Translations under genes and position numbers: made by a program
NCBI GenBank assembly: GCA_977020255.1
Contig: CDROCS010002233.1
Location: forward strand, 186,001 to 250,000
Direction of reading: 5' to 3'
DNA length: 64,000 nucleotides
Source of the DNA: Obrimoposthia wandeli
Lineage: Eukaryota
Part shown: positions 1 to 64,000 of the stretch, in pieces
How the letters are laid out: every line of letters begins with the position of its first letter
Position numbering within the stretch: position 1 is the stretch's first letter
Notes under the pieces: model-generated
Seen by the model: the letters and a program-made list of their open reading frames with translations, nothing else
What the model was told of the DNA's origin: nothing
Databases searched by the model: none

Positions 1-211
1 AAAATAAATGATGCCTAACCTCATTCGTCGCTTTTATTCTCCTAACAGGAGATTTCGGCCTTTTGAATGGTTCAGGCGTTGTATTATCTGCTTTCAGAGT
101 AGCAGAGAGAGTGAGACCATCCCAATCGTCGGTGAACAGGTGCCACTCGTCCTCGTCCAATTCTGCAACCATCGAATCGTTGGCTCCTGGGGCTCCGATA
201 CTTGGCTGTAT

Positions 212-751
212 CTATTCGTCGGTGAATAGAGTCAAGTCCTCCTCCCCATCCGAAGGTACATCATCGGTGAACAGCTCCTCGTCTGAGTCTGGTGCGAGGA
301 CATTCTCCGGCTGAGACAGCGGGATCAATTTCCATGGCCAGGATCTTCTTGCTGCTACTGCCGACGTTGCTGGACGAACAGCTTCTATGTTTTGCCTGGG
401 AGTACAGTCTTCCCAATTCTCAATCGAATCCTGACTAGTCAGGTCAATATATTGGGATATCTGTACCCCGCCTCTCACGTCCATTGGTTCTTCTCTTGGA
501 TTTGAGCTGGCCAATGAGGCTTCTTCTTCCAATAGGTTCGCTCTTGCTGCTGCTTCTCCTTCGATCACCACCGATGAGTCTTGACTGTCTAAGTCAATGT
601 ATTGCGACGGTGGTGGCGTTTGCTGCTGCACTGGAGAGAGATCCCCATAGAGTTGAACCACCGTCTCTTCGTCTAGGTCAACGTTGTTGTAGAATGGCAT
701 TGTTGATTTATGAAAAATAATGAACGGAGGTGTCTTTATATACACAAACAT
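212..751 (-). CDS. TIR-adjacent acidic, low-complexity Polinton ORF (probable ATG ~700, MPFYNN...). The TAG at 212-214 is probably premature.
   Basis: 179-aa ORF. A degenerate homologue (MPFYNNIDLDED) lies at 13846+, so the sequence is element-borne. The frame stays open from 211 to the window edge and repeats the LFTD motif. Confidence 0.5.
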   Translation of the reverse strand: MFVYIKTPPFIIFHKSTMPFYNNVDLDEETVVQLYGDLSPVQQQTPPPSQYIDLDSQDSSVVIEGEAAARANLLEEEASLASSNPREEPMDVRGGVQISQYIDLTSQDSIENWEDCTPRQNIEAVRPATSAVAARRSWPWKLIPLSQPENVLAPDSDEELFTDDVPSDGEEDLTLFTDE

Positions 752-1019
752 CTTACTAACCCTCTTTTATTGTCCAATGAGAGCCTCTTATTCAAATAAT
801 TTATTTTTTGTAATGTTTTGTCGTGCCTGTAGATAAAGAATGAAGCCCGCCCCGAAGGGGCGGCTGGTGTATGTTAGGGTCTTGGGTATGACACGGGTCG
901 TTTACATTTGTAGTTGTGAGAGGTAAAGTTATACTGTAACGTATGTATTTGTAGTTATTTTCGTGAGAATAGAGCCCGCCCCTAAGGGGCGGGTGGTGGT
1001 CGGTGGGTGTTTCTATCCA

Positions 1020-1330
1020 ACACCCATCGACTTTCACCCAACACCCATCGACTTTCACCCATCGCCCATCGACTTTCACCCATCACCCAAGGAAGTCTGT
1101 GTATACAGCAGTCCGAGACATTCGCCCATCACCCAAGGTAGTTAGTGATATACACGAGAGCGAGACATTCGCCCATCACCCAAGGTAGTTAGTGATATAC
1201 ACGAGAGCGAGACATTCGCCCATCACCCAAGGTGGTTAGTGATATACACGAGAGCGAGACATTCGCCCATCACCCAAAGTAGTTAGTGATATACACGAGA
1301 GCGAGACATTCGCCCATCACCCAATATAGT
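1020..1330 (+). repeat. Tandem repeats inside the family A TIR: 21-bp CACCCATCGACTTTCACCCAA x3-4, then 47-bp GAGACATTCGCCCATCACCCAAGGTAGTTAGTGATATACACGAGAGC x4-5
   Basis: Read directly; related units occur at 63740-63900. Confidence 0.9.
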
Positions 1331-4026
1331 CTGTGATATATACGAGTCCCGAGCCCTTCGCCCCCAAAGGCGCGAAAAATTTGTTGGGACCCCCCCCCTT
1401 GTCCTTTAAAACCGTGCATGTGTGTGGAGTGAAATTTCACTCCACACACCTACACGAAATTTCACTCCACACACATGCACGGTTTAAAAGGACAAGGTGG
1501 GGGGAGGGGGTGTTGATTAGACCGGACACACCCACCTACTTATACTAAACCAGGCTCTTTTCTTGATTTTGATGATCATTATTTGCAACAACATAAAGCT
1601 ACTTCTCACAAGCAATAAACCAAAAGTGTAATATTGCTATATTGGAATGGCCTTCAAAATCTCCAGTTATTAATTTGATCGAAACAGATTGAGAAGTTTT
1701 GGCTTGACGTGTTTATTAAACGAAAAGAAATCCTGAAATAAATCAATATCAATGAGCTAAAGAGTTCTTTTACTGAAAAATGGCTCAATTTTGAGAAATA
1801 AGTGTTCAGAATCTTTATAAATATTTTTCTCGCCATCTTCTTCGGCCTTGTTTCACTTTTTTGTTTTCCTTAAATATGCATATCTATGACCCTTCAGGTC
1901 TCAATTAATATGGTGTTATTTTTAAAACATATTTTTCATTTTAATTTTACTATATTTAACATTTATATATTTTGAACATAATTATTTATTTCAGTTTAAT
2001 TTTTCAAAACCTAACAGATGTAATAAAGGTTCTGCTAGTTTAAAGCGAATACAATTTTAAGTTTTATTTGTCTTTTATATGCTAATATAGCTGTGGTTTT
2101 AAAGATATTTTACGCTTATTTTAAATCGTTTGCAATGTATCGTAGTAAGAGAAAATAAATATAATATCTTATAAATAACTTTAAATATATTATTCACCAA
2201 TCTCCATGTTCTTCTATTTAAAATTTAAAAATATATTGGGTTACAAATAAAAATGTGTACTATGTGTAAAATTGTTATATTCAAAGTCAATATATTTATA
2301 TTTTATATGGAGTATATTTCACAATAATATTAACAATGAAGAGTTCAAGAGTACCAACACTATAGTGCCTAAAATGTCTATATATAGTCATTTTTAGACA
2401 GAATGTCATTAAAATGTCTTAAAATTGCTTAAAATGACTCATCAAGTCTCAAAATCGCGCATACTAACTCAAGGTGTAAAAATCTATTTGAGTTAGTATG
2501 CATGATTTCCGGACTTGATCTAAATTTAGTCTCGAAATCGTACATACTAACTCAAGGCAACAGGTTCCTCCGGGGGGTACCCTTTACTGCAAAACCATTT
2601 TTGAGGTAGTATGCGTGATTTCAAGACTATTTCAAATATCGCGCTATATCTTACCGTTTAAAACAAAATTATTACAAGTGAATAAAGTTAGTAATAAAGA
2701 AACTGAAGCCCTTTTTGCATTGGGTTCTCTACGTTTTGAAAGACGTATGTCTTCATTTCAGAGACTGTTTCCTGATACATTTTGTCTTTCAAGCAATGCT
2801 TAACTCTTCTTTTCTATTGTTAATGATTGTTAGCTTCAAAGTTGAGTTAAATTATACGCAGTTTCAAAATTCCAACCAAAAAAAACTTTATTGGTTTTAT
2901 CAGATGGGTATTTTGTGGGTTTCGGTCTAACACAACATCCAAGCCATTTCTTTCAAAGAGTTTGGAATTTCCCGTTCATTTTTATAACAGTGTATCATCA
3001 ACAATGGAATCTCCTTTTCATTTCCCTGGGAAAAATTTCATGACTTATAAAATATGAAAATACCAAAATTACTAAAAACAATAAATAACATTATGTTGAT
3101 ACATACAGCAAACACTATTAAGCAACAATTGAGATTAAAATCTATGAAAAACAAATTGTTACAGTTAGTATAATTTTTTAAATATAACGTGTTATTCATA
3201 TATACAATATAAGAAAAAATGAGCTGTTTTGAAATATTTTTACGCTTCGTACTTGAATTTATTATTTATATACATGCTCACATAAGTCACATCTTACAAA
3301 CCGTATTTCGTGAATTACTTAGAATTTAATTTAAAATTTTAAGCAACAAATATAAATTAAATCATAAAAAAATTACAAAAATGTTTCTGAAATTCTGTAT
3401 TTATTTAAATGTGCAAACTGCAGAGCTCTCATAATTTATATGATACGAGGGCAAGTTTAAGCCTGATATATATTTCCTGCTCTTTCTTTCATCTTATTAA
3501 GTCACTCTTTAGATAATAATTAAAATCTGAAAAATTTAACTTCATTTCATATAAAATAGCAACATTTGAACAGAATTAATTTGTTTGTTTTGTTCGTCGT
3601 ATTCCAGTACTTTGAAATCAAATTCAACATATAAATCAGATTTGAAGATAAATTCTGTTTTAAAATATTAACTGAATTACAAAAAAATGAGTTAAATGCA
3701 ATTTTACAGTTACATAAAATTTCATCGACTGTATTTAAATAAATTACTAAATTTGTTGACAAAAATGACTGTAAAATCAGATAAAAATCGAGTTTTTCAT
3801 CAGTCAATTGTACAAGGAATTGTGGAACTGACTAACACTGAACTATGAAGTCAGTTTTCTTTGAGAAATTACAGTTTTGTGGCTCAGGGTATTTTTGAGT
3901 GTTCCTTGTATTTTATCGTCAGCTTTACGATTAAAACTTCCACTTCCTGTATTTCGATTAATCTGTTATCAATTCGCATTCACATTTCCACAAAATGCCG
4001 AATACAAAGGGGTTTGTCTTTTTGAC

Positions 4027-5050
4027 TATTGAATCTGTTGAGGTTTCTATTTGAAACTAGATCCTCGTACGTGAGTTCTGTAGATATAGGGCTTACATGT
4101 GGATGTGGCCTATTCTTACTTTACCTAATTTTGGTCTCAAATCTGAAGGTTTTATGTCTGTTGTTTTGTGGTATGTTCGAAGAGTTGTGTTTAGGAAAAC
4201 TAGGGGAACCCTAAAACCTGTGTTGTGTAATGTAAGCCTAGTGCGATTTGCAAGTTAGGTTAGAGTTTATTTCGAGAAAGGGTCTGATGAAACCAAGGCC
4301 TAAATAAATGAAAAACGACGCTAGTGATGCTCATCTGGACGTACCAGAACTTGGAACACCAACTACGTGATTTAAGTCACAGCTAACCTATAGAATTTAT
4401 GTGTTTCGAATATTACTCGAGGGTGGGAATGCCAAGAGTATTTAACAAACCCGCAAATGAATCCACGACAAACTCCATACTAATGTTTACACGAAATTCT
4501 ACATTAGTATTACACAATAAAATGTATACTAATATTCGCAAAACGGTTTATACATTAGAACTATAAGCTAATACTTCACACGGAGTAGGGTGACACTTGT
4601 TTGGTATAGTTCACATTTATTCGTGTGTCGTTGTTAGTTAAACATAATTCTCTTTAACTCAATTACTAATCTTCCCCCTGTTATGTTTAACACAATTGCT
4701 ATTCTTGAATACAATTCCAACTTTCAATTACAATTTCTACTTTTAATGCGAAGTGACTGTAATTCCGCTTGTTCGTATTCTGCACTTAGCAGTTTGTTTT
4801 CAATCAATTTTCTGTTTCTGCTACAATCACTTTCCAGGCCCTTTTTACACGTTTTACACTTTTTCCTTTAACTTTATGCTTATTCCATGATCTTTAAGGT
4901 CTCCATTTACCTCACAATTTATTTTGTAATTTATATTTTTTATTTATTTAAATTTTTTTTTATTTTAACCTTGTCTATTTAAGGTTAGGTTCTTCTTATA
5001 AATATACACATTATTTTATTTCATTTTATAACTTTTCCTAATCTGACGTG
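4027..5050 (-). mobile_element. Probable solo LTR (~1 kb; TGTyAG(G)ATTAGG...CAACA family)
   Basis: Diverged homology (TAGAACTCACG...GAGGATCTA block; GGTCTC/AACCTT block) to 11620-12345 (-), 32246-34030 (+), 38740-39190 (+) and 1830-2000. Confidence 0.5.
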
Positions 5051-5579
5051 TAAATATTTAGGAGCGGCAAGTAATGTGTAACTTAACTCGTAGATTAATT
5101 AAATTACCGACTCTAACAGCTTCATTTGATAACTCATCATATAATGACGAATATAATGTCTAACATTTAAAAAAACATATTGGATTTTAAATGTATGCTA
5201 TTATCAACAGGTATGTTTATGACTCTTATACTAAAAACAAAATTTGGTGTCATTAGGTTTTTTGACTCCTATCAATTAGTAAGTGTTATGTATGGTTCAC
5301 CTTCAATGAGTGGATAATTCCTAATTGCTTAATTAGTATTCACAAGAGTGTCGTTAAGTAGATTCGTCCCTTCGCTTGATTTGTTGAATACCATAGCAAA
5401 TGCGACTAATTTAAACTAAGATGTGTTTGATGAAATGAAATGTAAAGATTTGAAAGATTACTTGCTTATGAATTTTAAATAGGATGTGCTCATATTTCTT
5501 CAGTGACAGATTATTTATCTTTTTCAACGTGATTGAAACGCGTCCATATTTCTTTGTCGAGATAATTCCTCAGCCCACC

Positions 5580-6640
5580 ATAAATTTACAACAAACATGC
5601 CAAAATACAATCAAACAACACCAAACCAATAACATCATCATTACCAGATATAAACACAAATAACAATACAAAAATGTGCACCAATCAACACATCACAATA
5701 ACAATGTATTTCACCGATCACAGAAACACCATTAATCATTGATTATACTTTATACACAACACTCTAAAACAAGCTTACGACCTATCAGAAGATGAGATTC
5801 GGCAGAAAATACTTTCAAAATTACCCACAGACACTTTTAATAAAAATTACTGAGGACATTAAGGACATTCTTATTTTAGACACACTCATAGAAGAGCTCA
5901 CAACATATATCAACAAACACAAAACTGACACAAACAACACCCAGCTATTAGAAAACCTGATCAACCCTAAAGGCACCGATTAGACAGAAACCATCAGAAA
6001 TCGGAAAAATATTCTAAAACACCTTTAAGTAATTAAACCCTCATATAAACCACGAGAAGACTAACATCTTATTAGATCTTACGTTCCTCAAACGGTTTCA
6101 AAAGACACAAGGAATATAATCATCACATTGCAAATGCAAACAACAACCATATAGCCGACATGACAGACCAGATACACAACAACAACAAGACAGACATGAA
6201 AATGCAATATACAATCAAAAACAATCAATCCGACATTCAGAATTGGATAACAATCAAACTAAAATACTCGAAAATTTGAATGACAACATAAAGGAAAACA
6301 ACAGATAATTTCAATTATTTACTTCTATAAACAACAATAAAACATAAAATAACAACAATTTCCACAACAAATCTCCCAACAAACACAACCTCAATTTATG
6401 AAACGATTTGAGAAACAACTCAAGAAACAACTCATCACATTTCAGATCAAATAATACATACAATACAACATCATACTCCATAAATAACTCACCACATCTC
6501 AGATACAACTATACACATAATATATATATATACACATAAGTTCCTTCAGAAATAGTTCACCACATTTCATCACATATTACAATCACACACGTAACACATA
6601 CAAAAACTACTTATAGGCTAACACCACAAAACATACAGGT
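5580..6640 (+). mobile_element. Possible decayed LINE 3' region (A/C-rich strand)
   Basis: Strong A/C skew and short fragments such as HPAIRKPDQP*RHRL; no clear catalytic motif. Confidence 0.25.
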
Positions 6641-6699
6641 GTTGGGATTTTAAAAAAAAATTAAAATATAAGAATTAATTATGTCAATTTAAATTGACA

Positions 6700-7320
6700 T
6701 TACTGAAATGCCCACAATCAGGGAGGTATATTTTAATCAACCTGCGACGGAATAAACCCGTTGCGGCCTGCCTTGGCCTCGTCAGGGAGGTGGCTAAAAT
6801 GCCAGAAATAAGTCTGACAAAAAGTAAAGTGATTTTGACCACCAAAGATTTGCCGCCCAGTAGCAGCAGTCTCTCTCCTCCACCTTCCTCCGTTATCATC
6901 TATGCTGCGAGAACGGCATCGTCATCATCATCCGAAAACAACGGCATCATCACTATCTGCAGCGATCTAGTGCTGCTGTTGTGTATGTTGTGCCTCGGTT
7001 GATGCAGCTTCTCGGATTTCCCGCCTGCCCAACCGTTCAACTATGTTCATGCTAACAAGTCGCTAAATGCGCTGCTGCAGCCGCTTTACCTCACCGTCTT
7101 GGAGATTTTTCCACCAGACACCCAGGTCTTATCTTCTTTCCAAGCAGATAACCGTTCAATAGTGGCAATTGTGTTCACTATAAAGGGAAATTGACATTTC
7201 CTTGCCTGCTTACTTGACTGAGACTTGTGATTGTGTGTGCTGTCCCTAACTCGCTCCTCTATCTATCCATGTGTACATGTGTCTGATGCTGCCACAATAT
7301 ATTTGGAAGAGGCCTGAGGC
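6700..7320 (-). mobile_element. GC-rich non-coding element carrying a hammerhead (retrozyme or Penelope pLTR-like)
   Basis: GC-rich island ending in the hammerhead. Shares an ATAGTTG..CGGTTGG.CAGGCG...GGGAAAT block with 8100-8700. Confidence 0.5.
6740..6791 (-). ncRNA. Type I hammerhead ribozyme with a GAAA->GCAA core change
   Basis: Minus strand reads ACCTCC-CTGACGA-GGCC[AAGGCA]GGCC-GCAA-CGG[GTTTATT]CCG-TC^GCAGGT. Stems II and III pair fully; stem I has one C-C mismatch. Confidence 0.7.
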
Positions 7321-7379
7321 ACAGTTCTCAATTTCACAAAAACAAAAAATTACTGATCCAAAAATTAATCAAAACAATT

Positions 7380-7990
7380 TATTGGTACCTAATACAATTT
7401 TTCCCCATTTGATGTTTATCTGAATCATTTACAAACTTGGAACAATTACAATTAATTGAAACAGTTTATTGGTATCAAATACAATTTTTTCCCATTTGAT
7501 GTTTATTTGAATCATTTACAAATTTGGAACAATTACAATTATTGGAAACAGTTTCAACACAAAAACAATTATATTGAAACCACCATTATTTTGAAATTAC
7601 TGTTTGGCTTCCATTCTCGGTTGTTTGGACTTGCTATTCGATTTTATTGTGTTTTGGATTACACTTAATAAATTTATATAACACAGATCCCGAGCACACA
7701 AGTATGAAAGCCCATGATTATGTTATGAAAATATAATCAAAATGACAAGATTTATTTGATGTCTGTCAAATCAGAGTCTAAATCAGGATATCCAAATCAA
7801 TTGTTAGGTCAATCTAAAAAAATGGTTAGGTCAATAGTATCAAGGTCCTTCAAAATTAACTGTTGTTCTATATAATCGAACAGATATCTAAGGATATTCA
7901 AATCAATTGTTAGGTTTCAGTATCAAGGTCCTTCAAAATTAACTGTTGTTCTGTATAATCGAACAAATATATCCGATGAATATCTCCGAA
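7380..7990 (+). repeat. Two local ~90-95-bp tandem duplications (7390-7545; 7790-7975)
   Basis: TACAATTTTT..CCCATTTGATGTTTAT x2 and AGTATCAAGGTCCTTCAAAATTAACTGTTGTTCT x2. Confidence 0.75.
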
Positions 7991-8099
7991 CAAATATTTC
8001 CGAAAACTGTGTGGTAAACTTTGTAAAAATAATGATAATAATTTATTGTGTATTTTATCGGCCTTCAGCCACGCTATTTATAGCTCTTTCCTTTCAAAG

Positions 8100-8700
8100 G
8101 GCTATTTATAGGCCATACCTGAAATCAAATAAAAATCAGCAACAAGTCTCCGTTTAATCCTTAATTTTGTGTCCAAAATCCAAATGTCTGCCTCTACACA
8201 TACATATACATATGTATACATGTATGATGCATGTGGCCGGCGAAAGTGTCGGACTGGATAGTTGGGCGGTTGGACAGGCGAGCAAAAACTGGGCAGGTGG
8301 GAAATATGGGCATAAAACTGTTTAACACACACAGACATAACGCGAATGAGTGAGTGAGAGAGTAGTGAAAGAGTAGTCAGAGGGTAGAGAGTGAGAAGAG
8401 TGAATGAGTAGTGAGTAGAAATAGTGTATATGTGTCAGAATATATATGTGTGTGTGTGTGTAGTGAATTGTGCATTTGTGCACATTCACACCATATGTCG
8501 ACGATAGTCGTCGGCACATGAAAAAGGGAAAATCTTCCCTTCTTATCTCTGACTTCACGGGCAATTGCCCACCGCGAAGTCAGAGATAAGTCTGCCATAC
8601 CCCTGATGAGCCCGGCAGGGCGAAACCGGTTATGTCGGTCGGGGATTGACCAGAAGATAATTAAAATGCCAAAGTGCATAATATTTCATTTTTGCCAGAA
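8100..8700 (+). mobile_element. GC-rich non-coding element with hairpins and a hammerhead (retrozyme or Penelope pLTR-like)
   Basis: Perfect 15-bp stem CTTATCTCTGACTTC/GAAGTCAGAGATAAG (8542-8590) immediately followed by a hammerhead. Confidence 0.55.
8594..8653 (+). ncRNA. Type I hammerhead ribozyme with intact core; predicted cleavage after C8640
   Basis: CCC-CTGATGA-GCCC[GGCA]GGGC-GAAA-CCG[GTTATGT]CGG-TC^GGG. All conserved core nucleotides are present and stems I-III pair. Confidence 0.88.
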
Positions 8701-8749
8701 CATTTCCCTAATTAAGGAAAGTTTTTAATTAATTAATTTCATTTTTATT

Positions 8750-9430
8750 TTATATCTTTTATTTTTTAATAAATCCAAATGTCCAAAATATTTAAAAATA
8801 TTCCCAACAATTATACACAAAAACCACATACCACATTACATTGGCCTAAACGCTATATCACCCTTCAAATACACCATAAAATTTCCTTATTGACTCTGGT
8901 GATTCCATTTCTTTAATACGCAAATCAATATACACACAACATAGACACATAACAATGAAAATAAACCCTATCCTCAAAGTCACAAACAACATAAAAGTAA
9001 ATAATTATGGTGAAACAATGCAGAACCTCATAATAGACAACATATCATAAAACTGGCGCTTCACAATCGCTGATATAAATCAATCCATATTAGGGTCACA
9101 TGTTTAAGGAAACTTTCACTTACTAATTGACTCATATAACAAAACAATATCATCACAACACACATTACACAACTTTTCAAAATCAACACAAAATAGAACA
9201 CATAATCACAAAATCAAACCCATAAGTAGTTCAACAAATCCAAACACTTACAAAGACATACTCATACTCAACTTACAAATTCAAAACTCAAGGAAACCCA
9301 CAATACCCATAACACAATCAAAATCTAACACAACCAGACACAAAGTAGTAAGATCAAGATATATATATTACGTAATGGTGAGACCACAACAGTAGCATAA
9401 AGTGACAACTCCACGGTACTGCATCACAAT
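8750..9430 (+). mobile_element. Ty3/Gypsy pol relic (aspartic protease region)
   Basis: FLIDSGDSIS (DSG catalytic motif) and WRFTIADINQSILGS..*..FHLLID, matching the Gypsy protease pattern W.F.IADV..PILGADFL. Confidence 0.65.
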
Positions 9431-9898
9431 AAAGAACCAACTCGTCAAAATTAGTCATACAAACAGAAGTTGCCAATTTGAAAAAAATGTTTTCATTAAA
9501 TTTGAAAGTGTATAATCAGTTGATGCTACCGAAAGTGACCAATATTTTCTATTTTGTCTCTATTTGTGTTTTATTCAACTTTATTTTATAATTTATTAAT
9601 TTTAAAATTAATTTAAACTTATCTAACATACCTCGATGTATTGGTCTGGTCTGAAATGATGGCCAAGCTGCGAAAGCGAACCTCGAGATCTTTTAAAATT
9701 ATATCAACAAAAATTTTATAAAATTTCATAATAATCGTAAAGATAGTGTAACTCCCCCATTTAAAGATTCATTGTTAGATTCTAACGATCCAACAAATCA
9801 TTTTTCCATCAATACAGACGATGGGCACACTTCTAAACCACAAAATTATTATAAGGATTTGAAGAAAGTAAATTTGTCTTTAAAGACATTCAATTAAA

Positions 9899-10804
9899 TT
9901 GAAAGGCCGTTTAGGTAAAGATTTCAAGAAGAAATTAAGTCAAAAAATAAACAAAAATAAACAAGAAACCTCAAAATATTTCAAAATAATAATGTCAAAA
10001 AATTTAACAATTAACGATTTAATATTAAAAGTATTTAATAGTTTCGATACTAAAAACATATCTATTAATAAATACGGAATGCCTTTTGATTGTGAGAGCA
10101 TAATGAATAATGTTTTACATGATGGAGCAATAATACATGCATTCCCAAAAAGATTTTGTGGTGATCATTTGTATCAAACATATAATTATTGCACAAATAA
10201 CGATCATGACAATATCGATAACTGTCATGTTAAAATGGAACAATATTATCATTTTAAAAAGGGGTATATTTTCCCTGAATGTAATATTTTATATATAGAT
10301 ATGATGTATATGTTTTTTTAATTCAGACATTTCTTTAGCTAATTTTACACGTAAAAATTGAATTATTACTATAAACATCATGTTAATGATGTTTTCGCCG
10401 ATAGAGAAGTATATACTGATAATATTGTTTCACCTAAACAGATTCATTTTGAAGCACCATAAAAATGTTTTGCACCTAATTCATGTATTAACTTCATTAG
10501 TAATCCGATGATTGCAGATCCGTTAATTTTACCTGATGAATCATTAGGCTTATCACTTAATAGTTTATATCAACCTCTCTCTGATTTAGAATTTGATATG
10601 TGGAAAGATGCAGGCTTCAATGAACCATTTAATAATCAGCAAATAAAAACCAGTGAATCGATACATGAGATTATATCTGATATTTTCAATGAACCTTTCA
10701 ACTCACCTAATAGCGGATTGGTAGGTATAGATTCCGATGAGATACTGTCTGATATTTTTGTTGATTCAATACTTGAGTTGACAGATTCTGATATTATGAT
10801 ATAG
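9899..10804 (+). other. Two ORF fragments of unknown identity directly upstream of the Polinton pPolB relic
   Basis: 140-aa Cys/His/Tyr-containing ORF (9899-10321) and 98-aa acidic ORF (10508-10804), same strand as the pPolB fragment. Confidence 0.3.
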
Positions 10805-10849
10805 TTAGATGGTACTTTGGATGATAATTTACTTGACTACCCATTATAA

Positions 10850-11530
10850 ATAAATCAAGTATGTGGTAGTGTCCAAACATATATTATTTTTGATGTCAGC
10901 ACGCCTACTTTAAATAAAGTCGAAGTGAATGAGTCTGTGAAAACCAATTTAATTTATAAAATAGATTCATTCAGTAGTTGTAAGAATCTATTTGTTGTTA
11001 GGGTTCAATTTGTTGATGTTGAGAAACTGAAAAGATTTGGTGTATAAGTTGTACGCTCGCCATTATAATGATGAATGTATTACACCCAGTTGTGATAAAC
11101 TAAACAGTTATATTGAAAATTGTTCCGAGCAAAGTAAGGGTTGGGTAGTACAGAGAAAATAGCAAATTAGTAATAAATTCACGGTTTTTCATCTATATCG
11201 GTTTATGTTATATTCCAACACCATCGACCCTGACTTCAAATAGAGTGAGAGTTAATGTACAAAATGATGATGTTGAATGTTTTATATGCAATACTACATG
11301 TTTGCATCATGACGAACTCTCTATACGTTTGAGAAAACGACCATCTTCTTATTATTCCTATTTAAATCAATAAAGGTGATCATCGAAATAGTTTTCGTCT
11401 ATTTGCCATCTTAAGATAAGCATTTACTTTGTTATCATTAGGTGAATAATGATGACCAAATATCAAATCTGTACTTTTGTTTACACCTATTTGATCAATA
11501 AAAGATGGATACACAGATACTTAATCAAAT
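10850..11530 (+). pseudogene. Polinton protein-primed DNA polymerase B ORF, N-terminal region relic
   Basis: Frameshifted IENCSEQSKGWVV...LVINSRF...CYIPTPSTLTSNRVRVNVQNDDVECF resembles the Polinton motif E..GSGW...L.IN.Y.PL.G.SYI.LP...K.AIINV.N.D..CF. Confidence 0.65.
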
Positions 11531-11619
11531 CGGGATAACTTAATAGTTATGAAATCACGCCATAAATCATTAGACTTTTCTTTGAGAAATCAATTTTCTG
11601 TATATTTTATCGTTCCCAA

Positions 11620-12345
11620 TAACTAATTTTTGAACATCACCAACTCACTGTTGGTTTAACTACTTATCCACAACTACAATTACACAACTTAATCGTATAA
11701 AAAGAAGTTTACACACAACTTATACTTCGACGGTGACACGTTTACTTAACAGTTCAATAATATAATAATTTACTCCATCCAAAGATTCTCACTAATCCTT
11801 CCACTCGCGATACGTCACAATTCTTCGGTCGCTTTGTGCTCTCCGATTTGGCGTTATCTTATCCTTTGTGTTGAATCCCCAACTAGTGTCTTCTCAATTA
11901 TATCCGAGGTCTTCTACAAATTATGTGACTCATGTGACTATTCCTGTGCCTTCTAGTAACTTACGTGGCTTTTTGTGACTACTTATGTATACTCTTGTAA
12001 CTTCTGGTTTCTTCGTGATTTCTGTGTCTTGTAACTGATCACTATTTTTGGCTACCAAATTAGTTATTTATATTAAAATAACTTGTTTATGATACGCATA
12101 TTTGACTATTTATTTAGAAGTCTGTTTCAATTTTCAAAACCCTTTTTTAACATAGTTCCTTTGTATTAAACTCACTTTATGACCTCTTCAAGGTCTCAAT
12201 TTATTTCCAAACATATCTTAATTTATTTAAAAACGTAGTTTTATTATCTTATTTTGTTTTAACCTTCAATATTTTGAGGTTAAAATACTTATTATAAATA
12301 AACGCGTTATTTATTTTTATTTTACTTTTCCCTAATCTAATATTT
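11620..12345 (-). mobile_element. Partial LTR, same family as 4027-5050
   Basis: Shared GGTGACAC, ATGACC..AAGGTCTC and CTTTTCC(C)TAATCT blocks. Confidence 0.5.
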
Positions 12346-13737
12346 GTATAATTCTAACTCTTAATGCTCCATTTTAATGAATTTTAATTTGAAATTTGGG
12401 AACTTGTATTTCCCTTTATTTCAAAGATTTCGTGTCCTAGACATTTATTTTTAAACATATATTCCTATAAATGTTAATTATTAATAACTTCATAAATTAT
12501 ATTACTTGTTATCAATATAAAGAAATTTATAAATAATATTATTAGTTATTTTCTGGGACAATTAAAATACGAACAAAACTTCAGCGAAAGATGTTTATTT
12601 AAAGATTCAATATGTTCAAATTTTAAAAGTTTAGCTTTGAAACACTTAATGTACAATCTTTATAGGGATATCTTTTCGGAACGCACTATATTTACATCTG
12701 AATCAAAATATGGGAGCACTGTTGGGATGAGTAAAAAGTTTTACATTTAGTGTTTTATGTGTTATTTAACAATTTTACAGCTTTTATTCACTTTCGATTT
12801 TACGTATTTTTAATGTACATGTTTGGTACAGGGTGAATGGAAATATTTTAGGACATTTGAAATATAAAACTAAGTAACAAAAATTTAACAAGCAAGTTTA
12901 TTTAAACATGCAATATAAAGCACCGCAGATATCACTGATCTGTGTGTTACTGTGATGAGCTTAGGCTCTGATAGAGATTACGATTGTTATTGGTGGCGGT
13001 GTACAGCTGAAGACTCTGCTGTCACTGAGGGATACTGGTGGTGTTGTTCCGGAGAATGTTGGTGGCCTTCTTGGCTCCCTAGACATACCCAGCATACCGA
13101 CAGCAATTGTTCGTTCCTTACGATAAGAATATCTTTACTTCCGTTGCATAAATATTTGAAACTCAACTTCATAAAACATCATACCTATTTTATTGTGTGA
13201 AGCAACGATGTACTATATTACTGATTTCACAAATTGTTTCTGGTGTCATCGGTGAATCCAGCACTTTTTTACTCGCTTCAGAGTGTAGTAAAGGTTTTCT
13301 AGCACCTAATGCATTTATCACTTAAATATAAACTTACATATATTAGTAATTGTGTTTACATTATTTTTTATCCTAACAAATTTGTATAAATCCTTACCTG
13401 TACATATATTGTTCCACGCCTAATTGTTCTGTCTTGCTGTCTGTATACCTATTTGTCTCTTAATATTATTGAACGTTTATTAAACATCTTTCAGGTTGGT
13501 TAGTTGTCTATCCGGGTTTGTGTGTATTCTGTAGGTGGTTAGAGAATCTGATCACTATGTTTAATGTGGTCACTGCTAGTTGTGTTGTGTATTCTGTTTG
13601 ACTTTTAAAGTAGGTTGATATGTCCTGTCTAACAAAATCTTATCAAAATAGTACGATTTTCGAATAAAATATTTTTCATTCAATGACCTTCTCGCATTCA
13701 AAAGTAGTCAAAAAACTTAAGAAAAGCCTATGGATTT

Positions 13738-14520
13738 TCAAATAAATTATTTGAATAAGACGCTCTCATTGGACGATAGAATAGGGTTATTTTGATGTTT
13801 GTTTTTTTTCATTATTTTTTCATAAATCAAAATTCAAAATCAAGAATGCCTTTCTACAACAATATAGATTTGGATGAAGATATGAAGGTTGAGCTGCATG
13901 GGATCTCTCTCCAATACAGCAGCTTGAAACTGATCCCAGTTTGGCTTTTAGATATGTTATTTGATTGCTCCAATTTTAGACGAATAACTATGGAATATTT
14001 CAATACGACTCAATGGATAGTATGCTGATGACAGGAAAATTCAGCTTCTTTGGACTTTGAGTGAAACTAATATGGTGTTTTATATTTGATTTTTTTAATA
14101 AATGTATTGAAATGAATTCAGTCTTGTATTTTGTTTTCCTCTTATAAATTATAAAAATCTGACCTAAACGTATTTTGCACTTTCTGCTATAAAATATATA
14201 AATTTGACCTAGATATTTTAACATACATGTAGTAATTTATTAATATAAAATCTGTTCATTCTTATAAATAGTAATATAAAAGTATTATTTGAAATCTCGT
14301 CTGCCATAAGTCGACGGGGTCAATATGGATTCCCGTGGTCTTCTCTAATCACTTTTGCGATTGGCTGTAAAATTAGAAGTAATACATAAAATGGAGGGAG
14401 TGATTGGACACACATGCACATAGTTTCAATCCACACACATGCATTAAACTTCACTCCACACACATACACGGTTTTAAAGGACAGGGATGGGGTGGATTAG
14501 ACCGAACATATCCACCTACT
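13738..14520 (+). mobile_element. Internally deleted Polinton family A derivative
   Basis: 13738-13990 is homologous to the reverse complement of ~100-800 (inner TIR edge plus MPFYNN ORF). 14400-14520 matches the TIR end and terminates ...ATTAGACCGAACATATCCACCTACT. Confidence 0.7.
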
Positions 14521-14599
14521 CAAAATGAAGAATATTGAGTTTCAAAATATTGTTGCCTTTTAATTTTAGATCACGTTTAAACTTTTAAACTGTTAAATG

Positions 14600-15480
14600 A
14601 AAACGCTGCAGTTATATAGATACACATGCAGTCACACATGGAGAGAGAATGTGTAAGTAAGGAGAATGAAAAGAGTCAAGACAGGTCGGCCATGGCAGCA
14701 GTAGAATCAGTGGGAACTGTAGTGACAATATTTAGCAGACCGAGTAGACGTGCTGCAAATATATCTGCTGTTGTTGTTGCTTGGGTAGAGGCAGATACTT
14801 CATCCAGCAGGGGCATATCGGCAGTAGAGGGAAGTCATAGATAATCTGGAGTCGTTGGTAGCGGTGTAGCGAGATGCAGAATGCATACCTGCACACACAT
14901 AAACACGCAGGTTTTAAGACATGGACGTCAGGTTTCAGCTGTGAGTGGTACTGGTAAAATAGAAGGACTGGTTGACCCGTCGCGGGTAGACGCGGCTGAA
15001 CCACTAGGATCTCGGGAAGGCAACAGTTAAAGAATTCTGGAACATAGACCGTATCTTCAACACACTTCTGTGATCGCGAGAGGGGAGTCATGAAGCGATG
15101 ACAGCGGTAGTAGCATTACGGAAGGGGAAGACAGATAGATAATACGTCCTCAAAATTGCAATACTATGCAGTCGGTAGGTTGTGGGTACGAAAGAGAATA
15201 GTGTTACCCTACTACTGCCGAAGTTTCATATAGCCGAGGGAGAAGGCAGACGAGAGGGGAGAAAAGGTTGGACATCGCGAGGTAGATTTTGCCGTCAATC
15301 GATCCGGGTGGCAACAGACAAGGACGGTTAAGCGATTGTCAGCTGGTCATCGTTGTCGCCATCGGAAAGAAATCCGGGCTGTCCGATCTAGGACTCTCCT
15401 GGGCGAGACTAACTTAGGATAAAATAATCGTTTCTCAAATTCTGCTTTGATCGCAGATCGAATTTTCCGCTTCATGGCCA
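14600..15480 (+). other. GC-rich non-coding island, possibly related to the hammerhead-bearing elements
   Basis: Begins ACACATGCAGTCACACATGGAGAGAG, like the 5' end of the 6700-7320 element. No intact hammerhead core found. Confidence 0.3.
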
Positions 15481-16576
15481 ATCCACCGATCCTCCCTCTT
15501 TTTTATTTATTCATTTATCTTTGGCTTCACAAGTGTTAATTTATTGTTAGGTCATTTTGTCTACTTCTAAATACGTCGATTTATTTATTTTAATTTTAAT
15601 TCACCCGTAATATGTTATTACAGTAGATATAGTCTATAAATATTTGCTCATAAAAATATCGTTGAAATATAAATAATTTGAGGTTTTAAATTTTTTTTAC
15701 CAGATATAATTAATCTTATGGTCTATAAACAAATAAGTTTATGATTTTAACTATTAATTATGAGTCCGTTAGAAAAGAAATCTAATACAAGTACCTGTCA
15801 TTCGGGTATATTTATAAGTTTGACTTAAAGTATAAGCAAAAGCGTAAATATGAACCATGATTACTGTCGAAATGCAAAACAAATTATCTTGTTCGAGGTC
15901 ATAGAAAATCATAGGGGTAATTTAAAAAAATGAATTAAAATGCCCACAGAAAAAAATTTATACATAAAAAAGTGTCGTTTCAGTTATACAAAAATCTTTA
16001 CAGTAAAACAAACTTTAAAATATCAAGTTAATAATATATGCGCAATCCTTCGATATGGAGTACAAATATTATTATACGATAATTTCAACTCGCATATTGG
16101 AATATGTACCCTTAACAAGAGAACAGGTTGACTGCACGTATAGTATGTTACTGTCATAGCTCCCATCTTGTTTTTTTGTATAATCTGATTTTATTTGTGA
16201 GTTTTGTGGAAATTTCCTATTTTTTTCCTATTTTTTCGGTAAATTTTTATATATATAATTTGTAAATACATTTAATACAACATTTTACACTTCACAATTA
16301 CTTAAATAGTGTTGGTCGGAGCATTCAAATCAGTTAACCATATAGAGAATTTAATTATAACAGAGTTAACTATAACGATAGTTTACTGTATTAGAATAGC
16401 TAATAACAATAAAAGGGCTTGTATCAAAATGTATTTAAGCAAGTATTATGCAATAAATGATAGACAAGTAACGTGTTGTATAAAAAGAACACAGATCATA
16501 ACAGAAGAAGTAGAACACATCTCAGCACATCTACAGTCGCCAAGTCGCAATGTGCGGGAGCAGAGAGCCGAGAGCG

Positions 16577-17006
16577 TCAAGTTGCAGCTGCAGTTGGCTT
16601 CACGAGAATGGTGCATTCTGCCAGAGGCTCCTCCACATCCAGTTTGTCTTCCTTGCAATCCTCTTCATCGTCCTCATCACCATCCTCATCTTCTCCTGTT
16701 GCTGCTGCCTCGTCACAGTAGCCGCTCTGTAAAAAATGCGACAACGGGAATAATTGGTCCAGTCTCTTTTTCTTCTTCTGGCGCATCCGCCTCGTTTTCT
16801 GTTGCAGATAATTGCCGGGGAGTGGTAGTGCTGTTGTTGCCACGGTGCTACATCCACTGCTCCCGGCTCCACTGCTGGCCAGTCGCTTTCGCTTTCCGGG
16901 ACCGCAGCTTTTCTTGGCTAACAGCTTCTCTGTGGCCTGGCCCTCCACCATCTGCTTCACTCGATACTCCAGTGTCGAGTGTGGTACACCATAGTGGTTG
17001 CCCGCC
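16577..17006 (-). CDS. E93: E93/Mblk-1-like gene, last coding exon (second half of HTH-psq 2)
   Basis: TTGCAG|G acceptor (phase 2) joins SVHK to AGNHYGVPHSTLEYRVKQ, matching E93/LCoR ...YG(V/I)PHSTLEYKVKE. Basic KRKR/KKKKR and acidic tail follow; stop at 16577. Confidence 0.88.
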
Positions 17007-18189
17007 CTGCAAGTGACCAGCATGCTTATCACCATCAGCTCCTTGTTTGTAAATATCGACAGTAGCGACTTGAAGAACTTTAAATTTTGCTTTTTATGCA
17101 GTATTAATATATAATAATTGTATGATTACATTAAGTAAATATTTAATCTTTTTTTGCAGCTAATGATGTAAATTAATCTCACGTCTTCATTTCTACAAGC
17201 CATCCGGTTACTTCACTAAAGAGACCCACAAATCAAACCCATTATAATTATGAGAAAATGTAGAGCACATTCATGTCCAGTACTTCTACTACCTGAAATA
17301 AAAACACAAGTTTGGATTATCTTTATTTTTAAAGTGTGAAAAAGTTGTAACTATAACAATTTTTTCCTCCTACTAATATTTTATTTCCAAATTTGTTAAA
17401 AACGGAAATTATGATCTCCAAACTTTCAGACCGACTTTATACTTTTAGAAAACTGTAAAAACTTTGTTTCACAGCATGAGTAACATTTTTGGGTGTAAAA
17501 TTGGTTCTTTCGGAAGAATAAAATAGATTTTTTTAACATTCAATTGAAATTTGTAAGAAAAGATTTAGTTTCTCACTTTCTTCACTTTGTTGTTAAATCT
17601 GCGTTTGCCAAAAAATTCGCTCTAAAACTTTTGGTATTGTCTATTACTCTAAGTTGTGAAGATTATTGAACGATCACTCGACGTCACAACTACCTAATTA
17701 ATATTATTAGTTATTTTTTCCGTTGTCTTCATGTAACTTATTTTTGATATTTTAACATATTATCCTTCCATTTCTTATTAGGGCAACAAATCAGCAGCTA
17801 ACATTACACCCTATTGGTCCGTCTGTATTTGGTTGTATTATATCATGGTTTTACTTATAAATTGAAAACTATTCTCTTTCTATTTTTAGATATCATTGTT
17901 ACATTTAAATTTTAAAAATACGCATGTTATTTAAACAATTACTAATTTTTACATATTTAAAGTTTGAAGAAAAAAATTAAAATCTGGATAATTGAATAAT
18001 CAAAATCAGGATAATCGAGGTTTTACTCTATTTAGATATTTTTATATACCAGCCGGTTCCAACACTGGGCCAGTTTCACATATTGTATCACTGATAACTT
18101 ATTAATAGATCGAATATAAATAACCTATTTTCATCTTTTTAGTTGTTAAATTTGTCAGGAAACAAAGTCTTTACGTAAATCTTTCCCTG

Positions 18190-18680
18190 TAAAATCACTG
18201 ACTGTTTTCACTTTAATTTTTAGGAACATTTACAAGTCAAAAAATGTATAAATTATAAAAGGGAAAAAATTTAAATAATTTCAAATAGTTGAGTTTTTTA
18301 AAGGAACTGTTTTTTGTGTGTTGTACAAATATTTTATTAGACTAAACAAAAATGACAAATTAATTTATGTTGACTTATCTGATGCGTATATTTTATAACT
18401 ATTTGCGAGCTGTGATTCCATAAATAACATCAGTTTTTACCTATCATTGCAGTATTTATGGTATATCATGCCCTGAACACTTTAAAAACGTCCTGTTCTC
18501 AATAACTTTGTCTAACTGAATCATAACTGAATAAGTCAGATCATTCTAAATTCAATTTACTGGTGTTAATGATGTTTTATAAGATATGATTTTATGCTAT
18601 CTCTATTTCGTTGTTGAAATACTAATCTTGCAGCTGCGTTTCGAATACTTTGGAGGTGATTCATGTTTTTAATTCACTTT
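18190..18680 (-). mobile_element. L2-clade LINE 3' fragment
   Basis: LQSIRNAAARLVFQQRNRDSI... resembles the L2 ORF2 C-terminus LQLIQNAAARL...DHITP.L..LHWLP. Inverted homologue of 20065-20515. Confidence 0.65.
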
Positions 18681-19024
18681 TTGCAATTCTTGATTACTGA
18701 TAAGTCGATTCGTAATATATTCCATTGTGTTGTTGCTTTTTCTTATTTTCAATTCATCGTTTTGAATAAGATTCAGTTGATAAACGGCTTTAGTTGCTGA
18801 AGATATATCATAAAAGAAACTTATTCATCAGATTAACATGACAGTGTTGTAATCCGTCAATCCATCGGCTACTTCATCTTTAAGAGATATAATTCTCGAA
18901 CCCCAATGTCAGAAAAAACCATTTAAGTAAATTTTAAAAGCATCAGCCGAGTTCCAGGCTCCAATTCTCCCAGGATTGCTTCTATACCACAACCCCTAAA
19001 ATCTTTTCATGGGATGGACTAATT

Positions 19025-20096
19025 ATTTATGGATTCTCGGTTTTTGCTAAGGACGATACACATAGCCACACCTCTGTCCAAAATGCTTTTTAGGATTGTA
19101 GCAACTGTCTCTCCACTCCATGTATGCAATAAATTATTTCTTGAATTCAATTGAAAACGATTCCCTTTTCAGAAAAATGGCAAAAAATTTTGCTTTTATA
19201 ACTTCTTAAAATTGAAACCCATTTTAAATATATTTTATTAAATTATACGCCAATACACTGTGTTTCAACATTAATTGATTTATTTAAACAAACAGATCAA
19301 TTTAAATTGTTTGCATGTATATTCATGTGCTTTAGGATGATGGGAATACTATTAAATAGTCTTCCTAAAATATTTTTACGATTAGGGATGCTATTTGAAA
19401 TAGGATAGTATTTTGAACACGGACACTATTTGGAGTTATCAGTTATGAATTTAAAAAGAAAAAGCTACTTCATAATGGAATACATTACAATTTGAATTAT
19501 TTACATCCAAAAATTAAAACAAAAAGATTCATAACATGAATCAACTCCAAAGTATTCGAAATTTATGGATTCTCGGTTTTTGCTAAGGACGATACACATA
19601 GCCACACCTCTGTCCAAAATGCTTTTTAGGATTGTAGCAACTGTCTCTCCACTCCATGTATGCAATAAATTATTTCTTGAATTCAATTGAAAACGATTCC
19701 CTTTTCAGAAAAATGGCAAAAAATTTTGCTTTTATAACTTCTTAAAATTGAAACCCATTTTAAATATATTTTATTAAATTATACGCCAATACACTGTGTT
19801 TCAACATTAATTGATTTATTTAAACAAACAGATCAATTTAAATTGTTTGCATGTATATTCATGTGCTTTAGGATGATGGGAATACTATTAAATAGTCTTC
19901 CTAAAATATTTTTACGATTAGGGATGCTATTTGAAATAGGATAGTATTTTGAACACGGACACTATTTGGAGTTATCAGTTATGAATTTAAAAAGAAAAAG
20001 CTACTTCATAATGGAATACATTACAATTTGAATTATTTACATCCAAAAATTAAAACAAAAAGATTCATAACATGAATCAACTCCAAAGTATTCGAA
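19025..20096 (+). repeat. Apparently exact 536-bp tandem duplication (19025-19560 / 19561-20096)
   Basis: Both copies start ATTTATGGATTCTCGG and end CCAAAGTATTCGAA; no differences noticed by eye. Confidence 0.9.
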
Positions 20097-20515
20097 ACAC
20101 AGCTGCAAGATTAGTATTTCAACAACGAAATAGAGATAGCATAACATCATATCTTATACAAAATCATTAACTACCAGTAAATTGAATTTAGAATTATCTT
20201 ACTTATTCAGTTAGACAGAGTTATTGAGAACAGGATGATTTTAAAGTGTTCGAGGCATGCTATACCATAAATATTGCCATGATAGTTAAAACTGATGTTA
20301 TTTATGGAATCACAGCTCGTAAATTAGTTATAAAAAATACGTCAACATAAAATAATTTGTCCTTTTTGTTTAGTCTAATTAAATATTTGTACAAAACACA
20401 AAACATTTTTTTTGTTTTTGTTTTAAAAATCAACTATTTGAAATTAATTTAATTTTTTCCCTTTTATAATTTTTATATTTTTGACTAGTAAAAGTCCTAG
20501 AAATTAAAGTAAAAT
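20065..20515 (+). mobile_element. L2-clade LINE 3' fragment
   Basis: LQSIRNTAARLVFQQRNRDSITSYLIQNH*LPVN. Confidence 0.65.
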
Positions 20516-20565
20516 CTGTCTACTGACAGTAGTGAGTAGATGCACTCCGCAAATTAGGAGCTCAC

Positions 20566-20811
20566 TTGTGAACGCTCATTTCGCCGAAACGGACGGCTTC
20601 AATGGCCTTGTTGAGCATCTCGGTGTTGTACTGACGATAGTGACCTCTCTTCTTATGGCGCCCGGTCTCTGTGGTGCCTAGAATACCGGTGCTGCTACCT
20701 GCACCATCGTCACTAAGACAAGCCAGGTTAAAGTCCCGTATTTGACTGTATCCGTGCTGGTTCTCCATTTTCTGCTGTTGCTCCTTTGGGTCGCTGAGAT
20801 GACAGTTATAG
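20566..20811 (-). CDS. E93: E93-like exon containing the first half of HTH-psq 2
   Basis: KKRGHYRQYNTEMLNKAIEAVRFGEMSVHK matches E93 KRG.YRNY....L..AV.AV..GEMSVHR. Donor AA|GTGAG at 20565. Acceptor uncertain: phase-2 ATCAG at 20812; other AGs up to ~20850. Confidence 0.88.
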
Positions 20812-21249
20812 CTGATGTTATTATTATATTGCACAGCTATCTGAAATGCTGAGTATAAAAGAAACAATAAGTGATTTTAAAATATAAAAAACATTAGACC
20901 GTGTCGCTGGGCAAATATGGTTCACAAGATTGCAAATATTTTTTTAAAATTATAACAGGAAAATTTAGTAAAATTTGAAAATAAGAATTTTAAATTTTAT
21001 AAAAATGTAAAATATATAAAAGTAGCATAATTACATTTATTTTTAGAATTATTCAAATTTTATTTTATTTAAAGTTCCATCTTGACATTAGATTTATTTT
21101 CAATTTTCACCAAAACTGCATCAGAAAATTTGACTTATTTTTAAATTATCAATTGATTTTCTTTATGTATTTAAGGCTTCAAACTAAATATATCTACACA
21201 GTGATTTGTGTTTTTAAGTCGCTTTATCACATTTTCAGTTACTTTTTTA

Positions 21250-22350
21250 TCATTTATTAGAAATTGACACAAAATATTTATAATGTGAGTTATTTTTTGA
21301 ATTTAAGCTTGTGTACAAAAAAATTAAGTGGATATGTATCAGTATTTAAACAGTAATAAACAGTAAACATTCTGCCAAAAGATCTCATTTTCTGTGAACA
21401 ATGAAAAATATGGATTTTTAATTTTTCTTTGGATACAGAAATTTGAGGATTGGCTTCAAGATTTCTGAAAATATCATTAACATTTTGGTACATTTGAGAC
21501 ACCAATTTAGTCAACATTACGTTGAACCTCCAAACAGAATGTATAAAATTGCAATCAGACATTTAACTCAAAGAAAAATTGATCGGGTATCCATACTAGA
21601 TTTCTATAAAACCTATTTTCCAGGAAAAATATTTCACGCTCCATCATCATGCCGTATTCCTGCTATATCTTTGTTAGGGTCAAGAAATGGACTAATAAAG
21701 TTTGAAAAATGAAATAAAATTAGGTATATTTATATTCCTGACCAAGGACATGTTAGTATTAAGAAAAATAAATCATTTTAAATATTGTAGAAAAAAGAGT
21801 GTTTGATGAACTCTAAAATATTAATAGAGGAATTCTGTAAGTCTGAGAAACTGCAGTAAACTGATTTGCTGAAACAACACTGAAGGAAACTAGAGCAAGG
21901 ATTTCCCTCACAATGGTACCTGAAATTATACCTTTCCACGAGTTAATTTAGCAACCAAAGTTTGGATTTGGAACATGAGTCCAATTTAAAAATATATATT
22001 TCAAATTATTTTATTCTCTAAATTTACCTAGAATTTATTAATTTCTATAGGAGCCCGACGTATTCGGTGTAATAGCGTACGAGCAATAACCACAGAGGTT
22101 GAAATTCTCCAAAAAATACATGTGCGTTGCATTAAAGTGATCCTTTAAGGAGAAGTCCATATGCTGACGGCCATATCCTCCCTCAAATTTGAGACAGAAT
22201 CAGGGAAGGCCTTACATGCAAATTTTATGTGTTTAAGAACTCATTAGTTAGAGGCTTCCATAAGAAGTGTAACACCACTAGCCTCAATAACTTTATAGCA
22301 GTAATTCAGTAATACAGAAACAACATTTTGAAGAAACGTCATCGCTATAC
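21250..22350 (-). mobile_element. Possible DNA-transposon relic (unclassified)
   Basis: Disrupted reading-frame fragments with a weak C.GQ motif near 21745; family not certain. Confidence 0.2.
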
Positions 22351-22449
22351 TTTCGCCAATTTTATTTAATATATGGTTTAATTATAAAGAAAATTCTTAA
22401 TTATTTAATCTTTTGTTTCATTTGTCAAATATCTCAATTATCAACAAAT

Positions 22450-25400
22450 TGCACAATCTACACTCACTCTTCCAACAATCTATCAAAACTGAAGCAAATC
22501 TCTACGTAGAAACCATCTGAAACAGAAGTGAGTAATGCTATTATAGGTTTCTTTCTTTCTGCATCATTACTCTCTTTTTGAAAACTTGAACTTGTTGGCC
22601 ACTCTTTGATAGACATTCTGGTACATGTCATAACAATTTATTCTTATCACATTGAAATTCGTCACCTTATTCTTTCATTACCTTATTCTTATCACATTGA
22701 AATTCGTCACTGTATTTTGTTGAATTTTGTTGATACGGAACGTATCGCCATTGTTCAGGAATTGTGTCTTCTTGTAATCGTCCTACGCGATTAGCAACGA
22801 ATGTTTTATATCACCAGCTGGGTTGTTTTATCCACCAAAGAACGGTATAACTGTCCCACCAAAACACAACTGCCTTGTTGTTTTTCTTTGTCAATCGACT
22901 ACCTTCACATGCCACTATTAGCTCTAATCTTACCGACTTTAAAGGTGTAACTCTTGCTTTTGATGCAATTAGTCGAACTTTCACTTTATACAAATTGGTT
23001 TCTCGGATAAAAGATATGGCTCCATAAGCTTCAATAGAAACATCCACAAATAAATGTATCTTTGAAGCCTTGCCATCTGTTTTTATCAAGCAATTTTGAA
23101 TTTGAACCTCAATTAAAGCCAGACAACCTTTTATCCTATTTTAAATATCTTCTTTCAAAACGTTACTTAAACTGTCATCCTATCCACTTCCAGTTAATCA
23201 AATGTGCTGCATTATTATCTTAGCAACTATCACAGCAAGGTTTATTAATTCTAAAGGATCGAATATTCTGGTCAAATAACCTAAAAACTTTATCTTGGTA
23301 AATACATGGCCATCATTCAAATTTATTGAAAACGGAAAAACATTATGTGTCACTAGCCAGCTTATTCCTCAAGTTTTTTGTTATTATATTGAGCCTTCGT
23401 CGTGTATTTGTTGTCCACTGGCTCAATTCTCAAATAGTATGATTTACATCGTCATAATTGTTAATCCACTTCTTCGCCACCATTCCAACTTCTTTCCAAA
23501 CTTCAGTCAAATAATCTTTCAAACTTATTGCTTCTTCCACTGAGTTAATCAAATCTAACGTGTTGTCCATACCGGTTCTTCGTGAGGTTTGATTGAATGT
23601 AAAAGTATTTTCTCTCATCATTAACTCTGCTAACAATGGTGGCGTGTTAAATCCAAAAATAACTCTTTAATATTCATAAATCCACAGTTTCCCTTCGTTA
23701 TTCTGTCACAGAAATCTTAACCATATTCGGTCCTCTTGATTAACAACTATTTGCAAATATATTTCAGAAACATCAAACACTATAGCTACTTTTTATTTGA
23801 AACGAAAAAGTAACTTTGCCAAATTACCTTGTAGTTTAGGTCCGCATCTCATTTCTTTTTGCTACAGCTTCAAATTCGATACGAATCTTTGTGGTTTTTT
23901 ATGCATTCGGATAACTGGAAAGTGAAGCAAATATTTTTTTTGTATTTTCATCCTTTGATGCATCTACCACCTTTAAATATCCTTTCTCTATTTGGTTATC
24001 GATTAAAAAATTATATTCTCTCTGCAAAAATACATCCTTATTTCGTCGTATATACAAACATTCCTATCTATTTAATACAAAACTTTTAACTTAGGAGTAA
24101 TTTATTTTATTTTGTTTCCACGGTATTTTAATTGAGTACTGCCAATCTACTCTCGTAAATGACTTAACCGTTGAAAGATATATCTATCTATCGGTTTTAG
24201 ACATCTCAAATTCGTCATTGTCATTATTTTCTCAAAATCTTCTTGTTTGAACGTCAAGCTCAATATTTTTTGAAAATGCGTGAATGAAATTTGTTTATCT
24301 ACGCATTTTTATCCTAGTGGAGTTAATCTGGCTACAGAATCATCTCGATTTCAAACGATTTTATTAATTGACCATTGTAGTTCAAATTGGTCAGTATTAA
24401 GGATTATATAAATTTAACTGTATTTTTCTATCGAAGATTTTAGATGATTCCAATTTCTTGCTGCATCTACCCAATCTATTTAAATCGGCTGCACCTTTTT
24501 TAACAACAAAACATTTATAAATCTCCTTATCTGTCTAATATAACTTTGAATTTTGCAGTTTACCTCCTTACAAATCATTACCTTATTTCTTCCTCCAATC
24601 GTTCCAATATACATGGACTTCATGTAGTCTTTTAAATATAGATAGTCAACAATCTTGTCACTAATAAAACTGGCTGTACTGATTTTTACAACTTCTGTAA
24701 CTTCTTAAGTGAGATATCTCATGTCCATCAACATATTTCCTCGACTTGTAATCGTTAACGTTAACCCTGTATAACAGCTAATGATGTTTGAAGATACATC
24801 CTTATTTTTAACAAAATTTTGTATGTCTACAAGCTTTACCCAATCAGCATTTTTTAAACAAACCTTACAGATACCCATATTTTTTATCCAATTTATTCTT
24901 TTTTCTACTTTTATTAGCTTTCATTTTTTGCACTGATCAGTATATGATAAGTTAAATATTTGTTTAAGTTCATGGGATTTTGACACTGGGATTCTGTATT
25001 TGCAGCTAAACTTGAAGACCGTGCGTTTTCTAGAAGCGCACCCAATTGAACCACTGCAGTCTCTTCAAGGTGTCACTAGATGCCACACAGCGCCAGCCAC
25101 CGGCGATCCTTGGCCATCCCTAACCACAGACATATAGGAACGTGCTGCAGCACCACTTTCACTGGCTATCATCAATTCACCATCTCTGTCAGTATCGAGT
25201 GCGGTACAGCCGCAGTCTATGTCAACCCCTTTGCAAGCCCAGAGGTTACCTTACCGCTTTTTGGTAAGGGGCCCTGACTCAGGGCTTAACTGGAACTCAT
25301 TCTTCATACTCTTCAGGATATGTTTATAATGGCCCCTCGCTACTTGGCACGCATCTATTTCATCTAACCTCGCTGAACAAGCTTAAGCCCCAAACTCAAT

Positions 25401-25700
25401 CACTCTGAGATTATGTGCACTTATAAACGTTGTTATTGTTTCAGTTTTCACAAGATAGTGATCGACTACAACTAAGACACATATTTCCACATGGAACTTC
25501 TTCAATCGCTTCGACATCTCTGCTCATCTTTCATCTTTCGTGGTATAACCACGCTTCTGATACCATTTGATGCTCTTCAAAATAGCATCTTCTCGAATTT
25601 ACATACAGGTTGATTAAAGTTGGTTTTATCTCAACGCATCGGTTCATGCTCATTAACAATCTGATTCTGTTTACTAAAAGTCATTATAAATTCTTAAAAA
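22450..25700 (-). mobile_element. BEL/Pao LTR retrotransposon relic (RT and RNase H regions)
   Basis: IHLFVDVSIEAYGAISFIR...VRLIASKARVTPLKSVRLEL is the Pao RNase H signature. DNTLDLINSVEEAISLKDYL...KKWINN is the RT C-terminal part. The outer limits are approximate. Confidence 0.8.
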
Positions 25701-28043
25701 TATATGCTTCACTGTACTATCACATGTATTTTAAGACCAGTGAACCTCGAAATCAAACTTTACAAACTGCATATCAATTGTAAACATCACAAATTCAAAC
25801 TTATTTCCTAGCGACAAAAAAATCACAAACTGTACATTTACAAAACATCTGCAAGAAAAATAATACGCACTCTAAATTGCAACAATCACACAAAACCGGT
25901 TTTTATTGGCCCAAATTCAAATCAAAATTGAATTTTACTAATTGCTGATTAAGCTAACTGCTTAATCAGCAATTAGTCATCAACTATTTTTACTTGAAAA
26001 ATCTTTTTTTATTTAAGAGTTATGATCTTCCAAACACATAGTCCAGAACAGCCTGTTTTGCAAGGCGTGATTTTTTCTCATTGATTGACTATTTTTTATT
26101 TACTTTTTACTGACAAAAATGCACTCTTTTTACTGACTAGTTAAATCATACCCTATTTAAAAATTGTGTTTGTCTTCTGTTCTTTTCTGACAGTTTTTTT
26201 ATATACCCCTTAATTTTGTGAAAAATAACCGGAACGCTAATATGGACCTATTTTAACATATTTGTAAGAGACTGACAAACATTTGATTATTATTTAAGAT
26301 TTTTTGCGCAAACATATTTTATTTGTCAATAAATATTTAATGTTAGATTATTAAAAAATATTTTCTTAAATGACTGATTTTGGTTATTTTTGGTCAACCT
26401 TAGCAAAAATACTGACAATTGATAAGTTTACCGTATTGTCCTAAGTATGTCTTGGAAATTTGTAACCATTTTAAAGCTCCAACATATTTTTTAAAGTTAT
26501 TAAAACTACATATATATTAGGTATTTATCTGAGTTTTACTTTTAATGTTTAGTTTTATACTTCTACATATGTATTATTTAATTCTTTTAGAATTAAACTA
26601 TAAAATCCGTTTTACATTTGCTACATTTGTGAGCAACTACATGCAAGATATTGCAAGAATTTTGAAGGATGAATCCCATGAAGGGTAAATTTAGATGAAA
26701 CATTTCAAACAAGCACCTTGAAATTTCATTAAGAATTGCAACCACTTACATCGAACTAGACAATAGATTCACAAATATACTCTACCAGGGCTCTTCTGTT
26801 TCTCAACATGGATAAAATAAATAGTCAGTATTATGCTTGTTTTTGTGATAGTCTACTAACAATAGTAAGTAGATGCATTCAGCAAAATAACAATTTAGAA
26901 ATCAGATCATAGTAATTTATTAGTAAACATTTTAACTTGGGATAATAAAGATTCAATAAATAAAAAGTATAACATTTTCAAAAAACGATTAAAGTATTAG
27001 AAATAATTGATCTTAAAGATCGTTTTCAAAATACTAATAATGGAAATAAATTAAAATTCTTTTTTTAATGACATACTAAAATATAAACATAAGAAGTTAT
27101 ATTCCAATAAAATTATTCTTATTTCTGATAATGAAAATAAAATGAATATTTTCGATTATACGGATTTGGGTACCATTTATAGGCCCGGTAGATAATCAGA
27201 TAGCAATAATTAAGGATGTCATTTTTAAAATTTCATTTGAAGGGATTTTTTCATCGATTTAATAATCTGAGTATTTAGGATGGTTTAAATTAGTATAAAA
27301 TCTAACTGTTATCTATTGTATCCTTTAGTGACCTTTACATTTGTTTGTAACAAATCAAAAGGATCCAAATGCGTATAAATTCCAAATATTCAAATATAGG
27401 AAGAAAATAATTTGATCTTTCACCCAATTTTATCTATAACAATATACATACAATGTTAAACCGATAAACCTAAACTTTCTAATCCCAAACAGAATCACAT
27501 AGTTATTTACATACTACAATGAAATTAATGATCCCTGTGAAGTAAATTCTAATACTCGTCTTTGAAATGTCGACTGTTCAAATTAAATTACGTGATCCAG
27601 CAAATTGGCCTATTGGGGCCGAATATAATTGTTGCACTTAAAGTACTTGTCTGGTTTTATAACCAAATAGTTTTATAAACGCCATTATAATCATAATGAA
27701 TTTCGTGATTTCTTAGTCTTTCCGGTGGAAATCTGTATCCTGATGTAACTGAGGCAAAGGCAACAATTGATCAAATTAATTTCCAGATCATCGGCTTGAC
27801 TGTTTTCATAGGCTTTGAAAATTTATAAAACTTATATTTTGAGATTCACTCTTTGATGCTTTGTTTAATTAACAATGTCGAAAACAGTATTTTATACGCT
27901 GCAGCAATAATTTTGACTATTTTATTTTAGGAAACAAACAGTGAAAAGATTTCATTATTTCATGGAAGAACACTTTTGCTTCAAGCAAAACCAGATATAA
28001 TTTTTTATTGAATTACAATGTAGCAGATGAAGAGGTAACTTAC

Positions 28044-28412
28044 TCAAATGCGGCGGCAGTGGAAGGACATATGTCGTCAGAGCCAGAATAGTTGCCTGTA
28101 ACTATGCTACCCTCATCGTCCTTGCAGGTGGTCGCAGCATGCTGAGATGACTGAGGAGGCGGCGGAGGCAGCAGGGAGGACACAATGGCAGCGGCCACAC
28201 TGTTGGGCTCTGGCAAGTCCCCAGCAGACGAAGAGGTTCCAACACCGCCGCTACCACCACTCCCGCTACACAGACTGGCGGCCACTAGCTCCTCGAGACT
28301 GCTCATGAAGCTGTTGAGGCCATTTGTGTTGTTGGCGGCAGGATGTTTGCTGGTTTCAGTGGCCCTCGGACTACCGGAATTGCTGGAGCAGGGACTATTT
28401 ATGACATGGTCT
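28044..28412 (-). CDS. E93: E93-like internal exon (Ser/Gly/Pro-rich)
   Basis: ATGCAG|A acceptor (phase 2, matches the upstream donor), open frame, and GA|GTAAGT donor. Confidence 0.78.
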
Positions 28413-28499
28413 CTGCATGAATTACATTAACAATTAAATTAATTCTAAAAAATTAAGTTTTTTAGGGAAAAAAATTTTGTGTTTATATAAAATATTTAA

Positions 28500-28720
28500 T
28501 CAGACTGAAAAACGTTTTTTTAATTGACTTCGATCTGATAAGTTCTTTGCTCATTTACAAGCTGTGATTCCATAAATAACAACAGTTTCTACATAACACG
28601 ACAATATGTGTGTGTATAGCATGCCTCTATCACTTTAGAAACATATCCGTTCTCAATAATTTTGTCATCAATATCAGTCAATGTTATGAAATCCAATCAT
28701 TAATAACTATGAAACATAAT
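28500..28720 (-). mobile_element. Third L2 3' fragment
   Basis: AGCTGTGATTCCATAAATAAC...GTTCTCAATAA block shared with 18410-18510. Confidence 0.55.
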
Positions 28721-29274
28721 GTAGCCTGCAGAATGGCTAGAGATAGAATTTTTCATATTTAGTCTGTCCCGATGATATCAGATTAATTCATACTATATCA
28801 CCAGTAAAATGCCCCACTAGACATTCATTTGAATTCGTATGACTTCAATGAAGAAAGCCACATATCGTACTTATTTGAAATTTGAAAATAAGTAGAGCCC
28901 GTTACAACCCAGTATTTCTAATTATTCTAATTTTGAACAGGCTTTTCCAATACTTATAGTTCCAACTGAACTTGGGTAAAGAAACAGGCAAACAACAGCT
29001 TTTAAACACGAATTTTCCGTAGAATTAATGGTCGGATTGTGTTTGTCCTGTCATTTTCATAGCACACTGACCAGGCTAGTCACAACTCCACATTAGACAC
29101 AAGATTCTCTTTTTCTTACGAACTGTGTTTTTTCTGATTCTTGCTTTCAATATTGGTCAGTTAAATGTCTTAAAGGATAAACATAATATTACTTATAACC
29201 ACTACCTAAAAGGTGACATAGGTCAGTGATAAAAACAAACAATTTTAAGATGTTGTAGTGCAAAACAAACTTAC

Positions 29275-29753
29275 TTGCGCCTACAGTGGTTCTCAGAAAA
29301 CGCCTTATTTGGTGCTCCAACCAAATAGGGAAACTCAAATTCCAAGTTAGGAATTGAATTTGTGGAGCTGGATGTCTTATTGCAACAATTGGTATCACGC
29401 GTGGTCTTCTTGTTGTGCTGATTGTTGGTTGCAGAGAAATCCGCACTGCTGGCTGTGTTATGCTGTTGGTCAAATGGCGAGGCAGAGTAGGGATTGGTCC
29501 ATGGCTGGTGGTGGTGGGGATGGGGTGGTGGCAGTGGTAATGGAGGCGGGCTGTGGCGGTAATGGTGCAGTCGCTGGTGACCACTGTGAGGGGTGTCACT
29601 ACCAGGAACAGTGGGTGGTAAGAACATGGAGCTGTACATAGATGAGAAGAGGCTTTGCTGGAACAGCATATGAATGTAGCTGCTCATGATGCTTTGTAGG
29701 TGACCTGATGCAGCGGTGTTGGAGCTGCTTCCGGGTACACCGAGGTTGGACAT
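29275..29753 (-). CDS. E93: E93-like internal exon (His/Pro/Ser-rich)
   Basis: GCAG|ATG acceptor (phase 0) and AA|GTAAGT donor (phase 2); phases are consistent with both neighbouring exons. Confidence 0.78.
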
Positions 29754-30701
29754 CTGCTTGCACACATACACACTTCAATTACGTGAACTTTATCATTGAT
29801 TTCGACTTTCTAAAACCTTCAACATCATTGAGAGAAAACTAGATAATGCATTTTTCACTCTACATTCTTTCCTCAAAATGTTATTATAATTGTAAATGAT
29901 CAAAAATCATCAGATGCAGTATTAAATATATGAAATAAACCACTACAAGATTTTCAGATTCTTTTAGAGGCTTCAGATATTACAATTGTCAAATAAGTCT
30001 GGCTTATAGTCAGAAGCTTAGAGCGCCATTTTTTGTTGTTTTTTTCCTTTAACCCATTTTACGTTTAAGGAGAACATGAGATCTTAGTAGTATTCTCAAA
30101 GCTTCATGCTCCATAAATATTATGGTTATAAATTTATAATTATATTGTGTTAATAGGACGAAAGTAAAAAATATGTGCGGCGTATTTTTTTCGTAAAGTA
30201 CCAAGAATCGTAATTTAGTTTTGTAGTAATGTTTCGACAAGATCAAATAACGTAAAAAATTGTCTCAAGTCCAGTTGTACCTCTTCATACCTCGAGTTAG
30301 ATCTAACACTACATGTATTCCTTGATTTTTTTTCCAGGTACATTTCCAGGCAGCTTCTCTGTATAACAATGCTTTATAATCGCGCGCTTTTCAAATTTTA
30401 AATGGGCTAAATTGACCCGAGGGTACTAGGTGTAAAAACTGCATTTTATACTTAAAAACAAAAGCTGGAAAAGAAATTATCCCAAACTGTTTAATATCAC
30501 CGAATAATAAAAGTCACGGAACGACATATCGTTATCCCAAGAATAATATAAGTTATGGGCAGATTTTGTTCACTTTCGGGCTAAAATTACCCGAAGAGCC
30601 GAGGAAGGTTAAAACAGTTCACTCACAAAACTCAGCTAAAAGTATTCCGATATGTTAATTATAATCGAAAGTAAAAGATAATAAGAAATTTTGCAACTAA
30701 C

Positions 30702-30976
30702 ATGTGAATATTCCTGTTGTAAGAGTGAGCTGATAAAGTCAGGAATGTGGGATGATATGTTGTTGTTGTTGTTGTTGTAACCATGCAGATCCGACGACAT
30801 AGCAAAGTTGAATGGCAAGTTCATGTTGCTGAGGGGGCCATTCTCATCGTCTGGCGAGTAGGCCTCTTCCCGGGCTTCCAAGCCGTGTCGAGACGGGTTT
30901 GATATATGCTTTTGGTTTCTGTTGATAGCGTCATGCAGCTCCTTCTTGAACAGCTCTTTGTTGCTCACGTGACTTT
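30702..30976 (-). CDS. E93: E93-like internal exon (poly-Asn)
   Basis: Open GC-richer frame with CAT|GTTAGT donor (phase 0). The TCCAG acceptor is phase 1 and does not match the phase-0 donor at 55952, so an exon is missing or an indel is present. Confidence 0.65.
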
Positions 30977-31729
30977 CTGGATTTCAAAATACGTTGTAGA
31001 GGTTGTAAATCTTTCAGTTCATGTAATGTAAGCTTGGAAAATTGTGTATTATAAAATTGAAAGTATAATAATTTTTTTTATATAGTATAACAAATTTATA
31101 TAGTATAACAAATTTAAAAAATCAATATGCCGTTATTTTAATATTATCAAACATTTATTTTATTTTTTTAAGGCTTAATTGAATTTCTGTCTTCGCCAGA
31201 TGCATTACGCATTTTTGTGTTGGATTTGCATTATTGTTGGAACCGGCTATCGGTTGTCTAATTTCCCAGGTCATTAAATTAAAAAAAAATCAATTTGTTT
31301 TCAAATATTTTTATACAAAATTAGGAATTTTAAAGAAATCTTCGATTTAAATAAATATTAATTATTTAGTAAACTTTATTTTTTCTTTGCTGTATAAGAT
31401 TTTCAAATATACGCAAATTTTGGGAAGTAAACTTCAGTCGAAATAAATAGATATTTATAAATAAGAACAAATAAAAAATAAGAAATATTTAAAAAGTAAT
31501 ATTCGGTTGAGATATTTATGGCCGCCTCTGATTTGCATATTTTTGTAAAATAATATTATTTTAACTAACTTAAAATCCAGATAAGCCACATTGGTATACA
31601 TAGCAAAAATTATTAATTTACTTATTAAAGTGGCACCGATATTTATGTTATATTTGATAATACGTTTTTAATGGATAAATTATTTTCAACTAATTCATTA
31701 ATAAACATTTCTGTCTTCAGTAAAAATGT

Positions 31730-32240
31730 GAAATGGCAATATTAACTTTTGTTTTTAATATTTAATATAAATCAGTTTTGTGTAATTTAAATATACATGC
31801 CTAGAACGTAACAATGGCGCCACAGAGCAGCGATGAGCTAATACTAGAATTTGTCAGTCCAAAGGAATCAATCGATCAATTATAAGTTAACTATACATCT
31901 AAACCTTATCAATATAAATCAAAAAGGAAAATTTAATTCACAATTGCAAATTTTGGGTATCAGATCATAAAGCAATGCAATGTCTTGCTTATGTAAAAAC
32001 ATGCTCAATATGCAGTAGATTAAAACATTATGCAAGAGTGTGTTTATCAAAGAAAAGTGTCAATTTTACTAATGAGACTAATCAAGAAGATAATTATTAC
32101 GTCACCGACACACAAAAGATAAATATATAATCAATAAAGGTAGAAAGGTAGGGTAAATTATCCCAATGTGCAGCAAGACACGACATCAATTAGATATATA
32201 TGTTAATAAATAGCCCCAAGCTGCTCCTTCTGAACGATTA
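31730..32240 (+). mobile_element. Gypsy 5' remnant (LTR end, PBS, decayed gag)
   Basis: GTAACA|ATGGCGCCACAGAGCAG at ~31807, paralleling GTTACA|ATGGCGTCACGAGCAG at ~58812. Confidence 0.4.
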
Positions 32241-32859
32241 CATTGTTAGGATTAGGTTTTGATTAAAATTAAATAAATAATTGTTTTTATAGTAAAATGA
32301 AAATCCTTGAAAGCAAGGTTAAGAATTAAAGAAATTTTAAAATCAAAGTTAAATTATTAAAATTAAAATAAGAATAAATATTAAGAAGACCACGAAGGTC
32401 GTGTATAATGCGTTGTATATAAAGGTTAGGTTAACTAGTAAAAGTGCAAGCAAAAAAGAAAGAAGATTAACGAAGAAAGTAAAAAAGAAAAATTAATTAA
32501 GAAGAAAATTATATCGAGAAGCAATTAAGCCACGTCAGCAACCGTCAGCAAAGGTAAGCACATTTTAGTGCGATCAATTAATTGCCTTTAATTGCCTAGC
32601 AGATCCGAAGACAGGTGGAAATTAATTGCCTAGCAGATCCGAAGACAGGTGGAATTAGACTATATAAGTCTACGCAATTAGAGACCAACAACAAAAAAGC
32701 CAAACGAAAGAAAAAGGAGCAGCAACAGCGTCAGAGCAACAGCGCAGGTGGTTTTGATTTAGAGGTTAAAATTTTATTTATTGATTTTTAGAATCAGTCG
32801 ACTAACTGATTGGAAAATTCTCAGACTTGCCACGGGAATCAATTTTATTCAACCGAACT

Positions 32860-33130
32860 CAACTCTATTCCGAGCAAATCTATTCCGAGCAATTCTATTC
32901 CGAGCAATTCTATTCCGAGCAACTCTATTCCGAGCAATTCTATTCCGAGCAACTCTATTCCGAGCAAATCTATTCCGAGCAATTCTATTCCGAGCAATTC
33001 TATTCCGAGCAATTCTATTCCGAGCAATTCTATTCCGAGCAATTCTATTCCGAGCAATTCTATTCCGAGCAACTCTATTCCGAGCAACTCTATTCCGAGC
33101 AACTCTATTCCGAACAACTCTATTCCGATA
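32860..33130 (+). repeat. 15-bp minisatellite CAA(T/C/A)TCTATTCCGAG, ~18 copies
   Basis: Read directly; it explains the periodic spurious ORFs (AILFR / SNSIP / YSEQF). Confidence 0.95.
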
Positions 33131-33144
33131 TCAGTAATTAAAGG

Positions 33145-33600
33145 TATAAATACCGCAAAAGTTGAAATTTGCCTTCAATTTAGTAAAAGTTTACATTGTA
33201 ACATTGTTGATATAAAGTTGAAATTTGCCCTCAATTTAGTGAAGTTTTACATTGTAACATTGTTGATATAAAGTTGAAATTTGCCCTCAATTTAGTGAAG
33301 TTTTACATTATAACATTGTTGATATAAAGTTGAAATTTGCCCTCAATTTAGTGAAGTTTTTTGCATTATAACATTTGTTGATATAAAGTTGAAATTTGCC
33401 CTCAATTTAGTGAAGTTTTACATTATAACATTGTTGATATAAAGTTGAAATTTGCCTTCAATTTAGTAAAAGTTTGCATTATAACATTGTTGATATAAAG
33501 TTGAAATTTGCCATAACATTTGTTGATATAAAGTTGAAATTGTCTTCAATTTAATAAAAGCTTTGCATTATAACATTTGTTGAGATAAAGTTAAAGTTGT
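33145..33600 (+). repeat. ~57-bp tandem repeat GTTGATATAAAGTTGAAATTTGCCCTCAATTTAGTGAAGTTTTACATTATAACATT, ~8 copies
   Basis: Read directly. Confidence 0.92.
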
Positions 33601-34599
33601 ACATTAAAGTTAAATTGATTTGAAAAATCTATAACTTGAGCTTATTCGCGGGTTAGAGGAACGACTCTAAAATCTCGATCACCCTTAACATAAAATCGAT
33701 ACGTGGTTCATCCCCACTTGTGTAGAGACTTACAGAAGTCTTAGGAATTTTTACTATAACTTTTTAGAAAATACGTACGTAAACGTATTGTTGTGTTTTA
33801 GTCTAGTGTGTTAACAATAAACGATTTCCTACATTAGAAAACGTTGTTTTAAACCCTTCAGATTAAGAGACGTCAAAACAAACACCTTCAGATAAGCAAT
33901 TGAGACAGGCAACCATAACACTAAGTAGGCCACGACCAACTTTAAGACCTGCTTCTATTAGAACTCACGTTGGGGCCCTCCGCACACAAGAGGATCTATA
34001 CAAGTCTCGTATAGAAACCCCAACAACATCGATTTCTGTAATAATAGTAATAATTATAGTCTGCAATAATTTTTTGTTTACTTTAATAACAGTAATAAAT
34101 ATGGTCAGCAATAATTCTTATTTTTTGTAGCAATTTTAAAATGTGTCTTAGAAATTATATCTCTATATGCTTAACAATTTTTTATTTTCTGTCGTTAGTG
34201 ACATATAAATTTGCAGACACACACATGTAAATTGGCACCACTTTATAATAATTTCTACGTTTTATAGAGTGATTATGTTTTACAAGTATCCAATATGTGT
34301 CCACAAAATCTACAAACCATTGGTTTATTTGTAATTATACATTATCTATATTGTATTATTTAATTTGGTTGTTTTAAGAATTTTATAGTTAAATTTGGAT
34401 TTGTTTGTGATTTTTCTATGTATTTTTCTGTACTTTTTTTTAGAAAACAAAATTTGGTTTCCTTTATATTCTTCTAATGAGGGGTTTTTCGAAATTGTCT
34501 CATTTAGTTAAATTTTCCATTTTATCATTATTTTAATTTTGTTTATGTGTTTTGCTGTTGTTTCTAAAATTGCATCTTGATATTTGTGATTTTTTATAA

Positions 34600-36350
34600 T
34601 TCTTTGATAATTTGTATTACTTTGTGAATTCGATCAGATTTTACTTTTGTATTGTGTTTATCCATATAGATTTTCTGTTTGTATTATTTTGTCTTTATGA
34701 GTTTAGTATTGTTAACATTTGTAATACAGTCTTTTTTACATTTGATCTCAAATCGTATTTGTGGTTTTTTACAGTTGAGTTTTCTTCAAGTACTTGTTGA
34801 CATAAATTTATGTGTACTCTTATTTCTTTTAGTTTTGGGTCATTTTCGAGTTTGGCTGTTATATTAGTTCCGTTATTACTAATTATTGTATATGAACCTT
34901 TGTATAGCATAGCTAATTTGTGAGATAGACCGACTGTAATTTGTGAGTTGTGATTCATTATTTTACTTACAATTTTTATTTCGGACTATCTAGTTAGTCA
35001 GTTGTAATATTCTTTATAGATTTAAATTTTTTTAAAATAATTAACTTACTTTTGTGAATGGTAGAATTAGTCTTTTACTAATTTCTTTTTTCATATTCTG
35101 GTATTTCTATTAGTTGGGACTATCTATGGGACTTTCTATACTATTGAGTTGGGACTATGTTATTCACAATATGTTATTAATGTCTAATAGACATTGTCTA
35201 TATGTGTACTCTGCAATCAAAATCTTTTGTATATATAAAATATGTTTCTTGGTTTACTTGATATAATTTTGTATTTTTAATTTTTAATTTTTACTTCTTT
35301 TGGGTCAGCCTCTGTGCATTGTTGTAAATCCATTAAAGAAAATTTGTTTGAATTTTATATTTTGAACAGTCATAAGCTTCTAAAGCCCTACATGGTTTTA
35401 TCATGTTCATAATTAGACATATTGTTATTATTATCTGAATAATTTTCCATAAACTCTGTATAATTTTTAAATTTTTTTATATTTTGTAAAATATTTTATT
35501 TGTGACTTTTTTGTGTTTTACGTTTTTTGTTTTGTTTTATTTTCTTATCTTGTGTTTAAGTAGTTTGGTTTGTTTTTGTTATTGTATATTTAATCTTTTG
35601 AAATGTTAAACAACCGTCTCTAAACATGTCTCCAAATTCAGATTGTACGTTTGTTTTATCTGTATGCGGTTCATTATTATGGTATTGTTGATGTATTTCT
35701 CTGTAGCAATTATTTATATCTTTAAGTCTTAATTTTAATAACGCAAGTTCGTCTGTGTTTGGAGCTGTTTCTGCATTTTCAATAGTGTGTATAGGATTTC
35801 TGGGAGTATATTGTTGATCTTGAGTATTAAATTGTACTGTTTTTTGAATTTGTGGATGCTATTTTATTGTTGTGTTTCTAAATTGATTCATCATTGTGTT
35901 CGTTATTTGTTTTTATGTTAGATGGTTCTGGTATTGCCGCTGTTTCCGCTGTTTCTGACAAATTGTATAAGCCAGATATTTGTGGCGAGGGTAAACTTTC
36001 TTTATTAGAAGTTAATGTTAGATTTAGGTGTGATTATTGTTGATAGTGGGCTTTTTGTTTAAATTGTTTCAGTTGTAAGAATGTTTGTTAAACTTGCTGA
36101 ATCGCTAGAGAATGTTTGATATTTGTTTTGAGAAAGTGATGAAGTTCAAGGAAAACTTCGTTTTTGCTTATTTATTTTGTTTAATTAATGTGCAAATTTC
36201 TTGTTTGTTTGTGTTTATTCGTATAATCTTCAAATTTAGTTTGATTTTAAAATCGTCGAGTGTATTTAAGAGATATGCATTATATTCTCAAATTAGTGTG
36301 TGATAGATTGGAGTACCAATGCTTCCATAGTATTTTGTAACTATATAACT
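34600..36350 (-). mobile_element. Ty3/Gypsy relic (gag-like to integrase C-terminus)
   Basis: SHKLAMLYKGSYTII...IRVHIN resembles the integrase GPY/F module. The upstream part is heavily decayed. Confidence 0.5.
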
Positions 36351-37479
36351 ATATTTATGTTTTAAGTCTAAATTAAGGAATACTAGTAGTTATTTAATAG
36401 TTTAAAGCAGAATAGTCATCAATAACAATTATTAAAAAATTGTGAATTAATTATTGTTGCTCTTTGAAAAAATTTCTGAATTGAACACACAATACTTTAT
36501 TGACAGTGTTGTCTCTATGAAGGTAAAAAAATTTAAATGAGAAATTATGTGTTAAAATGTAAATATAGTACTCAGATGCGAGTAGTTAAGTTAAAATCAA
36601 AATTTAATAACTTTCAGGCATTAGTAAAATGTAACTGAAAGACAAATACATCATACTATTAAATTCAAATAATAAAATATATAATACACGTATATTCACA
36701 TAGATTAATATAGTCAATGAAAATGAATGTATTATAAACAAAACAAACTAAAACCTGTTCTGTGCTCTGTTATATTTGATAATTATTATATTTTAATGGA
36801 TTATTATTTCCAACTAATTCATTAGTAAATATTTCTGTCTTCAGTAAAAGCAGCAACAATTATGATCAGTAAAACTTATATTTTCAGGATTAACAATAAA
36901 AATTATGTTTTAATCAGTAAATACAGTCATAATTTAGGTTTTCTGTAATAACAGTAATAACTATGATCAGTAATTATCAATGATTTCTGTAATAACAGTA
37001 ATAAATATTGTCATCTTCTTTTGTGTAGCAATAGAAAAAAAATCTTAGAAATTATATCAAATCTTTCTATGCTAAACAGTTTTATATTTATTTTTCTGTC
37101 ATAAGTGACATTATATAAATTTGCAGACACAATCATTTAAATTGACACAGATAAAACAGTAAAATAACAGGTGTGTATATGTGGTGCACTTAAAATTGGG
37201 CTGGCAGAAAAATAGATATATGATGCAGTAATTCCTTCTGTCTTATCTCCTACTTCGCGGGATTTCTACCGCGAAGCATAGGATAAAAACTGGCCATCGC
37301 TATCTATAAAAGCGCGGTTTAACTGTGGGCACTTCGATAAATTAATTTAAACTATATATTTCAATTCCAATATATAGACCACATTATGATTTTTTTAATA
37401 AACATAAAAATAAACAATATTAATGAGAATGAAAAAGAGAACATAACAAAAAATAATAAAAAAATATATTTACATAAAA

Positions 37480-38230
37480 TTGTAATAAGGTTTCATCAGT
37501 AAAACCATTGAAGTTTTCGTCTTCAGTGTCTGAAGGAAATCGCTCAGTCTGATTCGGCGAAATTGAGTCTACTATCTCGTTATCAGCTTCATTCTAAGTT
37601 TTTATATTTGAAATACTTCCTAATAATTCCAACCTTTTCAAATCCGTTTATTATACACGGAGGTGGTACTACCTTTCATGCTTGTATAATCTATTATGTG
37701 ACTTCCTTGAAGGTAGCTCTTCGCATTATGCCAGTTTTTTGTGAAACAGTGTTTGCCAGTCATCATCAAGTACTCCCAGATATTTTGTAAATTTGCTTTA
37801 AATGTTTTATTTACAAATATATCTAATGGCTACATCCCTTTTGTAAAGCCTTCCAGAATGGAATAGAGTTCTGAGAAATTATCATTTTTTGACTGGTTTG
37901 GTTATATGTGCCCTCTTGAGCGATACAACTCAATGGCAAAATAAAAATAATCATTTAATGCATAATAATTATGTTAATGAAAGGAAAATAGTATTTCCGG
38001 TTAACCGCTTTCTGCTCTAATTATCAAAAAATATAATATATCCCAAAAACCCAAATAGTTATATGATCTTTTCGAGCCAGGTGCAGCTAGCATGTCTAAT
38101 AGGCCGGGTCGAAATTTTATATTTGAATTACACATTATGCCTTGAGTTCCCTTTGCGTTCCTGAACAACATACTAAAATTACATTGCCATGCGACCCACC
38201 CTACCCCTCGCATACGACCCCATCATTTTT
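37480..38230 (-). mobile_element. pogo/Tigger-like transposase relic
   Basis: GIMRRATFKEVT*.IIQA*KVVPPPCIINGFEKVGII and acidic tail FPSDTEDENFNGFTDE fit the pogo DDE C-terminus. Confidence 0.55.
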
Positions 38231-38739
38231 GTTAAATCTATGGACATTGTCTATACATATTATGCACAAAGATGATGACTGCAGATTGGCTTACAAATCT
38301 CTAATAACGAACAGTGATTAAATATTAGAAATATTTGATCCGAATATTTCCAGTAATATATCAATGGATATGAGAAACTATAAGAATAAAATAAAAACAA
38401 GAAGCAGCTGAAGACGAATAATAATGAAATATAGAAAGCACTTCTGGGTAATAAATCATATACTTATTAAATATTAGAGCAATTGAGTAATTTAATTGAT
38501 TGTGATCAATAAAGTTGTAAGAAGTGTTGTATCAGATACGAATAATTTAATGTGATTGACCGTGATCAAGCCATAAATTGATTCACGAGCACCCAAGTAA
38601 TAAGTTCTGTGTTGTTTTAGCTTGAAGAAATAAGTAGTTTTGTTTAAAATACTATCCTTGTAATTTTGGTAAAGTTTTAAATAAATAATTTAGAAATAAT
38701 CACGATGCTCTAATTTAGTTATTGTATACGAATCGGATA

Positions 38740-39190
38740 ATACTCGTGACTCCAGAGTAAAATCAGTAGGGTCATTACCGCGTTTTAACCCACATATTTT
38801 TCGATACAACGTGTAGAAACGATCATAAGGCTGAAACCTACCCTATTAGACGAATACCTCTACTGATATCAGAAAGGTGGGAAACGAATTATAATCGCCC
38901 GGCTTCTAAAATGCCATGCCTAGTCTAGGCTTAGCCAGATTATTTTTTTCAATTATAAACTACCTTCAGCCTCGCCGGCTATTTTGCAGACCGAAATCAT
39001 ACTATAATAGTTTTAGGGTTATATTCAGATAAACTGTACACAACACACTCACATACTATAAAACACCTGTAGACTAGATAAATTAGGTAGGCCAAGGCCA
39101 CCCATAAAACCTATTTTTATAGAACTCACGTTTGGGGCCTCCACACGAGGATTCTAGAAAGAGTTTCAGTAGAAAACCACCAACAAATAC
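38740..39190 (+). mobile_element. LTR 3' portion, family of 4027-5050
   Basis: TAGAACTCACGTTTGGGGCCTCCACACGAGGATTCTA...AACCACCAACA. Confidence 0.5.
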
Positions 39191-40449
39191 ATGGTTGTTA
39201 TTGATAAATTGCTTAATTTGGCAAGAATAACGTGAAACGTATTAAAATTATTGGTTTCCAATCAATTTATAACACATTGTTAAATACTTTATTCTCAATA
39301 TAGCAAATATGCAACAACACAAAAAATGTTTAATCGCAACATTCATTTTGTGTTTTGTTTATATTTATCTGTTACGGGAAACTTTTATGTTTAAAGACTT
39401 ACATATGATAAAAACGTTACGTCTAATGAAAAAGATATATATTAAAACAAAAGTTCTTAAGACATTAAACTTTATTTTTCTTCTTTTTCTAGATTTATAA
39501 AATCATACATTAAAGGGTTTGATTACGACACAATTTACAGCAGACGTCCAAAGCTTTGAAAACCTTTTATCATATTAATTTTGAAGAGTTTATGATCTAT
39601 AATTTTAAGATGCGAATTACTATTTTTTCAATTTAGCAATACAATGAAGTATCTTGCTTCTCTATCTGAGACCTGTAATTCGAAACCGTCCTAATTATAC
39701 ATTGAAATTTAACAATCTTAAATGAAGCAATTATTAGAGAAATCTGATTAAAATGAGTAACGTAAGAAAATAATTTCACCTTTGGTTCGATTTGTCTGTT
39801 TGATAATCTCTTTTTCCTGATTCAAAACCTTCTTTTTTTCTTCCTTATTTTCTCTTTGGTATTTCTGAAAATTTTAATTTCAATATTAATAAACGTCAAT
39901 CAATAAATATATCTCAGATCAAATTGACTAAGTGAAGAATATAATTCGATATTATTTTTGTTTTTATTGTTGAGTAAATTTATTTATTTAACAATTTCTG
40001 AAATATAACAGGTTCTAGAAATCACAAACAACTTCTAAAAATGAAATCGTTGAATATGAGTATCAACAATTGTCTAATTTTAAAAGGTTTGAAAAGACTT
40101 GAATAGAAAACCTTTGGCTATTTAATTATAAAAATTAGGGTTTTAATAAGCAATATATTTTCTGAATGTTGTAAAGACTGTATAAATAGTATCGTAGACC
40201 CTAGGCAATTTGAGAACTCATGTGTCTTAAAACCAGATATTATTGTAGATTATTGATTATATTTCAAACACTAAATAAATCTATAGCGAATTAAAGAATA
40301 AATTATTGGATTGAAGGAAACTTTTGAAAGTAAATGACTTTAACCGTTTACTATTTGTATTAAATTATATTATAGAGGTTTAGTTTTAAAAAACCGCCCA
40401 CAATTGATGGACATAAAAGATGTCAGGAATCGGGTCATGAAAATAGAAA

Positions 40450-42110
40450 AAAAAAGCTACGAAAGACGATATGACGAAAATATATGAAAGGTATTTTGAA
40501 AAACTAACAACCGATTTTGGAAATAACAATTCAGAATTTTCTTGAGTCAAATAGCGACAATCAGTCTTCCAGCATATTTAACTGCGATGTACAAATCGTG
40601 TTTCCATCAGAAATGCTGCAATCCCATATCCAACTGATGTGCAGAATGTGAATTTAAATGTAGAACGCAGCAATGATCCAGCTGAATGGGATTTGAATGC
40701 TGAAACTATTAATAATTTTGCCAAAAATACTCCATAGCAAATGGTTAAATAATCAGAGGAAGCTGGTTAATTTATTTCCCTTCGTCGGGAAAGTGTTTTG
40801 TTATGTTTGCAAGCTTTTTAGTACTCCCGTTCAATGTAGTAAACAATTTAAAACGAGATTTGATGATTATAAAAATGCTGTTGTAAGAATTAATGTCCAA
40901 GAAAAGTCAAAAGATCACTTAGGTGTTCTTTCAACTATGGTAGAGTGTAGCAAGTCTAATCGCATTGATAGTCAGCTTCAAGACTTAAAAAAACATGCAA
41001 GTACTGAATTGAATTTTTGAAAAGAATTGTTAATGTAATATAATTTCTTGTTGAGTGTGGGCTTGCTTTCCGTGGAGATAATGAGTTGCATTTTAACAAA
41101 GATAATAGGAAATTTCTTGGTTGCATTGAACTTGTGGCTGAGTTTGATCCTTCACTCAAAGAACATGAAAAGGAAATGTTATAATCTTTCTTCCACAATT
41201 TGCAATTAATTTATTGAAAATTGGGCGAGAAAGTATTGCAACAAATAGTATCGGAGATAAAGGAAGCTAAATATTATAGAGTTAGCTTCGGTTCTACGCC
41301 TGATGCTGGCAATATGCATCAGCTGTAATTTATTATAAGATACGTATTTCAGAATGGAAATGTGATTGAGTGTTTTCTTAAATTTATTCCAATTGAACGT
41401 CATGATGGAAAATTCCTTTTCAACATACTACAAAATAATTTGAATCATCACGGAATTGATATCAATAACTGCAGATCACAATCACATGACAACGCAAGTA
41501 GTATATCCGGGATTTATTCTGGCGTACAGACAATATTACGAGAAGTGAATAAACTAGCTTAATGGGTACCATGTTCTGCTCACAGTCTTAATTTGGTTGG
41601 AGTAGCTGCTGCAGAATGCTGCTCAGAGGCAGTTAAATGTTTTTGGATTTTTACAATCGGTATACACCTTTTTACATCTTCAAAAGATGGTTAAAATTAA
41701 AAGTAAACATGAGAGATAAATCTTTAATCGTTCAAAGTTTAGCATAACCGAGATGGTCAGCACAAAGCGATGCTGTTAAAGCATTTCATACGAACTATTT
41801 TGAAATTTGTCAGACATTACTAGACATTGCTGATTGCAAGCATCGACCTCCAGCTGTTGCTCATTTGGCAAATTCGTTAGCTAAGAAATTTAATAATCTT
41901 GCAACAATATTAATGAGTTGGATATGGAGTGATTGCTTGAAAATATTTTGCCTGGTTTAGAAGTATGCACTATAATTAAATTATGCGATGGTCTTATTTT
42001 CCATTTTATTGAAGTATGAAATAAATTGGGCGAGTTTGAAATCAATGCAAAAAACTGTCGTTATCGGAATACAAAAATCAACTCAAATGATCCCGAAACA
42101 ATTTTTTGAT
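40450..42110 (+). mobile_element. hAT (ZMYM1-like) transposase relic, 5' part, interrupted by a Polinton
   Basis: FLVECGLAFRGDNE...FLGCIELVAEFDPSLKEH; IECFLKFIPIE; CRSQSHDNASSISGIYSGVQ; WVPCSAHSLNLVG. Confidence 0.85.
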
Positions 42111-45100
42111 AGTAGGTAGAAGGATGGAGTCTAGATCACTTGACCCCTACCCCTCCCCTCCTCCCTAAAGGGTGTCACACCATAAGGATGTCTTGCCACA
42201 CCATACGGGTATATGTTGCCTCACCTCCGGCAATTTGAACTCTTCCACAAAGGAATCATCCAAATTTGTTGGATAAGCTGCTACCAACTCTTTTGCTTTT
42301 TAAGCTTGTCAATAATCGTATAGAATGAATTTATTCGGAAATTTTCACAGACCTTGGCTTGATTCTGAAATATCAGATTCATCAAAAGTAGGTAGAAGGA
42401 TGGAGTCTAGATCACTTGACCCCCCCCCTAAAGGGTGTCACACCATAAGGATGTCTTGCCACACCATACGGGTATATGTTGCCTCACCTCCGGCAATTTG
42501 AACTCTTCCACAAAGGAATCATCCAAATTTGTTGGATAAGCTGCTACCAACTCTTTTGCTTTTTAAGCTTGTCAATAATCGTATAGAATGAATTTATTCT
42601 TTCACAGACCTTGGCTTCTGAAATATCAGATTCATCAAAAGTAGGTAGAAGGATGGAGTCTAGATCACTTGCTAAAGTGTGTCACACCATGTCTTGCCAC
42701 ACCATACGGGTATATGTTGCCTCAATCGTAGCGAACTCTTCCACAAAGGAATCATCCAAATTTGTTGGATAAGCTGCTACCAACTCTTTTGCTTTTTAAG
42801 CTTGTCAATAATCGTATAGAATGAATTTATTCGGAAATTTTCACAGACCTTGGCTTGATTCTGAAATATCAGATTCATCAAAAGTAGGTAGAAGGATGGA
42901 GTCTAGATCACTTGACCCCCCCCCTAAAGGGTGTCACACAAGGATGTCTTGCCACACCATACGGGTATATGTTGCCTCACCTCCGGCAATTTGAACTCTT
43001 CCCACAAAGGAATCATCAAATTTGTTGGATAGAAGCTGCTACCAACTCTTTTTTTTTAAACCATAATCGTATAGAATGAATTTATTCGGAAATTTTCACG
43101 AACCTTGGCAGTTACCGAGCTATCAGATTCATCAAAGTAGGTGAAAGGATGGAGTCTGAATCCTTGACCCCCCCTAAAAGTGTCACACCATAAGGATGTC
43201 TTGCCACACCATACGGGTATATGTTGCCTCACCGCCGGCAATTTGAACTCTTCCACAAAGGAATCATCAAATTTGTTGGATAAGCTGCTACCAACTCTTT
43301 TTGCTTTTTAAGCACATCCAATAATCATATAGAATGATTTATTCGGAAATTTTCACAGACCTTGGCTTGATTCTGGAAATATCAGATTCATCAAAAGTAG
43401 GTAGAAGGATGGAGTCTAGATCATTGACCCCCTAAAAGGGTGTCACACCATAAGGATGTCTTGCCACACCATACGGGTATATGTTGCCTCACCTCCGGCG
43501 TTTGAACTCTTCCACAAGGAATCATCAAATTTGTTGGATAAGCTGCTACCAAACTCTTTTGCTTTTTAAGCTTGTCAATAATCGTATAGAATGAATTTGT
43601 TCAGGAAATTTTTCACAGACCTTGGCTTGATTCTGGAAATATCAGATTCATCAAAAGAAGTAGGTAGAAGGATGGAGTCTAGATCACCGACCCCCCTAAA
43701 GGGTGTCACACCATAAGGATGTCTTGCCACACCATACGGGTATATGTTGCCTCACCTCCGGCAATTTGAACTCTCCCACCAAGGCATCAGCCAAATTTGT
43801 TGGATAAGCAGCTACCAACTCTTTTGCTTTTTAAGCTGGTCAATAATCGTATAGAATGAAGTTATTCGGAAATTTTCACAGACCTTGGCGATTCACCGAA
43901 ATATCAGATTCATCAAAAGTAGGTAGAAAAGGATGGAGTCTGAGATCGCCCGGCCCCCCCTAAAGGGTGTCACACCATAGATTCTTGCCACACTCTTGTT
44001 AAATTGCCTCACCTCCGGCAATTTGAACTCCTTCCACAAAGGAATATCCAAATTTGTTGGAAGGACCAACTCTTTTGCTTTTTAAGTCTAATCGATAGAA
44101 TGCGTTGTTTTCAAAATTTCACAGACCTTGGCTTGATTCTGAAATATATCAGATTCCAAAAGTAAGGTAGAAGGATGGAGTCAGATCACTTGACCCCCTA
44201 AAAGGGTGTCAACCATGGGATGTCTTGCCACACCATACGGGTATGTTGCCTCATGGCAATTGCCTCACAAAGGAATCACATCAAATTTGTTGGATAAGCG
44301 CTACCAACTCTTTTTGCTTTTTAAGCTTGTCAATAATCGATAGAATGAATTTATTCGGAAATTTTCACAGACCTTCTTGATTCTGAAATATCAATTCATC
44401 AAAAGGGTAAAGAAGGATGGAGTCATCACCCCCTAAAAGGGTTCACACCATGTTCTTGCCACACCATACGGGTATATGTTGCCTCACCTCCGCTTTTGCT
44501 CTTCCACAAAGGAATCATCCAAATTTGTTGGATAAGCTGCTACCAACTCTTTTGCTTTTTAAGCTTGTCAATAATCGTATAGAATGAATTTATTCGGAAA
44601 TTTTCACAGACCTTGGCTTGATTCTGAAATATCAGATTCATCAAAAGTAGGTAGAAGGATGGAGTCTAGATCACTTGACCCCCCCCCTAAAGGGTGTCAC
44701 ACCATAAGGATGTCTTGCCACACCATACGGGTATATGTTGCCTCACCTCCGGCAATTTGAACTCTTCCACAAAGGAATCATCCAAATTTGTTGGATAAGC
44801 TGCTACCAACTCTTTTGCTTTTTTAAACATCAATAATCTTAGAATAGTTGTTAATTTTCGGAAATTTTCACAGACCTTTAAAATATCAGCTCAAAAGTGC
44901 GATGAGAGAAGGATGTCAATAATAAAGGGTGTCACACCATAAGGATGTCTTGCCACACCATACGTATAGAATTTTGAACTCTTCCACAAAGGAATCATCC
45001 AAATTTGTTGGAAAGCTGCTACCAACTCTCTTTTGCTTTTAAGCTTATTCGTATAGAATAGATTTATTCCGAAATTTTTCACAGACCTTGGCTTGATTCT

Positions 45101-48100
45101 GAAATATCAGATTCATCAAAGTAGGTAGAAGGATGGAGTCTAGATCTTGACCCCCTAAAGGGTGTCACACCATAAAGGATGTCTTGCCACACCATACGGG
45201 TATAGCACTCACCTCCGGCAATTTGAACTCTTCCACAAAGGAATCATCCAAATTTGTTGGATAAGCTGCTACCAACTCTTTTGCTTTTAAGCTTGTCAAT
45301 AATCGTATAGAATTGAATTTATTCAGGAAATTTTCACAGACCTTGGCTTGATTCTGAAATATCAGATTCATCAAAAGTAGGTAGAAGGATGGAGTCTAGA
45401 TCACTTGACCCCCTAAAAAGATGTCACACCATAAGGATGTCTTGCCACGGGTTTGCCTCACCTCCGGCTTAATTTGGGCTCTTCCTGAGAATCTCTTCAC
45501 AAAGAATTTGTTGGATAAGCAAATTTGTTGGATAAGCTGCAACTAAACATCAATAATCATATGGAATGAATTTATTCCCAAATTTTCACAGACCTTGGCT
45601 TGTTCACAAACTATCAGCCCACACCATACGAATTTTATATATTGCCTCACCTCCAGGAGATTGTTGGATAAGCTGCCACCATCTTTTGCTTTTTAAGGTC
45701 AATATGTATTTTCACAGACCTTGGCTTGATTCTGAAATAATTTGGGTCTAGATCCTTGACCCCCCTAAGGGTGTCACACCATAGGATGTCTTGCCACACC
45801 ATACAGTATATATTTCATTATTGGATCAGCTGCTACCAACTCTTTTTGCTTTTTAGCTTGTCAATAATCGTATAGAATGAATTTATTCGGAAATTGGCAT
45901 TCAAAGTAGGTAATGTGACCCCCTAAAGGGTGTCACACCATAAGGATGTCTTGCCACACCATACGGGTATATGTTGCCTCACCTCCGGCAATTTGAACTC
46001 TTCCACAAAGGAATCATCCAAATTTGTTGGATAAGCTGCTACCAACTCTTTTGCTTTTTAAGCTTGTCAATAATCGTATAGAATGAATTTATTCGGAAAT
46101 TTTCACAGACCTTGGCTTGATTCTGAAATATCAGATTCATCAAAAGTAGGTAGAAGGATGGAGTCTAGATCACTTGACCCCCCCCCTAAAGGGTGTCACA
46201 CCATAAGGATGTCGTTGGACACCATACGGTTAAAAATTGCCTCACCTCCGGCAATTTGAACTCTTCCACAAAGAATCATCCAAATTTGTTGGATAAGCTG
46301 CTACCAACTCTTTTTGCTTTTTTAAGCTTGTCAATAATCGTATAGAATGAATTTATTCGGAAATTTTCACAGACCTTGGCTTGATTCTGAAATATCAGAT
46401 TCATCAAAAGTAGGTAGAAGGATGAGTCTAGATCCTTGACCCCCTAAAGGGTGTCACACCATAAGGATGTCTTGCCACACCATACGGGTATATGTTGCCT
46501 CACCTCCGGCAATTTGAACTCTTCCACAAAGGAATCATCCAAATTTGTTGGATAAGCTGCTACCAACTCTTTTGCTTTTTAAGCTTGTCAATAATCGTAT
46601 AGAATGAATTTATTCGGAAATTTTCACAGACCTTGGCTTGATTCTGAAATATCAGATTCATCAAAAGTAGGTAGAAGGATGAGTCTAGATCTTATTTCCC
46701 TAAAGGGTGTCACCCATGGGATGTCTTGCCACCATAATTTATATGTTGCCTCTGCCTCCATGTTTGAACTCTTCCACAAAGGAATCCATTGTTGAAGGAC
46801 CAACTCTTTTTGTTTTTAAGCTTGTCAATAATCGTATAGAATAGATTTATTCGAAATTTTCACAGACAGCTACGAAATATCAGATTCATCAAAAGTATAG
46901 AAGAGTGGAGTTGAATCATGACCCCCTAGGGGTATGCACCTAGGATATCTTGCCACACCATACGGGTATATGTTGCCTCACCTCCGGCATTTGAACTCTT
47001 CCACAAAGGAATCATCAAATTTGTTGGATAAGCTGCTACCAACTCTTTTTGCTTTTTAAGCTTGTAATAATCGTATAGAATGAATTTATTCGAAATTTCT
47101 AGACCTTGGCGATTCTGAAATATCAGATTCATCAAAGTAGGTAGAAGGAATTGGAGATCTCTGAATCTACTTGACCCCTAAAAGATTGTCACACCATAGG
47201 TTATCTCTTGCCACACCATACAGGCTGTTGCCTCACCTCAGCAATTTGAACTCTTCCACAAAGAATGTCCAAATTTGTTGGATAAGCTGCTACCAACTCT
47301 TTTGCTTTTAAGCTTATCAATAATCGTATAGGCCAATTTATTCGAAAATTTTCACAGACCTTGGCGATTCTGAAATATCCAGATTCATCAAAAGTAGGTA
47401 GAAGGATGGAGTCTGATCACTTGACGGACACCATTGTCTCCACAGGGTACCTACACCTCCGGCAATTTGAACTCTTCCACAAAGGAATCATCCAAATTTG
47501 TTGGATAAGCTGCTACCAACTCTTTGCTTTTTTAAGCTTGTCAATAATCGTATAGAATAATGAATTTATTCCGGAAATTTCACAGACCTTGGCTTGATTC
47601 TGAAATATCAGATTCATCAAAAGTAAGGTAGTAAGAAGGATGGAGTCTAGATCACTTGACCCCCCTAAAGTGTGTCACACCATAAAGGATGTCTTGCCAC
47701 ACCATACGGGTATATGTTGCCTCACTCCGGCGAGGTTGAACTCTTCCACAAAGGAATCGCCAAATTTGTTGGATAAGCTTGCTACCAACTCTTTTGCTTT
47801 TTAAACTGTCAATAATCGTATAGGAATAGAATTTATCTGGAAATTTTCACAGACCTTTGGCTTGATTCTGAAATGTCGATTCATCAAAAGTAGGTAGAAG
47901 GATGGAAGTCTCAGATCACTTGACCCCCCTAAAAGGGTGTCACACCATATGATGTCTTGCCACACCATACGGGTATATGTTGCCTCACCTCCGGCAATTT
48001 GAACTCTTCCACAAAGGAATCATCCAAATTTGTTGGATAAGCTGCTACCAACTCTTTTGCTTTTTAAGCTTGTCAATAATCGTATAGAATAGATTTATTC

Positions 48101-51100
48101 GGAAATTTTCACAGATCGGCTTTCAGATTCTGAAATATCAGATTCATCAAAAGTAGGTAGAAGGATGGAGTCTAGATCAGTTGACCCCCCTAAAGGGTGT
48201 CACACCATAAGGATGTCTTACACACCATACGGGTATATGTTGCTGACCTCCGGCAATTTGAACTCTTCCACAAAGGAATCATCCAAATTTGTTGGATTCT
48301 TTCTACCAACTCTTTTGCTTTTTAAGCTTGTCACATATCGTATAGAATGAATTTATTCGGAAATTTTCACAGACCTTGGCTTGATTCTGAAATATCAGAT
48401 TCATCAAAAGTAGGTAGAAGGATGGAGTCTAGATCACTTGACCCCCCCCCTAAAGGGTGTCACACCATAAGGATGTCTTGCCACACCATACGGGTATATG
48501 TTGCCTCACCTCCGGCAATTTGAACTCTTCCACAAAGGAATCATCCAAATTTGTTGGATAAGCTGCTACCAACTCTTTTGCTTTTTAAGCTTGTCAATAA
48601 TCGTATAGAATGAATTTATTCGGAAATTTTCACAGACCTTGGCTTGATTCTGAAATATCAGATTCATCAAAAGTAGGTAGAAGGATGGAGTGTGATCCAC
48701 ACCCATAGGTCTCCACACCATACGGGTCTTGCCACATTTGTTTCCCACAGGTCATGTAAGCTGCTACAACTCTTTAAGCTTGCTCGTAAGCGGCAATAAT
48801 CGTATACTCTTTTGACAAAGGATCGGAAAAATTTCACAGGACCTTGCTGCTACCAACTCTTTTGCTTTTTAAGCTTGTCAATAATCGTATAGAATGAATT
48901 TATTCGGAAATTTTTCACAGACAGCTTGATTCTGAAATATCAGATTCATCAAAGTAGGTAGAAGGATGGAGTCTAGATCACTTGAAGCCCCCTAAAGATT
49001 GTCACACCATAAGGATGTCTTGCCACACCATACGGGTATATGTTGCCTCACACTCCGGCAATTTGAACTCTTCCACAAAGGAATCATCCAAATTTGTTGG
49101 ATAAGCTGCTACCAACTCTTTTTGCTTGCTTTTAAGCTTGTGTCCAATAATCGGCGTATAGAATGAATTTATTCCGGAAATTTCACAGACCTTGGCGATT
49201 CTGAAGCCATCAGATTCATCAAAGTAGGTAGAAGGATGGAGTCTAGATCACTTGACCCCCCCCCTAAAGGGTGTCACACCATAAGGATGTCTTGCCACAC
49301 CATACGGGTATATGTTGCCTCACCTCCGGCAATTTGAACTCTTCCACAAAGGAATCATCCAAATTTGTTGGATAAGCTGCTACCAACTCTTTTGCTTTTT
49401 AAGCTTGTCAATAATCGTATAGAATGAATTTATTCGGAAATTTTCACAGACCTTGGCTTGATTCTGAAATATCAGATTCATCAAAAGTAGGTAGAAGGAT
49501 GGAGTCTAGATCACTTGACCCCCCCCTAAAGGGTGTCACACCATAAGGATGTCTTGCCACACCATACGGGTATATGTTGCCTCACCTCCGGCAATTTGAA
49601 CTCTTCCACAAAGGAATCATCCAAATTTGTTGGATAAGCTGCTACCAACTCTTTTGCTTTTTAAGCTTGTCAATAATCGTATAGAATGAATTTATTCCAG
49701 GAAATTTTCACAGACCTTACAGGCTTGATTCTGAAATATCAGATTCATCAAAAGTAGGTAGAAGGATGGAGTCTAGATCACTTCTTGACCCCCCTAAAGG
49801 GTGTCACACCATAAGGATGTCTTGCCACACCATGCAGATTTATATGTTGCCTCACTCCGGCAATTTGAACTCTTCCACAAAGGAATCATCCAAATTTGTT
49901 GGATAAGCTGCTACCAACTCTTTTGCTTTTTAAGCTTGTCAATCATAGAATGAATTTATTCGGAAATTTTCATGGCTTGATTCCTGATGAATTAGGTAGA
50001 AGGATGTCTCGACTTCAAAGACACTCATAAAGGTCTTGCCACACCATACGGTATATGTTGCTCACCTCCGGCACCTTCCACAAAGGAATCTTATCCAAAT
50101 TTGTTGGATAAGCTCTACCAACTCTTTTGCTTTTTAAGCTATATCAGAATGAATTTATTCATTTTCAAACCTTGGCTTGATTCTGAAATATCAGATTCAT
50201 CAAAAGTAGTAGAAGGATGGAGTCTAGATCACTTGGACTTCCCCAGCGTGTCACAAGGATGTCTTGCCACACCATCGGGTATATAAGCACCACTCTCCGG
50301 CAATTTGAACTCTTCCACAAAGGAATCATCCAAATTTGTCTTACCAACTCTTTTGCTTTTTAAGCTTGTCACACCATAGAATGAATTTATTCGGAAATTT
50401 CTCACAGACCTTGGCTTTGATTCTACTATCAGATTCATCAAAAGTAGGTAGAAGGATGGAGTCTAGATCACTGACCCCTAAAGGGTGCGTCACACCATAA
50501 GGATGTCTTGCCACACCATACGGGTATATGTTGCTCACCTCTGCAATTTGAACTCTTCCACAAAGGAATTATCCAAATTTGTTGGATAAGCTGCCAACAA
50601 CTCTTTTTGTTTTTGCAGTTTGTCAATAATCATATAGAATGAATTTATTCGAAATTTTCACAGACCTTGGCTTGATTCTAAATATCAGATCATCAAAGTA
50701 GGTAGAAGGATGGAGTCTGATCTTTGACTTCCCCTAAAGGGTGTCACACCATAAGGATGTCTTGCCACACCATACGGGTATATGTTGCTCACCTCCAGCA
50801 ATTTGAACTCTTCCACAAAGGAATCATCCAAATTTGTTGGAAAATCTGCTACCAACTCTGTTGCTTTTTTGCTTGTCAATAATCGTATAGAATAATTTAT
50901 TCGGAAATTTTCACAGCCCTTGGCTTGATTCTGAAATATCAGATTCATCAAAAGTAGGTAGAAGGATGGAGTCTAGATCACTTGACCCCCCTAAAGAATG
51001 TCACACCATAAGGATGTCTTGCCTACAGGGTATATGTTGCCTCACCTCTTTAATTTGAACTCTTCCACAAAGGAATCATCCAAATTTGTTGGATAAGCTG

Positions 51101-51270
51101 CTACTACAACTCTTTTGCTTTTTTAAGCTTGTCAATAATCGTATAGAATGAATTTATTCGGAAATTTTCACAGACCTGGCTTGATCTGAAATATCAGATT
51201 CATCAAAAGTAGGTAGAAGGATGGAGTCTAGATCACACCACCCATAAGGATGGTCTTTACGAGTTGCTCT
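42111..51270 (+). repeat. ~263-bp tandem array, roughly 35 units
   Basis: Clean units start at 48409 and 48672. Each unit is the reverse complement of 52857-53117 plus a CAA link. Confidence 0.95.
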
Positions 51271-51399
51271 CACCGGAGGTGAGGCAACATATACTATGGT
51301 GTGCAATACATCCACTACACCACAGGGAAGGAAGGGAGGGGGAGGCGGAGGGAGTAGAGGGTCAAGTGATCTGGGACTCCACTTCTTTGATACTTCCTT

Positions 51400-51900
51400 A
51401 AGAAGGGGTCAAGTGGCTTGTCTCCACTTCTTTTTTGTGATATATCACTATGAAAGGTCAAGTGGCTTGATCTCCACCCTTCTTTTTGTGATATATCACT
51501 ATGAAAGGGCCTCAAGTGGCTTAGTCTCCACCCTTCTTTTGTGATATATCACTATGAAAGGGTCATGGCTTAGTCTCCACCCTTCTTTTTTTGTGATCTA
51601 GTCTCACACCCTTCTTTTTTGTGGTCTAGTCTCCACCCTTCTTTTTGGCTAACTACTAATTCAAAGGGGTCAAGTAGCTTAGTCTCCACCCTTCTTTTGG
51701 CTAACCACTAATTCAAAGGATCAAGTGGCTTAGTCTCACCCCATACTTTTGTGATCTAGTCCATAATGAAAATTTAGGATAAAGTTCACTCTTATCAGTT
51801 AAGAATGTATGACGTAATCATATTAATACAATATTTTATGAAATTTATACTAAAGTTCACTCTTATCAGTCAGAATGTATTACGTAATCACACACATACT
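51400..51900 (+). repeat. Family B subterminal tandem repeats (~50-bp AAGGGGTCAAGTGGCTTAGTCTCCACCCTTCTTTTTGTGATATATCACTATG x~8; ~78-bp AAAGTTCACTCTTATCAGT x2)
   Basis: Units are diverged versions of the TIR motif GGGGTCAAGTGATCTAGACTCCATCCTTCT. Confidence 0.85.
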
Positions 51901-52024
51901 ATTCTATGTGAAAATTTAGATCAAAGTTTTTTTTTCCAGGCTTACACATCTAAAGAATTATGGTAAAATTTATTTAAATAACATAAATTATATATTAAAA
52001 ATAAAATATCCTTAATAAATATAT

Positions 52025-52477
52025 TTATATACAATTTACATAATCAATACATAGAGAAAACATTTCAAATAAGCACAATGTTTTCCGTGTTTTCTAAACG
52101 GACATCGAATATTTTTTGGCATTTTCTTTAAATTTTGAAACTTTTATTATAATTCACAATTCTCAAATTTAGGAAACATTCGTTTCACTAAATTAATTTT
52201 TCTTTCCATCAATAGAATCCATAACATAGAATATTGTTTCAACATCATCAATATGAATATCAGAGCTTTCACCTTCAAACCAGGATAACTGATGATGATG
52301 ATTTATCAAATATAGATTTTTCTTTTTAACTGTAAATGATAAACTACTCCATGGTATTTGATTTTTAAACACGTAATGAAATGGACAAGTCATATCATTC
52401 ACATACATTATACATAATTCCTTTGGAATATATTCTCCATTATTATCAATAAAACATTCTAAATCAATAAAAGCCAT
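52025..52477 (-). pseudogene. Polinton accessory ORF, DEDD-like nuclease pattern, frameshifted near 52200
   Basis: MAFIDLECF...IPKELCI...FHYVFK...HHHQLSWFEG. It continues in another frame to CPFRKHGKHCAYLKC, with a stop at 52025. Confidence 0.5.
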
Positions 52478-52528
52478 TTGAAAAAATAAAATGAAATACT
52501 ATAATGATATATTTGTTTATACTTAAAA

Positions 52529-52860
52529 TTATTTGTGTTGAAGTTTCAACCATAAAAGACTCAGAGGTCCGCAGTTTTTAGTTAATGGATTCTGACATTT
52601 AACTCGATTATAGTAGACTAGAATGTTTTCTTTTTCAAGTGTAGACACCAACTTTGAAGGATAATAGAATCCAAAAGGATCAAACACTCGAATCTCGAAT
52701 CTGTCAACAAATATTGCTATCCAATGTTCGCCTGGTAGATTTGAAGTATGAGTATTGATAATGTAGCCTCCGGGTTTTAATGATGGAATTTTATCCAATG
52801 AATATACTCCATTAAATTTGTTATTCAATAATATTTTTCCGGATTTATAAATTTCTCCGG
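52529..52860 (-). pseudogene. Adenain-like cysteine protease (Polinton PRO), N-terminus truncated by fusion to the TIR
   Basis: FNGVYSLDKIP...IINTHTSNLPGEHWIAIF...FDPFG...CQNPLTKNCG contains the catalytic H, D, Q and C. The first ~20 aa of the tracked ORF are TIR-derived. Confidence 0.88.
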
Positions 52861-52964
52861 AGGTGAGGCAACATATACCCGTATGGTGTGGCAAGACATC
52901 CTTATGGTGTGACACCCTTTAGGGGGGGGGGTCAAGTGATCTAGACTCCATCCTTCTACCTACT

Positions 52965-53532
52965 TTTGATGAATCTGATATTTCAGAATCAAGCCAAGGT
53001 CTGTGAAAATTTCCGAATAAATTCATTCTATACGATTATTGACAAGCTTAAAAAGCAAAAGAGTTGGTAGCAGCTTATCCAACAAATTTGGATGATTCCT
53101 TTGTGGAAGAGTTCAAAAATTTATGACGGAAAAATGTTGGGTTCTGAAATGGTTACCGAACAAATAAAAGAAAATGCGTTCACCAGTTTCCCAAACGTTC
53201 ACGTCGCGTTGAGAATTTACTTGCCCCTAATTGGTTCAAATGCTGAAGCAGAACGACCTTTCTCAAAACTTAAAATAATTAAGAACTATTTGTGTATGAA
53301 TATCGGGCAAGAAAAAATAGCATCACAAAACTTTCAATTGAAAGTGCTTTATTAAAATAAATGTCTTTTGAAATGTAATATTTGAATTTGCAAATAAAAA
53401 GAGCCGCAAGGTTCGGATTTTGTGAAATATTCCAACAAAAATATTTTACAATAAAAGTTGATTTAAAATATATTTTAATTTCGTAGGCCCTAGGACAAGT
53501 GCCTACTTTACCTTTAGACTAATCCGGTGTTG
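52965..53532 (+). mobile_element. hAT transposase relic, 3' part with dimerisation domain and probable right end
   Basis: FPNVHVALRIYLPLIGSNAEAERPFSKLKIIKNYL is the hAT C-terminal motif. A hAT-like end, GGCCCTAGGACAAGTGCC...TAATCCGG, follows. Confidence 0.85.
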
Positions 53533-53559
53533 TTTCAAGTAATCTGGGAATTGATTTTC

Positions 53560-54400
53560 TTACATTTTGTGATAAAACCACATTTACATTCTCTAGATAA
53601 CCTTACATTTTCTTCCAGTGTTCCGCACCACGTCTTAATGCCCCAAATAATGTTTTTCATCAGTTTCCTTCCATTAAAAGATGCTCAAGTCCACAGTCGT
53701 TTTACTAGTTTCCAAGTCTAATATTATATTTGAAGTAACTATAATGTTAAATTAAGCAAAATTTCTTTGGCACAAATTCTGCGTAATTAATTTTTTTACA
53801 TTTACTGGAAAAGAGTGTCGTCATTCACAATCAGGATGTCGGCCTAGAGTTAATGATCTACCGACTACGGCAAATAATTTCTTAAAGGACTATGCAAATC
53901 AGAACGAAGTATTCATAATGAATCAGATATAAATATCATTAAATCTCTCAATGTTTTAATTGGATCTACTATTTTTTGACAATGTACAAATGTCTGTCAA
54001 TGTATTTATGATGCCGTTCGAAATTTTAGTACACCTAAAGGTGACTTTGTCCTGCTATTATCCGATATTTTTCTCTGGTGAGAAAGTACTGAAGAAAATG
54101 TATATTTTACTGCATAACTATGCAATGAAGATTCGAGCTAAATGTTCTGCAGTAGATGATTTAACAGCAAGCCTCAAAACAGTAGTTGTTAAAAATAAAG
54201 TGCGTAGCTCAAAGTTTTCAATGATATATATCCACAGGCAGTATTAACGCGATTGGCTACTTAGTTGAAATGCAGCTTTGTGTTACGTAAAAAAAGTTCA
54301 TCATCGAGATATTGTGTGAAACTTTGAAGGTAATAGAGCTCTTGTATCTCGAGTTTCTGTTTAGTCAGCGTTGGCGAATTTGTAAGCAACGAAATGTAAA
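53560..54400 (-). mobile_element. Second hAT (ZBED/Ac-like) relic
   Basis: Fragments LPSKFHTISR and YIIENFELRTLFLTT...STAEHLA. Confidence 0.45.
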
Positions 54401-55952
54401 TTTATTCATTTAGTAATTTTAAATAATCTCATATTTCTATTAAAGATTATTTTGAAAAAAATTTTAGTTAAATAAATAAGGTACAATATTAATGTGTAGA
54501 GGCCAACTTTTGTCAGTTAAACTTACAATGTAGTTTCTCTGACAATTTTTGTTTCTAACCTCGGCGTAAAACTGATTTTTTACATTTTTATAATTATTAC
54601 ATAAAGCCGATGTCACCGCCGTTCTTCCAACACTACGCCACTGCCGATTGCAAAGCCTCTAGATGTAAGGTCACATTGCTAACATAGATTTTCGTTATGT
54701 TATTATAAATGTAGTAATTATTACGTTAATAAACAATAGAGAGAAGTATTTAACGGTAATAAAATATTAACAATTTATTGATATTCAAGCATCATTAATA
54801 GCTGAAAGTATTATTTACAAATCGATAATAAATAAATATAAGTTTTGATGTTGAACAACTGAAGAGAATATCATTCCAGATTAGTTGTAATAATTGCATT
54901 ATTAACAAAAATATTAGAAAGTGGTAAAATTATGATTTAAGATGAAATAAAATAAAAATTTATTTTTAAATATTTTACATAAATACGGTATATAATTCTT
55001 AAAAATGATTCTAAAACATTTGCAGCAATTTTCTAACATAATCTCCTTCGTTTAAAATTTATATTGATTTATTTAATTTTTCTTATTCAACTTGACCAAT
55101 AAGAGCCGAATATAAATTTTGCACTTTTATGTGCGTACTTGTAAAGTCGATATGCATTGTTTTCAGATTTTAAGCGACGTGAATGGTAGTCAGTTGTGAT
55201 TTATGTAAATAAGGAGTTGAGTTTGGTATAGATATGGTTTCTCTTTGGTTGCGAAATTCTCTGTTAAATGTGAAAACTAAGGATTCAAGAAATGTACACA
55301 CCAAAATTGGTAGCAGCAGTAATACTACGATAGATGGACATATATACCGAAGTGATTAACATTAAGCTGTGTTGACCTTTATTTTGTCTTTTGCATTAAG
55401 GTCGACCATAAATCCAAAAGTCCTAATTCTCATTCAAGCCTCGCGTTTTCACAGAAAATTTTATATTGAAGTAAATATATATTTGAGTTTACTGTGTTAT
55501 TAAGTACAATAAATTAAATTGGAATAATCGATTCTGTTTTTCTGCATTGTATATTTTTATACCTGTTATTTGCAGACATTTGTAGATATATATTGAATAT
55601 ACTTATTTAATCCCTTTTTTATCATTCGTGTTATAGAAATTCCAGCTAAAACTCAAATCCTATTCTCAAAATCTCAATTAATGAAAAATTATTAAAGCAA
55701 AGTGAATTTATAAATATATAAAAATTGAGGTTTCATTATTAAAATAAATAAAATTAAAAAAACGGTTTTTATTATATAAGAAAGTACGTGTTGTGTTAAA
55801 CAATATGAAGTACAGTAAATATATTTCATTGTGTTGCTCGATGAAAGCCTTTCTTTACTAGTAAATTTTCCAGTAAATGGTTGTCATAGTGAGGAAACAA
55901 ATCGATTTGTTGCCGAGCTTATGGAGGGCTGTATTGACTGTAAAATGCTCAC

Positions 55953-56280
55953 CTGAAACACAGAGGTAAACATGGCGTCGTCCTTGAGAATAGTGCGGAA
56001 AAACTCCACCATAGACATTTCCTGGATGCTGTCATGACTTTTCTTGGCGTCGTATACCTTGAAGATGCGGTTGCGGAGTGTGGAGCGCGGAATGCCATAG
56101 AGAGCGGCTGCCTTGCGAGTACCGATACGACCACAGCAGATAGCTCGTACTGCTGAGATTAACTCTCGCTCTGAGTAGCCACTGGGGGCAAATGCGCCCC
56201 TCTTCTGGCTGTTGGTAACTGGGAGGGGCGGCGATTCCACTGGGGGACATCTGGCGGCACGAATGCGGTTAATAGAACTA
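55953..56280 (-). CDS. E93: E93-like exon containing HTH-psq 1
   Basis: YSERELISAVRAICCGRIGTRKAAALYGIPRSTLRNRIFK matches E93 RHF1 YTEEELQAALRDIQSGKLGTRRAAVIYGIPRSTLRNKVYK. Donor CAG|GTGAG at 55952. The 5' boundary is uncertain (56240-56280). Confidence 0.9.
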
Positions 56281-57429
56281 GGGTCATGATAAAATTATGA
56301 CAATCTAAACAATTGTAAGTCAAATCAACATCCTTAAACCTGTATGTAAACGTATGCATACGTAATTTCTAACACAACAATTAAAAAAAAATAATCAACA
56401 AAATGCCAATACCAAAGAGCTGCTTCAAAACCAATAGGATTGACTAGAAAAAAGTTTTAAAAAAAACCCGAAATAAATAATAAATTATACCTAGAGTTCC
56501 TAGAAATGCATACCTACCATGTAGGCAAGTTGTTACATAAAATACAGCACCTGAAGTAGAAACTTTACAGACATAAACCTGCTCATATACTCAACCTCCT
56601 GCACCAATATAAATAAAAACCCAAAAAACAATTGTAAGAACCAAACCAACAACAACAAAAACCTATAATTTTGAGCATAAATTGAGTTAAAGAAAAAGAA
56701 AGAGCCAAATACAATGAAAGAAAAGAACCTAAAAGGGGATACCTTATCAACAACATTAGAAGGAAAACCCAAAGAAAAATTTCTAAGATTGAAAAAAGAT
56801 CATAAAAACTTTAAATCTTTTTCAAAAACTCAGAAAAAATAAATAAACCAACCGGACATACAAAGACTTTGGTTTATATTATTGGAATAATTTCCCGTTT
56901 GTCTCTCACCTTATAAATTAAAAAACCTAACCAACAACAACAAAATAATAAAAGAAAGAGAAAACTTAACATTAAAAAAACTTAGTAGTGGTTTTCAAAA
57001 TGCTAACAAAAAACAACAAAGAATGAACCGAAGCAGACAACACTGCTAGCAGAAACATCATGAAAACGTCATACAATGAACAGAAACAACTCTTTTTTAA
57101 ACTTAAATAATCAAAAGACTTTGAAAACATAATAAGAAATTTAACTAAAAGTAATTTTTAATTATCATTTAAATTACAATCAAATATTTTTAAATAAATT
57201 AAAACCCACTAACTTTTAAAAATCAAATTTTATTCTTTAATTCCACAATTTTTTTTATAAACTAATTAGCTATCAAAACTTTAGCTCGCTAAAAAGTAAT
57301 TGTTTATGCTTAAATACCACAAATTTTAGAAAAGAGAAGAAAAACCACCGGAAGATGAAAAAAAAACCCTCTTATTTTTGGGCCGAAACCAAATTTTCAA
57401 TCTCATAAACTTAAAAATAAATACTAAAC

Positions 57430-58330
57430 ATACTTTCTACACCATGATTTTTTGCTTTTTCAAGGTATCAACAAAACCAGCCATTGTATTTGCAATGACT
57501 TCTATATCAATCTGGCCCAAGAAAAGTTTTATGCCTTACTTAAATTGCCGATGAGTTTCAGCCTTCCATCCATTCTTAAACACCTTATCCTTAAGCAATC
57601 ACTAGAAATCCTATATTGGTCTTAGTTGCGGCACATTAGGATAGTTTTTTCTTTAACCACAACTTTGGTTTCAAACTCTGCAAAAGTGTACATCGTCAGT
57701 CGCGCATAATGCGCACAAGCCAAAGAAGGCTAGAACAGATAATGACTATCACTGTGGTATTGTTGAATGAATGGAAGCAACCTCTCAGTTATGCACATTT
57801 ATGAATAAATTTCTTTATTGACTGCAATTCCTGACCTTTGAAAGAAAGGCTCAGATATTCCTTATTCACTAATGGCCACCCAAAGAAGCACCTTATTTTC
57901 ATATTTTAATTGTCAGAAAATCTGAGATTGTCAGGAGCATCACCACGAGCAGTAGCATGGTAATATATACTACCAGATACTTTATCATATCTGAGTGTAA
58001 AATACAACTTGTCATCCATGAAAATGGAGGGGAATTTTTCTTTTTTAACTGCGTAAAAATTTTAGAGGTTCTTACTTTTTGGACTTTTTTCTGCTTTTCA
58101 GTGGTATACGCTTTTCTTTTATGAATGCATGTATCCCATTTGCAGATATTTGCCACATAAGTATGATGAATTTCAACATTTTCTTGACTTTTTTATCATT
58201 TATCTTCTCACCTACTTTGTCCGATCCTTGTGCCTTCTCAGATATATTTTATTCTTTGAAACGGTTAAGCAAATCATAGACAGTTAGTCTTGCAATCCTG
58301 AGCTCTTTGGCGTAGACGGCAACTATATTG
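57430..58330 (-). mobile_element. IS630/Tc1/mariner-like transposase relic
   Basis: AKELRIARLTVYDLLNRFKE (HTH), PSLACAHYAR, and NYPNVPQLRPI*DF..LLKDKVFKNGWKA. Confidence 0.75.
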
Positions 58331-58809
58331 AATGATTCATCAGGATGAAATAGACGGTATTGTATTATTACATATCTTCGTTGTTGTTCATTTAAATTCA
58401 TTTAAATTTTACGTGATGAATCGATAAGTTTATTAAAATGATTGATTAAAACAAAATGTATTTTTATATCTATAATTTTTAACGTGTGTCTCAAATTTCA
58501 AAATTATACATCAAACTGTCAGATTTTTAGCCCCATATACGGATTTCAAGTATAAACCCGTTATTATGTTGTTAAATATAATAAATTATTTAAATCTTAC
58601 ATTTAACTTTGCAAATAATAGACTATTTTATATTCATAATGATAAACTACTCATGAATACTAGTATGACATTTATATTAAAAAATAGAATTCAAATATTA
58701 TTTGAATTATAAGTATTTTATATATTTTTTAATTTTTCGTTTAAAGATTGCGTTTTGTTTTCGGAATAAACTTTTAAATTTGCGAAATAGTTCTGTGTTT
58801 TTATTTCAA

Positions 58810-59512
58810 TTGTTACAATGGCGTCACGAGCAGCTGAAGCAGAACTAACAAAAAGTGGAACTTGAAGCAAAGGGGTGACGAAGACAAGAAGAACGAGAAG
58901 ATAAATTAAAGTTAGCTGAAGTGCAATTTAAAAAACCGGGGCTAGAAGAAAAAAACTCTGACTAGAGGAAGAGCGAATGAATAAAATAGTCCATCTCCAG
59001 CGTCAGTTAAGCCAGTATCAATTGCACCATACACAGAAAATGACAGAATCGAACTGTAATTGGAACATTTTGAAAGATAGTGTACTAGTAACCATATTGA
59101 AAAAAGTATTGGTCGGTTTATTTGCAACCTTTATTATCCGCTAGAGCCCGTGAAGCTTTTTAAGGATGCCAGTCGAAGATACCAGAGAATATGATTCTGT
59201 GAAAGATGCAATCCTTAAACGTTACAATCTAAATACCGAACAATACCGAAGAATACCGAAAAATGTTTAGAAAGGCAAAGAGGAATCAAAAAAAGAATCA
59301 CAATATTAAACAGAACCTTGATGAATTTAACTATATATTTTCTTTTAGCCCTGGCTGTACAAATGTAACATAATTTCAATTAGTACAAAAGCATGAAGAC
59401 CCAATACGGCAAAAACCGTATCCGGTAGCACATTCACTAACATACACTATGAAAAAAGATATTAAATTATTACTCAATGAAGAAATTATCAAAGAATTCT
59501 ACAGTCCATATG
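58810..59512 (+). mobile_element. Ty3/Gypsy relic (PBS, gag, RT start), cut by a Polinton at 59513
   Basis: TGTTACA|ATGGCGTCACGAG; PIRQKPYPVAHSL...KKDIKLLLNEEIIKEFYSPY immediately followed by the Polinton terminus. Confidence 0.75.
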
Positions 59513-60299
59513 AGTAGGTGGATGTGTCCGGTCTAATCCAGTCTAATCTTTAAAAAAATAGCATACCTAGCTTTGATTTTAATTGAAGGAATGTAGAAGG
59601 AATAGATAAAATGCTTAAATATTGGCTTTGGAACGATAATATTGATGACTTCGATAAAACTCTCTTTGAAAATAACTTATTTACTATGTATTAATGAAAT
59701 CGTTAATTTTCATTCAATGTCTTAATATTAATTGATTAAAAGTATTTTTTAATGTCTAATGAAGATAGAATCCATTTATATGAACCAAAACTATTAATAG
59801 TAATCATAAAGATTTCACCCGATTTTTTATAAAAATATGATGACTTTATCAATACTCAGAAGTTGTTTCTTTAAGTTTTCCTTAATACCTATTGACTTAT
59901 AAGTAGCTATTTACAACATCATTGATTATTTTCAACTATAAAATCAATAATTGGGAATATGTACACTAATCGTTATTACTCAATATCTAACCTAAACCTC
60001 TAACTTCTAATACTCTAATTCTAATATTCTAATTCTAACACTAACATCATTTTCCAAAATATATGCGAAAAATTTACAAGAAGAGGGTAAAAGTTTGAAT
60101 AATATCTCTGCTTTTGTAAAAATTGTCTTCGTTATGACCGAAATATGAGTAAAATACTTATGATTAATTTTTGGTATAACTCGCTTTGAAGCAGTATAAA
60201 GCTGAAATTCAATATGATCGCTTATATCATAATCTTAAATGACCGGAATTTTGATAAAATACGATTTCACTACAGTTTTAGAACAGTAGTCTTATTTCC

Positions 60300-61300
60300 C
60301 TTCTAAACCCCCCTAAATATCTTCTAACTCACATTAAATTTCCTTTCAAAGTAAAATATATCCTATATTTTTTCTTCTGAATCCTACTAACCTTATATAC
60401 ATCGCTTTTATTTTCATTCAATCTAGCTATCTAGGCTATATTTACCACAACCTCCTAAACATCCCTTCTAAACCCTTCAAAGCTTTAATCTGAACCATCT
60501 AAACATCATCGTTAAATTTCCTTCTAAATTCATCTAATTTCTTCTGAAACCTCCTGAACTCCCCGTTAAATTTCCCTCTAAATTCATCTAATTTCTTCTT
60601 CTGAAACCTCTTGAACTCCCTGTTAAATCTCCCTCTAAATTCCTTTAATTTCTTCTGAAACCTCCCCATATAATTCTCCTCTGAACCAATTTAAGTTATA
60701 TTTCCTCTTCTGAAACCTCTTGAAATATCCGTTAAATCCTCCTTTTATCTCCTTTAAGGTTATATTTTCTCTTCTTAACTCCTCGGTTAAATTCTCTTTG
60801 GAACCCTTTAATTTCCCCTATGAACCAATTTTAATTTCTTTTTTCTGAAACTTCCTAAATACTCATATTAAATACTTCTCTAAACGCCTTTTAAGGCTAT
60901 ATTTTCTGATACCTCCTAAACATTCCTGCTAAATCTTTTCTAAACCCTTCAAATCTATAATATATCTTCTGAAACCTCTTCAACACTTTTTCAATTAGTC
61001 TTTTATAACCATTCTATGCATTAATATTTCTTCTATAACCTTCTAAATACCTCGTAAATTTCCTCTTCTATGTAATAAACTTCCTAAATTCCTTTCCTAA
61101 ATCTCTTAAATAAATCACATCAATTTCACTTCATAATTCAATCTAGGCTATATTTTTGATACCTCCTAAAAGTATCGTTAATTTCTCCTCTGAACCGCTA
61201 CTTATCTTTAATCTTCTATGTATTAATTACTCTTCTAGAGAACCTTTTGAACAAATCGTGAGTTTCTCTTCTAAAACTCTATCCATTATTTTCTATTCTT
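60300..61300. repeat. Degenerate pyrimidine-rich repeats (CTGAAACCTC/TAAATTTCCTC motifs)
   Basis: Recurrent motifs every ~50-70 bp; not a clean array. Confidence 0.6.
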
Positions 61301-62620
61301 AAACCTTATAAACACCCATGTCATATCTCATCTAAATGTAACAAATCTCATGCATCTTCTTTATTTATCTTATAGAACCTTTTATGTATAATTTCTTTAC
61401 TAGACCGATTTATTTGAAGTAAGAAATCGACTGGTTGTTGATGTTTGAAAATAAGTTTCCATAATATTGATAACATCAATGAATCAATAAGCTTGTAGAG
61501 TTTTGTAAGAATTTTCTTGTTTGATATATCGATCAATGAAAAATTATTTTTGAGAATATAGTTATCAATAGACTCAAGTAATATGAATAAATTATGACTG
61601 AGATAAATACATACTCTAAACATTATTGAATAAATTATATCAATAAATGATACTTGAAAATAATTTTAGGTTTAAATGAATCGAAAGAGAGAATATAATT
61701 TAATCCATTTCTAGTCCTGATGTAATAATTTCTAAACAAAATGTTCTTATATAGTATTGATAATTTAATTAATTATTTATTACATAGATTAATTTCCTTA
61801 AATAAGCTAATCTTCAAACAATATTCTTTGAAACTAATCATTTTTAGTAACAAAACTTTTACAGATTCTTTTACAAAAAAACTTTTTTAAAAGAAAGTAG
61901 AGAACATTTTAGATTTAATGAATCATTTTGAAATTTAATAAAATTCTTAGTTAAAGATGCAGATTAATAATATACTCTTGATCGTAAATTGACTAATTGA
62001 TCAAAGTAATCTCTCTAATTATCCGTATAATTGTCCGTAATAAACTCTCACTTATTGATCATTATATACTCTCTTCAAATTATATCTTTATTACACGGAG
62101 GAATCCTTTAAATATGTTGAAGAGAAATCCAATTAGTGCATCTACCATATAAGAAACCATGAAAACTTTATTGACGCGCTGGCACATAAGAATCGTCAGT
62201 AAATACAACTTATTTGTTCTGAAAATAATTTTGTCCTTAAACTAAAATCAAAGAAAATTTATAGAAATATGGGTAAATTCATTGAAAATGATCAATTATT
62301 TGCATTATAATTTGCATTATTCTAAAAATCCTTGGTAAATCTATCTTATAATCTATAAATTGACTGAAAATCGAACTTTCTAATTCGAAATTTACATTAT
62401 TCAGAAAAATTACACAGTAAATTAATTTGTCAACTAAAATCCTTATAAATGATATAAGATTCAACTTTGCATCTTAATTTACATTATTCTGAAATATACA
62501 CGATAAAATGTATTCTAAAATCCATAAATATAAACATAAAATGATTAAAAATCTAACTTTTTATATCCAAATTAGAATTTTTTTCTAAAGTGTCATAATG
62601 TAGACGTGTAAGCTACACTG

Positions 62621-63046
62621 TTGTCTGCAATGATTTCAGATGGATTATTAGACACATCAAAATTTTCTATAAACCATCCTTTAGCCAATACTGCGATAGA
62701 CAAGTTTAAGGATGAGAGTAAGCAATGTAGATATAAGCAATGGGTATTTTTACGCTCCAAATCATATAGCTTAGAAACTATAGACGGAAAGTCCCATATG
62801 AAAGCAAAGGGAATTAGTGTTAAGCAGACTGTGCTACGCCATGCGAATTATTTAGCTGCATATGAGAGTGGGGTTAGTGAACGAGTGCAACAACAACGCA
62901 TTAGTTCAATTAATCACCAGCTCTATATCGTAAATAGGAGTAAGATCGCATTGAGTAGCAATGACGATGAGAGAAAATGGGTAGAGAAAAACCGGTCAGT
63001 TGTCTGCGGACATCATAGATATCCAGATGATTTTTCACTTGAATAA
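62621..63046 (+). pseudogene. Polinton protein-primed DNA polymerase B, C-terminal fragment
   Basis: HPLAN...KFKDE...VFLRSKSYSL...KAKGI...LRHANY...ISSINHQLY...KIALSSNDDERK...GH fits the Polinton pPolB C-terminus. AATAAA follows at ~63112. Confidence 0.88.
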
Positions 63047-63406
63047 TTGTTTTTTGTATGTTTGAATTTGTATGTCACAAATTTATTGTACCTAATTTTC
63101 TCTTTGGTTTAATAAATATTTGTATCCAATTCATCTTTTTCTAAGTTTAAAATTCTAAAGTATAAAAGTTCTGTGTAAAATTTTAATTCTAAAGTATAAA
63201 AGTTTTGTGTAAAATTATTTTTTTAAATTATAAAAATTGTTGTAAAAAATTATGTTGGAAATTTTATTTTTAAACTATAAAAATTTTGTAAACAATTTTA
63301 TTTTAATTTTTAAATTATTTTGTTTAAAAGCCATTTTTTTTAAATTTTTTATTTTTTTGTTTAAAAACCATGTTGAAAATTTTAAATTTTGCGCAAAAAA
63401 ATTGCG

Positions 63407-64000
63407 TCTTATTCAAATAATTTTTGTAATGTTTTTTCGTGCCTGTAGATCAAGAATGAAGCCCGCCCCGAAGGGGCGGGTGGTGTATGTTAGGGTCTTG
63501 GGTATGACACGGGTCGTTTACATGTGTAGTTGTGAGAGGTAAAGTGATACTGTAGCGCATGTTTTTGTAGTTATTTTCACGAGAATGGAGCCCGCCCCAA
63601 GGGGCGAGCGGTGGGTGGAGTGTTTCGGTGGTGTTGTTTGTGGTGTGGCGTGGTGTGGTGTGGCTTGGTGTGGTGTGGTGTGGTGTGGTGTGGTGTAGAG
63701 AATAGAGCCCGCCCCAAAGGGGCGGGTGGTTGTCGGTGGGTGTTTCCATCCAACACCCGTCGACTTTCACCCATCACCCGAGGTAGTCAGTGATATACAC
63801 GAGAGCGAGACATCCGTACATCGCCAAGCTAGTCTGTGACCTATATGAGAGCGAGACATCCGTACATCGCAGAGCTAGTCTGTGGCCTATATCAGTCCAG
63901 AGCCCTTCGCGCCTAAAGGCGCGAAAAATTGTTAGGGGGTACCCCCCTTGTCCTTTAAAACCGTGCATGTGTGTGGAGTGAAATTTCACCCCACACACCT
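63407..64000 (+). repeat. Family A right TIR, with GC-box hairpins and a (TGGTG)n expansion at 63640-63695
   Basis: Collinear with 787-1450; homology ends inward at TCTTATTCAAATAA. Confidence 0.88.

Follow-up and report, generated by a model that had tools for sequence, protein, structure and literature searches.

Two diverged type I hammerhead ribozymes in solo-LTR-like insertions of Obrimoposthia wandeli

In published accounts, retrozymes divide by host: those of plants combine LTRs with type III hammerheads, and those of animals are LTR-less tandem repeats with type I hammerheads and a link to Penelope-like elements. Plant LTR retrozymes are alike only in their end boxes and ribozyme, have 4-bp duplications, and also occur as solo LTRs (PMC4918200). 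Animal retrozymes are described without LTR, PBS, or PPT (PMC7229834, PMC6765202, PMC7761336, PMC6431247, bioRxiv 10.64898/2026.07.22.740005), and RtcB circularises their RNA in vitro (PMC7229834). The hammerheads of metazoan Penelope-like elements have a minimal fold: helix II is long, helix I short, and helix III almost absent, and an extra base follows position 9 (PMC4209133). It is established that LTR integrase leaves TG...CA ends and a 4-bp duplication (PMC4558846). A literature search confined largely to open-access papers returned no account of a hammerhead within an animal LTR, nor of one from a planarian.

We analysed a 64,000-nucleotide stretch of the O. wandeli assembly (GCA_977020255.1, contig CDROCS010002233.1, positions 186,001 to 250,000), hereafter the window. 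It contains two hammerhead motifs, A and B, each located in an insertion that resembles a solo LTR:

7721–8809, + strand (hammerhead sense): unit A, a 1089-bp solo-LTR-like insertion, TGTTAT...TCCCAACA
7717–7720 (left) and 8810–8813 (right), + strand: target-site duplication of A, ATTA, exact 4 bp
6640–7683, − strand: unit B, a solo-LTR-like insertion of 1044 bp, oriented opposite to A and bounded by the same end motifs
7684–7720, no strand: spacer, 37 bp of target DNA that separate B from A

By analogy, the unit would work most like a plant LTR retrozyme, but it is not a member of that group, being type I, three times longer, and without a paired form at the locus. The two share a hammerhead inside an LTR-like repeat, a unit without coding capacity, a 4-bp duplication (exact in A, three of four positions in B), solo copies, and a likeness between families that is confined to end boxes and ribozyme (PMC4918200). 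The differences are that the host here is an animal, that the plant ribozyme is type III and this one type I, that the plant LTR spans 300–400 bp as against 1044–1089 bp, and that the plant ribozyme is blocked by a long arm whereas the one described here is predicted to be free. The plant elements have two LTRs with PBS and PPT, whereas the locus has no PBS, PPT, or paired LTR beside any end of A or B. Metazoan non-LTR retrozymes resemble the locus in their canonical type I fold, loop 1–loop 2 contact layout, many copies (PMC7229834), and strongly folded neighbourhood, and are reported from platyhelminths in general. They are described as 150–450 bp tandem repeats with long duplications and without an LTR, and with abundant circular RNAs of 170–400 nt; here, single copies lie in TG...CA units of about 1.05 kb with 4-bp duplications. 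Penelope-like pLTR hammerheads likewise have type I topology near an element end, and inverted neighbours occur among them (PMC4209133, PMC8557442); the present ribozyme differs in its full-length fold, its stable helix III, the lack of an RT or GIY-YIG match in the 36 frames scanned, and its integrase-type ends. A structured RNA module in an LTR is also known from the non-autonomous elements Cassandra, Helenus, and Ajax, with 4-bp duplications in the animal Helenus (PMC10886601), and a 4-bp duplication in a solo LTR is shown for the cestode ta-TRIM (PMC4558846). The module in those elements is a tRNA or 5S promoter, or is lacking, and their total length is below 1 kb.

Hammerhead A (8590–8655, + strand) is a canonical type I ribozyme composed of the following parts:

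8603–8609 (CTGATGA) and 8622–8625 (GAAA), + strand: core, from the sequence and a descriptor scan
8610–8621, + strand: stem II, GCCC/GGGC, 4 bp, with loop GGCA
8625–8629/8635–8639, + strand: stem III, 5 bp
cleavage triplet GUC, + strand: predicted cut after C8640
8597–8602/8641–8646, + strand: stem I, five of six pairs, with an A.G mismatch at 8599/8644
8591–8594/8651–8654, + strand: outer stem I (stem Ib), 4 bp beyond a CC/UGAC internal loop

The conserved core (CUGANGA, GAAA, and NUH) is complete, and the three stems have their open end in stem I, which defines the type I topology. A strict descriptor run on both strands of the window matched hammerhead A as the sole hit and gave no match in 1000 dinucleotide shuffles of the window, which upholds the intact type I hammerhead with full core and three stems reported in an earlier note; a loose descriptor gave 66 matches in 1000 shuffles. 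The core and stems also place the GUC where that note had predicted cleavage, after C8640. Type I hammerheads follow a loop contact rule with U at position 1.7 and A at the end of loop II. Judged from the sequence, U8647 and the GGCA loop of A match this layout of loop II and stem I bulge. An Rfam scan of the window returned no family at gathering score. The best sub-threshold match was Hammerhead_HH9 (RF02275) at 8587–8664, with 19.8 bits against a cut-off of 52 and E 0.12. HH9 and the Schistosoma Sm-alpha hammerheads share with A a six-pair stem Ia, an internal bulge, a stem Ib, and a four-pair stem II; they differ from it in that A scores so far below the cut-off and in that the window holds no tRNA by ARAGORN, where an Sm-alpha-like SINE would have a promoter head derived from a tRNA. 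HH9 is a conserved, single-copy ribozyme. Nearest-neighbour folding of A prefers stem I displaced by one base, with C3 paired. In this model, which includes neither core nor tertiary energy, the active register has a probability of about 0.00 and costs 5.8 kcal/mol. The predicted fold of the complete unit A does not form the hammerhead.

Directly 5′ of hammerhead A lies a cluster of hairpins:

8542–8556/8576–8590, + strand: perfect 15-bp stem enclosing the GGGCAATTGCCC palindrome, from folding
8559–8570, + strand: 12-nt palindrome GGGCAATTGCCC inside the 15-bp hairpin
8460–8489, 8496–8516, and 8524–8541, + strand: three short hairpins, from folding

The 15-bp stem with its palindrome and the small hairpins at 8496–8516 and 8525–8540, all listed in the earlier note, form in our folds, together with the further one at 8460–8489. 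The stretch 8480–8680 folds with z = −6.75, none of 200 shuffles being as stable, and 8460–8579 folds with z −5.5. Loose contig ends at 8488 represent variant forms of the hairpins in other copies. Counting this one, the window has three sites with a perfect stem of this kind. Perfect long hairpins were noted at two other places (1413–1481 and 25937–25977), as was an 18-copy, 15-bp minisatellite open in several frames (32860–33128). The palindrome is not unusual on its own, because the window contains 52 perfect 12-nt palindromes. Stem Ib is predicted to form with a probability of 0.95 when the 15-bp hairpin is complete and of 0.14–0.32 when the 5′ arm of the hairpin is missing. From these predictions we infer an insulating role, in which the hairpin would keep its own 3′ arm off stem Ib. 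A palindrome RNA dimer is predicted to be 11 kcal/mol better than two monomers, a gain that any hairpin makes likewise; the palindrome could seed RNA dimers. Both the 15-bp hairpin and the palindrome are absent from unit B.

The earlier note had missed the TG...CA boundaries of unit A with their 4-bp duplication, and also hammerhead B, a diverged type I motif on the − strand at 6728–6804 with a predicted cut after C6746. Its window copy has a non-canonical core (GCAA) and a mismatch in stem I. We aligned contigs from four runs (X1 to X4; one sample of one study, which may be the source of the assembly) to 5400–11400 at 80% likeness. The contigs of the B region differ from the window copy at 6763, in 95,846 of 95,905 depth (X1), and at 6744, in 4,268 of 4,503 depth. 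Hammerhead B in the window thus looks like a decayed member of its family, though an assembly error could also account for the differences. Rfam found no hammerhead in 6400–7500 down to E 10, as expected because the core is damaged. Over the ribozyme, the alignment of A with B is significant, none of 500 and none of 300 shuffles scoring as high. Four of the 15 hammerhead pairs differ on both sides between A and B, and 28 of the 30 cells pair. Slid alignments give at most one such pair, and 34 of 500 shuffles reach the observed value, in what is a comparison of two sequences only. The CC/UGA bulge and the GGCA loop end are common to both ribozymes. A model built from A and B detected no third copy in the window; its best match elsewhere reached 18.6 bits and lacked the core, among 15 other matches in all. 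To the eye, two strings on the + strand, at about 4283–4310 and 9650–9685, look like minimal hammerhead cores in decay; the fuzzy descriptor and the search with the A/B model matched neither of them.

Beyond the ribozyme, the likeness between A and B is not significant: equally high scores come from 106 of 300 local shuffles and from 36 of 300 stretches taken elsewhere in the window. Full-length colinearity of the two was rejected: the global alignment was not equalled in 200 shuffles, but its significance disappeared once the ribozyme was removed. An upstream match of 20 in 23 nt was reached by nine of 500 shuffles, a marginal value for one of nine comparisons. Two further signs of likeness are weak: tandem duplications occur toward the far end of each unit, and the composition profiles of the units run parallel.

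The two ribozymes point outward, each to the identical 8-nt end TCCCAACA, at a distance from the cut site of 169 nt in A (8809) and 106 nt in B (6640). Unit B is flanked by CAGG and CAGA, a target duplication of three of four bp. The further parts of the units and the right flank are as follows:

8641–8809, + strand: post-cut segment of A, 169 nt, AT-rich, with a small hairpin and AATAAA at 8768
7785–7970, + strand: internal tandem duplication at the far end of A (self-BLAST 7821–7887/7905–7970 and 7785–7809/7891–7915)
7363–7554, no strand: 87-bp tandem duplication at the far end of B, from repeat analysis
8814–9050, + strand: right flank of A, a decayed retroelement with an aspartic-protease-like frame at 8880–9047

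The far-end duplication of A may be U3-enhancer-like, and other copies skip parts of it (joints 7806->8054 and 7967->8064). Between 6900 and 8450, one of the 123 TG starts (7721) reads TGTTAT, with the exact 4-bp duplication of A, and one of the 114 CA ends (7683) reads ATAACA, with the 3/4 duplication of B; these end motifs were chosen after seeing the data. Across the window, five of 924 TGTT anchors have an ATAACA partner at 900–1300 nt and an exact duplication, and 41 of the 924 have a partner and a duplication of at least three of four positions, A and B being included in both counts. One of the five, a chance-looking TGTTGG...ATAACA pair with an exact duplication, spans a likely E93 exon (29464–30368), and A itself has a rival 5-bp duplication match at 7543.

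The contigs support three of the four unit ends; the left end of A has no direct support among the rows listed. At the right end of A, sequence to about 8811 is common to other copies, because a single-copy contig starts at 8782, its first 31-mer reaching 8812. In X3 and X4, other copies break off at CCCAACA, as seen among the 24 of 2267 loose-end rows listed. The 6639/6640 junction of B is spanned by an exact contig (6485–6700), and another copy, with 18 differences in 239 nt (X3), stops matching at 7688. The flanks are joined in other copies, 6598->8863 being present in all four runs with an X1 depth of 1027. The frame 8880–9047 in the right flank has ESM Atlas feature matches of 0.90–0.93 to RVP/Asp_protease_2 clusters and no Pfam match. 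Both units were thus inserted into an older, decayed LTR retroelement, as the flanks are joined elsewhere and the right flank is protease-like. Pfam gave no informative match on 21 short frames around the locus. A single DNA transposon at 6640–8809 with 8-bp inverted ends was rejected on the mismatch of its flanks, CAGG versus ATTA.

Exact single-copy contigs in X1 have a depth of 41–53. The X1 bins over 8415–8816 have a mean depth of 137,000–153,000, which on division by 46 gives about 3000–3300 single-copy equivalents, and the single positions 8487, 8681, and 8693 have 28,000–43,000, or 600–940 equivalents. The bin containing hammerhead B (6606–6806) has 57,000, or about 1200 equivalents, and the remainder of 7008–8414 has 5–22 equivalents. 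Summed contig depth is not a copy number, and these equivalents are orders of magnitude. The same two peaks, at the A and B hammerheads, occur in all four runs. Both hammerheads belong to families of roughly 600 to a few thousand copies; the descriptor scan and contig depth support a type I hammerhead in a non-coding, many-copy mobile family, in line with the non-coding element and retrozyme-like family of the earlier note. Only about 300 nt of unit A is high-copy, depth dropping steeply upstream of about 8470. The drop fits diverged LTR subfamilies that keep the ribozyme end, and a short separate element fits it equally well. Contigs that match from 8543 on and have other AT-rich sequence before it number 47 in X1 and 30 in X2. 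Another 21 X2 contigs depart after 8589, with a consensus that begins like the stem I strand of hammerhead B, and a few copies skip 8590–8661, in the region of contig departures at 8649–8664. As sequence patterns, the departures at 8543 and 8649–8664 suggest mixed subfamilies. Pattern scans for relatives in metagenome contigs and viral contigs gave no match.

The window also contains the E93/Mblk-1 gene:

16577–56294, − strand: E93/Mblk-1 gene with two Psq helix-turn-helix domains

Psq helix-turn-helix matches lie in the frames 55887–56294, 20565–20876, and 16580–17125. Among 24 homologs, the Mblk-1-like protein of Schmidtea mediterranea is the best (76% over 63% of one exon frame), and its C-terminus is matched by the last exon. 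The host is therefore most likely a triclad planarian. The E93 stop codon at 16577 (−) is about 7.9 kb from hammerhead A (+). The earlier note's placement of the hammerhead downstream of the E93 3′ end therefore stands as a position past the stop codon, and not as a link to the gene, A being on the other strand; E93/Mblk-1 is a bystander. An E93 intron contains an inverted repeat of about 560 bp (82%) at 18200–20520, which encloses a perfect 537-bp direct duplication (19025–19561 and 19561–20097), either a transposon or an assembly artefact. A 263-bp satellite array of about 35 units occupies 42166–51234 and 52857–53117. It has many small indels, which may be real or long-read error, and one inverted unit lies inside a Polinton-like stretch. 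Polinton/Maverick-like remnants occur at 52193–52918, 62612–63046, 783–1540, and 63404–64000, a related repeat-rich stretch being present at both window ends. One Polinton-like frame has a weak adenoviral protease match (PF00770, E 0.004), and another such frame, with no Pfam match, resembles the end of a DNA polymerase B by motif. A BEL/Pao peptidase A17 fragment was found at 22811–23140 (−, E 7e-11), and the frame 14732–15115 (−), also with no Pfam match, begins with what we take to be a zinc-knuckle-like motif.

We infer the LTR identity of the units and the orientation of the ribozyme from the DNA anatomy, covariation, and depth observed above. That A and B sit in solo LTRs, in either orientation, seems somewhat more probable than not to be so. 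The narrower proposal, that they sit in solo LTRs of planarian LTR retroelements with the ribozyme in the sense of the element RNA, falls a little short of an even chance by the sequence, and we adopt it tentatively. It is supported by two diverged hammerheads that are anchored alike relative to an identical 8-nt end, and further by the contig support for three ends, the insertion into an older retroelement, the paired changes in the ribozyme, the far-end duplications and composition profiles, and the similar pattern of plant retrozymes. Points that weigh against it are the lack of significant likeness beyond the ribozyme, the choice of end motifs after the fact with an imperfect duplication in B and chance pairs in the background, the high depth of only part of A, the absence of PBS, PPT, and paired LTR at the locus, the disfavoured stem I register of A, the two-sequence size of the covariation comparison, and the origin of all four runs from one sample. 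The mechanism that follows from it goes beyond the DNA anatomy at every step. The hammerhead would lie in the R/U5 part near the 3′ end of an LTR of about 1.05–1.09 kb, and a promoter in the far, fast-changing U3 part would drive a transcript through the hairpin cluster. The 15-bp hairpin would fold first and leave stem I free. In a two-LTR element, one cut per LTR would release a unit-length RNA without terminal repeat, which would have to be circularised or bridged ahead of reverse transcription. A host RtcB-type ligase might close this RNA into a circle; copying and insertion would fall to a Gypsy-type reverse transcriptase and integrase, own or borrowed, in a cycle like the one put forward for plant LTR retrozymes (PMC4918200). 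The window copies would then be solo LTRs left by recombination or by short cDNA.

The same two units can be read from the other side, as solo LTRs running TGTTGGGA...ATAACA, with the hammerhead antisense in U3 and cutting antisense or read-in transcripts; it might, for example, limit double-stranded RNA and piRNA silencing. An AATAAA close to the unit end is common to A and B only when the strand opposite the ribozyme is read, at a distance of 35 nt in A and 16 nt in B; unit A also has a pair of TATAAATA boxes on its minus strand, at 8110 and 8082. These points speak against the sense orientation. The hairpins fold equally well on the minus strand. A hairpin region of A at 8060–8120 (z −4.3 for 8040–8159) has two CTATTTATAG boxes, which are TATA boxes if the minus strand is read. 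Unit B, however, has no perfect TATA box in that sense. Tandem duplications are typical of U3, and in the antisense reading they would fall in U5, with the conserved, structured end as U3. We regard this orientation as improbable. A departure from LTRs altogether would make A a solitary monomer of a non-LTR retrozyme or a SINE-like hammerhead repeat of about 300–340 bp (about 8470–8809), moved by Penelope-like machinery via small circles. The far TG ends and duplications would then be due to chance, or the monomer would be a passenger taken up by an LTR. Its canonical type I fold is the type known from animal retrozymes (PMC7229834), the stretch of high depth has the size of a retrozyme and folds strongly, A and B are unlike beyond the ribozyme, and monomers are common in some families (bioRxiv 10.64898/2026.07.22.740005). 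Nevertheless, the hammerheads are not tandem at this locus, none of the joints listed (15 of 153) leads from the end of the unit back to where it starts, and both units share the end CCCAACA and have duplications of 4 bp instead of long ones. A 13-nt direct repeat (8176/8771), the sole long one, would bound a 595-bp unit; we rejected this unit because 59 of 500 shuffles do as well, and other copies continue beyond the repeat. Such a monomer, the main rival, appears unlikely, if by no means negligible, and would constitute an ordinary new retrozyme family. The retrozyme-like family of the earlier note accordingly holds for the type I hammerhead and its many copies, and does not extend to the animal non-LTR form, given no tandem repeat at the locus.

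The inverted arrangement of A and B recalls Penelope-like elements, of which inverted arrangements and 5′ truncation are typical (PMC8557442), and hammerheads on opposite strands 100–700 bp apart are reported from Schistosoma (PMC4209133). The units might then be the pseudo-LTR ends of such elements or of non-autonomous derivatives, forming an inverted, 5′-truncated pair, and depth does fall away from the hammerhead end. Yet A and B have a 4-bp helix II, a 6-bp helix I, a 5-bp helix III, and no extra base, against the minimal fold, and they are too different for one insertion event, each having its own short duplication. None of the 36 frames scanned matches RT or GIY-YIG. We give this reading little credence, and the metazoan Penelope pLTR mentioned in the earlier note does not fit a motif that is canonical rather than minimal. 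A cis-acting ribozyme, domesticated and linked with the E93/Mblk-1 locus in the way of the conserved amniote HH9 ribozymes, would agree with HH9 as the best Rfam match, itself below threshold, and with hammerhead B on the gene strand about 9.8 kb beyond the stop codon. A many-copy family in nested repeats, with A on the opposite strand and the core of B damaged, makes this reading very hard to believe.

The sense-oriented LTR reading can be extended to a class of elements. It is possible, without our calling it probable, that animal LTR retroelements, non-autonomous or autonomous Gypsy-type, keep a full-length type I hammerhead in every LTR and comprise many diverged subfamilies. Self-cleavage would strip the genomic RNA of such elements of cap and terminal repeat, a circle would serve as the template for copying, and the palindromic hairpin would act as a dimer-initiation site in one subfamily. 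If so, this would be an animal LTR retrozyme with a ribozyme topology different from that of plants, and so probably of separate origin. A type I hammerhead in animal LTRs would break the split between plant and animal retrozymes and would point to more than one origin of ribozyme capture by LTRs. It would also provide, in a stem-cell animal that is tractable, a system of many copies in which to ask whether circular RNA allows LTR elements to replicate without a terminal repeat.

Follow-up and report, generated by a model that had tools for sequence, protein, structure and literature searches.

How can a tandem array arise from one end of a transposon together with the adjoining host DNA, and come to lie in inverted form inside the opposite end? 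The question is raised by a Polinton-like remnant (42111-52964) in a 64-kb window, the whole stretch of DNA analysed. Within the left end of this element, TRF, unit search and wrap-around alignment identify an array of 36-37 head-to-tail units of 263 bp (42231-51272, plus strand), which amounts to 9.0 kb of a single monomer, with TRF scores (1474-3917) far beyond chance. Each unit consists of a 3-nt junction, CAA, followed by 153 bp of the right flank in reverse complement, including the target duplication, and 107 bp of terminal arm with a short C run. The only source copy is the 261 bp at 52857-53117, which comprise the right arm, the target duplication and the flank. Its reverse complement gives 37 successive unit matches from 42234 to 51243, and wrap-around alignment divides the array into 36 segments, or 35.8 unit lengths. 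The cleanest unit (42231-42493) differs from the source solely in a C run of 9 bases rather than 10. The array sits between arms 1 and 2 of the left palindrome, and no further copy of it was found elsewhere in the 64-kb window.

These results bear out the initial annotation, which had described about 35 head-to-tail units of about 263 bp between the left palindrome arms, the same composition of terminal arm, CAA and reverse-complemented flank with its target duplication, and a source that is single in the window. Its deduction that the array is specific to the locus and postdates the insertion also holds, since each unit carries the target duplication and the flank of that same insertion. The term "satellite", however, overstates a 9-kb array at a single locus, and the copied half-termini would at most be candidate origins and integrase sites.

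To which family does the element belong? A 6-bp target-site duplication is a trait of Polintons/Mavericks, and the end motif of vertebrate elements is (AGT)2 or (AG)3 (PMC8097293). Here TTTGAT is present on both sides, at 42105-42110 on the left and at 52965-52970 on the right, and the element ends, AGTAGG, match five of the six bases of (AGT)2, a consensus taken from vertebrate elements. A second terminus family in the window also begins with AGTAGG. Outside the array the element measures 1.8 kb and has two gene fragments, both on the minus strand. One (52529-52850), which has lost its 5' end at the right-terminus junction, resembles Adenain/S273R-like cysteine proteases: it has weak matches to Peptidase_C5 in Pfam (E 0.004) and to protease S273R in the PDB (6lj9, E 0.003), and 16 homologues of 44-58% identity, three of which carry PF00770. 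The adenovirus-like protease typical of Polintons/Mavericks thus appears to be represented by a gene without its 5' end. The other (52193-52498) is a small conserved protein of an unnamed family, broken by an early stop, with 95 relatives at E<=0.001 (best 3.7e-17); none of the eight relatives scanned gave a Pfam family. No gene for a protein-primed polymerase, integrase, ATPase or capsid was found in the 1.8 kb. The element is classed as a Polinton-like remnant and not as an intact member of the family.

The insertion lies in what may be a decayed hAT-type transposase fossil, which extends on the left from approximately 40500 to 42104 (plus strand) and on the right through the duplication and flank at 52965-53117 (plus strand). 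The reading frames on the two sides are compatible across the insertion. This tentative identity comes from motifs familiar from hAT transposases and from weak Pfam matches: DUF4371 at 41329-41559 (E 0.07, below the Pfam cut-off) and Dimer_Tnp_hAT just past the right flank (E 0.013-0.028). None of 46 candidates among longer proteins proved to be a homologue of the hAT fragment.

The terminal inverted repeats are identical over 108 bp apart from a C-rich tract. Arm 1 on the left (42111-42230, plus strand) is a long C-rich variant of 120 bp that ends at the palindrome centre, CCGG, and has 12 extra bases in this tract relative to the right arm. Arm 2 (about 51273 to 51400, plus strand) is a long G-rich variant and is noisy, aligning to arm 1 with 99 matches, 10 substitutions and 28 gaps. 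The only two G4-like motifs in the 64 kb lie in these left arms, at 42144-42165 (minus strand) and 51325-51352. Folding of the noisy arm region gives a z-score of only -2.6, and an Rfam search returned no hits. Next to arm 2 are subterminal tandem repeats of 53 and 71 bp (51402-51928, plus strand), which are gap-rich like the array. The right arm (52857-52964, minus strand) has 108 bp, a 10-base run and only half of the palindrome, being cut 4 bases past the hairpin centre. Of the five element ends in the window that could be assessed, three show rearrangement at the hairpin centre or close to it.

Do the differences between units reflect evolution or reading? Among the alignment columns of the array, 6.7% are deleted, 2.7% inserted and 2.2% substituted. 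Singletons make up 136 of the 167 distinct substitutions, neighbouring units share two where shuffling predicts 3.5, and outside the C run there is no fixed difference from the cleanest unit. The C run itself was measured in 27 units and has 4-7 bases in 20, nine in six and eight in one, never the 10 of the source; shrinkage of homopolymers reaches 35% in the 9-base run. The singletons, the lack of sharing between neighbours and the shrinkage exclude evolutionary divergence as the origin of the differences. Duplication at the level of assembly is excluded as well, since the errors are independent in each copy and an assembler cannot create independent errors in every copy. CpG transitions are somewhat raised (0.031 versus 0.013 per base, over only 8 CpG columns), and some real divergence or methylation miscalls could be responsible. 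In five other arrays of the window, gaps between copies amount to 0-1.7%, with one 57-mer pair at 5%. The differences look like raw nanopore error, the initial annotation having already noted a likeness to raw long-read error, and the copy number therefore probably rests on one read or molecule.

The array is, however, a patchwork of raw and error-free stretches, a feature that had escaped the initial annotation, as had the reduction of the element to a remnant lacking polymerase and integrase and the truncation of its right terminus. There are seven error-free runs of at least 200 nt, where about none is expected. Eight of the ten runs of at least 90 nt cross the novel junction, with 44-263 nt on each side, and five of the ten exceed the 261-bp source copy in length. 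The longest (42111-42599, plus strand) comprises the left arm and 369 nt of array and crosses two novel junctions. At 35 passages through the junction, both sides are perfect for 60 nt in seven and one side only in five; interior columns behave alike. The novel junction is no barrier to correction, and error-free patches over it call for accurate reads that contain it.

Which starting material could yield such patches? Polishing was simulated with a BLAST-based stand-in of our own making and an assumed pipeline. When the short reads lacked the array, all 19 runs gave at most one run of at least 200 nt, at most one crossing run, and none longer than 227 nt. With an array of 35-36 copies, the longest run exceeded 260 nt in nine of 12 simulations and at least two crossing runs appeared in 10 of 12; low-copy simulations (5 and 2 copies, six runs), kept apart from these 12, were intermediate. 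The best simulation reached four long runs and six crossings against the seven and eight observed, so that a full match was never attained. Other outcomes concern the C run. When the draft contained an accurate source, a real array of 35-36 copies overwrote the source run to 9 in six of six runs, contrary to the 10 found in the window. A gap-fill layout with a planted accurate left edge kept the 10 in five of five runs and produced new interior patches in none of the five. Reads from other copies of the family, with no array, yielded two to six nine-base runs in seven of seven simulations, so the 9-base run alone is not decisive. Taken together, the array is probably real.

How, then, was it made? 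We favour, with somewhat better than even confidence, a very young, locus-specific array produced by host DNA repair at the fragile palindrome of a dead Polinton-like remnant. As the sequence shows, the element inserted into the putative hAT fossil and was then reduced to 1.8 kb by an internal deletion, one breakpoint of which falls at the right hairpin centre. The left hairpin, with its arms of about 120 bp and G4-like tracts, may next have suffered a break or a stalled fork that was patched with 260 bp copied from the right end, which lies at a distance of 1.7 kb and would have been kept near by arm homology. A founder unit flanked by direct repeats of the arm would result from a single non-homologous junction, the CAA join, together with a single return via the common arm. 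Such a unit would have been amplified about 36-fold, either as a 263-bp loop-out copied by rolling circle or through successive rounds of out-of-register repair next to the persisting hairpin; because the copies are identical, the route of amplification is not readable from the array. The assembled array would be one raw nanopore read, patch-corrected by accurate reads containing the junction. The rearrangement of three of the five ends and the restriction of the G4-like motifs to the left arms speak for this reading. The novel junction, GCAATTTGAA, is present in 23 of the 36-37 noisy units, and two alternative junctions sought in the array were not found; one fixed non-homologous junction argues for a single founder unit that was later amplified. 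The terminus retains its own target duplication; the junction is exact in 20 units and one base shorter in six. The only micro-templates for the CAA join are 5-base matches (GGCAA, at five places within the arms), suggestive at best, and two microhomology routes to it fit imperfectly. An integrase-made junction was rejected.

The main rival is a library artefact, in which the assembly took up either a single aberrant molecule or a chimeric concatemer produced by whole-genome amplification. The initial annotation had rightly raised this caveat, and the confinement of the raw-read error profile to about 42.6-51.9 kb speaks for it, as does the absence of divergence among copies, which is what an in-vitro product would show. 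The accessible part of one report documents inverted chimeras as well as amplification concatemers, in which one read contains a segment repeatedly (PMC10888933), and another describes, as far as its accessible text goes, how nanopore accuracy falls at inverted duplications, giving deletion-rich calls beside a palindrome (PMC7229812). The nanopore effect makes no copies, however, and neither phenomenon, as these sources present it, accounts for accurate patches that cross the junction. Both libraries would need to share the same artefact, which would itself require the strand to be switched twice, a join made without a template and, with no ligase present, 36 rounds that were all identical. 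Moreover, the window holds no other inverted duplicate of at least 90% identity and at least 100 bp, and an assembler cannot supply the independent errors. Deletion-dominated error and a non-palindromic unit also fit poorly with circular reads from missed adapters. We therefore regard an artefact as unlikely, if the most serious of the rivals.

Alternatively, a 263-bp circle might have formed at the right terminus by joining the hairpin centre to the flank, been rolled out as a concatemer and entered the left arm by recombination through the common arm. Circularisation and reinsertion have been proposed as a route to transposon arrays (PMC5932611, accessible part). This sequence of events yields one junction and uniform copies, explains why the first arm is the long variant, provided that the crossover took place within the final 65 bp of the arm, and agrees with the break of the right terminus 2 bases from the unit boundary. 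Against it, the source is intact, so that a sister or a copy must have supplied the circle, reinsertion targeted to a site at 1.7 kb adds a further rare event, and the last unit (63 matches, 39 gaps) is too noisy for typing; we consider it distinctly improbable. Less probable still is the model initially put forward, in which a break at the hairpin centre is repaired by homologous invasion of the right terminus that runs out into the flank and is reiterated, possibly by the element's own strand-displacing polymerase. The hairpin centre is involved, and every unit ends there, but the polarity is wrong. Both 3' ends at a centre break end in arm sequence, and pairing with the right terminus therefore extends into the element, not the flank; sequence inward of the right terminus occurs nowhere in the array. 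A copy that reaches the flank requires either a non-homologous junction or a switch that starts inside arm 1, on the opposite strand. Repeated independent template switching is made unlikely by the single junction, and the remnant encodes no polymerase, so that a role for such an enzyme would have to be in trans and is purely hypothetical. A fragment at 62612-63046, which we take to resemble a Polinton polymerase although it lacks a Pfam match, would indicate that such enzymes existed in the genome, but it belongs with a different terminus family, since the rest of the window matches the focal ends over only 33 and 17 nt, which is chance level.

Repair at the left hairpin, the preferred reading, has relatives among known processes. 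MMBIR/FoSTeS and polymerase-theta joining produce nearby-templated insertions, usually in one or few copies; an inverted insert at a hairpin, with a short join that lacks a template, resembles their products, whereas it is unusual for such an insert to give rise to a 36-fold array. Palindromes are known as fragile sites, and in rDNA-type expansion out-of-register repair lengthens repeats beside a fork barrier. The claim that the route is undescribed stands only in part. In the accessible text on maize Ac/Ds composite insertions, an element end and flanking host DNA are re-copied beside the element at bz1-m4-D6856, with three tandem repeats ascribed to rolling-circle replication and internal joins to NHEJ/MMEJ (PMC4270019). 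End and flank are likewise re-copied in tandem here. In that system, as there described, transposase acting on two termini starts the process, units are of kilobase scale and a new target duplication is made, whereas the present array has the native flank in every unit, a new join at the hairpin centre, a 263-bp unit and about 36 copies. A composite insertion by alternative transposition can be dismissed, as there is no new target duplication. According to the accessible part of a study of Drosophila, tandems of hobo, P, R1 and Bari1 expand by unequal exchange or rolling circle, and the hobo array (13-19 copies) is similarly young, confined to a single locus and derived from one founder, with the target duplication inside each junction (PMC5932611). 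The unit there is a whole element from a double insertion; here it is mostly host flank (153 bp) with half a terminus (107 bp from the element), inverted inside the opposite end, and this composition rules out a tandem of that kind. At eri-6/7 of C. elegans, terminal repeats of dead Polintons drive local rearrangements, namely inversions, deletions and one duplication via recombination between copies, and the accessible text notes no terminus-plus-flank array (bioRxiv 10.1101/2024.01.15.575659). In the literature searched, which covered few subscription papers, no report of a Polinton terminus-plus-flank or opposite-end array was found. The array is a single-locus variant of known transposon-plus-flank tandem arrays.

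The weight of the case is limited by its basis, which is one locus, in a remnant, read from the assembled sequence of one 64-kb window and from simulations. If real, it is a rare instance of a newborn array in which the single source copy, the junction of the founder and the relative age can all be seen, and rolling-circle and stepwise expansion could be told apart directly by comparing individuals. It suggests that DNA repair offers a simple way for new tandem repeats to arise. It is a speculative and improbable extension that the terminal palindromes of the Polinton lineage are recurrent break sites and, by pairing with the opposite end, regularly give rise to terminus-plus-flank arrays; were it true, this would be a general way for repeats to be born, each array bearing its own birthplace and relative date and being able to grow on beside the hairpin. 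At this locus, a real array would point to the terminal hairpins of Polintons as fragile sites that still rearrange host DNA after the death of the element.

The element at 42111-52964 is flanked on both sides by TTTGAT, and its left end is a terminal palindrome of arm 1 (42111-42230) and arm 2 (51273-51400) with a tandem array between them (42231-51272). The reverse complement of a single-copy source, 52857-53117, comprising the right terminal arm, the target duplication and right flank, matches 37 successive units at 42234-51243; when the array is instead aligned with wrap-around to its cleanest natural unit, the count is 36 segments, equal to 35.8 unit lengths. In this cleanest unit (42231-42493), CAA is followed by 153 bp of right flank, which contains the target duplication, and then by 107 bp of terminal arm; the unit is one base apart from the source, with a C run of 9 versus 10. 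At 45468-45988 and 48736-48806, several consecutive units are shortened, down to about 60% of full length; these resemble nanopore fast-translocation episodes and leave a margin of one or two in the unit count. The initial annotation, which put about 35 units with the target duplication inside the left palindrome, had described the array correctly.

What kind of element carries the array? Without it, only 1.8 kb remains: arm 2, 53- and 71-bp repeats, a broken gene, and a protease gene whose 5' end is missing. The broken gene belongs to an unnamed family of 95 relatives, and no Pfam family was found in the eight that were scanned. The protease gene has 16 homologues and matches Peptidase_C5 (E 0.004) and S273R protease (E 0.003). 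The right terminus has arm 1 only, fused to the protease gene 4 bases beyond the centre of symmetry. The six-base duplication, inverted termini and protease match features reported for Polinton/Maverick elements (PMC8097293) and fit such an identity. The element has no polymerase, integrase, ATPase or capsid gene and is therefore a remnant. The surrounding host sequence may be a decayed hAT fossil, for which a homologue search returned no homologue. The locus lies between three minus-strand frames matching HTH_psq (55884-56294, 20562-20876 and 16577-17125), and probably sits in an intron of a transcription factor gene, putatively E93/LCoR-like. The window also contains a Pao-type retrotransposon peptidase fragment (22811-23140, minus strand; Pfam E 7e-11) and, at 19025-20097, a perfect, 100% identical 537-bp tandem duplication, either a very recent event or an assembly duplicate; an 82% inverted pair (18200-18757 / 19981-20520) overlaps this duplication with one of its arms.

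The array is noisy, with 88.4% of columns matching, 6.7% deleted, 2.7% inserted and 2.2% substituted (8.8%, 3.6% and 2.9% for the three error classes outside the long clean patches). Such a profile has the appearance of an unpolished nanopore read. Singletons make up 136 of 167 substitutions, and adjacent copies share 2, compared with 3.5 when the order is shuffled. The 9-base run has lost 35% of its bases; outside it, no column differs from the reference in at least 40% of copies. Gaps amount to 6.2% in the repeats right of arm 2 and to 0-1.7% in five other arrays of the window, with one 57-mer pair at 5%; clean, adjacent arrays of 15 bp (18 copies) and 56 bp (6 copies) at 32860-33599 served as low-gap controls. 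Nanopore accuracy is reported to drop beside inverted duplications (PMC7229812). CpG transitions, at 0.031 versus 0.013 per base over only 8 columns, lean away from a reading of pure nanopore error.

Is the array real? Amplification concatemers are on record (PMC10888933), but no near-perfect inverted duplicate of at least 100 bp was found elsewhere in the window. Within the noise are seven error-free runs of at least 200 nt, where about none are expected. Eight of the ten runs of at least 90 nt span the novel CAA junction, with 44-263 nt on each side, and five exceed the 261-bp source. Correction is as continuous at the junction as at interior columns (both sides 7, one side 5, neither 23). 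Of 27 units, 20 have a C run of 4-7 bases, six have one of 9 and one has 8; none has 10. Short-read polishing was simulated on random sequence laid out as in the locus, the counted runs excluding one initial simulation and six low-copy runs. When the short reads lacked the array, none of 19 runs gave more than one long patch or more than one crossing, the longest error-free run being 227 nt. When they carried 35-36 real copies, the 12 runs yielded between 1 and 4 long patches and between 1 and 6 crossings, and the longest error-free stretch was 218-437 nt. Several outcomes count against a real array: the observed seven patches and eight crossings were matched by no simulated run, the source C run was changed to 9 in six of six array runs with an accurate source, an accurate left edge kept the source run and lost the interior patches in five of five, and reads from other family copies alone produced 9-base runs without any array in seven of seven. 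Overall, the array is likely to be real in vivo, its copy number perhaps depending on one molecule.

How did the array arise? On the plus strand, with A for the arm, the order is flank-A-[CAA-flank'-A]n-A'-inner-A'-flank. The initial annotation proposed a hairpin-centre break, invasion of the right arm and a possible role for the element's own polymerase. After such a break, A terminates both 3' ends and extension from pairing with the right A' runs inward; inward sequence occurs nowhere in the array. The annotation's observation is borne out, and its interpretation only in part: the polarity of homologous pairing is wrong and the element has no polymerase. Given the polarity, the founder would have needed one non-homologous join, CAA, and one return through the arm. 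An integrase-made junction is excluded because the terminus retains native flank. The left end may have started synthesis 153 bp beyond the right terminus and then copied towards the centre. Alternatively, a strand running leftward may have switched arms, continued into the flank and rejoined the apex. Nearby look-alikes of the CAA join are only 5-base. The junction reads GCAATTTGAA in 23 of 36-37 units; this single junction type, with the single C-run length of the corrected copies, points to one founder unit that was amplified afterwards. Amplification could have proceeded by rolling circle or by out-of-register repair next to a persisting hairpin, which identical copies do not separate. Past the polarity check, we infer these founder and amplification steps.

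The window contains a second terminus family built in the same way, with an arm, a centre and another arm followed by tandem repeats. Its Polinton-like remnants lie at 622-1540, 13740-14520, 59513-59545 and 62612-64000; the ends begin AGTAGGTGG, with palindromic termini and 46-47-bp subterminal repeats. Presumably 62612-63046 is similar to the C-terminus of a protein-primed polymerase; a Pfam search of it gave no hit. Five ends are assessable (focal left, focal right, 1540, 14520 and 59513), the end at 64000 leaving the window. The hairpin centre or its vicinity is rearranged in three, one is whole and one retains about 30 bp; the 14520 end terminates close to the hairpin centre. The only two G4-like motifs of the window (42144-42165 and 51325-51352) are both in the left terminal arms, and the right arm and array units have a plain 9-10 base run in their place. 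These motifs are a possible extra stall signal.

Related arrangements are known. In maize, element-plus-flank tandems formed via rolling circle are described, with three copies and started by transposase (PMC4270019). Some transposon arrays described in Drosophila derive from a single founder, with the target duplication at every junction (PMC5932611). In C. elegans, inversions and duplications are driven by what is left of Polinton termini (10.1101/2024.01.15.575659). The published literature searched, judged mostly from listings, yielded no Polinton terminus-plus-flank array and no inverted placement at the opposite end. It is improbable that such array birth is a recurrent route. The array is probably real and newborn, a single-locus feature carried by the remnant of a dead Polinton-like element, and is probably a variant among the transposon-derived tandem repeats.
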